From positions 8,300-72,299 of the forward strand of contig CABXJW010000001.1 of assembly GCA_902512585.1 (NCBI GenBank): DNA of 64,000 bases, given 5' to 3'. Within the stretch, counting starts at the first letter, position 1. Each line of letters begins with the position of its first letter. Positions 1 to 64,000 of this stretch are shown one piece after another. Made by a program: the position numbers and the translations under genes. Origin of the DNA: an uncultured Woeseiaceae bacterium (GTDB lineage Bacteria > Pseudomonadota > Gammaproteobacteria > Steroidobacterales > Woeseiaceae). The notes under the pieces were generated by a model. The model ran no database searches. It was not told the DNA's origin and was given only the letters and a program-made list of their open reading frames with translations.

Positions 1-126
1 ATCACTGTTGAATCAATCAAAGAAACAAAAGAATACTCAGATGGAGTAAAAAACAAAGAAGCATTAGTCAAAAAGGTAGACGCTCAATATTCAGGATTAA
101 TCAATACTCCCGCAGGAACTGCTTAA
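1..126 (+). CDS. 3' end of an unidentified CDS (5' part lies outside the window)
   Basis: Frame 1 is open from base 1 to TAA at 124-126 (...KEALVKKVDAQYSGLINTPAGTA*). No motif recognised. Convergent with the next gene, 10 nt away. Confidence 0.3.
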   Translation: MTVESIKETKEYSDGVKNKEALVKKVDAQYSGLINTPAGTA

Positions 127-136
127 TTAAAAACTA

Positions 137-544
137 TCACTCTTCCTCTCTTTTTACTGCTTGTTCTTCTCGGATTTTTTCGTATTTTTTGTTTCTTGCT
201 TCCTCTTTCTCGTCCAGAAGTCTTTTTGTTTCTTCTCGAGCTCCTTTTGTCAGCCCCTCAGCAGAAAATCCTCCAGTCTCATCAAACGCATCCTTAATAT
301 CTCTTAATTCTTCTTTAAACTCAGCTGCTGACGTCTTCACTTCATCTTTAAAATTTTCTTTTGCTTCTGCTATTTTTACTTTTTCTTCTCTTAATTCTTC
401 TTTCATCTCAGCTGCTGACGTCTTCAAATTTTCTTTTGCTTCTGCTATTTTTACTTTTTCTTCTGCTTTTACTTTTTCAAAATTTTCTTTTGCTTCTGCC
501 ATATTTTCTTTTGCATTTTTTAATATTTTCTTGAATATACCCAT
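137..544 (-). CDS. Small, highly charged Lys/Glu-rich protein with internal tandem repeats (predicted amphipathic helices; function unknown)
   Basis: 135-aa ORF with an ATG start and AAGGA about 9 nt upstream. About half the residues are K/E/A. Repeats EKVKIAEAKEN(L/F)K..TSAAE(M/F)KEELR(E/D). The 125-aa plus-strand ORF is an S/F-rich shadow of it. Confidence 0.6.
   Translation of the reverse strand: MGIFKKILKNAKENMAEAKENFEKVKAEEKVKIAEAKENLKTSAAEMKEELREEKVKIAEAKENFKDEVKTSAAEFKEELRDIKDAFDETGGFSAEGLTKGAREETKRLLDEKEEARNKKYEKIREEQAVKREEE
301..500 (-). repeat. In-frame tandem DNA repeat (units of 87 nt and 75 nt plus a partial third copy) inside the K/E-rich gene
   Basis: ctcttaattcttcttt...cagctgctgacgtcttca...aattttcttttgcttctgctatttttactttttcttct occurs at 301-387 and again at 388-464 with a 12-nt indel. 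A partial copy (aattttcttttgcttctgc) lies at 481-499. Confidence 0.8.
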
Positions 545-591
545 AATTTTAATCCTTATTTATTAAAACAAAGAAATTATTTAAATTTTCG

Positions 592-1050
592 TTATTTTAT
601 TATAACCATAGAAAGCCACTCAGAAACAATAGCTGGCTTTTCTTCACCTTCGATTTCAACCGTGACCTCAGATTTTATCAGCCATTGCCCTGAGTTTTTC
701 TCTGTGCAGGATAACGGCTTTGATCGTGCACGAATTCTGCTGTTTACCTTAACTGGCATTACAAAGCGAACTTTATCAAATCCATAATTGATTCCCATGA
801 CTGTTCCCTCAGGAATCAAGCGACAATTTTCAGTTAGATAAGTCAGCATGGATAGTGTAAGAAAACCATGTGCAATGGTTGAGCCAAATGGTGTTTTTTT
901 GGCTTGATCTTCATTGATATGAATAAACTGATGATCTTTTGTGACATCGGCAAATTTGTTTATTTGTTCTTGGTCCACCAAAAACCAATCAGAGCAACCA
1001 ATCTCTTTACCTATGTAGTCATTTAGTTTTTCTTTTGGAACTAGCTTCAT
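592..1050 (-). CDS. MaoC-like (R)-specific enoyl-CoA hydratase, hot-dog fold
   Basis: 152 aa. The DHQFIHINEDQAKKTPFGSTIAHG motif is typical of MaoC/hydratase-2 domains. AAGGA RBS upstream of the ATG. Confidence 0.85.
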   Translation of the reverse strand: MKLVPKEKLNDYIGKEIGCSDWFLVDQEQINKFADVTKDHQFIHINEDQAKKTPFGSTIAHGFLTLSMLTYLTENCRLIPEGTVMGINYGFDKVRFVMPVKVNSRIRARSKPLSCTEKNSGQWLIKSEVTVEIEGEEKPAIVSEWLSMVIIK

Positions 1051-1073
1051 TGGTTTTTCCTTTTTTAGAAAAT

Positions 1074-2051
1074 TTAATTCATTGTGAGTATTACTTTTCC
1101 TTTTGCTCGTCTCTCAGTGATCACTTCAAAAGCTTCTTTATACTGATCAATAGTAAACTCTTCGGTGACTCTTGGTGTTATATCCCCAGAAGCAATCATG
1201 GCCCCAAGTTCTTTGATATTTTGTATGTGTTTATGAGGATTTTTGGCTGCCCAAGTTCCCCACCACACCCCAATTGCACTTGCCTCTTTTAATAAGAGTA
1301 TATTTGCTGCAAATTTGGGGATATCACCAGATGCAAATCCAATGACAAGATAACGTCCATGCCACGCAGTTGCTCTAAGTGCGGCATCAGTCAATTCACC
1401 GCCCACAGGATCGTATACCACATCCACGCCTTTACCGTTTGTTAATTCTTTGACCGCTTCCTTTAATGAAGATTTTGTATAATTAACTGTCTCATCTGCA
1501 CCGACATCTTTTGCAAATTCTAATTTTTCATTGCTGCTTGCGGCAGCAATAACTCTTGCGCCCATGGCTTTTGCTATTTCGATGGCAGTGACACCAACAC
1601 CACCCGCTGCGCCCAGAACTAAAATTGTTTCTCCTTCTTTGAGCTCTGCAGATTGTTTGAGTGCATGATAACTGGTGCCATAGGTCACCATGAATCCTGC
1701 ACCTTGAGAAAAATTCAACGCAGGGAATAATGGTATGGTCGTGTTCTCATCGGAAATGCATTTATCTGCAAAAGCACCACCTTTGCTCATTGTTATGACT
1801 TTATCGCCTGGTTTGAATCTTTCTACTCCTTCACCCACTGCTTTAATAATTCCAGATGCTTCATTACCAGGAATAAATGGCGGTTCAGTCTTAACTTGGT
1901 ATTTCCCCTCAATAGACAATACGTCTGGGAAATTTATTCCCGCAGCTTTAACTTTGATTAATATCTGCCCTTTTGAAGGTTTAGGATCATCCAGCTCATC
2001 TAGAATGAGCTCACTGGGTGGTCCATATTGTTTACATACGAGGGCCCTCAT
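1074..2051 (-). CDS. NADPH:quinone oxidoreductase / zinc-independent MDR-family reductase
   Basis: 325 aa. Has the GroES-like N-terminus (ILIKVKAAGINFPD), the LVLGAAGGVGVTAIEIAK Rossmann motif and a quinone-oxidoreductase-like overall pattern. Confidence 0.85.
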   Translation of the reverse strand: MRALVCKQYGPPSELILDELDDPKPSKGQILIKVKAAGINFPDVLSIEGKYQVKTEPPFIPGNEASGIIKAVGEGVERFKPGDKVITMSKGGAFADKCISDENTTIPLFPALNFSQGAGFMVTYGTSYHALKQSAELKEGETILVLGAAGGVGVTAIEIAKAMGARVIAAASSNEKLEFAKDVGADETVNYTKSSLKEAVKELTNGKGVDVVYDPVGGELTDAALRATAWHGRYLVIGFASGDIPKFAANILLLKEASAIGVWWGTWAAKNPHKHIQNIKELGAMIASGDITPRVTEEFTIDQYKEAFEVITERRAKGKVILTMN

Positions 2052-2077
2052 CTAGAAAATTTCCCTATAGCAAGAAC

Positions 2078-3262
2078 TCATGAGGCAACTTCGAATAATG
2101 AAGCAGCACCTTGGCCACCTCCAATACACATTGTACAGACCACATACTTGGCACCTCGCCGCTTGCCTTCTATTAGAGCATGACCAACCATTCTTGCCCC
2201 GGACATTCCATAGGGATGACCAATGGAAATAGCGCCTCCATTTACATTTAATTTTTCATTTGGGATTCCCAATCTATCGCGACAATATATTACCTGAACA
2301 GCAAATGCCTCATTGAGCTCCCAAAGATCAATATCATCCATTGTTAAACCAGTTTTTTCTAATAATTTTGGTACTGCAAATACTGGACCAATACCCATCT
2401 CATCAGGATTACATCCCACTACTGCAGTGGCACGATAATATCCCAATGGTTCAATTCCCCTTTGTTTTGCTACTTCTGCCGCCATCACTACGGATGCAGA
2501 TGCACCATCAGATAGTTGACTGGCATTACCAGCAGTAATGAAACCACCTTCTCTAACTGTCTTTAACCCCTCTAAACCTTCAAGGCTTGTCTCTGGACGA
2601 TTCCCTTCATCCTTATTTAGCGTCACCTCTTTGAAGCTTATTTTTCCCGTATCGCGATCCATTAAACCCATGTTAGATGATAATGGTGCAATTTCTGCAT
2701 CATACTTACCAGCAGTTTGCGCTAATGCCGTTCTTTGTTGACTTTGCAAAGCATAAGCATCTTGACTTTGTCTGCTAATATTATAGCGCTTAGCTACCAC
2801 TTCAGCTGTATCTAACATAAGCATATAAATATGCTTATGTTTAGCGGTAAGGTTTTTATCAACCACCCTGTGCGTATTCGCGTGTTCATTCTGAACCAGG
2901 CTGATTGACTCCAAACCGCCAGCAACCATAATGTCATGTTCGCCTGTCATTATAGATTTTGATGCAGTCGCTATGGCCATCATGCCAGAAGAACATTGGC
3001 GATCTATGGTCATTCCTGCTGTGGTAATTGGTAGATCTCCAGATAAAGCGCATAATCTTGCTATATTCTGACTTTGCGTACCTTGTGGCATGCCACAGCC
3101 CATAATTACATCCTCAACAGATTCAGGATCAATATTAGCTCTGGCGACCGCATGCTGAATAGCATGCCCACCCATAGTTGGGGCGTCAGTATTATTATAA
3201 GCACCGCGATAGGCTCTCCCTATGGGTGTTCTAGCAGTCGATACAATTACCGCTTCACGCAT
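2078..3262 (-). CDS. Acetyl-CoA C-acyltransferase (thiolase)
   Basis: 394 aa. [21 protein letters not shown]-terminus, active-site [13 protein letters not shown], and C-terminal CIGGGQGAA thiolase signature. Confidence 0.9.
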
Positions 3263-3277
3263 GACTTTTCCTCATAT

Positions 3278-4201
3278 TTAGTTTCTCAATTTTTTGTTTA
3301 AATTTAATCCTAAATTCTTAGCGCCTTGAATAGCAAATTTTTCAGTTTGCCTTGCTCCATTCTGAGTTTCTTCCATTCTTTCTTCATTAATTATAGATTG
3401 CCAATGTTCTGCCACCCCTTCTGCTGATAAATTTTCTGGTAGAAGGTTTATTCCTTCAGTTTCAAAGCCTTTATAAACATCAAAACTACCACCACCAGCC
3501 CCCAAAATAACTCTACTTGGTGCATCCTTACTGCATAAAAAAACCACTCCAGGACTTACCGCCTCAGGTGATAATAAATCAAAAACAGGTTCCGGAAATA
3601 AACCCTTTGTCATCTCCGTTCCTGCCGCGGGCGCAAGACAATTAATATTTATATTATACTTCATTCCTTCTAGATGTAGGGTGTTCATCATTCCAACCAT
3701 TGCCATCTTTGCTGCGCCATAATTTGTTTGGCCAAAGTTTCCATAAAGTCCTGAACTAGATGAGGTTAAGACAATCCTGCCATATGCTTGTTCCCGCATT
3801 ATTTCCCATACTGCTTTAGCACAATACATTGAACCCATTAGATGGACATCTATTACTAAACGCATATCTTCAGGGGTCATTTTTAAAAAAGTTTTATCTC
3901 TTAATATCCCAGCATTATTGACTAAAATATCTATTCTTCCCCATTTATCCATAGCCTGCGAAATCATATTTTGCACTTGATCAAAATTTGAAACATCAGC
4001 ACCATTAGCGCATGCATCACCACCTTGCTTGATAATATGATCTACCACTGATTGAGCATTTTCTGATACACCCTCACCTTCAGCTAAATCATTAACAATT
4101 ACCTTGGCGCCTCTCTCAGCAAGCGCTAGCGCATGAGCCCTTCCTAAACCTCTTCCTGCACCTGTAACTATAGCAACCTGACCATCTAAACTAATTTTCA
4201 T
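3278..4201 (-). CDS. Short-chain dehydrogenase resembling the (3R)-hydroxyacyl-CoA dehydrogenase domain of multifunctional enzyme type 2
   Basis: VAIVTGAGRGLGRAHALALAERGAKVIVNDL, NNAGILRD and SSSSGLYGNFGQTNYGAAK closely follow the HSD17B4/MFE-2 dehydrogenase pattern. I start at the internal ATG 4201 (MKISLDGQ), which has a GGGAA RBS; the ORF-track start 4249 adds 16 unlikely residues. Confidence 0.85.
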   Translation of the reverse strand: MKISLDGQVAIVTGAGRGLGRAHALALAERGAKVIVNDLAEGEGVSENAQSVVDHIIKQGGDACANGADVSNFDQVQNMISQAMDKWGRIDILVNNAGILRDKTFLKMTPEDMRLVIDVHLMGSMYCAKAVWEIMREQAYGRIVLTSSSSGLYGNFGQTNYGAAKMAMVGMMNTLHLEGMKYNININCLAPAAGTEMTKGLFPEPVFDLLSPEAVSPGVVFLCSKDAPSRVILGAGGGSFDVYKGFETEGINLLPENLSAEGVAEHWQSIINEERMEETQNGARQTEKFAIQGAKNLGLNLNKKLRN

Positions 4202-4294
4202 CTCAATTCCCTTCATTAAAAAAACATTATTTTGATAACCTATTATCAACTTGCAGCGATATAAAAATCTTTATACTGTCAGATTTTTCTTATT

Positions 4295-6316
4295 TTATTT
4301 TTGCCTTCTTCTCTTCTTCTTTCTAGCTTTAGATTCTGCTCCTACTTGTTTGCGCGCTGGTAATTTAAATACGGTAGCTAAATTAGAAAAATCATCTAAC
4401 AAATGAGGTATTGCCATTGCTGCAACAAATTCATCTTGAAAAGATTCCTCCACTGCTGTTTCAATTTTCTCTATCAATCGAACTTCATTTTCTAACTTAT
4501 TCCTACTTTTTTTATCTAGAAGCGTGATTCTTGCTCCAGTTCCTGCAGCATTTCCTGCTGAAGATATCTGGCTAATCTTACAATCAGGTAATAAGCCAAG
4601 AGCTATGGCATATTTTACATCTATATGTGCACCAAATGCGCCTGCTAAACGAATACGATCAACTTTTTTAATATTCAAATGAGTCATCAATAACTTTATT
4701 CCAGCATATAGTGCAGCTTTAGCTAGCTGAATTGCTCTAATATCATTTTGCGTGATTTTTATGTCTTGCTCGCCATAATGGAGAATATATGAAAAAGTTC
4801 GGCCATCTTTAACTATTCTTTCCGATCTTAAAGCAGCTTCTTCTGTAATTTTTCCATCCTGATCCACAATACCACTTATGAAAAGTTCAGCGACGATCTC
4901 TATAATTCCTGAACCACAAATTCCAGTAATGCCACCCTTAGGAAGATTGGCCTCAAAAGCTTCCTCATTTGACCAAAAATCACATCCAATTATCTTAAAT
5001 TTAGGCTCAAGAGAATTGGGATTAATTCGGGCACGTTCGATTGCTCCTGGGGCTGCTCGTTGACCAGAGCTAATTTGGGCCCCCTCGAAAGCTGGGCCTG
5101 TAGGGCTTGAAGCGGCTAATAATCTATCTTTATTACCTAAAATAATTTCGGCATTGGTGCCAATATCTACTATCAATGAAATTTCATTTTTATTGTATGG
5201 CTCTTCAGCAAGGACAACAGCAGCTGCATCCGCACCTACATGACCAGCCACACAAGGCAAAACATAAAGATAACATCCTGGATTTACATCAATATTTAGA
5301 TCTACTGCTTTAATGGTGGTACTGGTATCAGTTGCCAACGCGAAAGGAGCTGCGCCCAATTCTATGGGATTAATACCGAGAACTAAATGATGCATAATTG
5401 GATTACCTACCAAGGTAATCTCACATATATCAGTCTTTTCTATATTATTTTCACTGACAATATTTGAAATTATTTCATTAATTGCTTCTCTGACAACCTC
5501 AATTAAATCTCTCTCGCCCCCGTCATTCATCATGATATAGGAAACTCGACTCATTAGATCTTCGCCAAAACGAATCTGTGGATTCATCTTTCCAGAACTA
5601 CCAATTACCTCGCCTGAACTTAGATCACACAAATGAGCAGCGATGGTGGTTGATCCGACATCAATGGCTACACCGTACAAAGTCTCTTTAAATCCCGACC
5701 AAATAGATATAATTTCATTATTATTTCGAACTGCAACTGTAATTTCCCAGTTACCTTTACGCAATATCTTTTGCAAAGATTTAATCACATTTACAGAGCA
5801 TAGTAAGTTATTCAAATTCCACTGAATACTGAGAGCTTCGAGCAAGCGAGATAAATCACCAGTTCCTATATGCATATCAGGTTCATCTACTTTTACATAA
5901 TAAGCCTTAACAACTGGGTCTATATCTATATCATGAGCTTCATTTTTCTTTCTAATAACCTGTTGATGAACCTGAGAATCGGCAGGTACATCGATTACCA
6001 CATCAGAAAGAAGCAATGCTTGACAACTCAATCGACGGCCATCAACTAGATTTCTTCTTTCTCCAAATTTACTCTCTGCCTCATTAAATTTAGATACGGA
6101 CTTCAATGTTGATTGAATATTATGCTTTGAAAATTCACCTTCACTAACTTCAATTTGACAGCGCCCACATAGCGCTCTCCCTCCACACACCGAGTCAAGA
6201 TCAACACCAAGTTGTCTGGCAGCATCTAACAGAGAAGTTCCTTGATCAAAAACTCCTCTTTTCCCTGAAGGTGTAAAAACAACCTTACATTGATTAGCTA
6301 TATTAGTTGAGGGCAT
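4295..6316 (-). CDS. [2Fe-2S] ferredoxin fused to an ASKHA-fold domain: RACo-like reductive activase of corrinoid proteins (DUF4445 type)
   Basis: 673 aa. N-terminal plant-type ferredoxin cysteines (SVCGGRALCGRCQ...RLSCQA). Central GVAIDVGSTTIAAHLCDL...NPQIRFGEDLMSRVSY and IVDIGTNAEI ATPase motifs. Unusual polybasic C-terminus KARKKKRRRQK. Confidence 0.8.
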   Translation of the reverse strand: MPSTNIANQCKVVFTPSGKRGVFDQGTSLLDAARQLGVDLDSVCGGRALCGRCQIEVSEGEFSKHNIQSTLKSVSKFNEAESKFGERRNLVDGRRLSCQALLLSDVVIDVPADSQVHQQVIRKKNEAHDIDIDPVVKAYYVKVDEPDMHIGTGDLSRLLEALSIQWNLNNLLCSVNVIKSLQKILRKGNWEITVAVRNNNEIISIWSGFKETLYGVAIDVGSTTIAAHLCDLSSGEVIGSSGKMNPQIRFGEDLMSRVSYIMMNDGGERDLIEVVREAINEIISNIVSENNIEKTDICEITLVGNPIMHHLVLGINPIELGAAPFALATDTSTTIKAVDLNIDVNPGCYLYVLPCVAGHVGADAAAVVLAEEPYNKNEISLIVDIGTNAEIILGNKDRLLAASSPTGPAFEGAQISSGQRAAPGAIERARINPNSLEPKFKIIGCDFWSNEEAFEANLPKGGITGICGSGIIEIVAELFISGIVDQDGKITEEAALRSERIVKDGRTFSYILHYGEQDIKITQNDIRAIQLAKAALYAGIKLLMTHLNIKKVDRIRLAGAFGAHIDVKYAIALGLLPDCKISQISSAGNAAGTGARITLLDKKSRNKLENEVRLIEKIETAVEESFQDEFVAAMAIPHLLDDFSNLATVFKLPARKQVGAESKARKKKRRRQK

Positions 6317-6947
6317 TAGTATTCCATTGGATTATGTTTTCTTTAATGTCTTTTTCGAAAAAAGTAAGGCCTGTATACTCATACGAATAACCCAATCCTA
6401 AATATTTTGTAAGCAATCGAGTCATTTGTTGAAGCTTAGTTGAATGTGTCTGTGACAAATATACAAGCTTCTCATAATTTTTAAAATAATCTTTAATTAA
6501 TTCAGGATGACCAATTAAGTCCAATCCTTCTTTAACTAATCGATCAAAGTGACGTGTAAGAAAATCAGTCAAGCAAAAAGTACCAAGACAAGATCTTGAT
6601 GTTGTTAAAAAATTTTCACTTCCAGAAAAAAACTCATAACAATGCGCACCAGGTAACCTAGTTAAACCATATTTCTCAAGAATCATATCCAATAATCCGC
6701 CAGTCCCACAATCAGCATAGGCAATGAATATATTTTTATATTTCAGTATAGCGGTCTCTACAGCAATAGGTATTTCATCAGGACGATCATGCAATTTCGC
6801 GGGAAGGCATTGTATATTCATATATCGCCATTTATTCAACTGCTTTAGAAATTGCAATTCTCTGGCTATTGCACCACAAGCTATGACTAGAGATGGCTCA
6901 ATTTCTAAACTCATTTGTTTTTGTTTTATGTCGTTATTTTTATCCAT
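6303..6947 (-). CDS. DUF1638-family protein (usual companion of corrinoid methyltransferase/activase genes)
   Basis: LVIACGAIAREL...LHDRPDEIP...IFIAYADCGTGG...RLPGAHCYEFF matches my memory of the DUF1638 pattern. It overlaps the activase gene by 14 nt. The start is ambiguous: ATG at 6947 (chosen) or TTG at 6968. Confidence 0.65.
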   Translation of the reverse strand: MDKNNDIKQKQMSLEIEPSLVIACGAIARELQFLKQLNKWRYMNIQCLPAKLHDRPDEIPIAVETAILKYKNIFIAYADCGTGGLLDMILEKYGLTRLPGAHCYEFFSGSENFLTTSRSCLGTFCLTDFLTRHFDRLVKEGLDLIGHPELIKDYFKNYEKLVYLSQTHSTKLQQMTRLLTKYLGLGYSYEYTGLTFFEKDIKENIIQWNTNALN

Positions 6948-7055
6948 GATTCCATATTGCGATATCAAATTTTGCTTAGAAATGGTTATTAATATAGTTT
7001 ATTAAACAAACAAGAAAGTCTAAAGAAATTACACTACAAATTTTTACTCTTAAAA

Positions 7056-8354
7056 ATGATAATAAACAAATATAAAATATCAATAATTCTATTATTTTGT
7101 TCTCTTGCGGCCTGTGAAAAAAGTACAAAAGTGTCGGGTGTAGATAATAGCTTTTCATCTGCGTCATCGGTTCAGGAGGTAAAAGAACAATTCAAACGAC
7201 TGCCAGATGATGATATCTGGTGGACTACAAATGGGTCAGATATGGCCTGGAATTTTAAAAACCTTCATCGAATATTTCCAACTGTGAACGTATATCGTAA
7301 TGGTCCTGTTAAGGAATTAGCGCATAAACCTTCTCAAGAAATTTCATCTTACATAGTCAATACAAACTCAGGAGCAATGTCGTTCGATGACTATCTCAAA
7401 AGCGATGAATCCACTGCAATGGGGGTTGTCATTAGTCACAAAGGTGAAATCATTTTTGAATCTTACCCAAGAATGCAGGAATATGAGAAACCCATTTATT
7501 GGTCTGTCGCAAAAATTTTACCAGCAACATTGATCAGGATTTATGAAGAAAGAGGCTTAATTGATGTAAATCTGCCAGTTGAAACTTACATCAATGAATT
7601 AAGTGGCACTAGTTTGGCAGGAATCTCTGTAAGAAATATTTTAGATATGGCGACTGGTCTAGAGTGCTCTGATAATTATTACAATAAAGATAGTTGTTAC
7701 TATTTATATTCAATGTCAATCGGTGATGGATTTCGGACTAATGCAGCTGCCGACAATCCTTATGATTTTGTCAAAAATACTGCAATTAAACGAGAAATAG
7801 AAGCTGGTAAAAAATATTCATATTCTGGCCTGAATACCTTTATTCTCTCTTGGTTGGTTGAAGAATTAACAGATATGCCTTTTCAAGATGCACTAACACA
7901 AGAAATCTGGTTTCACATTGGAGCAGAGTCAGATGCGTCATTTTTAGCACCTAGAAATGGAATCGCCATGACTCACGGTGGCTTCATGGCTAAAATGCGA
8001 GATATGATCCGATTTGGGATACTTTTTACGCCTAGTTATAAAGTTGTGAGTGATAAGAAAATTATATCTGATTCACATATTGATCTAATTCTTAATGAAG
8101 GTAATCCGGAGTTACTACAAATTTTAAATAGACCTGGCTTTGAGGAAAGTGGAATAAAACATAACATCTATCAATGGGATCTTGTTTATGACAATGATGA
8201 TTTCTTTAAAGGTGGTTGGGCTGGTCAAGGCTTATTAATTAATCCAACTCGAGATGTAGTTGCTGTATTTACTGGCTACAAAAAGAATGAGGAACATCAT
8301 GCGATGGAAATGAGAGGTATTATAAGAGAGGTGCTCAATGGGGTATTTGATTAA
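7056..8354 (+). CDS. Lipoprotein serine hydrolase of the beta-lactamase / penicillin-binding-fold family
   Basis: 432 aa. Lipobox LFCSLAAC at the N-terminus, S-x-x-K motif (WSVAKIL), and a Y-S-x-like second motif (KYSYSGLN). Confidence 0.75.
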   Translation: MIINKYKISIILLFCSLAACEKSTKVSGVDNSFSSASSVQEVKEQFKRLPDDDIWWTTNGSDMAWNFKNLHRIFPTVNVYRNGPVKELAHKPSQEISSYIVNTNSGAMSFDDYLKSDESTAMGVVISHKGEIIFESYPRMQEYEKPIYWSVAKILPATLIRIYEERGLIDVNLPVETYINELSGTSLAGISVRNILDMATGLECSDNYYNKDSCYYLYSMSIGDGFRTNAAADNPYDFVKNTAIKREIEAGKKYSYSGLNTFILSWLVEELTDMPFQDALTQEIWFHIGAESDASFLAPRNGIAMTHGGFMAKMRDMIRFGILFTPSYKVVSDKKIISDSHIDLILNEGNPELLQILNRPGFEESGIKHNIYQWDLVYDNDDFFKGGWAGQGLLINPTRDVVAVFTGYKKNEEHHAMEMRGIIREVLNGVFD

Positions 8355-9634
8355 TGAAAATACAACCAGAGCAACATACAAACTCTTATTATGCTGCCAC
8401 AATCGAAACTTCAACTGACTACCCCAAATTAAAGGGACATCAAAATACAGATATATGTATTGTAGGTGCTGGCTTTAGTGGTATCTCTACTGGATTACAT
8501 TTATCCGAATTAGGTTACAAGGTCACCTTAGTGGAAGCCAATAAAGTTGGTTGGGGAGCCTCCGGAAGAAATGGCGGTGAAATTATTGGTGGCTTTTCTG
8601 GTGATGAACTAATGGCGAAAAAATATGCCACAAAACACAGAGATCTAATTTGGAAAATGCGCTGGGAAGGTAATGATATTATTCGTAATAAGGTGCAGCA
8701 ATATTCAATAAATTGTGATTTAAAATGGGGCTACCTAGATGTCGCGATAAAGAAAAAACATTTGGATATGATGCAATCATGGTCTGAAGATATGCGTTCG
8801 CATGACTACCCTCATGAGGTTAATTTATTCTCAAAAGAAAAAACGGCTAATCTTATTGGGACAAATAAATATATTGGCAGCTTATTAAATATGGGAAATG
8901 GGCATATCCATCCATTGAATCTTTGCATTGGGGAAGCAAGGGCAGCAGAATCACTAGGTGCTTCAATCTATGAACAGTCTCCCGTGATTAAAATAGAAAA
9001 ATCAACCAAACCAACGGTTTTTACAGAACAAGGTAGTATCTCTGCAAATGCTCTATTGCTTGCCGGAAATGCATACCACCATTTTGATAAAAAAATGCGT
9101 AATTTTATTATTCCTGTAAACAGTTTTGTCATTGTTACAGAACCACTTTCAGATGAGGTCATTCAAAAAATTAATCCGCGAGACCTGGCTGTTTGTGACC
9201 CTAATTACATCCTGGAATACTTCAGATTAACTGGTGACAAGCGATTATTATTTGGTAGTCGACTAAATTACCATGGTAATAATGAGTCTTATATCAAGAA
9301 TGGACTGCGCAAGAAAATGTTACGTTTATACCCGTGCCTTAGTGAAATAGGCATAGATTATGCTTGGACGGGTAAAATTGCAGTTACAGTGAATCATATT
9401 CCGCAACTAGGAAAGTTAGCGCCTAATATTTATTATAGCCAGGGCTACTCAGGGCATGGAGTAACAACAACTCACTTAGCTGGCAAAATTATGTCAGAAG
9501 CAATCTCTGGAACATTAGAGCGTTTTGATTTATTTAATAAAATTAAACCAATTGCAGTCCCAGGTACCCACTTTTTCCAGAAACCTTTATTGTCTCTCGG
9601 TGTTATGTTTTATAAACTCAAAGATCTTTTATGA
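8354..9634 (+). CDS. FAD-dependent amine oxidoreductase (DAO family, gamma-glutamylputrescine oxidase-like)
   Basis: 426 aa. Dinucleotide-binding motif DICIVGAGFSGISTGLHLSELG. DAO-family length and C-terminal GYSGHGV motif. Its ATG overlaps the upstream TAA (TAATG). Confidence 0.8.
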   Translation: MKIQPEQHTNSYYAATIETSTDYPKLKGHQNTDICIVGAGFSGISTGLHLSELGYKVTLVEANKVGWGASGRNGGEIIGGFSGDELMAKKYATKHRDLIWKMRWEGNDIIRNKVQQYSINCDLKWGYLDVAIKKKHLDMMQSWSEDMRSHDYPHEVNLFSKEKTANLIGTNKYIGSLLNMGNGHIHPLNLCIGEARAAESLGASIYEQSPVIKIEKSTKPTVFTEQGSISANALLLAGNAYHHFDKKMRNFIIPVNSFVIVTEPLSDEVIQKINPRDLAVCDPNYILEYFRLTGDKRLLFGSRLNYHGNNESYIKNGLRKKMLRLYPCLSEIGIDYAWTGKIAVTVNHIPQLGKLAPNIYYSQGYSGHGVTTTHLAGKIMSEAISGTLERFDLFNKIKPIAVPGTHFFQKPLLSLGVMFYKLKDLL

Positions 9635-9647
9635 ATAAATAATAATT

Positions 9648-9724
9648 GGTGGTGATGGGTGGACTTGAACCACCGACCTATGCGTTATGAGTGCATCGCT
9701 CTAACCACCTGAGCTACATCACCA
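9648..9724 (-). tRNA. tRNA with CAU anticodon: elongator tRNA-Met, or tRNA-Ile2 if C34 is lysidinylated
   Basis: The reverse complement reads GGTGATGTAGCTCAGGTGGTTAGAGCGATGCACTCATAACGCATAGGTCGGTGGTTCAAGTCCACCCATCACCACCA. It has a 7-bp acceptor stem, a CTCATAA anticodon loop and an encoded CCA. G1-C72 and an A/T-containing anticodon stem rule out the initiator. Confidence 0.9.
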
Positions 9725-9802
9725 TTATAGATTATTTGAAAAATGAATCAGAATTGTCCGTACATGATTATCGTCTGTCAATAGTTGTAATCATATTAAT
9801 AA

Positions 9803-10891
9803 TTATACATTAAATCTAAAATGCATGATATCGCCCTCTTGGACGATATATTCTTTTCCTTCCAATCTCAAAACTCCTGCTTCTTTAGCTCCTTGCTCGC
9901 CATCTTTTTCTATATAATCAGAATAAGAAATTACTTCAGCACGAATAAAGCCTCTCTCAAAATCAGTATGTATTTCTGCTGCAGCTTTGGGGGCTGTTGC
10001 ATTCTTTTTAGTGGTCCATGCTCGAACCTCTTTGGGTCCTGCAGTAAAAAAAGTTTGTAGTCCTAATAACTCATATCCACCTCTAATAAACCGGTTAAGG
10101 CCTGGCTCTGCCAAACCGAGATCAGACAAAAAATCGCCTTTATCCTGCTCATCCAATAATGCAATTTCAGATTCAATAGCAGCACAAACCTCAATAACCT
10201 CTGATCCCTCCTCTTCACCTAATTTCTTAAGAGCCTCGAGATGTTTGTTATTTTTTGAATTCTCATCAATATTTGCGATATACATAATAGGTTTGGCTGT
10301 TAGCAACTGTAATTCACGAATAATATCCATTTCATTTTGCTCTAAAAATAGAGTTCTAATAGGTTCTCCACTATCAAGATGGGTCTTTACTTTATTTAGC
10401 ACATTATTCTTTAAGATAGCTAGTTTCTCATTAGTTTTAGCATTTCGTTGGGCCTTATATAGTTGCTTTTCAACTGATTCCATATCCGCCAATGCTAATT
10501 CCGTGTTGATTGTCAAAATATCATCAATAGGATCAATTGAGCCTGATACATGAACAACATCATTATCTTCAAAGCATCGAACAACGTGAGCTATGGCATT
10601 TGTTTCTCTAATGTTAGCTAAAAACTGATTTCCCAAACCCTCACCTTTTGATGCACCTGCCACTAATCCAGCAATATCAACAAACTCCATAGTCGCGGGT
10701 AATATTTTTTCAGGATTCACAATCCTAGCTATCTCATGAAGACGCAAATCAGGCACCTGAACAATTCCCACGTTTGGTTCTATCGTACAAAATGGATAAT
10801 TTTCAGCAGGTATCTCGGCAGCTGTTAAAGCATTAAAGAGTGTTGATTTACCGACATTCGGAAGCCCTACAATGCCACATTTAATTGTCAT
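9803..10891 (-). CDS. ychF: Ribosome-binding ATPase YchF
   Basis: 362 aa. GIVGLPNVGKSTLFNALT P-loop, a TGS-type C-terminus, and synteny with pth. Confidence 0.95.
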   Translation of the reverse strand: MTIKCGIVGLPNVGKSTLFNALTAAEIPAENYPFCTIEPNVGIVQVPDLRLHEIARIVNPEKILPATMEFVDIAGLVAGASKGEGLGNQFLANIRETNAIAHVVRCFEDNDVVHVSGSIDPIDDILTINTELALADMESVEKQLYKAQRNAKTNEKLAILKNNVLNKVKTHLDSGEPIRTLFLEQNEMDIIRELQLLTAKPIMYIANIDENSKNNKHLEALKKLGEEEGSEVIEVCAAIESEIALLDEQDKGDFLSDLGLAEPGLNRFIRGGYELLGLQTFFTAGPKEVRAWTTKKNATAPKAAAEIHTDFERGFIRAEVISYSDYIEKDGEQGAKEAGVLRLEGKEYIVQEGDIMHFRFNV

Positions 10892-10893
10892 AT

Positions 10894-11493
10894 TTAATCG
10901 CCATCTTTTTTATAATTTTCTTGAGTATGCAATTTTTTCATCGCACTCTCGACCCCTTGTTCAATCAATATTGGGATTATTTTTAAAGCTTGATTTATGT
11001 TCTGATGTGCTGCTATCTCTTGCTCTTTAGTTACCTTACGTAAAACATAATTAATAACCTCATCTTTACAACCTGGGTGTCCAACACCAATTCGAAGTCG
11101 CAAAAACTGATTATCACAATGAGAAATAATATCTCGCAATCCATTATGCCCACCATGACCGCCAGCAATTTTCAATTTTAATACTTCTGCGGCTAAGTCA
11201 ATTTCATCATGAATGACTAATACTTGATCAGTTGGAATCTGGTAATAATTCAAAACAGCCCTGATTGGACTACCACTCTTATTCATGAAACTTTGAGGTT
11301 TAATTAACCAAACATTTTGCTCAGATATAGTCACCTTAGTAATTTCAGTATCAAATTTTGCTTCATAAGAAAAAATTCCTCCATAATTGGAGGCTATTTC
11401 GTCCACACAAGCAAACCCTACATTATGAAGTGTATCTGTATAACGTGGGCCTGGATTACCAAGCCCGGCAATTACTGAAAGTTTACTTATCAT
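10894..11493 (-). CDS. pth: Peptidyl-tRNA hydrolase
   Basis: GLGNPGPRYTDTLHNVGF and GGHGGHNGLRDI motifs. Lies 2 nt upstream of ychF. Confidence 0.95.
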   Translation of the reverse strand: MISKLSVIAGLGNPGPRYTDTLHNVGFACVDEIASNYGGIFSYEAKFDTEITKVTISEQNVWLIKPQSFMNKSGSPIRAVLNYYQIPTDQVLVIHDEIDLAAEVLKLKIAGGHGGHNGLRDIISHCDNQFLRLRIGVGHPGCKDEVINYVLRKVTKEQEIAAHQNINQALKIIPILIEQGVESAMKKLHTQENYKKDGD

Positions 11494-11627
11494 AAATCAG
11501 TTGGTGGTTTAACCTAGTAAATAACAACTAATCATCGGGAATGAATTTTATTCCATCAGAAAATTAAGTTAATTTACTGACCCTCTTCTGAATAGGTGAT
11601 AATTTTTAGCACGAAGCTAAGTTAGAT

Positions 11628-12344
11628 TCAGCCTTCGCTCTTATCACTATCAGAAGTATCACTAGAATCATCGCTGGACTCTTCACCTGATGATTCTGCC
11701 GCAGCTTGATCATCAGTTGATTCACCGTCTGCATCTCCTTCTTCATCAATAATTTCTTCTTCAATAATTTCTTTAATTTCATGAATTGAAACAATAGCTT
11801 GATCCTGCTCAAGAAGTATTTCTGAAACTTCTACACCCTTTGGAAGCGAAATATTAGATACGTAAAGCATTTGATCAAGTTCAAGTTCGCTAATATCAAC
11901 TTCCAAGAATTCCGGTAAATCCTTTGGAAAACATGAAACTTCTATTTCAGTCATCAAACGAGAAACGCTACCACCACCGATTTTAACTCCAACCGCCTCT
12001 TCTTCTCCCAAGAAATGAATTGGAATTTGCATACGGATTTTTTCATCTTCAACAATTCTTTGCAGGTCAATATGCAAGATTTGTTTTTTTGAAGGATGTC
12101 TCTGAATATCTTTCACAATTGCAGCACGACTTTTATCTCCAACTTTAATAGTTAGAATACTGGAATAAAATGAAGCATTTTCAAGTTCACGAAGTACTTT
12201 ATTATGATCAAACATTAATGCCCTTGGCTCACGACCGGCACCATAAATAATTGCTGGAACTTTCCCTTGATGACGTAGGCGGCGGCTCGCTCCTTTCCCT
12301 CGGTCATCACGCATTTCCGCAATAAGATTAAACTCATCACTCAT
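11628..12344 (-). CDS. rplY: 50S ribosomal protein L25 / general stress protein Ctc, with a long acidic C-terminal tail
   Basis: RRLRHQGKVPAIIYG N-terminus and two-domain Ctc length. GGAGA RBS. Synteny prs-rplY-pth. Confidence 0.9.
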   Translation of the reverse strand: MSDEFNLIAEMRDDRGKGASRRLRHQGKVPAIIYGAGREPRALMFDHNKVLRELENASFYSSILTIKVGDKSRAAIVKDIQRHPSKKQILHIDLQRIVEDEKIRMQIPIHFLGEEEAVGVKIGGGSVSRLMTEIEVSCFPKDLPEFLEVDISELELDQMLYVSNISLPKGVEVSEILLEQDQAIVSIHEIKEIIEEEIIDEEGDADGESTDDQAAAESSGEESSDDSSDTSDSDKSEG

Positions 12345-12487
12345 GTTATATCTCCATAAATAACTGATTTATATTATAATTTTTATCAACCTATTTCGCG
12401 ACCAAATTAAGTTGAGGTGCGCATCATAGCCTAAAGCTTGCCCTGATGAAACACTGATATAAAAATAATAACCTACAGAAAGGGTAA

Positions 12488-13426
12488 TTACTCTAAATAT
12501 AGGGAACTAACTGACTCTTCTTCGCTGATACGACGCATAGTTTCACCCAATAATTCAGCTGTGGATAACTGTCTAATTTTTGAGCAGCTGGCTGCTGCTT
12601 CATTTAAAGGTATAGTATCTGTTACTACAACTTCATCTATTGCTGAATCTATGATTCTTTGCACAGCCGGTCCTGATAATACCGGATGAGTTATATAGGC
12701 TTTTACAGAAGTTGCGCCACATTCTTTCAGTTTATCAGCTGCATGACATAATGTGCCTGCTGTATCGACCATATCATCAATCATAATACAGTTTTTATTT
12801 TCTACATCGCCAATTATATTCATTACTTCAGACTTATTCGCTTTAGCTCGCCGCTTATCAATAATCACTAGATCGGCATTATCCAATCTTTTTGCTAACG
12901 CCCTCCCTCTCACTACTCCACCTACATCTGGAGAGACTACGACAGTATCTGAAAGATCATTTTTCCAAGCATCTCCCAATAAGATAGGAGAGGCATAAAC
13001 ATTATCAACAGCTACATCAAAAAATCCTTGGATCTGTTCAGCATGAAGATCCACAGTTAACACTCTGTCAATTCCAGCTGCTGCAATTAACTTTGCTACT
13101 AATTTTGCTGTTATAGGTACTCTTGATGACCTCGGGCGACGATCTTGCCTTGCAAAGCCAAAGTAAGGAATGACGGCTGTTATTTGAGCTGCTGAAGCTC
13201 TTCTGCACGCGTCAGTCATTACTAAGAGTTCCATTAAATTTTCAGCAGCAGGCGGGCATGTAGATTGCACGATATACACATCTTTACCACGAATATTCTC
13301 TAAAATCTCAATATTAAATTCACCATCACTGAATCTACTGGTATGAGCTTTAGTGAGGGGTATATGAAGAACTTTTGCAATATCTTGCGCTAATTTCGGA
13401 TGGGCGTTACCTGAAATTACTGCCAT
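12488..13426 (-). CDS. prs: Ribose-phosphate pyrophosphokinase
   Basis: [36 protein letters not shown] and DDMVDTAGT motifs. I prefer the ATG at 13426 ([17 protein letters not shown] aligns with canonical Prs N-termini) over the TTG at 13456. Confidence 0.9.
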
Positions 13427-13514
13427 TGATGATGAATCCAATATTCTACTCCTCAATTATATTTACTACATCAATTCTAACACAATCCTCTAAAGTGCCT
13501 GAAAATACTGTAAT

Positions 13515-13589
13515 TGGCTGGGGTGGCAGGGATCGAACCTGCGAATGACGGGATCAAAACCCGTTGCCTTACCACTTGGCTACACCCCA
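13515..13589 (-). tRNA. tRNA-Gln (UUG)
   Basis: The reverse complement reads TGGGGTGTAGCCAAGTGGTAAGGCAACGGGTTTTGATCCCGTCATTCGCAGGTTCGATCCCTGCCACCCCAGCCA. It is close to E. coli tRNA-Gln, with anticodon loop TTTTGAT and an encoded CCA. Confidence 0.95.
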
Positions 13590-13671
13590 TTCAAAACCTG
13601 TGCATTATCTGAGAAAAGGTAATTGTGAAGTCCGTATTCTCGCGTGTCAAACAACATTATTATATTCATGC

Positions 13672-14226
13672 TCATAATTGCCAATTATCAATAAATAATC
13701 TTAAATTAAATTGGCTATTCGTTAGTTGAATGTTTTTGGGTAACGTATATGAGTTGCGAGTTTGAAATTCATTAATTTGAATTTGCCATTTATTCTGAAT
13801 AAATTCATGAGAATTCTGATCTAGTATCAAATAATTGTATGGCGAAGCAGGATTTGGTTGCCCTAAGAGCCAATATCTCAAATCTGAAATTAAAACGTCC
13901 ATATTTATAATTCTCTCAATATCTGCAATATTCTCCCTACCCTTGATTGTTGTAATTTCAGTGCCTGTTCCTTCAATAGTAGCCAAAGTTCGTCCAAATG
14001 AACCACTAATTATGCATATGAATTTATCACCCTCTTGATACCATTTTATTCTTGCATTTAACGCCTCGTCATCATGCTTAATTGTTATCCGGCCAGTCAT
14101 TTTCCAGATGCTTGGAATAAGTTGATTTTCTCTGTCTTTATTGTAAAAGTTATCATCATGAGCGATATTAACAGCGCATCCCTGAATATTAATAAGACAG
14201 GTAATGATGAGTAATAATCGGATCAT
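13672..14226 (-). CDS. lolB: Outer-membrane lipoprotein LolB
   Basis: 184 aa. Lipobox LINIQGC. The size and the position between the TPR gene and prs match the conserved gammaproteobacterial hemA/lolB/prs neighbourhood. The sequence itself is weakly diagnostic. Confidence 0.65.
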   Translation of the reverse strand: MIRLLLIITCLINIQGCAVNIAHDDNFYNKDRENQLIPSIWKMTGRITIKHDDEALNARIKWYQEGDKFICIISGSFGRTLATIEGTGTEITTIKGRENIADIERIINMDVLISDLRYWLLGQPNPASPYNYLILDQNSHEFIQNKWQIQINEFQTRNSYTLPKNIQLTNSQFNLRLFIDNWQL

Positions 14227-14239
14227 TTTTTTAATTTCA

Positions 14240-15928
14240 TCACTCCCAAATTAATGGATATCTATTATAAAGCTCATTTATATAAAGATTATCAGGATAT
14301 TTATTCTTAGCTTCATCCATAAGTGCACTAGCATCCGAGGTTTTATTCGTGGTCACTAATACTTCGATAATATGTGACATAATCTCTGGATCCTCATAAA
14401 GTGAGAAAGCCTTTTTTAATTCAATCAAGGCTTTACTATATTCACCAGTTCGATACAAAATCCACCCATAACTGTCAATGATGGCAGGATTTTTATCATC
14501 GTACCTCAATGCTTTTTTTATGAGCGTTAATGCTTTTTTGTAATCATCAGAATAATTCGTGAGTACATAACCATAAGCGTTTAAAATATCTGGGTTCTTT
14601 GGGTGGCGTTTTTCCAGAAGAGAGTATTGATGTAATGCTTCTGAAATGTGATCTGCATCAAGAAGAAGTTCAGCGAACCTGAGGCCAAAGCTATAATCGT
14701 TTGGATAATAGGAGATTAAGTTTTTATAAGCCTCACGAGCTTCAATTTTCTGATCTAGACTAACTAATAGACTTGCTTCGGCAATAAGCATATCACGCAT
14801 ATATTTTGGGTATTGTTGACCAAAATTTCTCAAATGATTAATTCCAGCCTCTCCTGAATTTAGACTAATCATCATATTACTTACTTTAATTTGAGAATAG
14901 ACAGCATTTATTCCTGATTGTACTCCCCTATAAAATTCAAGAGCCTTGACTTTATTACCTTTGATTTCACTTATTCTTCCCATATAGAATTTAGCATCCA
15001 TTGGGTATAAATCACTCTCTAGTAACTCACTAAAGTCTAGCCAAGCTGCATCATAATCTCCTAATCTAAAATTTATGATTGCCATCAGCCTGACTGCCTC
15101 AGGTTGATTATTTTTTTCTAATAAAATTTGACTCACCTGACCTAGAGCATCATCCAGACGATCTGAGGACATATAAGCTAATGCTAGCTCTATCCTAGCA
15201 GCAGAACTTGGATTAATCTGATTTCCGATATATTCAGCAATGTAGTTTATTGCTTGCTCATTTTTATCTGAAAGAAGAAGAATTCGGGTAATCAGTAACT
15301 TTGGTTTTTCCCATTTCTCATCAAGAGTAATTGCTTTTTCAGCATATCTGAGTGCTGCATCATAATTACCATTCTGCATCAAGGATGATGCATATGCATA
15401 TTGCACATACTCAGATTTATTATAAATCTTTGTAAAATAATATATTAAATTATTTAACTTATTATAATCCGCTGTAGTCAGATACGGTATAACCGCTAGG
15501 AAAACTTCATCTGCATTACCTTCATTCTTGGCTAATAGTTTCTTCAGATTATTTTTTGCAGCAATTATTAAATTAGCATCAATCTGCCTATTTATAAGGA
15601 ATAATAGGGCTGAATCACTATCACTATCTAGATATAACCAACGTTTTGCCAATGAAAGAGCAATGTCATCGAAATGATAATTATTTGCTAACCAGGCAGC
15701 TTGCTTTGTCAGCATTACATCATTACTTGACTCGGATGCCCTTACATATGCTTCGATTAGTTTTTTATAATTGAATTCACTCAGCGCAATTTCTGCCTCA
15801 TTTAGATGCGCTCGCGTAGTCTGATTTTCATCTTGCGCTTGAAGATTTATCGATGATATAAATGAAAATAGCAATACTGAAAAAACTGATAATAGTATTG
15901 ATTTAATTGATTTTTTTTCTATATTCAT
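14240..15928 (-). CDS. Exported tetratricopeptide-repeat protein (conserved neighbour of hemA/lolB)
   Basis: 562 aa. N-terminal signal peptide and many 34-residue A/Y/L-patterned repeats. Occupies the same position as the TPR gene between hemA and lolB in pseudomonads. Confidence 0.7.
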   Translation of the reverse strand: MNIEKKSIKSILLSVFSVLLFSFISSINLQAQDENQTTRAHLNEAEIALSEFNYKKLIEAYVRASESSNDVMLTKQAAWLANNYHFDDIALSLAKRWLYLDSDSDSALLFLINRQIDANLIIAAKNNLKKLLAKNEGNADEVFLAVIPYLTTADYNKLNNLIYYFTKIYNKSEYVQYAYASSLMQNGNYDAALRYAEKAITLDEKWEKPKLLITRILLLSDKNEQAINYIAEYIGNQINPSSAARIELALAYMSSDRLDDALGQVSQILLEKNNQPEAVRLMAIINFRLGDYDAAWLDFSELLESDLYPMDAKFYMGRISEIKGNKVKALEFYRGVQSGINAVYSQIKVSNMMISLNSGEAGINHLRNFGQQYPKYMRDMLIAEASLLVSLDQKIEAREAYKNLISYYPNDYSFGLRFAELLLDADHISEALHQYSLLEKRHPKNPDILNAYGYVLTNYSDDYKKALTLIKKALRYDDKNPAIIDSYGWILYRTGEYSKALIELKKAFSLYEDPEIMSHIIEVLVTTNKTSDASALMDEAKNKYPDNLYINELYNRYPLIWE

Positions 15929-16033
15929 ATTTGAAATAACTTTCTTTTAAAAATGTTAATTGCAAGACAAGCAAAGCACTATACCGCTAGTTGTTTTATG
16001 ATACTTCTAATTTAGATTCTTTTTTAGAAAACA

Positions 16034-17287
16034 ATGACATTTAATATTCTTGGATTAAACCATAATACAGCACCTCTTATAATAAGAGAGCGCCTGGCGT
16101 TTTCAAATGAGGAAACTCTCGATGCTTTAAATGAAATAAATGCTATCGGGTCAGTAAATGAAGTAGTTATCCTGTCCACATGTAATCGAAGTGAGCTTTA
16201 CCTCAACTCTGATGAAAAAGGATTAGCTCAGGTTAAGGCCTGGTTGATTAAATATAAAGACATCAATGAAGAAACTGTTGCGCATCTATTCACCAAAAGC
16301 GGTGAAGAAGCAATTAATCATATAAGTCGAGTCGCTTGTGGCTTGGATTCAATGATTCTTGGTGAGCCACAAATACTCGGTCAACTAAAGGAAGCTTTTC
16401 GTACTGCCCAGGAAAGTGGAACTATTAAAGATATATTAAATCCATTATTTGCACATGTCTTTTCAGTGGCAAAAAAAATACGAACCAACACTGAAATTGG
16501 TAAAAGTCCTGTCTCTGTTGCTTATGCGGCTGTCACATTAGCAAATCAATTCTTTTCTGGCTTCAAACAACATACCGCTCTATTAATTGGTGCCGGAATG
16601 TCTATTGAATTAACAGCAAAACATCTAAAAAATAGAGGGATTGGTCGACTCTTCATCGCAAATCGTGATTTTGAAAAAGCACAAAAACTAGCTAAAAAAT
16701 TTAATGGATACGCTATCGATTTAAATGATATTGATGGTATCTTAGAAGCAGCAGATATACTTATTAGCGCAACTTCAAGTCAAAAATACTTAATTACCAA
16801 ACTACAAATATCAAAAGCAATAAAAGCACGTAAAAGACGACCAATTTTTGCAGTAGATATTGCTGTGCCAAGAGACATGGAACCCACAATTGCAGATCTT
16901 GAAGATATATATATATATACCATCGATGATCTAGAAAAAGTCATCCTTGAGGGGCAGGCAAACCGTCAAGAAGCAGCTATTCAAGCTAACAATCTTGTAT
17001 TAGAAGAATCTTCTAGATACATGGAAAAACAAAAAATGCTATCCATTAATTCAAAAATTATCGCCCTAAGAGAATATGGTGAAAAGATTAAACAGGAGAT
17101 TTTAAAACAAAGTCGCAAGCAATTAAAAAAAGGTGATGATATTGAACAAGTATTAGAAAAGAATACCTCAACAGTAATCAATAAATTAATGCATTTACCA
17201 AACATAAAGTTAAAAAAAGCGGCTAAAGAATCTGACACAGAATCCATTCAATTAATTTCCAGATTATTTGATCTGGATGATAGTTGA
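16034..17287 (+). CDS. hemA: Glutamyl-tRNA reductase
   Basis: [11 protein letters not shown] active-site motif, [10 protein letters not shown], and [20 protein letters not shown] motif. Confidence 0.95.
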
Positions 17288-17295
17288 GAAAAAAT

Positions 17296-18387
17296 ATGAA
17301 AGACTCAATAAAAAGAAAGTTAGAAATAACCAGTGAGAGAATGGAAGAAATTTCAGCACTCTTGGCAGATTCAGAAATAATTTCTGATCAAAACAAGTTT
17401 CGTGAATTATCACTCGAATATGCTCATATTGAACCAATCATAAAATTATTTAATGAGCATGAAATATTGAGTAAAGATTTGATCGCTGCAGAAGAAATGA
17501 TTAAAGATAATGATTTAGATATCCAAAAAATGGGTGAAGACGAAGCAATAATTCTAAAAGAGAAAATCATTATATTAATGATAGAAATAAATAAATCTCT
17601 TATTCCTGTCGATCCTCATGACGCAAGTAATGTTTTTCTTGAAATTAGAGCTGGTACAGGTGGTGATGAAGCGGCAATATTTGCTGGCAACCTCTTTCGA
17701 ATGTATTCAAAATATGCTGAAAATAAGAAATGGTCTACTGAGATAATCACTATGCGAGAAGGTGAGCATGGAGGTTATAAAGAAATTATATCTCGAATTT
17801 CTGGAAATAATATCTTTTCGAGACTTAAATTTGAATCAGGAGCTCACCGCGTTCAACGAATTCCTCTTACCGAATCTCAAGGCCGTGTTCATACCTCTGC
17901 GTGTACAGTTGCAGTTCTCCCGGAAGCTCAAGAAATTGAAGAGGTCACTATAAACCCCAGTGATTTGAGGGTTGACACATATAGAGCATCTGGGGCTGGT
18001 GGACAGCATGTAAATAAAACCGACTCTGCAGTTCGTCTGACGCATATCCCAAGTGGTGTGGTTGTTGAATGCCAAGACGAAAGATCACAGCATAAGAATA
18101 AGGCAAGAGCAATGTCTCTATTGCAAGCTAAACTTCTGGATGCTGAACTGTCTTTACAAGCTAATGAACAAGCCCAAGAAAGGAAATTACAAGTTGGTAG
18201 CGGTGACAGGTCTGAACGGATCAGGACCTATAATTTTCCTCAAGGAAGAATAACTGATCACAGAATTAATCTAACATTATATAAATTAAATGAAATTATT
18301 GAGGGTGATATTGATCAAGTTATCCAACCTTTAATCGATGAATACCAGGCTGATCAATTAGCGAAAATTAGCAGTGACAATTTCTAA
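17296..18387 (+). CDS. prfA: Peptide chain release factor 1
   Basis: GGQ motif ([11 protein letters not shown]) and RF1-type PxT-region context. I use the ATG at 17296; the TTG at 17284 overlaps the hemA stop. Confidence 0.95.
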
Positions 18388-19748
18388 ATTTTTTTTCGCA
18401 AGTAATTTAAAACATCAGCGCGAGTTATTAACCCTAAAAATGATTCATTGCTCATGATTGCAGCATAAGGTTGTACGTGCAAGAATGAAACCAAATTATC
18501 AAGACTGGTTGTTTTATTTAACTTAATAAAAGCTGTTTCCATAGCGTCACTGACGCTTCTATTCATCATCTCCGGCTTACCAAATACAAAACGAATAATT
18601 GTATCTTCAGTGATGATGCCTACCAATTTATTGCTACTTATTACCGGGAGTTGCGAGAAGCCAGCATTTCGAAGTCGATTATGTGCGGTAGTTAAACTAT
18701 CATCTGGACCAACAACAACAGTCGCTCTCTCATCATGAAGTCTGCCTATTAAATCTCTCAAATCACCATGTGATTCACGCTCTATAAAACCCTGATCTTC
18801 AAGCCAGAAATCATTAAAACATTTTGATAAATATTTATTTCCAGTATCACAAGCAAAACTGACTACTTTTTTACTCTCTGTTTGTGCTTGGCAATATTTA
18901 ATTGCCGCTGCTAGTAAAGTTCCACTTGATGAGCCAGCTAATAGACCTTCTTTTTTAAGTAACATGCGTGCGGCATCAAATGATTCTTGATCAGTAATTG
19001 AATAAGCTTGTTTGACTCGACTAAAATCAGAAATTGAAGGAAGAAAATCTTCTCCTATCCCTTCAACTAACCAACTGGCATTCTTATCATGCAGGTCCCC
19101 ATGATTTATGTAGTCTGCTAAAATTGAACCTTCTGGATCTGCCAATATTATATCCACATCTGGTGCATTATTAGCTAAATACTTACTAATTCCAGTGACC
19201 GTTCCACTCGAACCAACTCCGAGGACGATCGCATCTAACTCACCACTCATTTGTTCCACTATTTCTGGAGCAGTTCCAATTTCATGAGCTAAAGGATTAT
19301 CTGGATTAGCAAATTGATTTATAAAATAGGCGCCCTTTTCTTTTGCTAGTGCTTCACCGAGGTCTTGATAGTATTCTGGATGCCCTTTTGCAACATCTGA
19401 CCGAGTAAGCACAACTTCAGCGCCCATTGCGCGTAAATTGAAAATTTTCTCTTGGCTCATCTTATCTGGTAAAACCAAGATAAGTGGGTAACCTTTCTGG
19501 GCAGCCGCTAAAGCTAGACCAAGGCCAGTATTACCTGCTGTTGCCTCGACTATAGTATCCCCTGCCTTTAAATCACCCCTTTTTTCCGCCTCTTCAATCA
19601 TCGACACCCCAATCCTGTCTTTGATTGATCCAGCTGGATTCAGCAATTCTAATTTTAAAAAAAGACGGCAAGGGCCAGTATCGATATGCGTTAATTCTAG
19701 CATGGGAGTCTTTCCAACCATGTCTAAGATGTTCGAGAATACTTTCAT
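18384..19748 (-). CDS. Cystathionine beta-synthase-like enzyme (PLP-dependent cysteine-synthase fold plus a C-terminal CBS-domain pair)
   Basis: GKTPMLEL...NPAGSIKDR (PLP lysine), GNTGLGLA and [10 protein letters not shown] motifs, then two CBS-type repeats at the C-terminus. The start is set at the ATG at 19748 ([15 protein letters not shown]). The 67 extra N-terminal residues in the ORF track are low-complexity and would overlap prmC. Confidence 0.85.
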
Positions 19749-19824
19749 AATTCTTATAATTTCCGATAAAATTGAATTTAATATATATAACAAAGCATAA
19801 GACAGTTGCAACTTAAAAATTATC

Positions 19825-20649
19825 ATGGATATTGAAAGCGCATTTATTGATCTCAAGAACAAACTCAGACTAGTCAGTTCCTCTATAAGATTAGATAGTG
19901 AGTTATTATTAATGAAATCGTTAAATGTTTCTCGAGCCCACCTATACACCCATAAAGAAGATACTCTAACCGAAGATCAAAAAAATACGCTTGAGCAGCT
20001 TTGTCAACGACGTATGTTAAATGAACCAATGGCCTATATTTTGGGTAAGAAAGAGTTCTGGTCAAGAGAATTTGAGGTGTCGTGCGCTACTTTGATCCCA
20101 AGGCCTGAGAGTGAATTACTTATTGAAGAGGTTTTGAACTTAACTTCTGAAACTGAAAATAAAAAAATATTAGATCTGGGAACCGGAAGTGGCGTTATAG
20201 CTATTTCTATTGCACTGGAGCGACCCAATACAACAGTTATTGCATGTGATATTTCTAAAGCGGCCCTTAAAGTCGCGAAACGCAACAAAGAGCAATACAA
20301 TATAGAGAATATCTCATTTCAAGAAAGTAATTGGTTTCTGGAAATTCAAGAAAAGAACTTTGATATTATTATAAGTAACCCCCCTTATATAAAAATGAAA
20401 GATCACGCTCTCTCTCAACTCACGTTTGAACCGATTGAAGCCCTAATTTCTGGAAACGACGGTCTTGACGCTATTCGCCATATAGCGCTTAATGCTAAAT
20501 CTTATTTAAATATAGATGGCTTGTTACTTCTGGAGCATGGCAAAGATCAAGAAAATGAAGTCAATCAAATTCTAACATCAGCTGAATGGGAAGTTATTAA
20601 ATGTGTTCGTGATCTTAGAGGATTTCCAAGATTAACTGTGGCAAAGTAG
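19825..20649 (+). CDS. prmC: Release-factor glutamine N5-methyltransferase
   Basis: PRPESELL, LDLGTGSGVIAI SAM motif and NPPY motif (IISNPPYI). Confidence 0.9.
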   Translation: MDIESAFIDLKNKLRLVSSSIRLDSELLLMKSLNVSRAHLYTHKEDTLTEDQKNTLEQLCQRRMLNEPMAYILGKKEFWSREFEVSCATLIPRPESELLIEEVLNLTSETENKKILDLGTGSGVIAISIALERPNTTVIACDISKAALKVAKRNKEQYNIENISFQESNWFLEIQEKNFDIIISNPPYIKMKDHALSQLTFEPIEALISGNDGLDAIRHIALNAKSYLNIDGLLLLEHGKDQENEVNQILTSAEWEVIKCVRDLRGFPRLTVAK

Positions 20650-20699
20650 CTTTTTAATAAACTCATTTAAAAACTTTCAAACTAACTAGAGAAAAAAAC

Positions 20700-21185
20700 A
20701 TGATTAAGATAACTACCAATAAAGGTGAAATTGAAATTAATCTTTTTGAAGCCGAGGCGCCGATTTCATCAACTAATTTCAAACAATATATAAATGATGG
20801 TTACTATAAAAATACTATCTTTCACCGTGTTATTCCAAATTTTATGATTCAAGGTGGTGGAATGACAGAGGATATGCAACCTAAACAGACTAAAGAACCA
20901 ATAAAAAATGAGGCTGATAATGGGAAGAAAAATCTTCGTGGCACTCTAGCTATGGCTAGAACTTCGGAAATTGATAGCGCAACTTCACAATTTTTTATTA
21001 ATCTTGCGGATAATCATTTCCTTGATCATGGTGGTCGTGATTTCGGTTATGCAGTTTTCGCAGAAGTAGTCTCTGGAATGGATGTTGTAGACAGCATTGC
21101 AGCAATTAATACCCATATGAGTAATGGCCATCAAGATGTACCTAGTGAGGCAATAATCATCGAAGATGTAAAAATTATCGAGTAA
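20700..21185 (+). CDS. ppiB: Cyclophilin-type peptidyl-prolyl cis-trans isomerase (no signal peptide)
   Basis: 161 aa. [14 protein letters not shown] and SQFFINL motifs. Confidence 0.9.
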
Positions 21186-21189
21186 TTTT

Positions 21190-21936
21190 ATGTCAGATTC
21201 CACACTTTTTATGCAAAGAGGGGCTAGACATATATCGCTTCCACAGATTGGCCAAAAAGGTCAACAATTAATATCAGATGCCACTGTTTTAATTGTTGGC
21301 ATGGGTGGATTAGGCTGTGCTGCTGCAAGTTATCTTAATAGTAGTGGTATTGGAAGAATGATCATTGCTGACTTTGATAGCATTGACGCATCAAATCTAA
21401 GTCGGCAAATTTTATTTGGTCCAGATGATATAGGTAAATCCAAAATCATGATTGCAAAGAAACGATTGAATGAGATTAACCCTATAAATAATATCGAAGC
21501 TCTTTCTTTGAAAATTAATCAGCAAGAATTAGAGGCACTGCAACTGAATAATAAGGTCATCATATTAGATTGCAGTGATAATTTTAATACTCGTTTTGAG
21601 ATTAACAAATACTGCGTAAGATATGGCCACTATCTTGTCTCAGGATCGGCTATTCGTTTTGAAGGTCATTATAGTGTGTTCGGAAACGATTATAAATTAC
21701 AGCCTTGTTATGAGTGTCTCTATAAAGCAGAAGATGAATCATTAGAAGATTGCCAAGGGAGTGGTGTCCTTGGTCCTATTCCAGGTGTGATTGGCGCTAT
21801 GATGGCAACTGAAACCATTAAAATTATTTGTAATATTCATAGAAAAAATACTCATCTTAATATATTTGAAGGTATATCAAATGAGTGGCGTCAAATTAAT
21901 ATAAAAAAAAATAATACCTGCTCAATTTGTAATTAA
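21190..21936 (+). CDS. moeB: MoeB/ThiF-family E1-like adenylyltransferase
   Basis: VGMGGLGCAAASYLNSSGIGRMIIADFDSIDASNLSRQ nucleotide-binding motif and two CxxC pairs (CYEC, CSIC). Sits at the same position as moeB next to prmC in pseudomonads. Confidence 0.75.
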   Translation: MSDSTLFMQRGARHISLPQIGQKGQQLISDATVLIVGMGGLGCAAASYLNSSGIGRMIIADFDSIDASNLSRQILFGPDDIGKSKIMIAKKRLNEINPINNIEALSLKINQQELEALQLNNKVIILDCSDNFNTRFEINKYCVRYGHYLVSGSAIRFEGHYSVFGNDYKLQPCYECLYKAEDESLEDCQGSGVLGPIPGVIGAMMATETIKIICNIHRKNTHLNIFEGISNEWRQINIKKNNTCSICN

Positions 21937-21976
21937 TTTCTTTACCACTGCCGTCATTTTTCTTATCATGTTATGA

Positions 21977-22067
21977 AACGCCGATTTGTACCCGATTGCG
22001 GGCGTTCAATAAATTCAGCTAAATAGGAGCATTAAAACCTATCAAGCTGATGCTGATGGGTTTTTTT
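21977..22067 (+). promoter_or_regulatory. Structured 5' leader: candidate SAM-type (SAM-II/SAM-V-like) riboswitch or attenuator ending in an intrinsic terminator
   Basis: Hairpin AACGCC(21977-82)/GGCGTT(22001-06) encloses GATTTG...CGATTG. A CAGCTAAA tract lies at 22016-23. A terminator stem follows at 22038-60 with T7. Alternative pairings exist: ATAGG 22023-27 with CCTAT 22038-42, and TCAGCT 22015-20 with AGCTGA 22045-50. The downstream gene uses homocysteine. The riboswitch class was not verified. Confidence 0.35.
22038..22067 (+). terminator. Rho-independent terminator-like hairpin directly upstream of the homocysteine methyltransferase start codon
   Basis: CCTATCA (22038-44) / TGATGGG (22054-60), 7 bp including one G-T wobble, with a 9-nt loop, followed by TTTTTTT (22061-67). 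It is preceded by AAAA, so it could act in both directions. Confidence 0.55.
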
Positions 22068-22089
22068 GTAAATGAAAGGAAGCTATATA

Positions 22090-22995
22090 ATGGAAAATAA
22101 AATTACCTTAATAGATGGTGCAATGGGAACCGAAATAAGGGCTAGAGGTTTTGAGGTACCATCACACACTAATTCAATATGGTCAGCTCAAGCTCTGATG
22201 GACAATCCTAAGGTAATTGTGGATATCCATAAAGACTATATTCTTGCTGGGGCAGAGATCATAACTACCAATAATTATGCCGTTACCCAGAATTTATTGA
22301 GAAGAGAGAACCTCAGAAACAAACTGGAAGATCTGACTCTACTATCAATTGATTTAGCGAAAGAGGCACGAAAAATCACTAATAGTAATATCAAGATTGC
22401 AGCATCACTCCCACCTCTGGATACTAGTTATCGTCCCGATCTTGTGGGAGATATTGACTCACTGATGAGGAAATACTCTGAAATTGTAGAAATTGTAAAG
22501 AATAACGTAGATCTCATTATGATAGAAACTATGTCATCTGCAGCAGAAGCAATTGGTGCATTAAAAGCTTGTCAAGATACCGGTATGGAAGTTTGGCTTG
22601 GATACACACTTCATGGAGTTAGAAAGAATACACTTCCCAGTGGTGAATCACTCACCGATGCATTAACTGCTGTCAAAGAATATGACATTGATGCATTCTT
22701 GATTAATTGCTGTAGTGCGAATATTACTGCTGAAGCGATGAAAGTTTTAGCAGCTACAGTTGATAAGCCTTTTGGTGGATACGCTAATTCCGAGATTATA
22801 GATCATATTGAACGCGGCGATGATTCTCTTGATAATGCTGAAGATCTCCAGAGAGAATCTCGGCAATCAATTAATGCAGATCAATATTCAATGATTGTTA
22901 AAGAATGGATTGAATCTGGAGCAACAATTGTCGGTGGCTGTTGCAGAACTGGGCCAAAACACATAGAGAAATTGTATCAAATGATAAATAATTAA
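22090..22995 (+). CDS. mmuM: Homocysteine S-methyltransferase (MmuM/BHMT-type Hcy-binding domain)
   Basis: LIDGAMGTEI N-terminus and zinc-ligand cysteines (LINCCS, GGCCRTGPKHI). I use the ATG at 22090, preceded by AAGGAAG; the ATG at 22072 lies only 5 nt after the terminator T-run. Confidence 0.8.
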   Translation: MENKITLIDGAMGTEIRARGFEVPSHTNSIWSAQALMDNPKVIVDIHKDYILAGAEIITTNNYAVTQNLLRRENLRNKLEDLTLLSIDLAKEARKITNSNIKIAASLPPLDTSYRPDLVGDIDSLMRKYSEIVEIVKNNVDLIMIETMSSAAEAIGALKACQDTGMEVWLGYTLHGVRKNTLPSGESLTDALTAVKEYDIDAFLINCCSANITAEAMKVLAATVDKPFGGYANSEIIDHIERGDDSLDNAEDLQRESRQSINADQYSMIVKEWIESGATIVGGCCRTGPKHIEKLYQMINN

Positions 22996-23023
22996 AATTG
23001 ATAGGTTAAATTAGGCGCCTGCC

Positions 23024-23044
23024 CAAAAAGTGAGAGACTTTTTG
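23024..23044. terminator. A/T-rich hairpin between the convergent mmuM and gatB genes (possible bidirectional terminator)
   Basis: CAAAAAGT GAGAG ACTTTTTG is a perfect 8-bp stem. There is no separate U-tract beyond the stem arms. Confidence 0.35.
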
Positions 23045-23146
23045 TTGACCACATGATTTTTATCAAGAAGTTCGAGAACATCCTGATAAAATTTATCTGC
23101 TATCTTATCTGAAATAAACAGCCCAAGTGAGCGTATGATGTTGGTA

Positions 23147-24586
23147 CTATTTTAATTTCTTCTTTAAAATATCATTTACTTTTTTTGGGTTAGCCTTGCC
23201 TTTCGTTTCCTTCATAACTTGACCGACAAAATAACCCAATAATTGACCCTTCCCGCCCAAGTAATCTTTGACTTGTGATGGATTTTTTTCCATTACTTGA
23301 TTAACGATATTTTCAATTTCGTTATCATCAGTAATTTGGACTAAACCTTTCTTTTCAATGATTTCCTCAGCACTGCCATCGCCTCTCCACATAGATTCAA
23401 ATACTTCCTTAGCTATTTTTCCAGAAATGGTTTGATCCGCGATTTTATTTAAGAGACCGGCTAAATCATCAGCTGACAGTTTTGCATCTTTAATTTCTAA
23501 ATCATCCCGATTTAATGCGGCCGTATAATCCCCAATCACCCAATTTGCTGTAATCTGAGATTCAGTATTGGCTATTTTTTCTACTGCTTCATAAAAATCA
23601 GCCAACTGTTTACTTGCTGTCAGAACTTCAGCATCAGTAGATTTTAAATTATATGAGTCAATAAATCGCTCTTTTTTAACAGAGGGTAACTCAGGTAAAG
23701 AAGCTTTAATTTCGTTAATATAATCTTCTTCGATTATGACTGGTAACAAATCAGGATCAGGGAAATAACGATAATCATTGGCCTCTTCCTTGCTACGCAT
23801 TGGTCTAGTTTCATCTAAGTCAGCATCATACAGGCGTGTTTCTTGTGTGACTGTCCCGCCATCTTCAATAATTTCAATCTGACGCATGACTTCATGATTA
23901 ATGGCTTTTTCAATAAATTTAAATGAATTAAGGTTTTTCAATTCTGTTCTGATGCCTAATTCTTTTTGATCAAACCTTTTGATACTGACATTAGCATCAC
24001 AACGAAAAGAACCTTCCTGCATATTACCATCAGAAATTTCCAGATAACGCACAATGGAATGAATTTTTCGCATATAAGCAACAGCTTCTTTAGCTGAACT
24101 CATCTCTGGTTCAGACACAATTTCTAATAATGGTGTTCCAGCTCTATTTAAATCAATCCCTGATAATCCATCTAGTCCTTCGTGCACCGATTTACCAGCA
24201 TCTTCCTCAAGATGTGCACGTGTGATACCAATAATCTTCTCGTTACCATTGCCATCAAGAATATTCATGTTACCACCCACAACAATCGGTAGATCAAGTT
24301 GGCTAATTTGGTAACCTTTAGGTAAATCCGGGTAAAAATAGTTCTTTCTCGCAAATACAGAACGTGGTGATATTTCAGCATCTATGGCTAAACCAAAGCG
24401 AATTGCCATTTCTATGGCTTGCTGATTTAAGACGGGCAACGTACCTGGGTAACCTAAATCAACCAAACAAGCCTGGGTATTAGGCTCTTCACCGAATGCT
24501 GTTGAGGCACCTGAGAATATTTTACTACTCGTCGCCAACTGAGCATGGATCTCAAGACCTATAACAATTTCCCAATTTGAATTCAT
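23147..24586 (-). CDS. gatB: Asp/Glu-tRNA(Asn/Gln) amidotransferase subunit B
   Basis: [14 protein letters not shown]-terminus, GatB/YqeY C-terminal domain. The ATG at 24586 overlaps the gatA TGA (ATGA). Confidence 0.95.
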
Positions 24587-26052
24587 TTGAATCGCTCCGG
24601 GACTCTTGTATGCCAATCAGTTTTTTGTTGATAACGATGACCACATTGTAATAATGACTCCTCGCCAAAATGCTTACCCACCAATTGCAACCCAACCGGC
24701 AAATCATTAACGAAACCGCACGGTATTGACATACCAGGCAAACCGGCAAGATTTGCTCCAATGGTATAAATATCATTGAGATACATCTCAATAGGATCAT
24801 CCATCTTTGCACCCAAAGCAAAGGCAGGTGATGGTGTCGTTGGCCCAGCGATTAAATCCACTTTCGAAAAAGCGTTCTTAAAATCTTGACTAATAAGTTG
24901 TCTGACTTTTTGAGCCTTCAAATAGTAGGCGTCATAATATCCTGCTGATAACACATAAGTGCCTGTCATAATGCGTCGCTTAACTTCGGCACCAAAACCT
25001 TCGCCACGAGTTTTACAATAAAACTCATTCAAATCTTTGTAATTTTCAGCTCTATAACCAAATCTTACTCCATCATAACGCGATAAGTTAGATGAGCATT
25101 CTGCTGATGCTACTACATAATAGGTAGGCACTGATAATTCAATATTAGGTAGGTCAATTTCAATAATTTCAGCACCTTGATCTTCCAATACCTCAAGCGC
25201 CTCTCTAACAGCTTTGGCATTATTGTCATCCAAACCAGCATCAAAATACTGTCTCACCAAACCTATTTTTAAACCTTTAATGGATTGATTAATACTACCC
25301 AAATAGTCAGGGACAGGGACATCAACAGAAGTTGAATCATTTTCATCAAACCCTGCCATCTCCCCTAATAACAATGCCGCGTCCTCAACTGACCTCGCAA
25401 ACACACCTCCTTGATCCAGACTTGAAGCAAATGCGATCATACCAAACCGAGACACACGACCGTAAGTGGGCTTTATTCCTGTTATACCAGTTAGTGCGGC
25501 AGGTTGTCTTATTGAGCCACCCGTATCGGTACCTGTCGCCGCAGGAACAAGGCATGCTGCAACCGCACTCGCGGAACCTCCAGATGACCCTCCAGGTGAT
25601 AATTCTAGATTCCAAGGATTTTTTACTGAACCGTAATAACTAGTTTCGTTAGATGAACCCATGGCAAATTCGTCCATATTTGTTTTACCTAGCATGATAG
25701 CGCCGCTGGCTTTTAAATTTTTAACTACAGATGCGTCATAAGGAGGAATAAAATTATGTAACATTTTTGAAGCGCACGAAGTCAATATCCCATCAGTGCA
25801 AAAAAGATCCTTATGCGCCAAAGGCAAACCTAAGAGTGGCTTATTTTTCCCAACTGCCATTAATTTATCAGCATTTTTAGCCTCTGTTATAGCTTGCTCT
25901 GCGGTGACTGTAATAAATGCATTAAGCGATCCACCGTGTTCACTAATACGGGTAAGTAACGTCTCAATAACTTCTAAAGAAGTGAACTCTTTTTCACTCA
26001 TTCCTTGCTTTAATGCGCAAAGTGTCATGTTTTGTATATTCTGGGCTGGCAT
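24583..26052 (-). CDS. gatA: Glu-tRNA(Gln) amidotransferase subunit A
   Basis: Amidase signature [13 protein letters not shown] and [12 protein letters not shown]. The start is ambiguous (TTG 26070, ATG 26052, ATG 26028); I list 26052. Confidence 0.9.
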
Positions 26053-26062
26053 AACGGTAGCT

Positions 26063-26350
26063 TTAATCAATTACTTTTGGTACCAAATACATACCTTTAT
26101 TTATGTTTTTTGCATTCAATTGTATCTTGTCACGTTCATTATATTCAGTGATCTCGTCAATGCGTAATCTTTGACCTTGCGCCAATGGATGGGCCATCGG
26201 CTCAGTGCCATCAGTCGTTACAGCCTGCAATTGATCAACAAATTCAACAATACTAGACAGTTTTTCAACCACATCTTGTATTTCATCCTCTTTAATATCC
26301 ATCCTTGATAGCACGGCTAGATATTTTATTTGCTCTTTATTTAATGACAA
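26063..26350 (-). CDS. gatC: Glu-tRNA(Gln) amidotransferase subunit C
   Basis: The TTG at 26350 gives a canonical 95-aa GatC ([19 protein letters not shown]...) with GGAGA 6 nt upstream. The ORF-track start 26368 is also TTG. Confidence 0.85.
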
Positions 26351-26464
26351 CTGAAATCTCCACCACAAATTTAAGCTAGAGTATAAAGTGAATTTAGATA
26401 AGATAGAATAACATATGATATCTTGCCCAAGGTCACCTTCATTTGGTAAATTATACAGTTATAA

Positions 26465-27532
<1,068 letters not shown>

Positions 27533-27553
27533 AGAAATACTAAAATTAAAGAT

Positions 27554-28381
27554 ATGGTAGTTGAAAAGAATCATCGCCCGCGTATACCTGCATTAAATAC
27601 GAAATTTATAGTTTTGATTCTAGTTAGTTTTGGCCTACTGATCAGTGATCAAAAGAATAACTACTTATCCATACTAAGAAATTCGATAACAATTGCGCTT
27701 CACCCCATTCAAGCAACCGTAGATTTTCCTCAAAGGCTCTTATACTGGATAGATAATACATTCAGTGAACGCAACGAACTAATCAAAGAGAATAAAATTC
27801 TTCAAGAAGAACGTTTAGTTAATTTGCAAGCATTACAAAGATTTGACTCACTTGTACAAGAGAATATTAGATTAAGAGAAATTTTAAATGCCTCTGCAAA
27901 ACTCAATGATAATGTTCAAATTGCACGCATTATTTCAGCAGATATCAACCCCTTCAGACATATCATAGTTATTGATAAAGGGACCCAAGATAATCTATAT
28001 GATGGTCAAGTGATTGTTGATACTAACGGTGTCGTGGGGCAAATACTTCAGACTAGCTTTCTTTCATCTCATGCAATACTAATCAGTGATACTGATCACG
28101 CCTTACCAATCGAAGTTAATCGCAATGGATTAAGAACTATAGCGCAAGGAAATGGTTCATATGACCGCCTTGATATCCCTTATATACCAAATAATGCCGA
28201 TATTAGAGTTGGTGACCTTATTGTAACTTCAGGTCTTGGTGGTAAATTTCCAGCCGGTTATCCAGTGGCATTAATAGATAAAGTTTCGCGTAATCCTTCG
28301 CAGCAATTTGCTTATGTTAGCGCTAAACCCACTGCATCCCTAAATCAAATTCGTGAAGTTATGTTAATAGATGAGCAATAA
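27554..28381 (+). CDS. mreC: Rod-shape-determining protein MreC
   Basis: 275 aa. Single N-terminal TM, coiled-coil region, LIVTSGLGGKFPAGYPVA motif, and position after mreB. Confidence 0.85.
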   Translation: MVVEKNHRPRIPALNTKFIVLILVSFGLLISDQKNNYLSILRNSITIALHPIQATVDFPQRLLYWIDNTFSERNELIKENKILQEERLVNLQALQRFDSLVQENIRLREILNASAKLNDNVQIARIISADINPFRHIIVIDKGTQDNLYDGQVIVDTNGVVGQILQTSFLSSHAILISDTDHALPIEVNRNGLRTIAQGNGSYDRLDIPYIPNNADIRVGDLIVTSGLGGKFPAGYPVALIDKVSRNPSQQFAYVSAKPTASLNQIREVMLIDEQ

Positions 28382-28885
28382 ATGTCAGCCGAAAATCAAA
28401 AAAATTCTAATAAACTTAGTGCCTTCATACTGGGATTAATAAGCATTATATTAACCATCGTTCCACTGCCAGATTTTCTAGCAAATTTCAAACCTGATTG
28501 GACTTTATTATTGTTAATTTTTTTATCTATAAATATTCCAAAAGAATTTAATATGGGTACAGCTTTTATATTGGGTATTTTAGTGGATGTTTCACAAGGG
28601 ACATTGCTAGGGCAGCATGCCTTTGCTTCTTTATTGGTCGTATTTTTAACTTCTAAATTACACTTACAACTGAGAAATTATCCACTTCTGCAATTGACAG
28701 CTATCATTTGCTTAATATTAATGATGTACCATTTCATTCTATTCTGGATTAATGGCGTTTCTGGGATATCTAGCTCTATTTATAGTTATGTGGGCCCCGT
28801 CATCAGCGGGACAGTGTTGTGGCCTATCATTTCAAAATTACTTGGTACGTTATTCTTATACAGCACTTCGAAAGAAAAAGTTTAA
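28382..28885 (+). CDS. mreD: Rod-shape-determining protein MreD
   Basis: 167-aa polytopic membrane protein immediately after mreC (0-nt gap). Confidence 0.8.
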   Translation: MSAENQKNSNKLSAFILGLISIILTIVPLPDFLANFKPDWTLLLLIFLSINIPKEFNMGTAFILGILVDVSQGTLLGQHAFASLLVVFLTSKLHLQLRNYPLLQLTAIICLILMMYHFILFWINGVSGISSSIYSYVGPVISGTVLWPIISKLLGTLFLYSTSKEKV

Positions 28886-28891
28886 AGGGTC

Positions 28892-30769
28892 ATGTCAGAA
28901 AATAGATACATAAAAGATCATGCTCATGAAAAATCACTTTTTATGAGCCGTATTATTATTTCATCATTAGTGGGATTATTTTTCATCTTTGTCATCATAA
29001 TTAGACTAGTTCAGTTGCAAATTGTTGAATATGATTTCTTCAATCAAAAAGCCCAAGGTAATAGGATTAATCTGAAGGCAACTCTTCCACCTAGAGGCTC
29101 CATATTTGATCGTAATGGCAAGGTATTAGCTGAAAATATTACAGCCTTCCAACTTGAAATTATACCTGAGCAAGTTGAGGATCTTGATCGTAGTTTAGAA
29201 AGACTCTTATCATTGAAATTAATTGACCAAAGCCAAATTAAGGCTATCAAACAACAAATTAAAAATAGCCAAAAATTCAAATCTATTAGATTAAGATCCA
29301 ATCTAAGTGATCAAGAAATTGCTATTTTTGCAGCAAATCGTGCAACTTTCTCAGGGATTGAATTACAACCTCGCTTGGTGAGAAATTATCCACAAAAAGA
29401 ATTTACATCACATGTGGTCGGTTATGTTGGATCAATAAGTAAACAAGATCAGTCTAGGCTGAATCGGTCACTTTATGACCCAAACGAAAAAACCGGAAAA
29501 ACTGGCACTGAATTATTTAATGAAATAACTCTTCATGGTGAACCAGGTTATTATCAATTTATTGCAAACTCGCGTGGGAGGCAAATCCCTATTAATCCAA
29601 CAGATATAAATTCTAATATACTACAAAATAAGCCTGCCACAGCTGGTTCAAATATTTTTTTATCAATAGATCTCGATCTCCAGATACTCGCAACTCAGCT
29701 TCTCGATAATAGAAGAGGTTCAGTAGTAGCGATAAACCCAAATAATGGAGAAGTGCTCGCGCTGGTTAGCTCTCCCAGCTTTAACCCTAATATATTTAAT
29801 AATAATTTAACTTCAAATGCATATGATGAACTGCAAAAAAATACAAATCAGCCTTTATTTAATCGAGCGGTATTAGGTACATATTCACCTGGTTCGACCA
29901 TCAAACCGATTCTTGGGTTAGCTGCTTTGCAATTGGGTGTTGTCAATCTGACACATCGTCGTCTATGCAAAGGTCATTATAGTCTCCCAGGAAATACTCA
30001 CCGTTACCGTGATTGGTTAGCCACTGGACATGGCTCTGTTAATTTACATAACGCTATAGCCCAATCATGTGATGTATTCTTCTACGAAATTAGTGGGCAA
30101 ATTGGCATTGATAGAATGCATAATTACCTTGATCAGTTTGGATTAGGTCAGAAAACTAATATCGAGCTAACAGGTGAACGAGTTGGTTTAATTCCATCAA
30201 CGTTATGGAAAAAAACAAATTTCAGTAAAAATGAAGACAAAACATGGTTTCCTGGAGAAACAGTAATTGCCTCAATAGGTCAAGGATACATGCTTGCAAC
30301 ACCCCTTCAACTTGCCAATGCGACAGCAGCACTTGCAACTCGGGGTAAACGCTTTAAACCAACATTATTGTCGGCTATAGAAGATCCTTTAAGTAAGATA
30401 AAAATTAAGAGCGAGCCTCAACAATTAAATCAAATTAAAGTTGACTCAGTGACTTACTGGGAGGAAATAATCTCCGCAATGCATAATGTTATGCAAGGAT
30501 CGGGTACAGCAAAAAATGTTGGTACCGGTGCTTCATACAAAATGGCAGGAAAAAGTGGGACTGTGCAAGTTGTTTCTGTCGGTCAAGAAGAAGAATATGA
30601 CCAAGAAAATCTTGATGAAAGATTTCAAGATCATGCTTTGTTTGTAGCATTTGCTCCTCTTCATAATCCACAGATTGCAGTTGCTGTAATTGTTGAAAAT
30701 GGTAACAGTGGTAGCAGAGTAGCAGCACCAATTGCAAAACGAATTATGGATCAATATCTTGGTTTTTGA
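28892..30769 (+). CDS. mrdA: Penicillin-binding protein 2 (elongasome transpeptidase)
   Basis: 625 aa. N-terminal TM, SxxK (SPGSTIKP), and KTG-like motif (GKSGT). Confidence 0.9.
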   Translation: MSENRYIKDHAHEKSLFMSRIIISSLVGLFFIFVIIIRLVQLQIVEYDFFNQKAQGNRINLKATLPPRGSIFDRNGKVLAENITAFQLEIIPEQVEDLDRSLERLLSLKLIDQSQIKAIKQQIKNSQKFKSIRLRSNLSDQEIAIFAANRATFSGIELQPRLVRNYPQKEFTSHVVGYVGSISKQDQSRLNRSLYDPNEKTGKTGTELFNEITLHGEPGYYQFIANSRGRQIPINPTDINSNILQNKPATAGSNIFLSIDLDLQILATQLLDNRRGSVVAINPNNGEVLALVSSPSFNPNIFNNNLTSNAYDELQKNTNQPLFNRAVLGTYSPGSTIKPILGLAALQLGVVNLTHRRLCKGHYSLPGNTHRYRDWLATGHGSVNLHNAIAQSCDVFFYEISGQIGIDRMHNYLDQFGLGQKTNIELTGERVGLIPSTLWKKTNFSKNEDKTWFPGETVIASIGQGYMLATPLQLANATAALATRGKRFKPTLLSAIEDPLSKIKIKSEPQQLNQIKVDSVTYWEEIISAMHNVMQGSGTAKNVGTGASYKMAGKSGTVQVVSVGQEEEYDQENLDERFQDHALFVAFAPLHNPQIAVAVIVENGNSGSRVAAPIAKRIMDQYLGF

Positions 30770-30788
30770 ATTATAACAATGGGTCAAT

Positions 30789-31919
30789 ATGATAAGTAAT
30801 TCTAAAAATATGTTTGAATTCAGAAGTAAAGGTAGTGGTGCATTTTTAATGCAGTTACTTAAACTTGATGGACCATTATTATTTCTAATTTCATTGATTA
30901 GTTTAATTGGTGTATTTGTTCTATATAGCGCTTCAAATGAAAGCTTAGAAGTGCTGAGCCGTCAATTATTAAGAATACTAATTGCATTCACGGCTTTAAT
31001 AATTACCTCACAACTATCAATAGATTTTATTAGGCGAATATCACCGTGGGGATTTTTTAGTGGTCTACTTTTATTGCTCTTAGTTCTTTTTTCGGGTGAT
31101 ATAGGTCAAGGCGCTCAAAGATGGTTAAATTTAGGAGTGCGCTTTCAGCCCTCAGAAGTTATGAAGCTGGCGGTACCTATGATGGTCGCGTGGTATCTCT
31201 ATGATAAGAAAATACCACCCACTGGCAAACAGATGTTGATTATATTTATTTTGATACTAATGCCCAGCTTCCTGATTGCTAAACAACCAGATTTGGGCAC
31301 ATCTATATTGGTCTTTACTGCTGGCATGCTAGTAGTGTTTCTTTCAGGCATTCATTTTCGTTATATAATTATTCTCATTTTTTTGGCTTTTCCATCCTCA
31401 CTTCTTTTGTGGAAATTTATGGCAGAATATCAGAAGCAGCGAGTAATGACTCTGTTAAACCCAGGTAGCGACCCACTTGGTGCCGGTTATAATATCATTC
31501 AATCTAAGATTGCTATTGGATCAGGTGGTCTATTTGGCAAAGGCTGGACAAATGGTAGTCAAGTGCAATTGGAATTCTTACCAGAAAAGAGTACAGATTT
31601 TATCTTTGCCGTAATCGGTGAAGAATTTGGCTTGTTGGGCTTGCTGACTATTTTGTTAATCTATATTCTGATAATTGCTCGAGGCCTGTTCATTGCTTCG
31701 CAAGCAACAGATTTATATTCGCGATTACTGGCAGGTAGTATAAGTTTAACTTTTTTTGTATATGTTTTTGTTAACGCAGCAATGGTAATTGGGCTAATGC
31801 CTATCGTTGGAGTTCCTTTACCTTTAATAAGCTATGGAGGCACTTCTATGGTGACGTTAATGATTGGATTCGGTATTCTTATGTCTATCAATTCAAATAG
31901 AAAATTATTGTCTACTTAG
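30789..31919 (+). CDS. rodA: SEDS-family peptidoglycan polymerase RodA
   Basis: Polytopic. QPSEVMKL, FLPEKSTDFIFA and PLPLISYGGTS motifs. Confidence 0.9.
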   Translation: MISNSKNMFEFRSKGSGAFLMQLLKLDGPLLFLISLISLIGVFVLYSASNESLEVLSRQLLRILIAFTALIITSQLSIDFIRRISPWGFFSGLLLLLLVLFSGDIGQGAQRWLNLGVRFQPSEVMKLAVPMMVAWYLYDKKIPPTGKQMLIIFILILMPSFLIAKQPDLGTSILVFTAGMLVVFLSGIHFRYIIILIFLAFPSSLLLWKFMAEYQKQRVMTLLNPGSDPLGAGYNIIQSKIAIGSGGLFGKGWTNGSQVQLEFLPEKSTDFIFAVIGEEFGLLGLLTILLIYILIIARGLFIASQATDLYSRLLAGSISLTFFVYVFVNAAMVIGLMPIVGVPLPLISYGGTSMVTLMIGFGILMSINSNRKLLST

Positions 31920-32918
31920 ATGGAACGCTACATGAAATATAAAATCAACCTAACTATCTTATTATTTCTACTCACAAACACTTCATGGTCACACGATATA
32001 CAGAGAGAGAACATCCAAAACTTCATCTCTAATATGGTAGTAAAACATAATTTCACTTATGAAGAAGTTTCAACCATGCTATCTAGAGCGGAATCTAAAG
32101 AAAAGATACTAGAAGCCATTAGCCGCCCGGCGGAAAAAAGACTTACATGGAATCAATATCGTAATATTTTTATAAAAAAAGAACGTATTGATGCAGGTGT
32201 TAATTTCTGGTTAGAACATGAAGAAATTTTGAATAAAATAAGTCGAGAGACTGGCGTAACCATAGAGATCTTGGTTGGTATTATTGGTGTTGAGACTTAT
32301 TACGGACGAATAACAGGTGGTTATCGTGTCATAGATGCTCTTTCGACTCTTGCATTTGATTATCCGAAAAGATCACCATTTTTCACTAAAGAATTAGAGG
32401 CTTTTTTACTTCTTACAAGAGAAGAGGATATGGACCCATTTGATGCCACGGGTTCTTACGCTGGAGCAATGGGCTCACCTCAATTCATGCCAAGCAGTTA
32501 CAGGGCATATGCTGTTGATGCCAGTGGTGATAACAAACGTGATATCTGGAATAATTGGTCAGACGTTATTGGGAGTGTAGCTAATTATTTTGTGCGACAT
32601 GGTTGGCAACAAGGAAAAGAAATAATTGTCCCAGCAAACTTAGAATCACTGAGTGAACTGCCTGTAATCAAAACCGACCTTAAGGCTACCGAAACTGTAC
32701 TTCAACTCCGAGAGGCTGGTATTAAATTCAGTACCGCAATGAATGATGATCATCCAAGTAAATTATTGTTTCTGGAACAAGAAGATGCTCATGATTACTG
32801 GGTTGGATTTCATAATTTTTTTGTGATCACTAGATACAATCACAGCACTATGTATGCTCTAGCAGTTCATCAGTTAGGTCAGGAAATTTCAGCTGAGATA
32901 GTTAACGCCAATGAATAA
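31920..32918 (+). CDS. mltB: Lytic murein transglycosylase B
   Basis: GIIGVETYYGR and GAMGSPQFMPSSY motifs. Signal peptide. Starts directly after the rodA stop. Confidence 0.85.
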   Translation: MERYMKYKINLTILLFLLTNTSWSHDIQRENIQNFISNMVVKHNFTYEEVSTMLSRAESKEKILEAISRPAEKRLTWNQYRNIFIKKERIDAGVNFWLEHEEILNKISRETGVTIEILVGIIGVETYYGRITGGYRVIDALSTLAFDYPKRSPFFTKELEAFLLLTREEDMDPFDATGSYAGAMGSPQFMPSSYRAYAVDASGDNKRDIWNNWSDVIGSVANYFVRHGWQQGKEIIVPANLESLSELPVIKTDLKATETVLQLREAGIKFSTAMNDDHPSKLLFLEQEDAHDYWVGFHNFFVITRYNHSTMYALAVHQLGQEISAEIVNANE

Positions 32919-33699
32919 TTTTCTTAAAAGATTTATTGTTCTTGCACTCTCAATTGTATTAGCTTCATGTATCTCTAACTTCTTTGGTGATGGACCTCCA
33001 AGAATAATTAAAAAAGCCCCCACCAAAGATGCTATTCCAAGATCCGAACCACCAAGTCAATATGGAAATGGAGATAAAAATGGTTATTATGAAGTACGAG
33101 GAAAACGTTATAAAGTTATGCCATCAGCTGGTAATTATTCAGCTACTGGAATAGCTTCCTGGTATGGAACAAAGTTTCATGGAAGATATACATCAAATCG
33201 TGAAATTTATAATATCTATGCTATGACCGCTGCTCATAAATCACTCCCTTTACCAACTTATCTTGAAGTGACCAATTTAGAAAACAATAAAAAAGTTATT
33301 GTTAGGGTTAATGATCGAGGGCCTTTTGTTGATGATCGCTTGATAGATCTTTCTTATGCCGCTGCCCTCAAACTAGATGTAGTAAAAAATGGTACAGCTA
33401 AAGTTAAGGTTAAAACTGTAACAGAAAAAAACTATAACCAAAATGAGGTAATAAACAGTATTAGCTTCATACAAATTGGTGTCTTTGAGGAAAGGAAGAA
33501 TGCATATGATTATTTAAAACTACTTAAGAATAATCAGTTCAACACCGCTCAAGTAAGGAGAGAATTCCATTGGTTGAAGCCTCTATCACCGACTTATAAA
33601 GTTCAAATAGGTCCAGTTCAGAACAAAAAACACCATAATGAGTTATTATCTAAATTACGTAAAATTGGTGTCTATCAAACTAAAGTTGTCACAAATTAA
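32911..33699 (+). CDS. rlpA: Septal-ring lytic transglycosylase RlpA (DPBB domain plus C-terminal SPOR domain), lipoprotein
   Basis: Lipobox VLASC. GIASWYGTKFHGRYTSNREIY...VRVNDRGPF DPBB motif. SPOR-like C-terminus (IQIGVF...YKVQIGP). Overlaps mltB by 8 nt. Confidence 0.85.
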   Translation: MNNFLKRFIVLALSIVLASCISNFFGDGPPRIIKKAPTKDAIPRSEPPSQYGNGDKNGYYEVRGKRYKVMPSAGNYSATGIASWYGTKFHGRYTSNREIYNIYAMTAAHKSLPLPTYLEVTNLENNKKVIVRVNDRGPFVDDRLIDLSYAAALKLDVVKNGTAKVKVKTVTEKNYNQNEVINSISFIQIGVFEERKNAYDYLKLLKNNQFNTAQVRREFHWLKPLSPTYKVQIGPVQNKKHHNELLSKLRKIGVYQTKVVTN

Positions 33700-33725
33700 T
33701 CTAATAAATTTCTAAAGGTATAAAA

Positions 33726-34877
33726 ATGGTTCGAAAATTAATCACAACGTTATTTCCAATAATTATATTGAACATAATTCTTGGAACAGCTGCATCAGCC
33801 CAAACACCAAATATACCTGCACCTCCGATTATTGGCGCTAAAAGTTATTTAATAGTAGATGCGACAACTAACTATGAGATTGGATCACTAGATCCAGATC
33901 TAAAATTACCACCTGCAAGCATCACAAAACTTATGACTGCGTATGTCACTTTCCAAGCAATTAAGAATAAGCAAATCTTTTTAGAAGATCTCGTCACTAT
34001 AAGTGAAAAAGCATGGCGAATGGAAGGCTCGAGAATGTTTATAGAAGTTGGTAAAAAAGTCTCAGTTCAAGACCTATTGATGGGCATGATCGTGCAATCT
34101 GGAAATGATGCCAGCATTGCTCTGGCTGAGCATGTAGCAAGCTCAGAATTCCTGTTTGTTGATTTGATGAATCAGTCTGCGGCACAGCTTAAAATGACCT
34201 CAACTTCCTTCCAGAATGCCACTGGTCTTCCAGATCAAGATCACTATTCTACCGCTTATGACTTATCTCTCTTGGCCAAAGCAATAATTAACGAATTTCC
34301 TGAGTACTATAAGTGGTACTCAACGAAAGAATTTACATACAATAATATCACACAAAAAAATAGAAATTCTCTGCTGTGGCGAGATCCCAGTGTTGATGGT
34401 ATTAAAACAGGTAGCACAGATGAAGCAGGATATTGTCTAATTTCTTCAGCGGAAAGAAATGGCATGCGTCTTATCTCCGTTGTGATGGGAACAGCTACCC
34501 CTAAAGCGCGTATAAATGGTAGTCAGGCAATGCTCAACTATGGCTTTAGATTCTTTGAAACAAAGAAAATTTTTACAGCTGAAGAAGAAATTATTAATAT
34601 AAAAACATGGAAAACAGCATCAGAGAACTTATCTCTAGGTGTATCAGATGATCTTAAAATAACCTTGCCAAGAGGTAGCTTTGATAAATTGAATAAAGAT
34701 AGTGATGTTCCACTGCAAATCACTGGCCCTATTAACAAGGGTCAATCCATTGGTGAAGTGGCGATTAGGCTTGGTGAGAAAACATTGGTAGTGCAACCTC
34801 TAGTAGCATTAGAGAATAACCCAAATGGCACCTTGTGGCAGCAAGCTAGAGATACGATTCAACTCTGGTTTGAATAA
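33726..34877 (+). CDS. dacA: D-alanyl-D-alanine carboxypeptidase (PBP5/6 family)
   Basis: Signal peptide, PASITKLMT (SxxK), SGND and KTGST motifs. Confidence 0.85.
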   Translation: MVRKLITTLFPIIILNIILGTAASAQTPNIPAPPIIGAKSYLIVDATTNYEIGSLDPDLKLPPASITKLMTAYVTFQAIKNKQIFLEDLVTISEKAWRMEGSRMFIEVGKKVSVQDLLMGMIVQSGNDASIALAEHVASSEFLFVDLMNQSAAQLKMTSTSFQNATGLPDQDHYSTAYDLSLLAKAIINEFPEYYKWYSTKEFTYNNITQKNRNSLLWRDPSVDGIKTGSTDEAGYCLISSAERNGMRLISVVMGTATPKARINGSQAMLNYGFRFFETKKIFTAEEEIINIKTWKTASENLSLGVSDDLKITLPRGSFDKLNKDSDVPLQITGPINKGQSIGEVAIRLGEKTLVVQPLVALENNPNGTLWQQARDTIQLWFE

Positions 34878-34885
34878 TCCTATCA

Positions 34886-35161
34886 ATGAAAAAAATCGAC
34901 CGATCAGATCCTCTAATTACTTTTCCATGCCATTTTCCAATAAAAGTTATTGGTGATGATGTGCAAGATTTTTATCATGCTACTGAGAGCATATTGAATA
35001 AACATAATCAAAAATTTCATCCTGAAAATCTGAAAAAAAACTCTAGCCAGAAAGGTAACTATATTGCTCTTACCATCAATTTAAAAGTTGATAGTCAAAA
35101 ACAATTAGATGCTATATATAAAGACTTCTCTGGTAATGATCACTTTAAGTTTGTCCTATGA
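34886..35161 (+). CDS. ybeD: YbeD-family protein (DUF493)
   Basis: 91 aa. FPCHFPIKVIG motif. Conserved position between dacA and lipB. Confidence 0.8.
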   Translation: MKKIDRSDPLITFPCHFPIKVIGDDVQDFYHATESILNKHNQKFHPENLKKNSSQKGNYIALTINLKVDSQKQLDAIYKDFSGNDHFKFVL

Positions 35162-35814
35162 CACTCAAAGAGAATCAGTTAAAAAATTATAATTTAGATG
35201 TACGTGACCTAGGTATCACTGAGTATGATTCTGTATGGTCAAAAATGAAAAATTACTCTAGAACTCGAAATACTCATAGTAGTGATCTAATTTGGTTTAC
35301 TGAGCATCACGCTATTTATACTTTGGGGCAAAATGGAAAAGATGAACACATCATCAATCCCGGAAAAATAAAAATTCTAAAAGTAGATCGTGGGGGACAA
35401 GTTACCTATCACGGCCCAGGACAAATCATGATGTATATTCTTATGGATATTAAGAGAATAGAATTAAACATACGGCAATTAATATCCGTACTGGAAGAGT
35501 CCATCATTAATTTATTATCAGAATACAATGTGAAGGCACATCGTAAAGAAAATGCACCTGGAGTTTATGTAAACTCTAAAAAGATAGCAAGTATTGGGCT
35601 ACGTATCACCAGAGGATGCAGCTATCACGGACTTGCATTAAATCATAATACTGATTTGAAGCCATTTACTGGTATAAATACATGTGGTTATAAAAATTTA
35701 GATATTATAAATATCAGTGACTTAGGTATCGATGAAAATAAAAGCACCATTCAAATAAAATTAGAGTATTATTTTAAAAAAAATATTTTCGATATAAAAA
35801 ACTACTCAGCTTAA
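35158..35814 (+). CDS. lipB: Octanoyltransferase
   Basis: VDRGGQVTYHGPGQ and KKIASIGLRI motifs. ATGA overlap with ybeD. Confidence 0.9.
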   Translation: MTLKENQLKNYNLDVRDLGITEYDSVWSKMKNYSRTRNTHSSDLIWFTEHHAIYTLGQNGKDEHIINPGKIKILKVDRGGQVTYHGPGQIMMYILMDIKRIELNIRQLISVLEESIINLLSEYNVKAHRKENAPGVYVNSKKIASIGLRITRGCSYHGLALNHNTDLKPFTGINTCGYKNLDIINISDLGIDENKSTIQIKLEYYFKKNIFDIKNYSA

Positions 35815-35821
35815 TAAACCT

Positions 35822-36478
35822 CTATACATGCCCGTTTAGCTCCTCAAGTCTTTCGGGAGTTCCAATATCATACCAAGATCCATTATGAAGACTTCCAGAT
35901 AAAGATTTCTTATCAATCTGGTCAAATAGGAGAGGGACAATTGAAAATCTTCTAATACTTTGATTGGAAAATAACTTTGGATCATAAACAGCCATACCGG
36001 TGAATGTATATGGCAGAGACCCTTCTCTCTGAATTAAATTATCCCTGAGATTAAAGTCACCAGATAATCTATATTTAGGATTTTTAACCAGTACTAAATG
36101 CCCAAGAATATTGGGTTTCAAATCAATTATAGGTAATTCATAGTCAGTATAAATATCTGCATTTATAACCCAAAATGGCTCTTTACCTAACATAGGCAAT
36201 GCACGAACAATCCCGCCTCCAGTCTCTAATATTTGATTCTCCTCAGGACTGTATATTACTTTTATACCAAATTTTTCACCAGATCCGACATAATCAATTA
36301 CTTGACTACCTAACCAACCAAGATTAATTATCACTTTTGTTATACCAGCTTGGATTAACATCCTAAAGTGTCTTTCCAGGAGTGTCTCTCCGCCAACTTT
36401 TACAAGTGATTTAGGTGTTTTATCTGTGATTGGTCTTAACCGTTCTCCTTTTCCAGCAGCTAGGATCATCGCCATCAT
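35822..36478 (-). CDS. murU: Nucleotidyltransferase, MurNAc-alpha-1-phosphate uridylyltransferase-like
   Basis: MILAAGKGERLRPITDKTPK sugar-nucleotidyltransferase motif. Sits directly downstream of an APH-fold kinase and next to lptD, as in pseudomonads. Confidence 0.75.
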   Translation of the reverse strand: MMAMILAAGKGERLRPITDKTPKSLVKVGGETLLERHFRMLIQAGITKVIINLGWLGSQVIDYVGSGEKFGIKVIYSPEENQILETGGGIVRALPMLGKEPFWVINADIYTDYELPIIDLKPNILGHLVLVKNPKYRLSGDFNLRDNLIQREGSLPYTFTGMAVYDPKLFSNQSIRRFSIVPLLFDQIDKKSLSGSLHNGSWYDIGTPERLEELNGHV

Positions 36479-37480
36479 TTACTGGTCACCGTAATCTAGG
36501 CATTGATCGGCTACAAAGTCAGTTAAAAATGATAACTCTGGATATTTGATTGAAACTTTATAAAGATAATTTAATGTTCGAGGAATATCTTTAAGATAAT
36601 TATTCTTAGCATCACGATGCATCAAACGGGAAAAAATGCCTACTGCTTTTAGATGTCTTTGAATTCCCATTAAATCAAAAAATTTAATGAAAGATTGTTT
36701 AGTTATATTTTCCCTTATTGAAAAATCAATCTTTGAATAGAAATCTAATACGAGATCATTTAGAAGGTTATCTGATAATGATATATAGCAATCCCTGAGT
36801 AGTGAAACTAAATCATATGTAATAGGTCCAATTACAGCGTCCTGATAATCCAAAATACCTGGATTATTATTCTGAGAATAGATTAGATTCCTAGAATGGT
36901 AATCACGATGTACGAGGACTTGTGGTTGATTTAACGCATTAGTTGCCAGTATTTGAGTGCAAGCTTCCCATTGCGAGAGCTCTTTTTTTGTAAATATATA
37001 TTTAAGCTCTTTGGTGCAAAACCAATCAACGAATAGATTCATTTCTTCTGATAGAAGAGAGTGATTATAACTCGGGAATTCTCTTACTATTTTACTTCCA
37101 TTTACTTGTAGTTTTAACAATTCAGATAAAGCATCATTATACAGATTAATTTGCATTCCCTGATCATCTAAAATGCAATCTAAATAATGCTGTGAACCCA
37201 AATCTGTTAGTACAAAAAAACCATCATTATAGTTCGCCTCTATGATTTCCGGACAATTAAGTCCCATTCGTTGAAATAATTCTGAGTATCTAACAAATCT
37301 ATGGTTATCCTCTTTTAATGGAGGGGCATCCATAACAATATATGATAATTCTCCATTCCAAACTCGGTAATATCGCCGAAAACTAGCATCTGAAGAAGCT
37401 TCCTGAATATTTGCATACGATGCATCTGGCAATTCCTCAAGCCAATTCAAAAGTAACTTAAAACGTTCATTCTGTTTCAT
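36479..37480 (-). CDS. amgK: Aminoglycoside-phosphotransferase-fold kinase, anomeric MurNAc/GlcNAc kinase-like
   Basis: APH-family catalytic loop VHRDYHSRNL and DYQDA. Synteny amgK-murU divergent from lptD. Confidence 0.7.
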   Translation of the reverse strand: MKQNERFKLLLNWLEELPDASYANIQEASSDASFRRYYRVWNGELSYIVMDAPPLKEDNHRFVRYSELFQRMGLNCPEIIEANYNDGFFVLTDLGSQHYLDCILDDQGMQINLYNDALSELLKLQVNGSKIVREFPSYNHSLLSEEMNLFVDWFCTKELKYIFTKKELSQWEACTQILATNALNQPQVLVHRDYHSRNLIYSQNNNPGILDYQDAVIGPITYDLVSLLRDCYISLSDNLLNDLVLDFYSKIDFSIRENITKQSFIKFFDLMGIQRHLKAVGIFSRLMHRDAKNNYLKDIPRTLNYLYKVSIKYPELSFLTDFVADQCLDYGDQ

Positions 37481-37589
37481 CTGTATATAAATAATTTTTT
37501 ACCCTTATTTGATAAAATTCAATAGAATGTAACTAGTAAATAATAGATTTACTTAATTTCACTGCTTATCTTATACGGATATTATATTT

Positions 37590-39776
37590 TTGTTTAAATT
37601 TTTCTTTCAATTTTTAACCATATTATTGGCTCTCTTTTCTCTGAGTGCTTATGCAGGGCAGGATAATTTCTGTGATATGCCTGTATCAAAAACATATACT
37701 CCCTTTATTGATAAATCCATAAATTTTGAAGCCGATAATATTTTCTTAGACCTAAACTCAGATCTTTCAACGAGTTTAGAGGGAAATGTATTAATAAAGG
37801 ATAGTAAAAATATAACCAGTGCTAATCGAGCCAAATATGATCCAAGTAGTGAATCACTTAATTTGGATGGTGAGGTTAATTTTTCGAATGATAATTTATC
37901 AATCATTAGTCAGTCTGCTTTATTTTCATATTCAAATGGTGAGATTATTTTTGATGAAGCACAGTTCATATTTGACAATAATACTGCAAGAGGAAATGCT
38001 GAACTTATAGAAATACAAGACAAGGGCATTTTAAATCTAATTAATGTGAATTACACAACTTGCCCAGTAGGATCAAATGATTGGATCCTCGAGGCACAAA
38101 ATATAATCTTAAATACCGATACAGGATCAGCAAAAGCAGAAAAAGTTGTTTTAAGTTTTAAAGACATTCCCATTGTTTATTTACCGAAAATATCATTTCC
38201 TCTGGATAATAATAGGAAATCTGGATTCCTTGCTCCTGAAATTGGTGGTGGTGGCAGGAGTGGTAATGAAATTATACTTCCATGGTATTGGAATATTGCA
38301 CAAAATTATGACGCTACGATAACTCCGAGGATTCTTACTGGCAGAGGTTTTCAATTGGGTAATGAATTTAGATATCTAACCAATACTAGCAAAGGCTCAA
38401 TGCAAGTTGATTATTTAGCAAATGATAATATTTTTGGTGAATCTAGATATCTAGTAGCTCTGGATAATGAAACAAACTTTTCAAATGGGTTACGCGCAAA
38501 AGTTGATTTTGGAAATACCTCTGATGGGAATTATTTTGAAGATTTGGGAGGTAACCTAAGTATGACAAGCATTACTCATCTTAACCAAGAGTTATCATTT
38601 GATGCTTATGGTCAGTATTGGTCATTTCTATCACGTTTCCAAAATTATCAAACTATAGATAAGAGTCTAAGCCTAAATGAGCGCCCTTACCATCGCTTGC
38701 CACAAATAAAATTTAGTGCCTTACTACCATATAACCCATTCGGTGTATCAGCGAGAATTGATAACGAATTTGTTTACTTTGATCGTGAAGTTGGGACTAC
38801 TGGCTGGCGAATTGATACTGAACCTCAAATTGAATGGTCCATCAAAGATGATGGTTGGTATATTAATCCAAAATTATCACTAAAACATACTCAGTATGAA
38901 CTTAAAAATCTTACTACCAATAAAATATCAGATCCTAGTCGAACATTACCTATCGCCAGTCTTGATGCAGGCTTATTTTTTGATCGAAAATTAGGTGATA
39001 GTAATAATTTCACTCAAACATTTGAACCCAGGTTATTATATTTAAATGTTCCATATAGAGATCAAGATGATCTACCAGTTTTTGATACAATTGAACCAGA
39101 TTTAAATTTAGTACAATTATTCCAAAAAAATCGTTTTTTAGGTATTGATAGAATTGCTGATACTGAGCAAATCAGTCTCGGATTTAGCTCTAATATAGTT
39201 AATAATAGCAATGGCAAGCAAATAGTTTCTGCTACTTTGGGTAAATCTTTTTACATGAAGGATCAAAAAGTAAACCTGCCGAATAATAATTTAATTATAA
39301 ACTCAACTTCTGATTTTATCGCAGAATTACGTTTTCTTATATTTGATGACCTCAATTTTAACTTTTCCCATCAATGGAATAACGGTGACTCTGGAGTAAC
39401 TAGTTCGCATGCACGGATTCAATATCGCCCAGGCAATAATAAGATCCTAAACTTCGGTTATCGTTTTCGCGAAGATTTATTGGAACAAGGAAATATCTCA
39501 TGGTCTTGGCCGGTCACTCAAACATGGAATTTTTTAGGTCATGTTAATTACTCCGTTCGAGATAAAAAAATACTCGAACAATTTTATGGCCTAGAATACG
39601 AGAGTTGCTGTTGGGGAGTTCGGATGATATACAGAGAATATGTTTCTACAAGAGATGGGCAAGAGGACACCTCATTTGGCATTCAATTAGTTTTAAAAGG
39701 AATGACCAGTATAGGGACAAAAGCAAATAAACTTTTAGAACGTGGTATCCTAGGTTACTCAAATTACATACAATAA
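37590..39776 (+). CDS. lptD: LPS-assembly outer-membrane protein LptD
   Basis: 728 aa. Signal peptide, OstA-like N-domain, large beta-barrel with aromatic C-terminus, and lptD-surA-pdxA-rsmA-apaG-apaH synteny. TTG start (no in-frame ATG within the signal peptide). Confidence 0.85.
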   Translation: MFKFFFQFLTILLALFSLSAYAGQDNFCDMPVSKTYTPFIDKSINFEADNIFLDLNSDLSTSLEGNVLIKDSKNITSANRAKYDPSSESLNLDGEVNFSNDNLSIISQSALFSYSNGEIIFDEAQFIFDNNTARGNAELIEIQDKGILNLINVNYTTCPVGSNDWILEAQNIILNTDTGSAKAEKVVLSFKDIPIVYLPKISFPLDNNRKSGFLAPEIGGGGRSGNEIILPWYWNIAQNYDATITPRILTGRGFQLGNEFRYLTNTSKGSMQVDYLANDNIFGESRYLVALDNETNFSNGLRAKVDFGNTSDGNYFEDLGGNLSMTSITHLNQELSFDAYGQYWSFLSRFQNYQTIDKSLSLNERPYHRLPQIKFSALLPYNPFGVSARIDNEFVYFDREVGTTGWRIDTEPQIEWSIKDDGWYINPKLSLKHTQYELKNLTTNKISDPSRTLPIASLDAGLFFDRKLGDSNNFTQTFEPRLLYLNVPYRDQDDLPVFDTIEPDLNLVQLFQKNRFLGIDRIADTEQISLGFSSNIVNNSNGKQIVSATLGKSFYMKDQKVNLPNNNLIINSTSDFIAELRFLIFDDLNFNFSHQWNNGDSGVTSSHARIQYRPGNNKILNFGYRFREDLLEQGNISWSWPVTQTWNFLGHVNYSVRDKKILEQFYGLEYESCCWGVRMIYREYVSTRDGQEDTSFGIQLVLKGMTSIGTKANKLLERGILGYSNYIQ

Positions 39777-41086
39777 TGATTATGAAAATACAGCAATTTA
39801 CCAAAAATATATTCCTCCTTTTGATAATAATTCAATCGAGTTTTAATAGTGCCGCTGCCCAGGAGGAATTGATAGAACTTGATTCCATAGCTGCAATTGT
39901 CAACGAAGGTTTAGTTTTGAAAAGTCAGCTGGATTTTCAAATTCAGACTATTACTCGACGTGCTAGTGTGGAGGGTTTTCAATTACCCGCCAGAGATATA
40001 ATGGAAGAACAAATACTAGAACAGCTCATCGTAGAGGAAATTCAATTACAACGCGCCGGTCAGATTGGTATTCAAATCTCTGACCAGATGCTTAACGGTG
40101 CTATAACCATGATTGCTGAAGAAAATAATATTCAATTTGAAAATTTACCTGCAATGCTGGCTGCAGATGGTATAGATTATGGTCGATATCGTCGTGATTT
40201 AAGGAATCAATTAATACTTGAGCAACTTCGTCAGATAGATGTTATCGGGCGAATAAATGTCTCACAAAGAGAGTTAAACCAATGTTTTGAGTCCCTAGAT
40301 AGTAATGTGATCAATAATTCAGACTACAACCTATCTCATATATTGATATCAGTACCTGAATCTGCAACTGCTGATGAATTCAGAAAAGCTCAAGTAATTG
40401 CTGATCAAGTAATCACAGAACTCGATAATGGTGCGGAATTCGGAGAAATGGCAATCACTTACTCTGATAGTCAAACTGGTATAGAGCGTGGCTTCTTAGG
40501 TTGGCGAAAAGGTGATCAATTACCTACTTTGTTCTCCAATATCGTTGGAACAATAAAAAAAGGCGAGTATTCAAAACCCATTCAAGCAGTCAGTGGTTTT
40601 CATATCATCAGAATTAATGATATGAGAAGCACTGAAGAACGAAGTGAAATTGAACAAATGGAGGTACGGCATATTTTAATTATACCTAACCAGATAATTG
40701 ATAATGCTACAGCAAGACAAAGACTAAATGAGGCCCGTGAGGAAATAATTAACGGTAAGGAGTTTGGAGAAATAGCCAAACTTCTTTCAGAAGACCCTGG
40801 ATCTGTAAATGAAGGGGGTTCGATGGGCTGGGTCAATCCTGGGACATTTGTAACTGAATTCGAGAATATAGCTAATAACATAAATATAGGTACAATTTCG
40901 CAACCATTTCAATCTCGATTTGGCTGGCACATACTAGAGGTTACTGGTAGAAGAACTCATGACAATACCGAGGAACTCAGAGAATCTAATTGTAGAGCTC
41001 AAATTACAAATAGTAGGCTTGCCAATGAGTCTGAACTTTGGATACGACGGATTAGAGATCAGGCTTTTGTTGAAAAAAGACTCTAA
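39776..41086 (+). CDS. surA: Periplasmic chaperone / parvulin PPIase SurA
   Basis: Signal peptide, two parvulin-type domains (HILI...GDLGW-like: FLGWRKGD, SMGWVNPG). The start overlaps the lptD stop by 1 nt. Confidence 0.85.
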   Translation: MIMKIQQFTKNIFLLLIIIQSSFNSAAAQEELIELDSIAAIVNEGLVLKSQLDFQIQTITRRASVEGFQLPARDIMEEQILEQLIVEEIQLQRAGQIGIQISDQMLNGAITMIAEENNIQFENLPAMLAADGIDYGRYRRDLRNQLILEQLRQIDVIGRINVSQRELNQCFESLDSNVINNSDYNLSHILISVPESATADEFRKAQVIADQVITELDNGAEFGEMAITYSDSQTGIERGFLGWRKGDQLPTLFSNIVGTIKKGEYSKPIQAVSGFHIIRINDMRSTEERSEIEQMEVRHILIIPNQIIDNATARQRLNEAREEIINGKEFGEIAKLLSEDPGSVNEGGSMGWVNPGTFVTEFENIANNINIGTISQPFQSRFGWHILEVTGRRTHDNTEELRESNCRAQITNSRLANESELWIRRIRDQAFVEKRL

Positions 41087-41114
41087 CTCAGAGTCGTCTG
41101 ATTAGAGATATTTC

Positions 41115-42107
41115 ATGCATTTTTCAAATCTTGCACCCGATCACCTGATAGCAGTAACTGTTGGTGAGCCAGCAGGTATCGGTCCAGATATTTGTCTTGA
41201 TTTAGTCAATCAATCATGGAGTGGCAATTTAATTATTATTGGCGATTCAGAAGTTATGAGGGAGAGGGCTAATTTATTAAATAAAAATATAGATTTTATA
41301 AAATGGTCTCCACAAGACAATGTTTTACAAAGATTACCGAAAAATACCCTATTCATATATGAAAAAAAATTTGCATCAGAGGTAATTTGCGGAAGCCCAA
41401 ACTATAAAAACTCCCAAACGTTAATTGATGGTTTAGCTGAGACAACAAAGCTCTGTTTGAATGGTCAATTTCAGGCGATAGTTACAGCACCTATCAATAA
41501 AAGTCTAATTAATGATGGCGGAATTGACTTCACAGGTCATACAGAATTTCTTGCAAATCAATCTAATATTAACAAACCGGTTATGCTATTAGCTGCAGGT
41601 AACTTTCGTGTTGCACTTGTAACAACACACATACCCCTATCAAAGGTATCCTCTAGCATAACAAAAAAATTATTAAGCGAGACCATAACGATTGTTAATC
41701 GTGACCTAAGAAAATATTTTAGGATTAATAATCCGCGAATACTGGTTTGTGGCTTAAATCCACATGCTGGAGAGAATGGTCTTCTTGGTAAAGAAGATCA
41801 AAAAATTATTGAACCAGTCATTAATGAATTTCAGTTAAGAGGTTATGATATTAAAGGACCTTTACCAGCGGACACCATATTCTTAAAGGCAAAGCAAGAG
41901 TGTGATGTGATTATCGCTATGTATCATGATCAGGGTCTACCTGTCCTCAAATTTGCTGGTTTTGGTGAGGCGGTTAATGTCACTTTGGGCTTACCTTTTA
42001 TTAGGACTTCAGTGGATCATGGTACGGCATTTGATATTGCTGGCAAAGGAATCGCCAGTTCAGAAAGCTTAATCTCTGCTGTAGAATTAGCCATCAGAAT
42101 GCTTTGA
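41115..42107 (+). CDS. pdxA: 4-hydroxythreonine-4-phosphate dehydrogenase
   Basis: GEPAGIGPD, GLNPHAGENG and TSVDHGTAFD motifs. Confidence 0.9.
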   Translation: MHFSNLAPDHLIAVTVGEPAGIGPDICLDLVNQSWSGNLIIIGDSEVMRERANLLNKNIDFIKWSPQDNVLQRLPKNTLFIYEKKFASEVICGSPNYKNSQTLIDGLAETTKLCLNGQFQAIVTAPINKSLINDGGIDFTGHTEFLANQSNINKPVMLLAAGNFRVALVTTHIPLSKVSSSITKKLLSETITIVNRDLRKYFRINNPRILVCGLNPHAGENGLLGKEDQKIIEPVINEFQLRGYDIKGPLPADTIFLKAKQECDVIIAMYHDQGLPVLKFAGFGEAVNVTLGLPFIRTSVDHGTAFDIAGKGIASSESLISAVELAIRML

Positions 42108-42109
42108 TC

Positions 42110-42886
42110 ATGCATGTCAATTTCCGCACCAAGAAAAGATTTGGTCAACATTTTTTAGTTGACCAGCAAATTATCGATTTAATTACCAAACACATTAACG
42201 CGAAATCTGATGATCTAATAGTTGAAATTGGACCAGGTAATGGTGCAATCACCGAGCCGCTAGCCCAAAGCAAGCCAATGATGCATCTCATTGAATTTGA
42301 TCGCGAATTAATCCCTATACTGCAAAAAAAATTTGCCTCATATGCTAATACAAAAATCCATCATGAGGATGCTTTGAAATTTGATTACTCGTTACTCGGT
42401 CAAAAGTTACGTTTGGTGGGTAATCTCCCGTATAATATTTCCACGCCATTATTATTTCATCTAATCAAATATAGAAAGAATGTAACTGATCAGCATTTCA
42501 TGTTACAAAAGGAAGTTGCTGACAGATTAACCGCCAAACCAGGCAATAAAACCTTCAGTAAACTAACAATCATGTTTGGAACTTTTATGAATAGTGAACA
42601 TTTATTTGATGTTCCTGCCGCTGCATTCAAGCCGCGCCCAAAAGTCGTATCTTCCGTGGTGAGAATAATACCGAAAAATGACAATCAAATTCTTGTTAAT
42701 GATCCAATCATATTAGAAAAAATAGTCACATCTGCATTTACTCAACGAAGAAAGACACTTAGGAACTCACTTAAAGGAATTATTTCTGATAAAATCATGC
42801 AAGAATTAGATATTAATCCTAATCAAAGAGCCGAGGAATTACCCATACCAGTCTGGACAAAATTAGCGAACAAATTAACTGAGTGA
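42110..42886 (+). CDS. rsmA: 16S rRNA (adenine1518/1519-N6)-dimethyltransferase
   Basis: KKRFGQHFL, EIGPGNGAIT and GNLPYNIS motifs. ATG 42110 is preferred over TTG 42104. Confidence 0.9.
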   Translation: MHVNFRTKKRFGQHFLVDQQIIDLITKHINAKSDDLIVEIGPGNGAITEPLAQSKPMMHLIEFDRELIPILQKKFASYANTKIHHEDALKFDYSLLGQKLRLVGNLPYNISTPLLFHLIKYRKNVTDQHFMLQKEVADRLTAKPGNKTFSKLTIMFGTFMNSEHLFDVPAAAFKPRPKVVSSVVRIIPKNDNQILVNDPIILEKIVTSAFTQRRKTLRNSLKGIISDKIMQELDINPNQRAEELPIPVWTKLANKLTE

Positions 42887-42895
42887 CCATGTCTT

Positions 42896-43273
42896 ATGTC
42901 TAAAAATTCAAGTATTAATATAAAAGTGAATACCAATTATATTCACGAACAATCTGAACCTGATGATAGTCGTTACGTCTTTTCTTATACCATTACCATC
43001 TCCAATCAAGGTAATATTGCGGCAAGATTATTGAGTCGTCACTGGGTAATTACCGATTCTAACGGAAAAATTCAAGAAGTAACTGGCGATGGTGTGGTTG
43101 GCGAACAACCTAAATTGAAACCTGGTGAAGAATTTATTTATTCAAGTGGTGCCATAATTGAAACCCCGGTAGGAGCAATGCAAGGAAAATATTTCATGGA
43201 AGCTGAAAACGGTATTAACTTTGATGCCCCGATTGCTCCATTTACGCTTGCAGTTCCAGGTATGTTGCATTAA
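42896..43273 (+). CDS. apaG: ApaG (DUF525) protein
   Basis: 125 aa. YVFSYTITISNQG...LLSRHWVITD...GVVGEQP pattern. Confidence 0.85.
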   Translation: MSKNSSINIKVNTNYIHEQSEPDDSRYVFSYTITISNQGNIAARLLSRHWVITDSNGKIQEVTGDGVVGEQPKLKPGEEFIYSSGAIIETPVGAMQGKYFMEAENGINFDAPIAPFTLAVPGMLH

Positions 43274-43290
43274 GAAATAAAGGAAAATCT

Positions 43291-44106
43291 TTGGCAATCT
43301 ATGCTATAGGGGATATTCAGGGTTGTTATGATCCTTTCAGAAGATTACTTGATAAAATAAAGTTTGATCCTGCTGAGGATCAGTTGTGGCTTACTGGTGA
43401 TCTAGTCAATCGAGGAGTGAATTCACTTCAAACATTAAGGTATGTAAAATCGCTTGGTAAAGCAGTAATTTCAGTTCTTGGAAACCATGATTTACATCTT
43501 TTAACATTACATTATGAATTAAAACCTATGGATAAAGGATCACTAACCCTTAGGAATGTGCTTGATGCGCATGATAGAGATTCACTGATGGAATGGTTGA
43601 GACGTAGACCATTAATTCACTATCAAAAACTAAACAATCGTATACTAGTTCATGCTGGAATTTATCCCACATGGAGTATTCAGGAGTCGATAGCATATGC
43701 ATGTGAGATCGAGAAATATCTGAGAGGCCCGAAATGTAAAGATCTATTAAGCCAAATGTACGGTGATGATCCAATATCCTGGTCCAATGAACTATCAGAA
43801 ATAGAACGATATCGATTTATAATTAATGCTTTTACACGAATGCGGTTTTTAGGAGCCAATAATACTCTTGATTTTAACTCCAAAGGTCCGATTCATAACC
43901 ATAAAGGGTATTTGTCACCTTGGTTTGATCAATTAAATAAGCAATGGATTAATACGACCATAATTTTCGGACACTGGTCAGCTCTTGGCTTAATGATTAA
44001 ACCTAATGTAATTTGTCTAGATACTGGGTATGTCTGGGGAGGAGAACTTACGGCCATTAATCTAGATAATACTTCCACCATAGTCAGAGTAAGTCAAATT
44101 AAATGA
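43291..44106 (+). CDS. apaH: Symmetrical bis(5'-nucleosyl)-tetraphosphatase
   Basis: Metallophosphatase motifs GDIQGC, GDLVNRG, GNHD. TTG start with AAGGAAAA RBS. Confidence 0.9.
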   Translation: MAIYAIGDIQGCYDPFRRLLDKIKFDPAEDQLWLTGDLVNRGVNSLQTLRYVKSLGKAVISVLGNHDLHLLTLHYELKPMDKGSLTLRNVLDAHDRDSLMEWLRRRPLIHYQKLNNRILVHAGIYPTWSIQESIAYACEIEKYLRGPKCKDLLSQMYGDDPISWSNELSEIERYRFIINAFTRMRFLGANNTLDFNSKGPIHNHKGYLSPWFDQLNKQWINTTIIFGHWSALGLMIKPNVICLDTGYVWGGELTAINLDNTSTIVRVSQIK

Positions 44107-44152
44107 ACCATCTTTAAAAATTTTGCATATAATAAAGAACTAAATATATCGT

Positions 44153-44677
44153 ATGGAGAAGACCATGAAATCCCTACTAGCTTTTAATTTTCAGGAATGG
44201 ATTGAGAAACATCGACACCTTCTTAAACCACCCGTATGCAATCAACAAATATTTGAAGATAATGACTTTATAGTAATGGTAGTTGGTGGACCCAACTCAA
44301 GAACAGATTATCATTATGATCCTGGTCCAGAATTCTTCTACCAACTGGAAGGTGACATGCTGCTCAAAACCATTCAAGATGGCAAACGAGTGGAGACGGT
44401 AATCAAAGAAGGTGAGATTTTACTCTTACCACCTACAGTTCCACATTCTCCGCAGAGATATGCGGACACTGTTGGGCTAGTAGTTGAGAGAAAGCGCTTA
44501 GACACAGAATTAGATGGTTTTTTATGGTTCTGTGAAAAATGTGATAATAAATTATATGAAGAATATCTGTATATCAATGACATTGTTGGTCAATTACCTC
44601 CAGTTTTCGATCGTTTTTACAGTTCTGAAGCCAACCGTACTTGCAAAAAGTGTGGCGAAATAATGGCTGCAGAATAA
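44153..44677 (+). CDS. nbaC: 3-hydroxyanthranilate 3,4-dioxygenase
   Basis: Cupin motifs GGPNSRTDYHYDPGPEFFYQLEGDM and LLPPTVPHSPQR. C-terminal rubredoxin-like CEKC...CKKC site, as in bacterial HAO enzymes. Confidence 0.85.
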   Translation: MEKTMKSLLAFNFQEWIEKHRHLLKPPVCNQQIFEDNDFIVMVVGGPNSRTDYHYDPGPEFFYQLEGDMLLKTIQDGKRVETVIKEGEILLLPPTVPHSPQRYADTVGLVVERKRLDTELDGFLWFCEKCDNKLYEEYLYINDIVGQLPPVFDRFYSSEANRTCKKCGEIMAAE

Positions 44678-44688
44678 CGAGAAAACTG

Positions 44689-45702
44689 ATGTTAAAGATA
44701 GATATTCATACTCACATATTGCCTAAAAGTTGGCCAGATCTAAAAGAGCGCTATGGTTATGGTGGTTTCATGCAACTAGAGCACTGTGGTTCTGGCTGCT
44801 CCAAGATGATGATGGATGGCAAGCATTTTAGAGACGTAGCGCCAAATTGTTGGGATCCTCAGGTGAGGTTGGAAGAATGTCATCAAACAGCTGTGGATGT
44901 TCAAGTTTTGTCCACCGTTCCAGTCATGTTCAACTATTGGGCCAAACCAAAGGATACAGCTGATCTGGCAATGATTTTAAATGATCACATTGCTGAGATT
45001 GTCACTAATCATCCCAAAAGATTTATTGGTCTTGCGACGCTCCCTATGCAAGATATTAATCTATCAGTTAAAGAGTTGGAGCGCTGTGTTAATACTAAAG
45101 GTATGGCTGGCGTTCAAATAGGTTCTCATATTAATGGGTGGAACCTTGATGACCCGCGGATTTTTCCAATTTTAGAAGCAGCGCAAGATTTAGACACTGC
45201 TATTTTTATTCATCCCTGGGATATGCTGGGTAGTGACCGAATGAATCTCTATTGGTTACCATGGCTAGTGGGTATGCCAGCGGAAACCGCTTTATCTATT
45301 TGCTCGATGATCTTTGGTGGCGTTTTCGAAAAATTACCTGATCTAAGAATTGCTTTTGCTCATGGAGGTGGTGCATTCCCGAGTATTATAGGAAGGTTAG
45401 AACATGGTTATAATGTTCGTCCTGATATTGTGGCAACCCATAATCAAAAGAATCCCCGAGATTACTTAGGAAAATTTTACGTAGATTCGCTGGTTCATGA
45501 ACCAGCTGTTTTAAATTATATGATTGATCTCTTTGGCGCAAACTGTATCGCTCTCGGGAGTGATTACCCGTTTCCACTCGGTGAAGACAAACCAGGAGAG
45601 ATGATTAAAAATATGCAATTAGATGACCAAACAAACCAATGGTTATATGCTGATACCGCTTTAAGATGGCTCAATCTCAATCGAAAGGACTATGAAAGGT
45701 GA
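44689..45702 (+). CDS. Amidohydrolase-2-family decarboxylase, 2-amino-3-carboxymuconate-6-semialdehyde decarboxylase-like
   Basis: IDIHTHILP metal-binding start, HPWD, AHGGGAFP and LGSDYPFPLGE motifs. The cluster context is the kynurenine pathway. I use ATG 44689; the ORF-track TTG 44641 overlaps the upstream gene. Confidence 0.75.
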   Translation: MLKIDIHTHILPKSWPDLKERYGYGGFMQLEHCGSGCSKMMMDGKHFRDVAPNCWDPQVRLEECHQTAVDVQVLSTVPVMFNYWAKPKDTADLAMILNDHIAEIVTNHPKRFIGLATLPMQDINLSVKELERCVNTKGMAGVQIGSHINGWNLDDPRIFPILEAAQDLDTAIFIHPWDMLGSDRMNLYWLPWLVGMPAETALSICSMIFGGVFEKLPDLRIAFAHGGGAFPSIIGRLEHGYNVRPDIVATHNQKNPRDYLGKFYVDSLVHEPAVLNYMIDLFGANCIALGSDYPFPLGEDKPGEMIKNMQLDDQTNQWLYADTALRWLNLNRKDYER

Positions 45703-46982
45703 ACAATTTCAACTTCGAAACAAATCGAACCTATGCTCAATCACTAGACAGTCAGGATGATCTGGCTCACTATCGCTCTGAATTTTTATTTCCAGAAGAT
45801 AAGAATGGCTATTCGTGCGTATATCTTTGTGGTAACTCACTTGGATTACAACCAAAAAAAGTTAAGCAGTACCTTAATGAAGAATTGGATGACTGGTCAA
45901 AATATGGAGTACATGGTCATACTAAAGCTGGTCGTCCCTGGCTAACCTACCATCTGCAAGCGAGGTCAGGATTCGCAGAGCTAACCGGAAGTCTAGAACA
46001 TGAGGTAATTGCTATGAATACCCTCACGGTTAATTTGCACATGTTAATGACTACTTTCTATCGACCAAATCAGAAGCGCTTTAAAATTCTCATTGAATCA
46101 ACCGCTTTTCCCTCAGACAGATTTGCTGCTGAATCACAAATTCGTTTACATGGATTTGACCCTAAGGAGGCATTGATTGAATGGCAACCAAAAGATGATG
46201 AATTATTCATAGATGACCTACAACAAATAATAGCTGCTCAAGGTGATGAGATTGCTTTAATACTTGTACCGGGTATTCAATATTACAGTGGCCAAGTTCT
46301 ACCTATGCAAGAAATTTGTCAATTGGCAAAGAGTGCGGGTTGCAATGTTGGTCTTGATTTAGCACATGCTATAGGAAATATAGAACTTGAGCTACATAAG
46401 TGGGCTCCTGATTTTGCTGCTTGGTGTACTTATAAGTACCTTAATGGTGGGCCTGGATCAGTTGGTGGAGCATTTATCCATGAAGCACATCATGGTAGTG
46501 CCGGTAATGAGCAACTACTTGGATGGTGGAGTAATGACCTTGAAAGTCGTTTCAAAATGGGGACAGAATTCGTCGCAGCCAAAGATGCAGATCTCTGGCA
46601 AGTCAGTAATCCACCGGTTTTCTCATTAACCCCAGTAATCACCTCTTTACATATGTTCCATGAAGCATCCTTTAATAAACTGCGTAAAAAATCTATTCAG
46701 TTAACCAATTATATGGATTTTTTAATTCAAGATTCATTTAAAGGCAGAATAGAATCTATCACCCCACCACTCAATCGAGGTTGTCAATTATCTCTAGTAA
46801 TCCTCGATAAAAGTCTCAATGGTAAAGCTATATTTAATTCCTTAACAGAAAAAAATGTAATTGGTGATTGGCGTGAACCCAATGTCATTCGGATGGCGCC
46901 CGCTCCGTTATACAACTCTTTTGAAGATGTTTTTGAGTTTGTAGAGCGCCTCAAAGAAGCGATTACTGAAAATAATATTTGA
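45699..46982 (+). CDS. kynU: Kynureninase
   Basis: 427 aa. PLP aminotransferase class V fold, YKYLNGGPGSVGG motif (PLP lysine region). GTG start overlapping the upstream TGA (GTGA). Confidence 0.9.
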   Translation: MNNFNFETNRTYAQSLDSQDDLAHYRSEFLFPEDKNGYSCVYLCGNSLGLQPKKVKQYLNEELDDWSKYGVHGHTKAGRPWLTYHLQARSGFAELTGSLEHEVIAMNTLTVNLHMLMTTFYRPNQKRFKILIESTAFPSDRFAAESQIRLHGFDPKEALIEWQPKDDELFIDDLQQIIAAQGDEIALILVPGIQYYSGQVLPMQEICQLAKSAGCNVGLDLAHAIGNIELELHKWAPDFAAWCTYKYLNGGPGSVGGAFIHEAHHGSAGNEQLLGWWSNDLESRFKMGTEFVAAKDADLWQVSNPPVFSLTPVITSLHMFHEASFNKLRKKSIQLTNYMDFLIQDSFKGRIESITPPLNRGCQLSLVILDKSLNGKAIFNSLTEKNVIGDWREPNVIRMAPAPLYNSFEDVFEFVERLKEAITENNI

Positions 46983-48331
46983 TGAGCTCAGCATCAATAA
47001 AAATCCTTGGCTCGGGCCTCTGTGGTAGTTTGCTTTCGATCATCTTAGCAAAAAGAGGATATGCAGTAGAGATTTATGAATCTCGGAGTGACCCCAGAAA
47101 ACTGAGTCAAGCGGCAGGAAGATCAATTAATTTAGCAATGTCCTCCAGAGGTATCAATGCGCTCAAGTATGCTGGTATCTTCGATCAAATAAAACCCCTT
47201 CTTATCCCAATGACAGGACGAATGTTGCATTTTAAAAATGGCGACAAAGAGCTCCAACCATATGGACAAAAAGAAGATGAAGTTATTTACTCAGTATCAC
47301 GTTTTAATCTCAACCAGATTTTGATCGAAACTGCTGAAAAAAAATATCATGTTGATATCAATTTTGAACATTCAGTTAAGTCTTATGATCCAGAAAATGC
47401 CAAGATTCAAATGCACTCACCAAAAAAAGAGTTTTTCCTGGAGGCGCAAAAAATATTAGTGGCTGATGGAGCTGGCTCAGTGATTCGTAAGTCCTTTAAT
47501 GATAGAGCACCAATCATGCCAAGCGAATCTATTTTACCGCACAGCTATAAGGAGCTCACCATACCCGCAAATGATGATGGTAGCTTTCAACTGGAAAAAA
47601 ACGCCCTCCATGTTTGGCCACGGGGTCAATTTATGCTCATTGCACTCCCCAACCCTGCTGGCGATTTTACCTTAACGTTATTCATGCCAACAATGGGTAA
47701 AGATAGTTTTGCCGAATTATCCACAGATGCAGCTGTAACAGATTTCTTTGATCGTCACTTTGCTTCTGCCGTTCCACTCTTGCCAAATCTAATCCACGAA
47801 TTTAAAAATAATCCGACGGGAATATTAGGTACAGTAAGGTGTCGGCATTGGCATCAAGATGATAAATTACTTTTAATCGGTGATGCAGCTCACGCCTTGG
47901 TGCCCTTTCATGCCCAAGGAATGAACTTTGCTTTTGACGATTGCGTTGAATTAGATAAGGTTATTGGTCAACACGAACATAATTGGCTAGAGATATTCCA
48001 AAATTTCGAAGCTAATCAATTTGACAATGCCACTGCAATACAGGAGATGGCTTTAGATAATTATATTGAAATGCGCGATGGTGTTCTTGATCCAAAATTT
48101 GCACTAAGAAAAGAACTTTCCTTTGAATTAGAAAAACGGTTACCCAATCAATTTATTCCTCGATACTCAATGGTCATGTTTCATGAGAAAATTCCATACG
48201 CTGTCTCTTATCAACGAGGTGAAATACAAAAGAAATTACTCGCAGAGCTCACTATGGATGCTGAAAAACTGGAGGAGATAGACCTAAATTATGCTGAAAA
48301 AGTAGTTGCTACAAAATTAGCGCCGCTCTAG
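46982..48331 (+). CDS. kmo: Kynurenine 3-monooxygenase
   Basis: ILGSGLCGSLLSIILAKRG FAD motif, ADGAGS and GDAAHALVPFHAQGMN motifs. The ATG overlaps the kynU TGA by 1 nt. Confidence 0.85.
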   Translation: MSSASIKILGSGLCGSLLSIILAKRGYAVEIYESRSDPRKLSQAAGRSINLAMSSRGINALKYAGIFDQIKPLLIPMTGRMLHFKNGDKELQPYGQKEDEVIYSVSRFNLNQILIETAEKKYHVDINFEHSVKSYDPENAKIQMHSPKKEFFLEAQKILVADGAGSVIRKSFNDRAPIMPSESILPHSYKELTIPANDDGSFQLEKNALHVWPRGQFMLIALPNPAGDFTLTLFMPTMGKDSFAELSTDAAVTDFFDRHFASAVPLLPNLIHEFKNNPTGILGTVRCRHWHQDDKLLLIGDAAHALVPFHAQGMNFAFDDCVELDKVIGQHEHNWLEIFQNFEANQFDNATAIQEMALDNYIEMRDGVLDPKFALRKELSFELEKRLPNQFIPRYSMVMFHEKIPYAVSYQRGEIQKKLLAELTMDAEKLEEIDLNYAEKVVATKLAPL

Positions 48332-48802
48332 GACCTCAAACCAAAAAGCAACTTCACGCTGCTCATTAACAGGAAAGAATTGCTTCGAAACAATTTCCCA
48401 AAAATTATAGTTAATTTCTGGAAAAAAAGTATCACCATTAATCTCTTTCTCCACATGCGTAACATAGATCCGATTCACTTTATCGAAGAAACTCGCATAT
48501 ATCTCGCCACCACCAATAATCATAACCTCCTCAGTATCATCAATAGTTGCTAACGCACTCTCCGGTGACAAAAACACGTCTGCACCAACCACTTGATAGT
48601 CATTTTGACGGGTAATAATCATATTTCGCCTGCCTGGTAATGGTCGGCCAATAGATTCATAAGTGGTTCTTCCCATTAGAAGTGGCTTACCCATCGTAAC
48701 TGCTTTAAAGTTCTTTAGATCCTCAGAAATATGCCAAGGAAGATCACCACCGATACCAATAACGTTGTTAATCGACTTTGCGACTATAATAGATAAGCTC
48801 AT
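48317..48802 (-). CDS. folA: Dihydrofolate reductase
   Basis: 161 aa. IGIGGDLPWH, MGRTTYESIG and IGGGEIY motifs. Confidence 0.9.
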   Translation of the reverse strand: MSLSIIVAKSINNVIGIGGDLPWHISEDLKNFKAVTMGKPLLMGRTTYESIGRPLPGRRNMIITRQNDYQVVGADVFLSPESALATIDDTEEVMIIGGGEIYASFFDKVNRIYVTHVEKEINGDTFFPEINYNFWEIVSKQFFPVNEQREVAFWFEVLERR

Positions 48803-48805
48803 TAC

Positions 48806-49600
48806 CTAAACCGCAATTGGCGCGGGTATTTTCGCCTGACTCTGGTAATTACTAATTTCGATATCTTCATACTCATAATCAAAGATACTCGTCCTTGATT
48901 GCCTGAGTTCAAGTTTAGCTAAAGGTAAAGTACTTCTCGTTAATTGCAATTTCGCTTGCTCGAGATGATTGAGATATAAATGACAATCACCACCTGTCCA
49001 AATAAAATCTTTCGCTTTTAAATTAGTTTGGGCAGCCACTAGTTCCAATAAGAGTGCATACGAAGCAATATTGAAAGGCACACCCAGAAATATATCGGCA
49101 CTTCGCTGGTATAATTGACATGAAATTTCACCATCAGCGACATAAAACTGAAATAAACAGTGGCAAGGAGGTAGCGCCATTTTATCTATATCAGAAACAT
49201 TCCAGGCCGAGACTATATGCCGACGAGAATCAGGATTACGTTTTATATCATTTATTAATCCAGTGATCTGGTCAATTGACTCATTATTATCAGTCGGCCA
49301 GCTTCGCCATTGTGATCCATACACTGGCCCTAAATTACCTTGCTCGTCTGCCCATTCATTCCAAATAGACACTTTGTTTTCATTCAAATATTGAATGTTG
49401 GTATCACCGCTTAAAAACCACAATAATTCATGGATAATGGATGGGAGATGTAACTCTTTTGTAGTAAGCAGAGGAAAGCCTTCCTGCAAATTAAATCGCA
49501 TCTGATGACCAAATACACTCAATGTACCCGTTCCGGTACGATCCTCTTTTTTTGTGCCTTGCTCCAAAACATGCTCTAACAGCCGAAGATATTGTTTCAT
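48806..49600 (-). CDS. thyA: Thymidylate synthase (ThyA type)
   Basis: [37 protein letters not shown] (catalytic Cys), and DxHLY-type motif. Confidence 0.95.
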
Positions 49601-49612
49601 TAAGATTCCAAA

Positions 49613-50389
49613 TTATTGATTATTTGATTTATAAGCACTGATCATCAAGTATGCACCTACGAGTATCATTGGCATGGTGAGTATTTGACCCATCGTTACC
49701 CATCCCAACGCTAAATAATCAAGATGCGCATCAGGTACACGATAGAACTCAATAAAAAATCTAAACAGACCATAACCCACTAAAAATAGGCCTGAAACTG
49801 CCATTTTTGGGCGTTTTATTTGTGAATACAGCCATATGATCCAAAAAAGTATAAAACCTTCTAATAACGCCTCATAGAGTTGCGAGGGGTGCAACGAAAC
49901 ACCATTGACAATGAATCCCCATGGCATCTCTGTTGGCTTGCCCCAGAGCTCGCCATTGATAAAGTTTCCAATCCGTCCAAAACCCAAACCTAATGGAACA
50001 AGTGGAGCCACAAAATCTGTCATAACCCAGAGATCATGTTCTAGTTTTCTACCATACAGCCATACAGCGACCATCACCCCAACCAGCCCACCATGAAATG
50101 ACATTCCACCTTGTGTGATTTTGAATAAATATAATGGATCGACCATCAGTTGTTGCCATCCATAGAAAAAAACATAACCCAAACGCCCACCCAAAATCAC
50201 ACCAAGCATGGCATAGAAAATTAGATCTTCAACTTGTGGTTTCGTAATTGGTGACCAGGCTTGTTGACTCCTTTTATTAGCAAGTAATAGAGCCACAATA
50301 AAACCAAATAAGTACATAAGCCCATACCATCGAACTTTCAGGAAGCCGATAGAAAATATTATGGGATCAATTTCAGGGTAAATAAACAC
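49613..50389 (-). CDS. lgt: Phosphatidylglycerol-prolipoprotein diacylglyceryl transferase
   Basis: Polytopic. RWYGLMY, GGMSFHGGL, GRIGNFINGELWG and HPSQLYE motifs. Confidence 0.9.
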   Translation of the reverse strand: MFIYPEIDPIIFSIGFLKVRWYGLMYLFGFIVALLLANKRSQQAWSPITKPQVEDLIFYAMLGVILGGRLGYVFFYGWQQLMVDPLYLFKITQGGMSFHGGLVGVMVAVWLYGRKLEHDLWVMTDFVAPLVPLGLGFGRIGNFINGELWGKPTEMPWGFIVNGVSLHPSQLYEALLEGFILFWIIWLYSQIKRPKMAVSGLFLVGYGLFRFFIEFYRVPDAHLDYLALGWVTMGQILTMPMILVGAYLMISAYKSNNQ

Positions 50390-50464
50390 TAGTCAAGCTT
50401 GCAGAAATGCACCTCTGATGTCCAGTCAAAAACATAAAATTTATAGGTTTTTATGCCAAAAAAA

Positions 50465-50501
50465 AAGATCTGCATGACACCCATACAGATCTTCTTTTTT
50501 C
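50465..50501. terminator. Strong rho-independent terminator (bidirectional form) downstream of the 1215-aa gene
   Basis: AAGATCTG (50465-72) / CAGATCTT (50486-93) is a perfect 8-bp stem with a 13-nt loop. It is flanked by an A-run upstream and a CTTTTTTC tract downstream, so on the minus strand the stem is followed by T9. Confidence 0.7.
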
Positions 50502-50521
50502 TATATTAACTTAAGTTAAAG

Positions 50522-53500
50522 TTAATCTAATGTAGCAACAACCTCACCATGAATTACTGATGGTTTTCCATCATTGAATAAACCAGTAGTCGGTATAAGA
50601 CCGATTGAGCCGGCATTATCCTCGCCATTCATGTCCTTTGGTCCAAGCATCTGGATATCACTAAATGGTGGCAAATCTTCCGCAGTCTTGGAATAGCTTA
50701 ACGTACCGAGTGCCGCATCCTTTTTGGCCAACCATTGTTCACCCTCTAATGCTTTCACTTTATAGGTGGTATCCGAGCCTTTTTTGGTTAACACAGGATC
50801 AACACCATTATATGCTTCAATTGCAAAGCGTTGTACATAGCGTAAGTTATCATTCCATTCTCCATCATAAAATTCACCTAATGCTTCACCGGTAAGCACA
50901 TTGATTACTTGACCTGGTATACCCCAGAGCTCACCAAAACCACCGAACTCAAGTCTTACGTTCTTGCCGGCATCTTTTGTATAAGCGGTTGCATCATCTG
51001 GCACTGCATAGTAAAGAGTTTCTGGTCTCGCGAAATTCACATAATTGCCAGTGGCTGTATCTTTAGCATATTTCTTTCTTTGCCATTCTGACGCACCAAA
51101 CTCAAGCTCATACCAAGTGGTCGGACCTGTCCCTTCCCAAAAGGCATCCTCACAATAACGTGTTGCATTAGCACTAAAGACCGGATGCGTATCACGATAT
51201 TTATTGGTATCACTTAACGGTTTGGAATTATCAGACCGATTGCATTCTAATTTTGCTAATTCAGTAGCAATTTCAGCATCTGTTCCACCCAGCATTCGGC
51301 CTGTACGAATTCCCCAGGCCAATTCTTCAGTATAATATTCCTGAGGAATATTCTTGAAATTTGCTGTGCTGACATCGTTTTCTGTGATAGTGCTAGCAAA
51401 GCCCATGACATTACCTGACCCATCTTTAATACCCAAACCATCTGGAGTATAAGTCACGACATCTGTGGCTAAAATCCCAGGATAATGATATCCCTGTTGA
51501 TCTCCTGACTTAACATACTGCACAGTCGTTGGTATATGGGGGCTCACCACGGTACCAGGACTCCCATTAAGTGCTTTTGCCGCATCCGCAGTCGCATTTA
51601 TCGTAGCTGCACTGGTGCAGAAAAAGACACATTTGAATTTCGCTGGATACTCAGAAGGAGTTAATTCTTGGCGAGACTCAACCTGAATACCATAAGTTGC
51701 GGTATTATCTGTTGGATTTTGGAAAGTTTCAGTTGGGATATCATAGCCATTGCCGGTATCCGGTGACCAAGCCCAAAATCCACGTTCTTCCGTCCAAGCA
51801 TCTGCTGCATTTGCATCAGGTGCTGATTTCACCGTCAAGGTAACTCCGAAAGCATCCGCCGCATCTGATTGACTTTCAGCGGTATAAACATCCAAAGCAC
51901 CAAAATCAATATTGACATTCACCTGCTGTCCATCAGTAAAGAAGCTCGCAAATGAGGCTGTCATTGATTTTAGATCTTTTAAGATCGAGTTAAATTGAAC
52001 CTCAAATGCCGCATCGCCATCACTATTCATTGTGAAGGTTTCTGAGATAGCTTGTGTCAAGTTGACACTCACATTTGCAGCAGTACCGCCATCGTTATAA
52101 ATTCCACTGATAGTCGTTCCTTGCGCAATTGACATAGTCATAGCTGAGCCAGTTGATGACCAGGTGAATGGAAGAGTAAATGTGACTTGATCTTCTGTGC
52201 CACTTCGCGTGCTATCATCACCATGGGTTAATTTTACCGCGATATTGGTAGAACCAGAGCCACCACTATCTGGCAGGTTACCAAAATAACCCTTAACTTT
52301 AATAGGTCTGGCATTCGCTGTACCGTTAATTAATCCCAGGAGATTTTCAAGATCAATACCGGGTGCATCTCCAGTATCCTTACCCCATGGATAACCACCA
52401 AATGTTCCACTATTGACACCACCTAACCACCAGTACTGCACGTTTTCAGCCGCACTCGCACTCAGTGTATCACCTTGTAGATAATCTGTGACTTTGATCC
52501 GCCAGGTATTAAGTTGTAAACCATTCATCGCCGGTTGTACTTGCGTATAGGGATCCTCATAGGTCACTGACATTGCCGCTAAGTATTCGGTATTAGTGAA
52601 CGTAATCGGTGTGCCTAATGTGGTTTCATTCCAACCACTGGACCAATCAATGGACTTAGTAAAGGTCCAGGTTGCATTGGCTTTACTATAACTACCTTCA
52701 TACTCACGCTCAGCCGCAGGAAAACCAAGACTTTGATAAGCACTTCCCCATCGATCATCATTCCCGTTGATCCAGCTTACCATGGTCAATTTATCTAAAT
52801 CATTTAAAGCAAGATAACTCTTAGTATATTTAGTGACTCGCTGGTTAGCAGCAGCAATTTTGATTTGTAACGCAGGACCTGTCTCACCAGCAAACTGCTC
52901 TTTCGTCCAAACCGTATCAGCATCCCATAGACCTGGATTTTCCCAATCATCCACATAGATATTCCAGTAATCTGCCCAGCCAAATAGCTCGACATCATTG
53001 CCATCCGCATCTTCAACTGTGGCATTCATCGGGAATGCCGCTTGGCCAGATAACGTGGCTCTGGTCCCATCCACATTATAAACGCCATAGCGGTGAATAT
53101 TTTTCTGAGCATCAGAGTCCTTCAATGAATAACAAGTCTCATCAGTAGTCAGGCCAGAATTTGAATCAGGCAAAGTTACCGCTGTGCTGCCTGGTATAAA
53201 AAAGCCTTCCGCACTCATACTTGAATCTTCAAAATCCAATGTTGCAGCTGAAATTACTTTACTGCAATAGACCGCAGCATCACCATTATCGATTGAAAAT
53301 CCAGACATAACTTCCATTTCAACCCATTCCTGATTAGGGTAAGATCCCACCTCATAACCAGTAGTATCCACTGTAACCCCTTCAATCTTGTCGCCTGAAT
53401 AAGATAATACAGTTCTTAAGGGCGCATCATTCATACGATAATCAACATAGGTAATTTGTCCACCTGAGGCTTTGATCCTGGCCCCACCTGCTGAATTTCC

Positions 53501-54169
53501 AGCTAGCATCAAACACCCTGCTTCTAATTTATCTTCGGTACTGCCTGGAAACTCTGGGCCACACATATCTTGATTTTCACCCAGCGCGAATGACATTTGC
53601 ATATCAAATAAACCAAACTGAGAAGTCGCCGATGGCGGTGATGTAGTCGTCATTTTAATGTAAACCGTTATGGCTGGTGAATAAGCATCTGTCATTGTCG
53701 CTAACATCGCTGGCGACATATCCTTTGCCCAATCTTCCAATTCTGGCGCCAATTCAACCCAAGCATTAGCAATTTGTGGTGAACTATTATTAGCACGGGT
53801 TACGTTTGCATAGGCCACTGTGACTGTTTTCGCAGTACTGCCGGTAGTTCCCGATTCAGATTTTTTTGTGCTTTGTGCACTTTGTGCCGATTTTGGTTTT
53901 GCTGCTGCTGCATCCGATGAACTCGTATCAGCTGATTTGCAGTCATCCTCATACAGAGAGATTTTATAAGGACCGCGATTAACCATTTCAGCAAAGCCCA
54001 TAGCATTCATCATACACATAATGAAATTGACCTCTTCTAGGGCATCATTAGCGGCATTATCAGAGACGAAAAAATCCACTGTATCTGATTCATAAGCAGT
54101 CTGCGCATTAAGTGAAAACGGTAGCCACACTATTAACATTAAAAATATATTTCGTACTAAATTACTCAT
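50522..54169 (-). CDS. Large (1215 aa) secreted protein of unknown function
   Basis: Uninterrupted ORF with AAGAGAG RBS. Sec signal peptide (IVWLPFSLNA/QT). Ser/Ala/Lys-rich linker at aa 79-115. The remainder is acidic and T/S/G/D/N/W-rich with scattered Cys. I recognise no catalytic or sorting motif. Confidence 0.7.
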   Translation of the reverse strand: MSNLVRNIFLMLIVWLPFSLNAQTAYESDTVDFFVSDNAANDALEEVNFIMCMMNAMGFAEMVNRGPYKISLYEDDCKSADTSSSDAAAAKPKSAQSAQSTKKSESGTTGSTAKTVTVAYANVTRANNSSPQIANAWVELAPELEDWAKDMSPAMLATMTDAYSPAITVYIKMTTTSPPSATSQFGLFDMQMSFALGENQDMCGPEFPGSTEDKLEAGCLMLAGNSAGGARIKASGGQITYVDYRMNDAPLRTVLSYSGDKIEGVTVDTTGYEVGSYPNQEWVEMEVMSGFSIDNGDAAVYCSKVISAATLDFEDSSMSAEGFFIPGSTAVTLPDSNSGLTTDETCYSLKDSDAQKNIHRYGVYNVDGTRATLSGQAAFPMNATVEDADGNDVELFGWADYWNIYVDDWENPGLWDADTVWTKEQFAGETGPALQIKIAAANQRVTKYTKSYLALNDLDKLTMVSWINGNDDRWGSAYQSLGFPAAEREYEGSYSKANATWTFTKSIDWSSGWNETTLGTPITFTNTEYLAAMSVTYEDPYTQVQPAMNGLQLNTWRIKVTDYLQGDTLSASAAENVQYWWLGGVNSGTFGGYPWGKDTGDAPGIDLENLLGLINGTANARPIKVKGYFGNLPDSGGSGSTNIAVKLTHGDDSTRSGTEDQVTFTLPFTWSSTGSAMTMSIAQGTTISGIYNDGGTAANVSVNLTQAISETFTMNSDGDAAFEVQFNSILKDLKSMTASFASFFTDGQQVNVNIDFGALDVYTAESQSDAADAFGVTLTVKSAPDANAADAWTEERGFWAWSPDTGNGYDIPTETFQNPTDNTATYGIQVESRQELTPSEYPAKFKCVFFCTSAATINATADAAKALNGSPGTVVSPHIPTTVQYVKSGDQQGYHYPGILATDVVTYTPDGLGIKDGSGNVMGFASTITENDVSTANFKNIPQEYYTEELAWGIRTGRMLGGTDAEIATELAKLECNRSDNSKPLSDTNKYRDTHPVFSANATRYCEDAFWEGTGPTTWYELEFGASEWQRKKYAKDTATGNYVNFARPETLYYAVPDDATAYTKDAGKNVRLEFGGFGELWGIPGQVINVLTGEALGEFYDGEWNDNLRYVQRFAIEAYNGVDPVLTKKGSDTTYKVKALEGEQWLAKKDAALGTLSYSKTAEDLPPFSDIQMLGPKDMNGEDNAGSIGLIPTTGLFNDGKPSVIHGEVVATLD

Positions 54170-54229
54170 AATTGACTCTCTTTGTTATCTTTTTCTTTTT
54201 TTAATCTTTGGTTTAAAATTTCTAAGAAT

Positions 54230-54499
54230 CTAGAGATCTTCTCTGGTTCTTACCACATCCATCTCTTTTGGTACTGCCAATCCCGAAATCGCTGGGGCAG
54301 CAGGTGGTGTTGCAGGTGGTGTTGCTGGAGGTGTTGCAGGAGGTGTTACAGGAGTTCCACCTTGTGGAGCTGGAGTTGCAGCTTCACCACCGCCACCGCC
54401 ACCGCCACATGCAGCGATAACAAACACCAATAGGCCAAGGGCCCATACTTTACTCTTTAAAAAACCACGTAACCAAACACCTTTAACTCGATCAACCAT
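54230..54499 (-). CDS. Mini-lipoprotein with Gly7 run and (PPAT)4 repeat linker
   Basis: 89 aa. Basic n-region, hydrophobic core, lipobox VFVIAAC. The mature part is G7-EAATPAPQGGTPVT-(PPAT)4-PAAPAISGLAVPKEMDVVRTREDL. Lies directly upstream of, and co-oriented with, the 1215-aa gene. Confidence 0.6.
   Translation of the reverse strand: MVDRVKGVWLRGFLKSKVWALGLLVFVIAACGGGGGGGEAATPAPQGGTPVTPPATPPATPPATPPAAPAISGLAVPKEMDVVRTREDL
54302..54349 (-). repeat. Four tandem 12-nt units encoding PPAT
   Basis: aggtggtgttgc / aggtggtgttgc / tggaggtgttgc / aggaggtgttac on the plus strand. A (caccgc)n tract encoding Gly7 follows at about 54386-54406. Confidence 0.85.
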
Positions 54500-54687
54500 C
54501 TCTAACTCTCCAAAAAAAATTTTTAAAACTGATATTTGTGTATTTCAATTTTAAAATTTAGACTAATTCTAATAAATTTATTAACTTATAACGTAAACCT
54601 ACCATTTACAACTTACACCTTTTGTTTGTTTGTTTCAAATTCAGCTAAACTCTTATAAAATTAATATTTTAAAATCTAAAAAAACTC

Positions 54688-56766
54688 ATGCACTCCAACC
54701 AACTGCACAAAGAAACCAGTCCTTATTTATTACAGCACAGTAATAATCCAGTAAATTGGTTACCGTGGAATGAAAAAAGCTTAAAAAAGGCGCTTGCCTT
54801 AAATAAGCCTATTCTGCTCTCTATTGGTTATTCGGCATGTCATTGGTGCCATGTAATGGCACATGAATCATTTGCTAATCCAGCGATAGCAGAAATAATG
54901 AACAAACTTTTCATCAATATTAAAATTGATCGCGAGGAGCGTCCTGATATTGATCAGATCTATCAGACTGCCCATCAAATTCTCACTCAGAGAACTGGTG
55001 GCTGGCCATTGACAATGTTCCTTGATCCGAAAACTCACCGACCTTTCTTTGGTGGCACGTATTTTCCTAATGAAGCTCGACATGGGATGCCAGCTTTTCC
55101 TGATCTAATCGAAAAAGTAGCCACTTACTACAATAACGAACAAGATGCCATTAGAGATCAAGGCAAAAAACTCAATGAGATCTTTAATAATTTAATGCCA
55201 AAAAATAATAATAAAATTATTGATGCTAAACCATTAAAAATAGTCAGAAATGAAATCGAAGCAAGTTTTGATAAGAAATATGGTGGCATCGGTATGGCAC
55301 CGAAATTCCCTCAAACTACTATTCTAGATAGTCTCTTACGTCATTGGCGAAAAACAGCATTCCAAATCGAACCAGATATTGAGGCTTTATTTTTATCTAC
55401 TCTGACTCTAACACGGATGGCTGAAGGTGGAATATATGATCAACTCGGGTGCGGTTTTTATCGCTATAGTGTGGATCAAAAATGGCAAATACCGCACTTT
55501 GAGAAAATGCTATATGACAATGGCCTGCTTCTGACTTTATATACCCATGCCTATTTAGCCACCGGTGATGAGTTATTTAAAAAAATCAGTGAAGAGACGG
55601 CTGCCTGGATATTAAATGATATGCAAGCCGCCGATGGTGGCTTTTATTCAACCTTGAATGCTGATTCAGAGGGATCTGAAGGAACTTACTATATTTGGGA
55701 TAATAATGAAATTGAAGCAGCCATAAAAAAAACAGACTTACCTTTAATCAGGGAGTATTTTGGCTTAGATAAAATAGCTAACTTTGAAAATAAATGGCAT
55801 CTCACAATTCAAACAAATGTAGAAACTTTAGCTAGGAAATTTAACTTAACTATTGCTCAAGTGAATACCATCATTCTTGAAGCTAAAAGCAGTTTAAAAA
55901 AAGAACGTAAGCAGCGTATTTTACCTTCACTGGATGATAAACAACTAACCGCTTGGAATGCCCTTGCTATAAAAGGTTTAGCTATTGCATCACGGGCATT
56001 CAGCAGAAAAGATATTATTGAAGAAAATAGCAAAGCCATCAATTTCATTAAAGATAATCATATGCACAATAATAGATTGATGGCTAGCTATAAAAAAGGA
56101 GAAGCTAAATTCTCAGCTTATCTTGATGATTATGCCTACCTTTTGGATGCATTGGTTGAGTCACTACAAACTCACTGGGATACTCAACATTTGGCTTTTG
56201 CAATTGAGTTAGCTGATCAGTTATTGGAATATTTTTATGATGAGATTGATGGGGCTTTCTTTTTTACCGCAAAAGATCATGAACAATTAATTTATAGACC
56301 AAAACCAATGACTGATGATGCAACTCCCTCTGGTAATGGCATTGCGAGTTTTGCCCTGCAAAGATTAGGTTGGCTACTCGGTGAAAGTAAATATTTAACT
56401 GCCGCTGAATCTACTATTAAATGCGCTTGGGACATGCTGACAACAGCACCACACGGTCATACATCACTGATCCATACGCTTGATGATTTTCTTGATCCGC
56501 CAGAAATAATCATCATAAGAGGGGATGTGAAATTGATCTCGGAATGGCAAGAGGCAACGAGGAAGATTTACGCACCGAAAAGGTTAGTATTCGCTATCCC
56601 TGACACTGAAAAATCATTACCACTATATTTAAACAGCCGCATACCAATAAAAGACAAAATAGTTGCTTATCTGTGCCAAGGAAGTCAGTGCTCACCACCC
56701 ATTACTTCATTTGAGGCTCTCATTAAACTTATTACTGAGTCACCGATACATCAACCAAAAGGCTGA
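54688..56766 (+). CDS. Thioredoxin-domain protein of the YyaL/DUF255 (SSP411-like) family
   Basis: 692 aa. [35 protein letters not shown] and [13 protein letters not shown]-terminal motifs, followed by an (alpha/alpha)6-like domain. Confidence 0.85.
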
Positions 56767-58010
56767 TCAATTGAGGCAGAAAAGTCCGTAAATAGTTTTG
56801 GTCCAGTTTCAGTCATATACAAACAGTCCTCTAACCGAACGCCGAATTCACCAAAAAGATAAATTCCTGGCTCATTAGAAAAGCACATACCAGGGGCTAA
56901 CTTAGTCGACTCACCTCGCACAAAATTAATTGGCTCATGTCCATCAATCCCAATACCATGCCCCAAGCGATGTGATAGACCTGGAGTCTGATAATCGGGT
57001 CCGTATCCGAGTTTAGTGTAAAAAGCCCTTACCACATCATCAATTTTACCTGCAGGTACTCCAACTTGAGCTGTTTCTAGAGCTAACTCCTGCCCTTGTT
57101 TTACAGTATTCCAGACTTGGCGTTGTTTTTTTGTAGGCTCACCAAAGACCCAAGAACGGGAAATATCTGATTCATAATCATGCACAGAGCATCCGCAATC
57201 CATTAAGATCATACCGCCCTCTTTTACTTGCTGGGGTTGTTTGGTGCCATGTGGATAAGCGCTGGCTTCATTTAATAATACTCCGGAAAACTGGACCGCA
57301 CCACCAAGCAACTGTGTAGCCTCACTCATCATAGACCCAATCTCCTGCGGACTCATATTTAAATGAATATTTTTGTATACGTAACGATAAGCTTCAAGCG
57401 TTATATCATTGGCTAATTGCATTAAAGCAAGTTCATTAGTTGATTTAAACATGCGGCAACCACGAGTAATATCTTTACCAGATACCAGTTCTGTTGTTGT
57501 AGTCATTCTAGCGATACCATCAACGATAAAATGACGTACCGTTTCTTCAATCGCTAATTTACCTCGCTTAATATCTCGGTCCTTTAAGATATCAACGACT
57601 ATTTTGAATGGATCTTCATGCTCATGCCAAGTTCTTACTTCAGCTTCAAATGCCATACTCTCTCTAACAGAGGGCTCTTCAAAATAGGGAGTAACAAAAG
57701 CAATATCACCTACTCTGGGAATAATCGCACCAGTGAATCGCTCTGAACGTCGCCACTTGACACCTGTAAAATAAATAAGTGCTGATCCCGCCTCTAATAG
57801 CAGTGCATCAATATTGTGAGTTTTCATTAATGATTGTGCTTTCAGGATGCGGGCTTTGCGCTCAGCCCCCGTGATTGGTTTGGCTTTTTGAGTCATATTT
57901 CTTAATGAAGTTATACTGTTAGTTTCACTGATAGCATTATAACCAATTGCTGGAGTTAACGATCCCATGGTCAGGGCTGTAGTAGCTTTTAAAAAGGATC
58001 TTTTATTCAT
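56751..58010 (-). CDS. M24-family Xaa-Pro peptidase with a twin-arginine-like (KR) export signal
   Basis: Creatinase/prolidase N-domain plus pita-bread fold with metal ligands ([35 protein letters not shown]). The N-terminus [17 protein letters not shown] resembles the Tat consensus. Confidence 0.8.
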
Positions 58011-58028
58011 AATTTAACCTTATCTATG

Positions 58029-60803
58029 TTAATTGATCATGGCACGTTCCCAACCAGAGATGGATTTTTTAAGTTGGTAAGGCGCCCAGAACTCATTATC
58101 TAACTTCATAGTAATAACATTCACTCTGCCATTCCATGAAACGACCTTTAATTTTACTGATGTTCGATCTTCTCTATTCTCAACTTGCTCAATAAAACTC
58201 TGAAGATTTGGCGTGTCTATACCATCAACAGCAATTATTCTCTGACCAATATTTAACCCATAACGTGTTGCCGGAGAACCATAATTACTAAACGCAACAT
58301 AGACACCAGAGGTATCGATACCACGTTTAGCTATGGCACGATGCGGAGCATGCAGATGCGCGCCAGCCCAAATTAAAACGTGATCAATATTTTTACCATT
58401 CAATAATGCGCTTGAAACAATAACTTCTTGTATAACATTTTGTCGCCACAAGGTTACTGTTACCTCTCTTGATTGACTGTATTTTTCATAGTCACGAAAT
58501 GATGTAACCAACTGACCATCAATAGCCAGTATTAAATCACCATTCTGAATCATTTCAGCCGCAGATGACCCCGATAGGCGATTATTGACAATAATGACTC
58601 GTCGCTTTTCACTTTGTTCTTCAAATTGACTAATCCAGTCATCAGATAAACCCAGTTTTCTGGCTGAAAATAGTGGAATATAACCAAGATCAAGCTCAAG
58701 AGAATACAGTGGTTTTTCTGCTTGAAATTGATCAATAAACTCATTAACTAACTCCGAACTTATACCTCGATTCATTTGATAGGATTCACCACCCGAACGG
58801 TATGAAAAACTTGTCCACAAAGCTTCAATCTGACCTTTTTTATCTGTTAACACGCCATAAATATCATCAGGCGCACTCACTAAATCAATGACCTCAATAT
58901 TCGAATCAGAAAAATTAATTGAGGGTGGCAAATTAAGTGGATCAACGGAGGCAACGGTGATTTGCTGATGAAATAACTGATGATCTAATTTGAGGCCAGA
59001 TAACCAGGAATTATCTCCAGCCTTAAGCTCATTCCTGCTAAATGTAGCTGCTCTTACCGGTGTTTGACCGATCAATTTTGGATCAAAACTTAACAGTGCC
59101 AGATTATGCAAAGGATGAATATATTCAACCCTTCCTGGGACTTCAAGAGATCCTGCAAACGTCAATCTAATATCACCTATAGCTACCGGAACAGTATTTC
59201 TATCTACAATAATTAATCCTCGAGTTTTATCAACTAAGACTCCCGTTCCATAATAATGCCGATTCATTATGCCTGCGACCGGGTAAGGAAGATCATAGCT
59301 TACATGTACGAGAGACTGATGAATGAAATTCTTTAATGGTTCTTTGTGCTCAATGAAAGATGCACTTCTTATTATCTGCTCTGCTTTATATGATCCAGTA
59401 TCTAGAGTCTCACATGACCAAGCATCATAGTTTTTTGCTCTACATATTTCACTCTCAAACCAAGTTCTATCAATTTCTACAGATCGCAAGACGCTATTCA
59501 CTGGATCTGAATACCTCACAAACCTCAAATTTATTTTATTTTTATCGGTTAAGGTTAATAGATAATCTTTGAAATCCTCTATGTTTGTAATAAGTTCACC
59601 ATCAACCTCAAAAATGACCGCGCCTCTTGGTACGCCAGACTTGGAGAGTGAATAGCCTGGGTCAGCGACATACATACCCATTATAGGTAAGTTGTAATGC
59701 CTAGCTTGTTGATAAGAGAAGTTATTAAATACGCTATCTCCAAACGTTAGATAAGCATCTGGGGTAATATCATGTAGATCAGTCACATTTATCATAAAAC
59801 GATAATTACTACCGCCACGATTTATCTCAATAGTTACATCCCGGCCTACGTTTTCATCTAAAATATCCGCTAAAGTAATAAAATTAGTAATCAAAATCTC
59901 ATTGATACGCAATAAAATATCACCCGGTTCAATAAATTTCGCAATTTCCGCATTATTAATGATTCTTTGTGCAACTAGCATACCTTCAGAAACATTGATA
60001 TTTTCTCGAAGCTGTTGCTCCAACTCCGATGAAAGTCCGAGTCGTCTGAGCTCATCAAAAGTTAAGCGCACAAATTCTGTTTGCAATGAACCGCGCTTCA
60101 CAACTTGATTCTGTTGAATCAATTTTAATGCTCGCTCGACCCTAGTGGGAGGAAAGAAGAAACTACTTGATGAATTATTATTTCCACCAGCATTCAAGGC
60201 CACCACCTCGCCATTAATATTGATTACTGGTGATCCTGATGAACCCCCTGAGGTTCCTGATGCCGCTTGATAATAAAAGGTATTAAAGTCATTATAATTA
60301 CCTCTTCCATAATCTGGGGCCTGGCGATCAAGCCTAGCAATAGTGCCAGCTAAAATAGAAAGCTTTTCACCTGCATCATTACCTATTACACGAATCTCTT
60401 GTCCAATTCTTGCAACTTCTGTGGCGAATTTTAACTCATTAGGATGAATATATTTAAGTTCTTTAGGATTATATTTAAATATACCGAAATCATGTACAGG
60501 ATCACGGTAAATAGGTTTCAGCTCAACCTCCTCATTATTCAAAAATAATGCTTCGGCCTTTACAGGACCCGGAGTGACCACATGACGATTAGTTATAATA
60601 AGACCAAGCTTTGCATCAACGACAAAACCAGTGGCTTGAGATGAAGAATTCCATTCCGTGTCAAAAGCTCTGGGACTGTCTATCTTGATACTAACGATTC
60701 CTGTGGAAACATCTGCTAATGTTTCCTTCCAGCTTTTTTCTTCAGCCTGAGAAACGCCACATGCCACAATTACAAAAAATAGAATAGTAGACTTAATTTT
60801 CAT
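58029..60803 (-). CDS. Nma111-like HtrA-family serine protease: lipoprotein with an active trypsin-fold domain, a degenerate second protease repeat and several PDZ domains
   Basis: 924 aa. Lipobox FFVIVACG. Triad context TNRHVV / DFGIFKY / GTSGGSSGSPV. A second repeat (GTGVLVDKTRGLIIVDRNTV) has no serine motif. PDZ-like segments (GDILLRINE, GDLILAIDGQ, GQRIIAVDG). Confidence 0.8.
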   Translation of the reverse strand: MKIKSTILFFVIVACGVSQAEEKSWKETLADVSTGIVSIKIDSPRAFDTEWNSSSQATGFVVDAKLGLIITNRHVVTPGPVKAEALFLNNEEVELKPIYRDPVHDFGIFKYNPKELKYIHPNELKFATEVARIGQEIRVIGNDAGEKLSILAGTIARLDRQAPDYGRGNYNDFNTFYYQAASGTSGGSSGSPVININGEVVALNAGGNNNSSSSFFFPPTRVERALKLIQQNQVVKRGSLQTEFVRLTFDELRRLGLSSELEQQLRENINVSEGMLVAQRIINNAEIAKFIEPGDILLRINEILITNFITLADILDENVGRDVTIEINRGGSNYRFMINVTDLHDITPDAYLTFGDSVFNNFSYQQARHYNLPIMGMYVADPGYSLSKSGVPRGAVIFEVDGELITNIEDFKDYLLTLTDKNKINLRFVRYSDPVNSVLRSVEIDRTWFESEICRAKNYDAWSCETLDTGSYKAEQIIRSASFIEHKEPLKNFIHQSLVHVSYDLPYPVAGIMNRHYYGTGVLVDKTRGLIIVDRNTVPVAIGDIRLTFAGSLEVPGRVEYIHPLHNLALLSFDPKLIGQTPVRAATFSRNELKAGDNSWLSGLKLDHQLFHQQITVASVDPLNLPPSINFSDSNIEVIDLVSAPDDIYGVLTDKKGQIEALWTSFSYRSGGESYQMNRGISSELVNEFIDQFQAEKPLYSLELDLGYIPLFSARKLGLSDDWISQFEEQSEKRRVIIVNNRLSGSSAAEMIQNGDLILAIDGQLVTSFRDYEKYSQSREVTVTLWRQNVIQEVIVSSALLNGKNIDHVLIWAGAHLHAPHRAIAKRGIDTSGVYVAFSNYGSPATRYGLNIGQRIIAVDGIDTPNLQSFIEQVENREDRTSVKLKVVSWNGRVNVITMKLDNEFWAPYQLKKSISGWERAMIN

Positions 60804-60815
60804 TTAACTTAATTC

Positions 60816-61877
60816 TCAGAAACGAAATGGTGTGCGATCAATATACATCTGAAATTCACCATCTTCGTACATAGGAAGATAAAACGTATCAGGGTCACAG
60901 GTATATGGAAATATTTCTGTATTGGCATTTCTTTTCCACTGTCTTCTCCTAATTGGCTGTCGCTCATAGTTTTCAGGATCATCAACAATGATTATGGCTG
61001 TTAGTGTCTGGTTATCAGTACTTAAACTATAACGTTCTTCTATAGTGGCATCCTCAGAAATTAGTTCCCCACGAAAATCTCGTATAGTTTTATCAAGTAA
61101 TGAAGTTTTAATTACTAGCTCACCATTAACCCAACTACCCACTGAAAAGCCCATTCTAGATGGTGGCATGAATTCACTTGGTGACTCTTTTTTCATCCAG
61201 ATACGCCTCACTTTTGCTTGATATTCATACAAAAAAGTATATCGGTCATCACTTGAAATAATTTCAAATGGGAAAGAATATGTGGCTAAGGCAGGTAATC
61301 CTATTGAAGTACATCTAACATCTGGCTGATCATAATAAGGTAAGTATTGCTCCAACCAATCTTTGCCACTCTGAGTTAATGACATTGTGTATTTTCTAAA
61401 ATCAAGCTCTTGCGTTGCCGTCCATATTCCAGAAATATCTCCAGCGGTTGCAGATGAAGTTAATGTTAAACCTGAATCTTCGTTTTTTTCTCGAACGGCA
61501 GACCAAGTTCCAGGATTTTCTTTTTGTGCTGCTGCCCCCTCCTGCTCATAACTTCCATTCATTTGATTGTTTTTAATTTTTCCTGTCATACGTCGGTTAA
61601 ATACAAAACCTCTTACATCACGACTATCTGCTATAATTTCTATATGATCTTTTTGAATATTAATTTCTACGGGCCCACCCTCAAGAAATGCTTGCCAGTC
61701 ATTCGCAGTTTTTTCAATCTCAAGTAATCCAACTAATAACCTCTGATCATCTTGTAATGAGAGAATCCAGCGGCCCTCTATGTCGGATGTCTCAGCCCGA
61801 AGGCTCATAGGTATTGAGATTAACAAAGCTAACATCAAGGTTACGATTAACGATTTGATACTTTTTATATTATTCAT
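60816..61877 (-). CDS. Exported protein of unknown function (353 aa)
   Basis: Signal peptide (ISIPMSLRA/ET). Two-part architecture separated by a Q/E/A/S-rich linker. The C-terminal part carries a G-x-S-V-G-x-W-x-N-G-E-L-V-I-x-T motif that I recall from uncharacterised proteobacterial proteins. Confidence 0.6.
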   Translation of the reverse strand: MNNIKSIKSLIVTLMLALLISIPMSLRAETSDIEGRWILSLQDDQRLLVGLLEIEKTANDWQAFLEGGPVEINIQKDHIEIIADSRDVRGFVFNRRMTGKIKNNQMNGSYEQEGAAAQKENPGTWSAVREKNEDSGLTLTSSATAGDISGIWTATQELDFRKYTMSLTQSGKDWLEQYLPYYDQPDVRCTSIGLPALATYSFPFEIISSDDRYTFLYEYQAKVRRIWMKKESPSEFMPPSRMGFSVGSWVNGELVIKTSLLDKTIRDFRGELISEDATIEERYSLSTDNQTLTAIIIVDDPENYERQPIRRRQWKRNANTEIFPYTCDPDTFYLPMYEDGEFQMYIDRTPFRF

Positions 61878-62254
61878 TCTGGGGCTCGATCGACCAACAT
61901 GCTACCATCAGGTAAGGTAACTCTAATTATTGATAACATCTTTCGATTACTGTGTCCTGGATAGCCTTCTGCCGTAATTATGTCACCCACTTTTATGCTA
62001 TCTTTGGTCCATCCTTTTCTGGCCAACCAAACCACAGGCGATCCTCGAAGATCCCAATTCTCATTAACGCCCTCTGAATTCTGGACCTTCAGAATATAAC
62101 GAACATGTGGATTTCGAAACCATACTTCTTCTACTTGACCCTGCAATACAACGGTTCTCTCAGCAGTAAATTCTGCCGTGAAAGAGTGATGCGCTATACT
62201 GATATCAGATATTAAACACCCTAACACCATTAATAATTTTATTAATCTGAACAT
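61874..62254 (-). CDS. Small exported protein, DUF6152-like
   Basis: 126 aa. The signal peptide ends ISIA/HHSF. HHSFTAEF...L.G.V.EV.F.NPH...W....SP..L.R.GW pattern. The family assignment is from memory and unverified. 4-nt overlap with the next gene. Confidence 0.55.
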   Translation of the reverse strand: MFRLIKLLMVLGCLISDISIAHHSFTAEFTAERTVVLQGQVEEVWFRNPHVRYILKVQNSEGVNENWDLRGSPVVWLARKGWTKDSIKVGDIITAEGYPGHSNRKMLSIIRVTLPDGSMLVDRAPE

Positions 62255-62308
62255 ATTTTTCTTAATACCTTGATGGAAATTTTTGATTTAATCACTAAAT
62301 AAATTTAA

Positions 62309-63514
62309 TTATATGTCTATTCCTAATGCTTTCTTCATTGCATAACGCTTTATAAAACTATTTCTATTAAATAAACGCATCCCAAATCCTCGCAGATTTT
62401 CGATAATATTAGAAGAATTTAAGAATAACTTGTGCAGCATATCAACGAAATTCAACATCATCCAGTTTGCACTCTTTCTCTCCCTCTCAAATACTCTAAG
62501 TGAATATCTGTCACCAATATATTCATGTTTTATAAGAGTGTTATTCATGACATCAACCAAGTAACTGGCATCAGCGATTCCAAGATTAAGACCTTGTCCA
62601 GCGAGAGGATGAATACAATGTGCCGCATCCCCAATAACTACAAAATTGTCTTTCGTGTATGTTTTTGCGTGTTGATACTTCAAATCAAAGCTTGCATATT
62701 CACTTATAACTTTTAAATTACCTAAGACATGGTCAGTTGCTTCTGACAATAACCTATTTAGTGAATCACTGGTCAAATTCTTAATAAGTTCGATTTGCTG
62801 AGTTGTGGTTGACCACACTATAGATGCTTCATTTTTACCTAACGGTAATAAAGCAATAGGACCATCACTTAAAAAACGCTGCCAAGCTGTATCCAGATGG
62901 TCACTTTCAGTTTCCACATGGACAACAAATGCCTTTCGCTCATAATCATGCTTTTTTATTTCAATATCGAACAATTCTCGAGTGGCAGAGTTAGCACCAT
63001 CAGCCCCAATCAATAAATCAATGTTAAGATTTTGGTTATTTGAAAGCTGAATCGCTAGACCATCTCTGTTTTTACTTTTTTCTATGGATTTTATACTCGT
63101 TTCATAGTGGAGTGAGACATCTGTAGTCTCAATAAGCCCTCTCAATTCAGCATGCACTTGGTTATTTTCAGTGATGAATCCCAATTCAGCTAAGCCATAA
63201 TTACTTGCTTCAAAATAAATTGCTGTTGATCCATCGGCTCCATTATTCGCATCCCAAACTTTCATATTTCTGTACGGAAAAGCTCGTTTTGCTAAAATCT
63301 TTTCCCATATCCTAAGTTTCTTAAAGACATCTATAGATCCCCTAGATAAGGCAGATACCCTTAAATCATAATCTTCATTAAAATGAGAATTTACTGGCTT
63401 ATTAATGTCAATTACATGGATACAATAATGTTTGTTAGTTTGACTTAATAGTGCTGCTGCAGTTAAACCAACAATGCCCGCTCCAACAATCAAAACATGG
63501 TTATCTGTTTTCAT
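62309..63514 (-). CDS. UbiH/UbiF/VisC/COQ6-family FAD-dependent monooxygenase
   Basis: VLIVGAGIVGLTAAALL FAD motif, GADGANS, and VIGDAAHCIHPLAGQGLNLGIAD motif. Confidence 0.8.
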   Translation of the reverse strand: MKTDNHVLIVGAGIVGLTAAALLSQTNKHYCIHVIDINKPVNSHFNEDYDLRVSALSRGSIDVFKKLRIWEKILAKRAFPYRNMKVWDANNGADGSTAIYFEASNYGLAELGFITENNQVHAELRGLIETTDVSLHYETSIKSIEKSKNRDGLAIQLSNNQNLNIDLLIGADGANSATRELFDIEIKKHDYERKAFVVHVETESDHLDTAWQRFLSDGPIALLPLGKNEASIVWSTTTQQIELIKNLTSDSLNRLLSEATDHVLGNLKVISEYASFDLKYQHAKTYTKDNFVVIGDAAHCIHPLAGQGLNLGIADASYLVDVMNNTLIKHEYIGDRYSLRVFERERKSANWMMLNFVDMLHKLFLNSSNIIENLRGFGMRLFNRNSFIKRYAMKKALGIDI

Positions 63515-64000
63515 TTCAAAGCTATACCTCGGGATAGTCGAGGCAATTTCCCTGCTAGACCCATGGTGTGTCTGACAAAAAACTTTCTAAATCCAGGGAC
63601 TAAATCAAATCCTACCATGCTTATATTTCTTAATATTTGAACTGATTTCTTATTACTACCAAATAATTTGACTAAGTTATCAGTAAAGATACGAAGCTTC
63701 TTTTGGTCATTCTGACGCCACTCTGAGTAATCTAGGAGCATATCTGTGCTGCCAATATCATGATTATCTTTTAACTCACTGAGGCAATCAGCTAATGTGG
63801 CAACATCACGTAATCCTAAATTAAAACCTTGCGCCGCAACTGGATGCAGAGCATTAGCCGCATTGCCTATAATTACTCCTCTATTAGCATGCAGTCTCGG
63901 TACCTCACTCAACAATAATGGATAGGAGGTTCGTCCCCCAAGTTGTTTAAATTCACCTAAGCGAGATCCAAAAACTTCTTGTATGGCAGAAATGAAAGCT
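63511..64000 (-). CDS. ubiH: UbiH-family FAD-dependent monooxygenase, C-terminal part (the 5' end lies beyond the window)
   Basis: The frame stays open from 63915 to base 64000 (...FGSRLGEFKQLGGRTSYPLLLSEVPRLHANRGVIIGNAANALHPVAAQGFNLGLRD). The 134-aa ORF in the track is therefore a truncated view. The tandem arrangement with a second family member resembles ubiH-visC. Confidence 0.75.
   Translation of the reverse strand, partial: AFISAIQEVFGSRLGEFKQLGGRTSYPLLLSEVPRLHANRGVIIGNAANALHPVAAQGFNLGLRDVATLADCLSELKDNHDIGSTDMLLDYSEWRQNDQKKLRIFTDNLVKLFGSNKKSVQILRNISMVGFDLVPGFRKFFVRHTMGLAGKLPRLSRGIALK

Follow-up and report, generated by a model that had tools for sequence, protein, structure and literature searches.

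A RamA-like corrinoid reductive activase and a DUF1638 protein, encoded by overlapping genes of an uncultured Woeseiaceae bacterium, are probably the reactivation module of an aerobic MtgBCD/split methionine synthase system that has become stranded, with the activase serving a client encoded elsewhere. The genes were studied within a stretch of 64,000 nucleotides, referred to here as the window, in which they are followed by genes of beta-oxidation type. This odd neighbourhood is most likely the remnant of a lost methyl-transfer cluster and not a new pathway. In relatives of higher GC content the pair is flanked by MtgC, PF13769, MtgD, MetF2 and MttB, and comparison of gene order shows all of these to be gone here. 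The pair itself appears ordinary, a known RamA-like/DUF1638 module stranded by cluster decay in a streamlined marine lineage.

The activase gene (4295-6316, minus strand; 673 aa) was identified as a RACo/RamA-like family member (COG3894, DUF4445) by Pfam, PDB 3ZYY and NCBIfam matches, and shares 14 nt (6303-6316) with the DUF1638 gene (6303-6968, minus strand; Pfam PF07796), the longest open reading frame of which encodes 221 aa. Divergent from the latter are genes for a beta-lactamase-fold, NylB-like serine hydrolase (7056-8354, plus strand; Pfam) and a DAO-family FAD oxidase (8354-9634, plus strand; Pfam, NCBIfam). Homologues of both occur at a corrinoid gene cluster binned as Nitrosopumilus (L006), that of the hydrolase (52% identical) directly 5' of the corrinoid protein and that of the oxidase (45% identical) flanking the cluster. 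Downstream of the activase, also on the minus strand, lie an MFE-2-type (3R)-hydroxyacyl-CoA dehydrogenase of the SDR family (3278-4201 or 3278-4249), an acetyl-CoA C-acyltransferase (thiolase; 2078-3262), an MDR-family NAD(P)H oxidoreductase of the PIG3/quinone-reductase-like type (1074-2051; Pfam, NCBIfam) and a MaoC-like (R)-specific enoyl-CoA hydratase (592-1050; Pfam, 84.6 bits), separated by gaps of 93 (or 45), 15, 26 and 23 nt. The SDR, which probably starts at ATG 4201 (MKISLDG), was recognised by Pfam and has as its best PDB match 2ET6, the (3R)-hydroxyacyl-CoA dehydrogenase of MFE-2 (E 5e-112), with 1ZBQ and 1GZ6 also matching, while the thiolase, besides its Pfam match, scored 618 bits against NCBIfam NF005494 (cut-off 615). 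The SDR, thiolase and MaoC proteins are each homologous to characterised enzymes, and the genes represent an (R)-specific beta-oxidation-type set. The open reading frame list and Pfam searches bear out the layout described in an earlier, sequence-only reading of this DNA, including the 14-nt overlap, the divergent upstream genes, and the order and spacing of the four downstream genes. Two tRNAs were the only matches in an Rfam scan, and no riboswitch was found by that search.

Pfam divides the activase into a [2Fe-2S] ferredoxin domain (Fer2, aa 23-101; 6014-6250), a linker (RACo_linker, 93 bits; 5684-5941), a middle domain (Raco_middle, 169 bits; 5201-5677) and an ASKHA ATPase domain (RACo_C_ter, 298 bits; 4400-5185), all on the minus strand. 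Residues 9-639 form a full-length match to RACo of Carboxydothermus hydrogenoformans (PDB 3ZYY, E 1e-106), in which the four cysteine ligands (VCGG, LCGRC, LSCQ) and the phosphate-binding motifs DVGSTT and DIGTNAE align, and its earlier assignment as a DUF4445/RACo homologue is upheld by this alignment and by the domain architecture. It shares with RACo (PDB 3ZYY, 4C1N; AcsV) the four-domain build, the [2Fe-2S] ligands and the ASKHA motifs, but the AcsV corrinoid activation protein, although its top NCBIfam match, scored only 436 bits (equivalog cut-off 800), the context of an acetyl-CoA pathway is missing, and its polybasic tail of some 34 residues has no counterpart in RACo. The ASKHA/DUF4445 core is likewise homologous to that of archaeal RamA, the methylamine methyltransferase corrinoid protein reductive activase (TIGR04270), and ATP-dependent reduction of Co(II) to Co(I) is proposed for both, but the score against TIGR04270 was 119 bits (cut-off 500). 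Archaeal RamA has C-terminal 4Fe-4S clusters, whereas the 2Fe-2S domain of the window protein is N-terminal.

The tail KARKKKRRRQK (4298-4330, minus strand), which lies past the end of the 3ZYY alignment, had been regarded as unexpected in this family. It is present as described, but Arg/Lys-rich tails occur in all activase orthologues, those of canonical clusters and of Roseovarius included, and are conserved across the whole proteobacterial orthogroup; the tail was therefore rejected as a lineage-specific oddity.

The activase gene is expressed, and metatranscriptome contigs cover both it and the DUF1638 gene. It is full length and intact in every clade member examined, and comparison with these relatives gave dN values of 0.135-0.19, similar to those of YchF and neighbouring genes, and dN/dS values of 0.05-0.08, with dS saturated. 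The window copy keeps 251 of 270 orthogroup-invariant columns, and 93-95% of such sites are retained in the comparison, with no acceleration of rate. As judged from these substitution patterns, strong purifying selection continues to act on the activase.

The DUF1638 gene presents a different picture. Its longest reading frame begins at TTG 6968, but ATG 6947 or ATG 6914 is the likelier start; the former gives a protein of 214 aa and is the start annotated in L022, a near-identical strain. The score against PF07796 was 73.6 bits (cut-off 27), compared with 107-112 bits for copies from canonical clusters. The conserved motifs ACGA, DCGTGG, HCYEFF and LTDFLTRHFDRLV are retained, but a cysteine replaces the invariant tyrosine of TFYLTDFL, and in natural populations there are variants frameshifted by deletions, one of 34 nt (6736-6771) and one of 2 nt (6364). 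Among clade relatives the gene is missing in L017, while 21 aa of it are left in L004 and 62 aa, interrupted by an in-frame stop, in L001. The window copy is intact, yet shows signs of relaxed constraint, and the pattern across relatives shows a gene that, to judge from these remnants, is being lost throughout the low-GC clade.

Both families had been said to accompany corrinoid methyltransferase systems as a rule, and this holds in canonical Woeseiaceae clusters. Higher-GC members show the order [MttB]-MtgC-DUF1638-PF13769-[MtgD]-RamA-MetF2-MttB-MttB (L005, L007, L009, L013, L018-L021 and L023-L026, together with L006 and L014, the last belonging to Chromatiales), and these loci have a GC content of 54-58%, against 37% in the window clade. 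The activase in such clusters (e.g. L018, L020, L023) is orthologous to that of the window and 62-67% identical, the DUF1638 protein is orthologous and 45-54% identical, and DUF1638 precedes RamA in both settings. The window differs in being without MtgC, PF13769, MtgD, MetF2 or any MttB, and in having beta-oxidation-type genes after the activase instead of MetF2 and MttB. The derived order, blac/DAO | [DUF1638] RamA-SDR-thiolase-MDR-MaoC, is confined to the low-GC clade, which is pelagic (L001-L004, L008, L016, L017 and L022), where RamA is retained, DUF1638 sometimes, and both adjoin the beta-oxidation-type genes. The sequence-only reading had proposed comparing the neighbourhoods of orthologous pairs, and had itself named a standard corrinoid set beside the pair in relatives, with the present order peculiar to one lineage, as counting against an unusual role; that is what the comparison gave. 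The beta-oxidation neighbourhood is most simply explained as a by-product of deletion or rearrangement, one of which probably produced the present arrangement.

The absence of a corrinoid protein or methyltransferase nearby, remarked on earlier, was confirmed for the whole window. Searches for a corrinoid protein, MttB, a pterin-binding methyltransferase, an MTHFR-like protein and PF13769 found none in the 64 kb by tblastn (1e-5) or by Pfam, applied to listed open reading frames of at least 100 aa (at least 80 aa in the first 14 kb), leaving out short frames inside longer genes, and a near-identical strain had none in the approximately 10 kb that follow MaoC. Genes of this system can be dispersed; at the level of the locus, MtgC (PF02607 plus PF02310) and MtgD (PF00809) gave no match in the window (tblastn with Woeseiaceae queries, threshold 1e-5; Pfam), nor did an MtgB of the MttB family (PF06253), and mtgC, mtgD and mtgB were not detected within about 74 kb. 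A stand-alone protein with a homocysteine S-methyltransferase domain (22072-22995, plus strand; Pfam PF02574), the only one of its kind in the window, was considered as a weak candidate for the homocysteine-binding module (MtgE) of a split methionine synthase. Its best NCBIfam match was the MmuM-type HMT (155 bits, below cut-off), with 76 bits against the BHMT/MtgE-type model, and it is only 25% identical to the MtgE-like protein that adjoins MtgC in the metagenomic locus L030; it is nearer to the MmuM type, and its identification as MtgE was rejected as unsupported.

In aerobic marine bacteria, the cobalamin of the split methionine synthase and of the MtgBCD glycine-betaine methyltransferase is returned to its active state by RamA-like and DUF1638 proteins (PMC5764234, PMC12478193). 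In Phaeobacter inhibens, mutants in the Fer2 plus DUF4445 gene (PGA1_c15200) and the DUF1638 gene (PGA1_c13340) are methionine auxotrophs and show cofitness with the three-part MetH, induction of MtgBCD in Ruegeria pomeroyi is accompanied by that of RamA (SPO2041) and of DUF1638 (SPO2162), and across Alphaproteobacteria the two proteins co-occur almost perfectly (PMC5764234, PMC12478193). The roseobacter proteins have the same two Pfam architectures as the window pair, and also come from aerobic marine proteobacteria. As in the window, the roseobacter activase gene does not lie with that of the corrinoid protein: the locus tags of RamA and its partners are far apart in both P. inhibens and R. 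pomeroyi, DUF1638 lying beside MtgC and RamA elsewhere, and the Roseovarius orthologue (55-57% identical to the window activase, with the polybasic C-terminal tail common to both) has no corrinoid genes within 10 kb. An 'orphan' RamA is therefore normal where the system is dispersed. The systems differ in that the roseobacter DUF1638 gene follows mtgC, whereas that of the window overlaps the activase gene, and in the loss of DUF1638 from sister lineages of the window organism, as against its near-perfect co-occurrence with the activase in Alphaproteobacteria.

The dispersed roseobacter arrangement favours a more specific possibility, that the client is a relocated quaternary-amine/glycine-betaine MttB/MtgBCD system, with a second DUF1638 copy beside the moved MtgC, which would account for the loss of the copy at this locus. 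It is also favoured by the low-GC marine locus L032, an Mtg cluster (MttB-MtgC-PF13769-MetF2-MtgD) with neither RamA nor DUF1638 in the recovered stretch. Relocation nevertheless appears unlikely, as neither protein nor DNA-pattern searches found an MtgC attributable to the window clade. Protein searches with Woeseiaceae and low-GC MtgC queries placed none on known clade contigs among the matches listed; MtgC is 86-94% conserved across taxa, and matches were saturating, with at least 120 found. A codon-biased DNA pattern for low-GC MtgC recovered 13 loci from metagenome contigs, and the low-GC MtgC genes belonged to other organisms. L034, L035, L036 and L039 were rejected as roseobacters of low GC content, their MtgC being 98% identical to that of Paracoccaceae. 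L030 (order MetF-MtgE-MtgC) and L032 were ruled out as loci of the window organism by depth covariation in four metagenomes: the depth of the window organism was 65, 16.7, 10 and 13.7, that of L030-like sequences 2-5, 13.6, 12-14 and 2-6, and that of L032 about 24 in one run, the other three showing no more than scattered matches that were short or fell in conserved regions. Over the window, the runs compared that lack a metagenome label also behaved like metagenomes, and were rejected as single-cell or isolate data. An exact-protein look-up of the window MaoC, for leftward extension, returned no record, and the supplementary genome table of PMC12478193 has no entries for Woeseiaceae. In addition, streamlining (37% GC) makes outright loss of catabolic genes plausible.

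A further explanation is that the activase, with or without DUF1638, was recruited to the CoA-ester pathway of the SDR-thiolase-MDR-MaoC array, where it might provide a pathway enzyme with cob(I)alamin or low-potential electrons, or where the skeleton of a demethylated quaternary amine might be processed. The genes are on the same strand, the short spacer (4202-4294) has no terminator-like fold (z -0.06), and metatranscriptome contigs cross it (4110-4618 and 4201-4815). RamA and the SDR have stayed adjacent while synonymous sites diverged to saturation, and do so in every low-GC clade member examined, and the Roseovarius orphan orthologue is directly downstream of a family III CoA-transferase. 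Co-expression of the activase and CoA-ester genes is thus possible, and transcription may read through from the activase into the SDR array. On the other side, the HemA-to-glucokinase region is syntenic throughout the low-GC clade, so that conserved adjacency is not specific to the activase and the array. TTGATAA-N4-TTATCAA, a perfect palindrome, lies in the spacer (4232-4249), as does a TATCGC...TGATA element that the clade conserves; this operator-like, clade-conserved palindrome suggests that the SDR array is controlled separately, and probably has its own operator. Promoter and terminator consensus scans gave counts at or below shuffle expectation and were uninformative. Pfam, NCBIfam and PDB matches place none of the four array enzymes among known users of cobalamin or corrinoids, the evolution of the activase is neither accelerated nor altered relative to canonical-cluster copies, and in the relatives carrying those clusters it precedes MetF2 and MttB rather than array genes. 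Recruitment is accordingly regarded as very improbable, and the same low standing is given to the broader proposal that RamA outlived the Mtg cluster and DUF1638 through a client, acquired or original, that is not of MtgC type and is perhaps linked to CoA esters. That both genes are functionless relics on the way to loss is scarcely credible: DUF1638 is clearly decaying in the clade and the locus no longer has the partner genes, but the activase is intact in every clade member with its catalytic motifs kept, under the low dN/dS noted above, and appears in metatranscriptomes.

Of the two alternatives offered by the sequence-only reading, the one with more support, for the activase at any rate, is a client encoded elsewhere; the other, an undescribed CoA-ester pathway, or processing of the skeletons of demethylated carnitine- or butyrobetaine-like compounds, found nothing in its favour beyond adjacency and possible read-through. 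For a stranded reactivation module, the expected mechanism follows RACo and RamA. The [2Fe-2S] domain of the activase would accept an electron, while the ASKHA domain, by binding and hydrolysing ATP, would power the uphill step in which protein-bound cob(II)alamin is reduced to cob(I)alamin. The client would be a corrinoid methyltransferase encoded at another locus; the most plausible one is a methionine synthase that is split or has no re-activation domain of its own. The decay of DUF1638 would follow from a role tied to the lost MtgC-type corrinoid protein, and the activase and the SDR array would have no functional coupling.

If the client did prove not to be of MtgC type but tied to the CoA-ester genes, for example through cob(I)alamin or low-potential electrons made for an acyl-CoA-transforming enzyme, DUF4445 activases would gain a physiological role that is new for them. 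In the sister lineages, loss of the neighbouring MtgC goes with repeated loss of DUF1638 and strict retention of the activase, which suggests that DUF1638 is specific to the MtgC-type corrinoid protein and that the activase serves a broader range of clients, methionine synthase being one example. The locus also illustrates that inference from gene neighbourhood can mislead for RamA-like activases.

The activase gene (4295-6316, minus strand) specifies a 673-aa protein with Fer2, RACo_linker, Raco_middle and RACo_C_ter domains, and overlaps by 14 nt the gene for a DUF1638 protein (6303-6968, minus strand). The activase matches Carboxydothermus hydrogenoformans RACo (3ZYY; E 1e-106) over residues 9-639, including all four cysteines that bind the cluster and the phosphate-binding motifs of the ASKHA domain. 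Upstream and divergent are genes for a beta-lactamase-fold hydrolase (7056-8354, plus strand) and a DAO-family oxidase (8354-9634, plus strand), while SDR, thiolase, MDR oxidoreductase and MaoC hydratase genes follow the activase on its own strand. On the domains of the pair, its overlap, the divergent upstream genes and the downstream array with its gap sizes, the ORF map and Pfam agreed with the sequence-only reading. Pfam scans took in the listed window ORFs from 100 aa upwards, with the minimum lowered to 80 aa for the first 14 kb; short ORFs nested in longer genes were excepted. These scans found only housekeeping and other unrelated genes, with no corrinoid, pterin-binding or MttB gene among the ORFs scanned. 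None was detected by tblastn of the window with bona fide relatives, and an Rfam search of the window returned no riboswitch.

The best genome matches to the window were uncultured pelagic Woeseiaceae (Gammaproteobacteria), and the organism is widespread in marine metagenomes. Relatives fell into two classes. Members of the first, Woeseiaceae and allied gammaproteobacteria, carry an activase 62-67% identical to that of the window within a tight co-directional cluster, ordered [MttB]-corrinoid protein-DUF1638-PF13769 small protein-[Pterin_bind methyltransferase]-activase-MTHFR-like-MttB-MttB. The corrinoid protein has B12-binding_2 and B12-binding domains, and the cluster usually adjoins PNPOx-tig-clpP. 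The second class, a low-GC clade (loci L001-L004, L008, L016, L017 and the near-identical strain L022), has activases 71-100% identical to that of the window, and all members share the arrangement Pth-YchF-DAO-hydrolase, then [DUF1638]-activase-SDR-thiolase-MDR-(SDR)-MaoC, with no corrinoid, pterin or MttB gene within 10 kb. GC content is about 37% in the window and close relatives, compared with 54-58% in other Woeseiaceae loci. The sequence-only reading had treated the genes as an orphan pair, but since family-level relatives hold them in a standard corrinoid methyltransferase cluster and the window's arrangement is restricted to the low-GC clade, the orphan arrangement is, judged by gene order, a lineage-specific derivative of that cluster. 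At one canonical locus (L006), the gene immediately before that of the corrinoid protein is a homologue of the window's hydrolase (52% identical), and the cluster has a DAO homologue (45% identical) at its flank, so the divergent neighbours in the window may be survivors of the same ancestral locus.

The PF13769 ('Virulence_fact') protein, of about 104-112 aa, was constant in canonical clusters (L006, L009, L018 and others), its gene following that of DUF1638 and preceding that of the pterin methyltransferase or activase, often with gene overlaps. No role for it is discussed in PMC5764234 or PMC12478193, the two papers recovered by a full-text literature search for DUF1638 and DUF4445.

These papers also place the pair in a known context. 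In Phaeobacter inhibens, the fitness of a Fer2+DUF4445 'RamA-like' gene and of DUF1638 correlates with that of a three-part methionine synthase (PF02574 protein, pterin-binding protein and corrinoid protein), and methionine rescues the mutants (Price et al. 2018, PMC5764234). In Ruegeria pomeroyi, the corrinoid protein MtgC and pterin methyltransferase MtgD act in methionine synthesis with the homocysteine-binding module MtgE and also in glycine-betaine demethylation with the MttB-family MtgB, and RamA (SPO2041) and DUF1638 (SPO2162) are induced together (Mausz et al. 2025, PMC12478193). Activases encoded apart from their partners are thus already on record: the P. inhibens RamA-like gene (c15200) is remote from those for the corrinoid protein and DUF1638 (c13340-c13370) (PMC5764234), and Mtg genes are dispersed in roseobacters, although clustered in many gamma- and deltaproteobacteria (PMC12478193). 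A Roseovarius orthologue (56% identical) is flanked by a family III CoA-transferase and an ABC transporter, and the 20 kb around it contain no corrinoid gene.

The activase is evidently still functional, as judged by its conservation. Its dN against five clade relatives was 0.135-0.19, compared with 0.11-0.14 for YchF and comparable values for neighbouring enzymes, and dN/dS was 0.05-0.08, ratios that are rough because dS was saturated. It retains 251-257 of the 270 alignment columns invariant in canonical and roseobacter copies, the changes being conservative (of the V-to-I and G-to-N kind), and clade activases are no further from roseobacter proteins (55.4% identity) than are canonical Woeseiaceae copies (57.6%). 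The polybasic C-terminal tail, previously regarded as unexpected, proved to be a subfamily trait: every orthologue examined, including canonical-cluster and Roseovarius copies, has an Arg/Lys-rich tail (e.g., KRRGRRGTRRSK, GRKRRRRA, RKRNRRRKG), which relative to RACo 3ZYY is an extension of window-type activases. On this distribution it is uninformative about the orphan state. In some clade activases (P0014, P0016; 772-779 aa), about 75 residues of the linker region are duplicated in tandem, and one cluster of such proteins has 147 member sequences; in activases of 697-704 aa (group 697-721 aa, e.g., P0017 and that of L017), this linker holds a Lys/Asn-rich insertion of 31 aa.

The window, L022, L003 and L016 have an intact DUF1638 gene, but in the low-GC clade DUF1638 is decaying and becoming dispensable. 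Only a 62-aa remnant bearing an in-frame stop survives in L001, and one of 21 aa in L004; L017 lacks the gene, with only about 90-170 nt between hydrolase and activase. Within the window population, some metagenomic and metatranscriptomic contigs show frame-breaking deletions of 34 nt (6736-6771) and 2 nt (6364). The window copy has Cys for the invariant Tyr of the TFYLTDFL motif, which L022 keeps, and it scores 74 bits in Pfam, where canonical copies reach 107-112 bits.

Apart from gene adjacency and possible read-through, nothing supported a link between the pair and an undescribed CoA-ester pathway, as had also been proposed. The closest solved structures to the SDR are (3R)-hydroxyacyl-CoA dehydrogenase domains of MFE-2, the thiolase scores above the cut-off of one NCBIfam equivalog, and none of the four array enzymes belongs to a cobalamin-dependent family. 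The SDR almost certainly starts at ATG 4201 (MKISLDG, kept in relatives), leaving a 93-nt spacer. Read-through from the activase into the array is plausible, since the spacer has no terminator-like fold and metatranscriptome contigs from two runs span it (4110-4618, 4201-4815), although such libraries can contain DNA. An operator-like element in the spacer (TATCGC-N4-GTGATA in relatives; TATCGC...TTGATAA-N4-TTATCAA in the window) is conserved while flanking sequence diverges, which suggests that the array is under its own control. The lasting adjacency of activase and SDR is not specific evidence of coupling, because the whole HemA-to-glucokinase region is syntenic throughout the clade. Co-transcription of the pair with the CoA-ester genes could still occur.

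Searches for the activase's client were made at both protein and DNA level. Near-identical matches saturated the MtgC protein searches, and no clade client was among the matches listed. A search of metagenomes with a codon-biased DNA pattern yielded 13 MtgC loci; the low-GC ones were rejected as the clade's own because they belong to roseobacters, and the others because their depth fails to follow that of the window organism across four metagenomes. The window's PF02574 protein (22072-22995) resembles MmuM more than MtgE, and its candidacy as MtgE was rejected as unsupported. A very low-GC (33%) marine contig (L030, 468-2879) carries MetF, then a 364-aa protein that has a homocysteine-methyltransferase domain and a polybasic tail of its own, then MtgC. 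In this compact form of split methionine synthase mtgE adjoins mtgC, which is unusual, as mtgE is generally at another locus (PMC12478193). Another low-GC (39%) contig (L032, 2466-6830) has MttB-MtgC-PF13769-MetF2-MtgD, but DUF1638 and RamA are both missing from the 8.9 kb recovered. This is the reverse of the window's situation: a cluster lacking its re-activation genes.

Several other features of the window were noted. Positions 1-592, beyond MaoC, include a Lys/Glu-rich 135-aa ORF (137-544) and are common to no relative and no population contig; metagenome contigs cease matching at 593, L022 has an SSF transporter instead, and the segment is an assembly junction or else content peculiar to this strain. 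Co-directional kynurenine-pathway genes (44153-48331, plus strand) for 3-hydroxyanthranilate dioxygenase, an ACMSD-like amidohydrolase, kynureninase and an FAD monooxygenase represent an aerobic tryptophan degradation/NAD route in a gammaproteobacterium. An Ala/Thr/Gly/Ser/Asp-rich 1215-aa ORF (50522-54169, minus strand) with an N-terminal signal-like segment and no Pfam or NCBIfam match lies in the most GC-rich part (0.44). A 353-aa ORF without a Pfam match, followed directly by a DUF6152 protein (60816-62254, minus strand), adjoins two FAD-monooxygenase (UbiH-like) ORFs.

The pair is recognizable by homology as a known cobalamin re-activation module. It is most likely what remained of an MtgBCD-type cluster after that cluster broke up in a streamlined pelagic Woeseiaceae lineage. 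Selection keeps the activase, presumably for a corrinoid methyltransferase encoded elsewhere, and the likeliest client is methionine synthase. Mildly new are only the opposite fates of the two genes, the activase being retained while DUF1638 decays.

Follow-up and report, generated by a model that had tools for sequence, protein, structure and literature searches.

In the SlaB stalk and SlaA canopy of Sulfolobus, as in cohesin-dockerin scaffoldins, a modular, membrane-anchored stalk of variable length holds a large outer subunit via a small, dedicated docking element. The concept of a tether has also been set out for large surface lipoproteins (PMC12802150, PMC7857515). In the surface lipoproteins of the Slam/TXISS systems (TbpB, fHbp, HpuA and NilC), the soluble, beta-rich body is preceded by a lipobox Cys and a flexible, Gly-rich peptide for anchoring (PMC5449769, PMC9090332). 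Among the subunits of the LptDE translocon is a mini-lipoprotein, LptM (YifL), which has a few dozen mature residues and binds a much larger envelope protein through a short conserved peptide (PMC10567701; bioRxiv 10.1101/2025.01.03.631273). Here, we describe a two-gene cassette from a 64-kb window (the whole stretch of DNA that was analysed), which we consider likely to encode an envelope protein of two subunits, tethered to the outer membrane and derived from one lipoprotein gene that underwent fission. In the direction of transcription, its features are as follows.

54500 to 54687, minus strand: AT-rich promoter/5' region, 188 bp, 20% GC (sequence).
54407 to 54499, minus strand: anchor signal peptide with its lipobox, IAAC, Cys31 (N-terminal region conserved in the related loci L001, L004, L008 and L009).
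54290 to 54406, minus strand: flexible stalk, Gly7 then a Pro/Thr/Ala linker including (TPPA)4, aa 32-70 (sequence composition).
54233 to 54289, minus strand: putative docking tail, ISGLAVPKEMDVVRTREDL, aa 71-89 (C-terminal peptide conserved in ~30 loci).
54170 to 54229, minus strand: intergenic spacer, 60 nt, A-rich, with the RBS of the large gene, AAGAGAG (sequence).
54098 to 54169, minus strand: Sec signal peptide of the body, aa 1 to ~24, ending ...SLNAQT before AYESD (sequence).
53936 to 54097, minus strand: N-module, aa 25-78 (AYxxD..FYV..VNFIMCMM..C), with Cys52/Cys77 (conservation; model).
53825 to 53935, minus strand: disordered Ser/Ala/Lys linker, aa 79-115 (AlphaFold pLDDT < 50).
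52535 to 53824, minus strand: first part of the beta-rich core, aa 116-545 (alignment and models).
51800 to 52534, minus strand: clade-specific insertion, ~245 aa, aa 546-790 (family comparison).
50522 to 51799, minus strand: conserved C-terminal half, aa 791-1215, with the stop codon (family comparison).
50458 to 50500, minus strand: intrinsic terminator with a 19-bp stem, 5-nt loop and U-run (folding energy).

The 89-aa lipoprotein ORF (54230-54499, minus strand) lies upstream of the 1215-aa ORF (50522-54169, minus strand), from which it is separated by exactly 60 nt. Since no hairpin was found in this spacer, the two genes are probably co-transcribed. The 188-bp region in front of them is common to the cassette and to a divergent upstream gene for a DsbH/YyaL-like thioredoxin, and contains a GGAGAG RBS together with a sigma-70-like match at 54548-54519 which, as a consensus match only, is a candidate promoter. 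At the other end, the terminator folds at -22.7 kcal/mol (z = -6.5), a value equalled in 0/200 shuffles, while a consensus terminator scanner made no call at this site. Thus, the gap, the AT-rich upstream region, the strong terminator and the location between lgt (downstream) and a yyaL-like gene are all as the initial annotation had described them. Adjacency to lgt was seen in the closest clade only, and this neighbourhood is simply positional.

The product of the small ORF reads MVDRVKGVWLRGFLKSKVWALGLLVFVIAAC-G7-EAATPAPQGGTPV(TPPA)4APA-ISGLAVPKEMDVVRTREDL. Taking as a lipoprotein signal a positive n-region, a hydrophobic h-region and a lipobox of the form [LVI][ASTVI][GAS]C, we found all three elements in order (MVDRVKGVWLRGFLKSKVW-ALGLLVFV-IAAC, with the lipobox Cys at position 31), and the same layout in ~30 orthologous partners. 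By the rule for residue +2 known from E. coli, the Gly found at this position is expected to lead to Lol sorting of the anchor to the outer membrane, which is where we predict it to reside. The clear lipobox that had been claimed is therefore present, as are the Gly7 run and the tail of the proposed tether, whereas the repeat between them, given previously as (PPAT)4, reads (TPPA)4, or PPAT three times plus PPAA. The stalk is free to vary in length and composition among orthologues, being Ala-rich in L008, Ser/Gly in L006 and replaced by whole domains elsewhere. The tail follows the consensus G-[FYLI]-x-[LIV]-P-x-x-[IVM]-x-V-[IVL]-[ER]-T across the family, and is represented on the upstream partner in the window by GLAVPKEMDVVRT. 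When 14 tail codons were compared with those of L004, 3 were identical, 7 differed synonymously and 4 non-synonymously; as this predominance of synonymous change shows, purifying selection acts on the small ORF.

The mature large protein has a mass of 128.5 kDa and a pI of 4.29, is rich in A, T, G, S, D and N, and contains 2.4% Trp and 10 Cys, in keeping with the acidic, T/S/G/D/N/W-rich composition noted earlier. Its Sec-type signal, Cys-containing N-module and Ser/Ala/Lys linker were likewise all found as annotated. The N-module is the best-conserved part of the body and is helical in an AlphaFold2 model of P0135 (Geoanaerobacter pelophilus, WP_214169684.1; pLDDT 88.1, pTM 0.86), a relative discussed below, in which a low-pLDDT stretch is equivalent to the Ser/Ala/Lys linker. 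The first part of the core includes an invariant WRYGVY motif together with Cys203/219 and Cys302/346; it is followed by the insertion, which is missing in most family members, and by the C-terminal half, which carries Cys847/851, Cys976/1006 and the motifs GFGELWGIPG, YKVKALEGEQ and ...VIHGEV. The ten Cys probably form five disulfides. Typical S-layer proteins are not Cys-rich, so these ten conserved residues argue somewhat against a classical S-layer protein. The role of the body is most likely binding or structural, not catalytic.

The description of this protein as an orphan did not survive. While a first homology search yielded 21 clusters at 90% identity, an exhaustive profile search returned 797 clusters at 50% identity (E <= 1e-3), drawn from marine Gammaproteobacteria, Betaproteobacteria, Deltaproteobacteria, Nitrospirae and others. 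No annotated member was found among these ~800 clusters, and the large protein had no match in Pfam, NCBIfam (E <= 1) or PDB sequences. Foldseek, run also with a model of pLDDT 88, gave no significant fold relative of the body. The family is one with no known function or fold relative, and the family and fold searches that had been proposed for the 1215-aa protein thus ended without a match to a characterised family. The absence of any Pfam or NCBIfam match at E <= 1 also led us to reject an autotransporter, an RTX/T1SS substrate and a T9SS/PEP-CTERM sorted protein, as the reported lack of such motifs had implied. An anti-phage defence or phage protein was rejected as well: PADLOC models gave no match to the cassette, PHROGs models only low-complexity or marginal ones (E > 2e-3), and the best hit of a BFVD fold search had E = 1.4e-3 and probability 0.23, with TM scores of at most 0.26 across that search.

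The initial annotation had asked whether the adjacency of lipoprotein and large gene is conserved in relatives. It is kept in most of the ~40 related loci examined, across several proteobacterial classes, and in nearly all loci of this split type the lipoprotein gene ends directly upstream of the large gene. Carriers include Woeseiaceae, Porticoccaceae/SAR92 (among them the cultured HTCC2207), K189A, SAR86 and Azotimanducaceae, as well as Burkholderiaceae, Comamonadaceae and Rhodoferax, so that the split architecture spans Betaproteobacteria to Gammaproteobacteria. In these gamma- and betaproteobacterial loci the upstream partner ranges from 43 to 994 aa. Its middle is unconstrained, consisting of P/T, S/G or Ala linkers or of Cadherin, Big_9 or TSP_3 domains; its constants are the lipobox-Cys-Gly run and the ~13-residue C-terminal tail motif (~30 loci). 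One locus, L006, contains three tandem pairs, whose bodies are mutually 22-27% identical and are each accompanied by their own mini-lipoprotein with a distinct tail; the pair was thus duplicated as a unit. Two other loci (L013 and L014) have a second tandem body gene without a partner of its own.

Natural fusions, in which a single chain comprises anchor, linker, tail motif and body, occur in Geoanaerobacter, Deltaproteobacteria and Nitrospirae (L038, L041, L043, L044, P0135 and ~100 others), in the order lipobox-CGGGG, linker, 'ALxVAxKVSVVDAK', spacer and body. Homology of split and fused forms over the full length of the body was found both in the 797-cluster profile search and by hhalign (probability 100%, E = 2e-60, 726 columns), with the alignment beginning directly after the spacer; it is at the place of this spacer that the split body has its Sec signal peptide. 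A profile built solely from split-partner tails had its best match at the N-terminal motif site in 45/70 fused proteins, against ~11% expected, with weak per-sequence scores and fused proteins that are not independent of one another. In a third architecture, a Sec signal and PF18998/Ig-like domains replace the lipid anchor, and '(L/F)KVA(E/D)KVSVVDAK' is found immediately before the body. Since the motif is kept in these anchorless members, it belongs to the body, while the N-terminal module is swappable. In the P0135 model, pLDDT rises from < 50 in the Gly linker to 85-93 over residues 31-50, which hold the motif, and is 62 in the spacer after it; the motif is placed on the body and, according to DSSP, is docked as coil and not as a sheet strand.

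Under the fission model, the first gene would yield a mature lipoprotein of 58 residues whose whole length serves as a lipid anchor, made up of an N-acyl-diacylglyceryl Cys, a ~40-residue Gly7/(TPPA)4 stalk and the ~13-residue conserved C-terminal peptide, and the second a 128-kDa acidic, beta-rich body exported via its own Sec signal. Following separate export, the C-terminal peptide of the anchor would dock on the body in a non-covalent and stable manner, restoring in trans the anchor-linker-peptide-body order of the single-chain Deltaproteobacteria, Nitrospirae and Geoanaerobacter relatives; the distance between body and outer membrane would thereby be kept to ~10 nm or less. Physical docking of the window pair itself is suggested by the conserved tail and by the model of the fused protein. 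The earlier proposal of a lipid-anchored flexible stalk partnering a large exported protein thus gains strong support from the conserved adjacency and the natural single-chain fusions, while the roles suggested for it (substrate capture, an S-layer-like coat or a phage-receptor shield) are hypothetical. For a surface-exposed complex, passage of the subunits across the outer membrane would have to be accounted for, and the 64-kb window offers no explanation of it; we give an outward, cell-surface orientation of the complex an even chance.

The mini-lipoprotein could instead be a transient pilot or maturation factor which, like secretin pilotins or LptM on LptD, binds briefly to guide export, disulfide maturation or outer-membrane targeting and is then released. 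Small lipoproteins with such roles are known, LptM being an example (PMC10567701), and the five probable disulfides of the body require maturation. The mini-lipoprotein of L040 even resembles LptM weakly, but this match is confined to the signal peptide and falls below threshold (13.8 bits against a cutoff of 27.7). We regard this alternative as unlikely: the peptide is covalent and permanent in the fused and PF18998-type relatives, where it is modelled as docked, and the large extracellular-type domains (Cadherin, Big_9, TSP_3) of partners elsewhere are stalk-like, not chaperone-like.

Very unlikely, in our judgement, is an integral outer-membrane beta-barrel for which the small lipoprotein serves as plug or partner, in LptD/LptE-like or usher-like fashion. 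The protein is indeed beta-rich, aromatic-rich and acidic, and many homologues have the C-terminus ...HGEVTMTF, in which hydrophobic residues alternate and Phe comes last, but the window protein's own end is ...ATLD. Similarly, weak Foldseek matches to TonB-dependent receptors, VDAC, EspP and LptDE were seen, but all barrel-type fold matches were non-significant (E > 0.01; TM <= 0.14; best outer-membrane proteins E 0.2-0.9). Helical modules and regions of mixed alpha/beta structure are seen in the high-confidence model, the body has five conserved Cys pairs, and the single-chain relatives are lipoproteins or carry N-terminal Ig-like domains, which is atypical of barrels.

That the genes are independent neighbours, with a generic or spurious small ORF and an adjacency that is mere inherited synteny, is highly improbable. 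Some local conservation is trivial, given that the lgt-thyA-folA neighbourhood is clade-level synteny, and the small protein is mostly low-complexity; against this, the adjacency survives across classes where all other synteny is gone, fusions exist, duplication has affected the pair as a unit, and the tail is conserved at the protein level with synonymous changes dominating.

As annotated, both ORFs lie in one frame, 330 nt apart, with TAG and TAA between them. At the DNA level this is a coincidence, because 2/3 of the L006 pairs are in different frames (offset +1) and a separate signal peptide is encoded by the large gene. The shared frame happens to echo a real ancestral fusion. A single gene with in-frame stops, explained by recent pseudogenisation, by an artefact of sequencing or by programmed read-through, would fit this frame and an ancestral state that was a single gene, but is barely credible when the large ORF has its own RBS and a complete Sec signal exactly at the spacer of the fused homologues, the split is kept from Betaproteobacteria to Gammaproteobacteria, neither frame relation nor intergenic length is constant among loci, and a 97%-identical relative from an independent assembly has both ORFs as in the window.

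Building on the fission model, we tentatively put forward, as a possibility, a two-component cell-surface system in which a body of 100-200 kDa with a new fold is completed or locked by the conserved C-terminal peptide of a modular anchor/stalk. The assembly would serve as a coat or as a layer for ligand capture, and its distance from the outer membrane would be tunable by lineage. Pairing would be cognate-specific, as is proposed from the finding that paralogous bodies each keep their own anchor. If true, this would be a previously undescribed system that many anaerobes and abundant heterotrophs of the sea (Woeseiaceae, SAR92, SAR86 and K189A) commonly have, with anchors as small as a lipopeptide of 5 kDa and as large as a cadherin/TSP3 stalk of 100 kDa.

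How, then, does the cassette compare with known systems? The T2SS-dependent PulA, SslE and InvL are similar in being very large exported proteins that an N-terminal acylated Cys and a long flexible Gly/Pro/Thr-rich tether keep on the outer membrane, and in NCBIfam the window mini-lipoprotein weakly matches SslE and fusolisin over their N-terminal anchor and linker. Here, however, anchor and tether are a separate polypeptide that would dock in trans. The window body has no homology to the bodies of these proteins, the small-ORF linker match to SslE being the only one (11.1 bits, where the cutoff is 3000), and an SslE/M60-like or pullulanase-type body (NF037973, Pfam M60-like) was rejected, the large protein having no Pfam match. 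Slam/TXISS proteins share with the window pair the lipobox Cys, Gly-rich anchoring peptide and beta-rich body, and the L040 mini-lipoprotein weakly matches the N-terminus of fHbp. TbpB chains appeared among the weak Foldseek matches of a first model (E >= 0.05; TM < 0.1) and were absent with a good one. A TbpB-like Slam substrate was rejected on these non-significant fold matches and on neighbour annotations, in which no DUF560/Slam gene was seen beside any locus examined; moreover, the window body is 5-10 times larger, and the two-gene architecture of anchor and body is absent from those systems.

LptM binds an integral barrel through its N-terminal region, whereas the conserved element in the window is C-terminal and its partner apparently soluble; the two are not homologous, and the window mini-lipoprotein had no match to the LptM model NF047847 (cutoff 27.7 bits). 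Finally, the stalk-like Cadherin/Big/TSP_3 domains of partners in other lineages recall SlaB/SlaA and the scaffoldins. There is no sequence or fold relation to these assemblies, and the docking element in the present family is a peptide of ~13 residues rather than a domain.

The cassette consists of two genes on the minus strand, a lipoprotein gene (the anchor) directly followed by the gene for a large secreted protein (the body):

54230-54499, minus strand, small ORF of 89 aa (anchor)
50522-54169, minus strand, large ORF of 1215 aa (body)

The initial annotation had described a mini-lipoprotein with a lipobox and a 1215-aa secreted protein separated by a 60-nt spacer, and we recovered both ORFs with the signals and spacing claimed for them. 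The small protein possesses a canonical lipoprotein signal (…LLVFVIAAC) with Cys31, after which come Gly7, a linker of Pro, Thr and Ala that includes (TPPA)4, and a tail of 19 residues, ISGLAVPKEMDVVRTREDL. The large protein carries a Sec-type signal of its own (…SLNAQT|AYESD), a conserved N-module that contains Cys52 and Cys77 and, C-terminal to this, a Ser/Ala/Lys linker (aa 79-115) that is disordered in AlphaFold, beyond which lie ~1100 residues; the mature protein (128.5 kDa, pI 4.29) contains ten cysteines. The AT-rich 188-bp upstream region was likewise found (20% GC), and the strong intrinsic terminator proved to be real, with a 19-bp stem and a U-run (-22.7 kcal/mol, z = -6.5) that a simple consensus scan did not pick up.

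The large protein had been called an orphan, a label that must be withdrawn: a word-indexed search returned 21 clusters whose identity ranges from 97% to 28%, none with a name or Pfam domain, and an exhaustive profile search raised the number of 50%-identity clusters to 797 at E <= 1e-3 (477 at E <= 1e-10). Its nearest relatives are Woeseiaceae MAG proteins labelled "hypothetical protein". Further members were found in Porticoccaceae/SAR92 (including the cultured HTCC2207), K189A, SAR86 and Azotimanducaceae, in Burkholderiaceae, Comamonadaceae and Rhodoferax, in Deltaproteobacteria, Denitrovibrio and Deferrimicrobiaceae, in Nitrospirae, Desulfofervidus and Planctomycetota, and in cultured Geoanaerobacter pelophilus. 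The family shares a core of ~770-980 aa; the window clade has an additional insertion of ~245 aa (aa 546-790 of the large protein), and conservation is highest in the N-module and the C-terminal ~215 residues. The profile searches that the initial annotation had proposed matched no characterised family, with 0 matches to the window protein in Pfam, NCBIfam and PDB sequences; a family profile of 140 sequences likewise had no hit among PDB sequences at a cut-off as loose as E <= 10, PADLOC and PHROGs searches gave nothing meaningful for the protein or its family, and searching the clusters for a studied model organism brought up nothing but metagenomic "hypothetical protein" entries.

We then consider the partner, whose conservation, as read from gene tables and ORF scans, is the key result of this analysis: in nearly every split-type locus, that is, with anchor and body on two genes, a lipoprotein gene ends directly 5' of the large gene, so that the adjacency first seen in the window extends to its relatives. 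Partner length is unconstrained, ranging from 43 aa in a Comamonadaceae MAG and 46-68 aa in other Betaproteobacteria, through 87-109 aa for the Woeseiaceae clade and 156-167 aa for a further gamma clade, to 487-994 aa for Porticoccaceae, K189A and SAR86, whose long partners have Cadherin, Big_9 and TSP_3 domains in the middle. Two features are constant, a lipobox-Cys-Gly run and a C-terminal peptide, G-[FYLI]-x-[LIV]-P-x-x-[IVM]-x-V-[IVL]-[ER]-T, lying 2-6 residues from the stop. The proposed pairing presupposed that the small ORF is translated; between the window and the related locus L004 the tail codons comprise 3 identical, 7 synonymous and 4 non-synonymous, and this mostly synonymous change indicates that the tail peptide is translated and under selection.

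Three tandem pairs within one locus (53+992, 55+1049 and 48+1038 aa; L006:1064-11027 and L007:219-6884) have bodies just 22-27% identical, each with its own mini-lipoprotein bearing a different tail. The pair has therefore duplicated and diverged as a unit, and the different tails suggest cognate-specific pairing. Two other loci (L013:4417-10333 and L014:4474-10359) contain two tandem body genes ~40% identical, with an upstream partner lipoprotein for the first only; the second either shares the first gene's anchor or is untethered. At the very start of one metagenomic contig (L005:1-804), the tail motif (…ISGVTLPSEMDIVRTKTTP, then the stop) shares its frame with the C-terminal portion of an ORF resembling aldehyde dehydrogenase, and no lipobox is visible; the arrangement may reflect an assembly chimera or a local rearrangement of the partner. 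The long partners (L017-L031) have in common a module of the form 'GRVIDGPxSGAxVFxDLNGN…', with an Ala-rich helical region; the same module, to which Pfam gives no annotation, occurs in a stand-alone lipoprotein 5' of a fused-type gene (L046/L047; L046:5719-7869).

A single-chain form of the system was identified in Deltaproteobacteria, Denitrovibrio, Deferrimicrobiaceae, Nitrospirae and Geoanaerobacter. These fused proteins consist, in order, of a signal peptide, a lipobox-CGGGG, a linker, the motif 'ALxVAxKVSVVDAK', a 20-40-residue spacer and the body N-module, 'SDYxxDxTxVYV…VNEILCM'. Split and fused families align over 726 columns (probability 100%, E = 2e-60), beginning where the signal peptide of the split protein overlies the spacer of the fused form. 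A profile built from split tails only scored highest at the N-terminal site behind the linker in 45 of the 70 fused proteins (~11% expected by position alone), a result that we treat as supporting evidence only, since individual scores are weak and the sequences related. In a third architecture (P0200, P0240, P0246, P0250, P0255, P0258, P0263, P0271 and P0286), a Sec signal and PF18998/Ig-like N-terminal domains replace the lipid anchor, and '(L/F)KVA(E/D)KVSVVDAK' is kept immediately N-terminal to the body. The retention of the motif in anchor-swapped as in fused forms implies that it is a constant element of the body and that the N-terminal module is interchangeable; in split systems it is the upstream gene that provides the motif in trans.

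Structure prediction for the window protein, with a 22-sequence alignment, was poor (pLDDT 64.7), and a 140-sequence alignment gave a good model of P0135, the fused homologue from G. pelophilus (pLDDT 88.1, pTM 0.86). In this model, residues 1-27 (signal peptide and Gly linker) fall below pLDDT 50, the two halves of the motif segment, 'ATALTVAGSV' and 'SVVDAKADST', reach 93 and 85, the ten residues that follow drop to 62, and the body lies mostly above 90. The high values for the motif segment imply that the modelled peptide is confidently placed on the body. In DSSP the docked motif is assigned to coil, and we therefore term it an extended docking peptide rather than a proven complemented beta-strand; strict beta-strand complementation was not confirmed. 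Foldseek, also proposed initially, matched no characterised fold: searches against PDB gave nothing significant with the poor model or with the good one (best E 0.029; top-ranked matches TM <= 0.12), nor did BFVD with the latter (best E 1.4e-3, probability 0.23). Invariance across the 140 family sequences is confined to Cys, Tyr, Phe, Gly and Pro positions and extends to no acidic residue or His, which weakly favours a binding or structural role for the body over catalysis.

Neighbourhood analysis of related loci revealed no universal operon partner. An unannotated gene for a ~375-aa outer-membrane-protein-like product adjoins the pair in 8 loci:

L024:10079-11206, minus strand, ~375-aa outer-membrane-protein-like neighbour; also in L021, L022, L027, L028 and L029
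L030:302-1123, ~375-aa outer-membrane-protein-like neighbour; also in L032

The product has a signal peptide, is aromatic-rich and beta-barrel-like in appearance, and has no Pfam or NCBIfam match. Its gene is convergent and downstream in seven loci and on the same strand and upstream in SAR86, and no homologue lies in the window; the product may serve as a membrane partner or translocon. Neighbours of the alpha/beta-hydrolase, esterase, PhyH and M48 types come up repeatedly within sub-clades only, and the multihaem cytochromes next door in L046 were put down to coincidence. The idea of a functional link to lgt, the lipoprotein-maturation gene, was dropped, as lgt-thyA-folA synteny is limited to the closest clade. 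Elsewhere in the window, positions 37590-42107 (plus strand) hold lptD-surA-pdxA (Pfam LptD, SurA_N/Rotamase, PdxA), a classic envelope-biogenesis cluster, which shows the region to be core chromosome and not an island. A kynurenine/NAD-type cluster at ~43290-48331 (plus strand; 3-HAO/cupin, Amidohydro_2, kynureninase-like aminotransferase, FAD monooxygenase) lies convergent to folA-thyA-lgt, and its synteny extends to relatives. At 58029-60803 (minus strand), adjoining an M24 peptidase gene (56751-58010), lies a gene for a 924-aa protein with Trypsin_2 and several PDZ domains, one of them Tricorn-type, a predicted HtrA/Tricorn-like periplasmic protease of unusual size; a 353-aa ORF without Pfam match (60816-61877, minus strand) is kept beside the same genes in Woeseiaceae-clade loci.

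Sequence comparison thus shows a conserved pairing, a conserved tail and collinear cis and trans forms, and modelling shows the motif docked in cis. In the mechanism we propose for the window organism, both subunits would be exported separately by Sec, and the small subunit would be lipidated and, because of its Gly at +2, sent to the outer membrane, following the E. coli lipoprotein sorting rule; its tail would bind the body stably, and the 128-kDa body would be tethered via a ~40-residue stalk. Stalk domains (Cadherin, Big, TSP_3) and large partner size in sister lineages favour a cell-surface orientation, put at about even odds; no export machinery was linked to the pair among the neighbourhoods examined.

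A small lipoprotein acting as a transient pilot or chaperone, LptM- or pilotin-like, would also dock on a large protein; set beside the single-chain forms, which carry the peptide permanently, we consider this unlikely. The modelled body combines a small helical N-module, a long stretch of beta-strands 9-21 residues in length and, C-terminally, a mixed alpha/beta part, and its being an integral outer-membrane barrel with a lipoprotein partner is improbable enough to be given little weight. That the two genes are unrelated neighbours is, next to their recurrent adjacency, very improbable. The two ORFs do share a reading frame, as first described, with the stops TAG and TAA between them; an interrupted gene, in-frame read-through or pseudogene, dropped on the gene layouts of relatives and the split/fused comparison, is hardly credible.

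The body is a member of a family of ~800 clusters (50% identity), without a Pfam or NCBIfam model or, even from the model at pLDDT 88, a detectable fold relative; the family is found in ecologically dominant marine bacterioplankton and sediment bacteria. With a family definition in these databases and a structure, thousands of "hypothetical proteins" would gain an annotation, and a major envelope component of uncultured marine Gammaproteobacteria could come to light; the cultured carriers HTCC2207 and G. pelophilus bring this within reach of testing.

That envelope proteins can be tethered as lipoproteins is well established. Closest to the cassette in way of working are the large tethered surface lipoproteins PulA, SslE, InvL and the Slam substrates (PMC7857515, PMC5449769, PMC12802150), while LptM docked on LptD (PMC10567701) and stalk-plus-canopy S-layers resemble it in that a small element docks a large partner. 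Every membership test for these systems failed (Pfam, NCBIfam, Foldseek and LptM comparison), and the cassette therefore belongs to none of them. The literature searched held no equivalent split lipoprotein, and one whose anchor and body are separately encoded and rejoined by a short conserved peptide appears to be undescribed. We conclude that the cassette is probably a case of lipoprotein tethering in trans via a conserved peptide, on a large unannotated family. Its fused, split and anchor-swapped forms constitute a natural experiment that jointly defines the docking element, and their comparison suggests a portable peptide-protein docking pair of ~13 residues.
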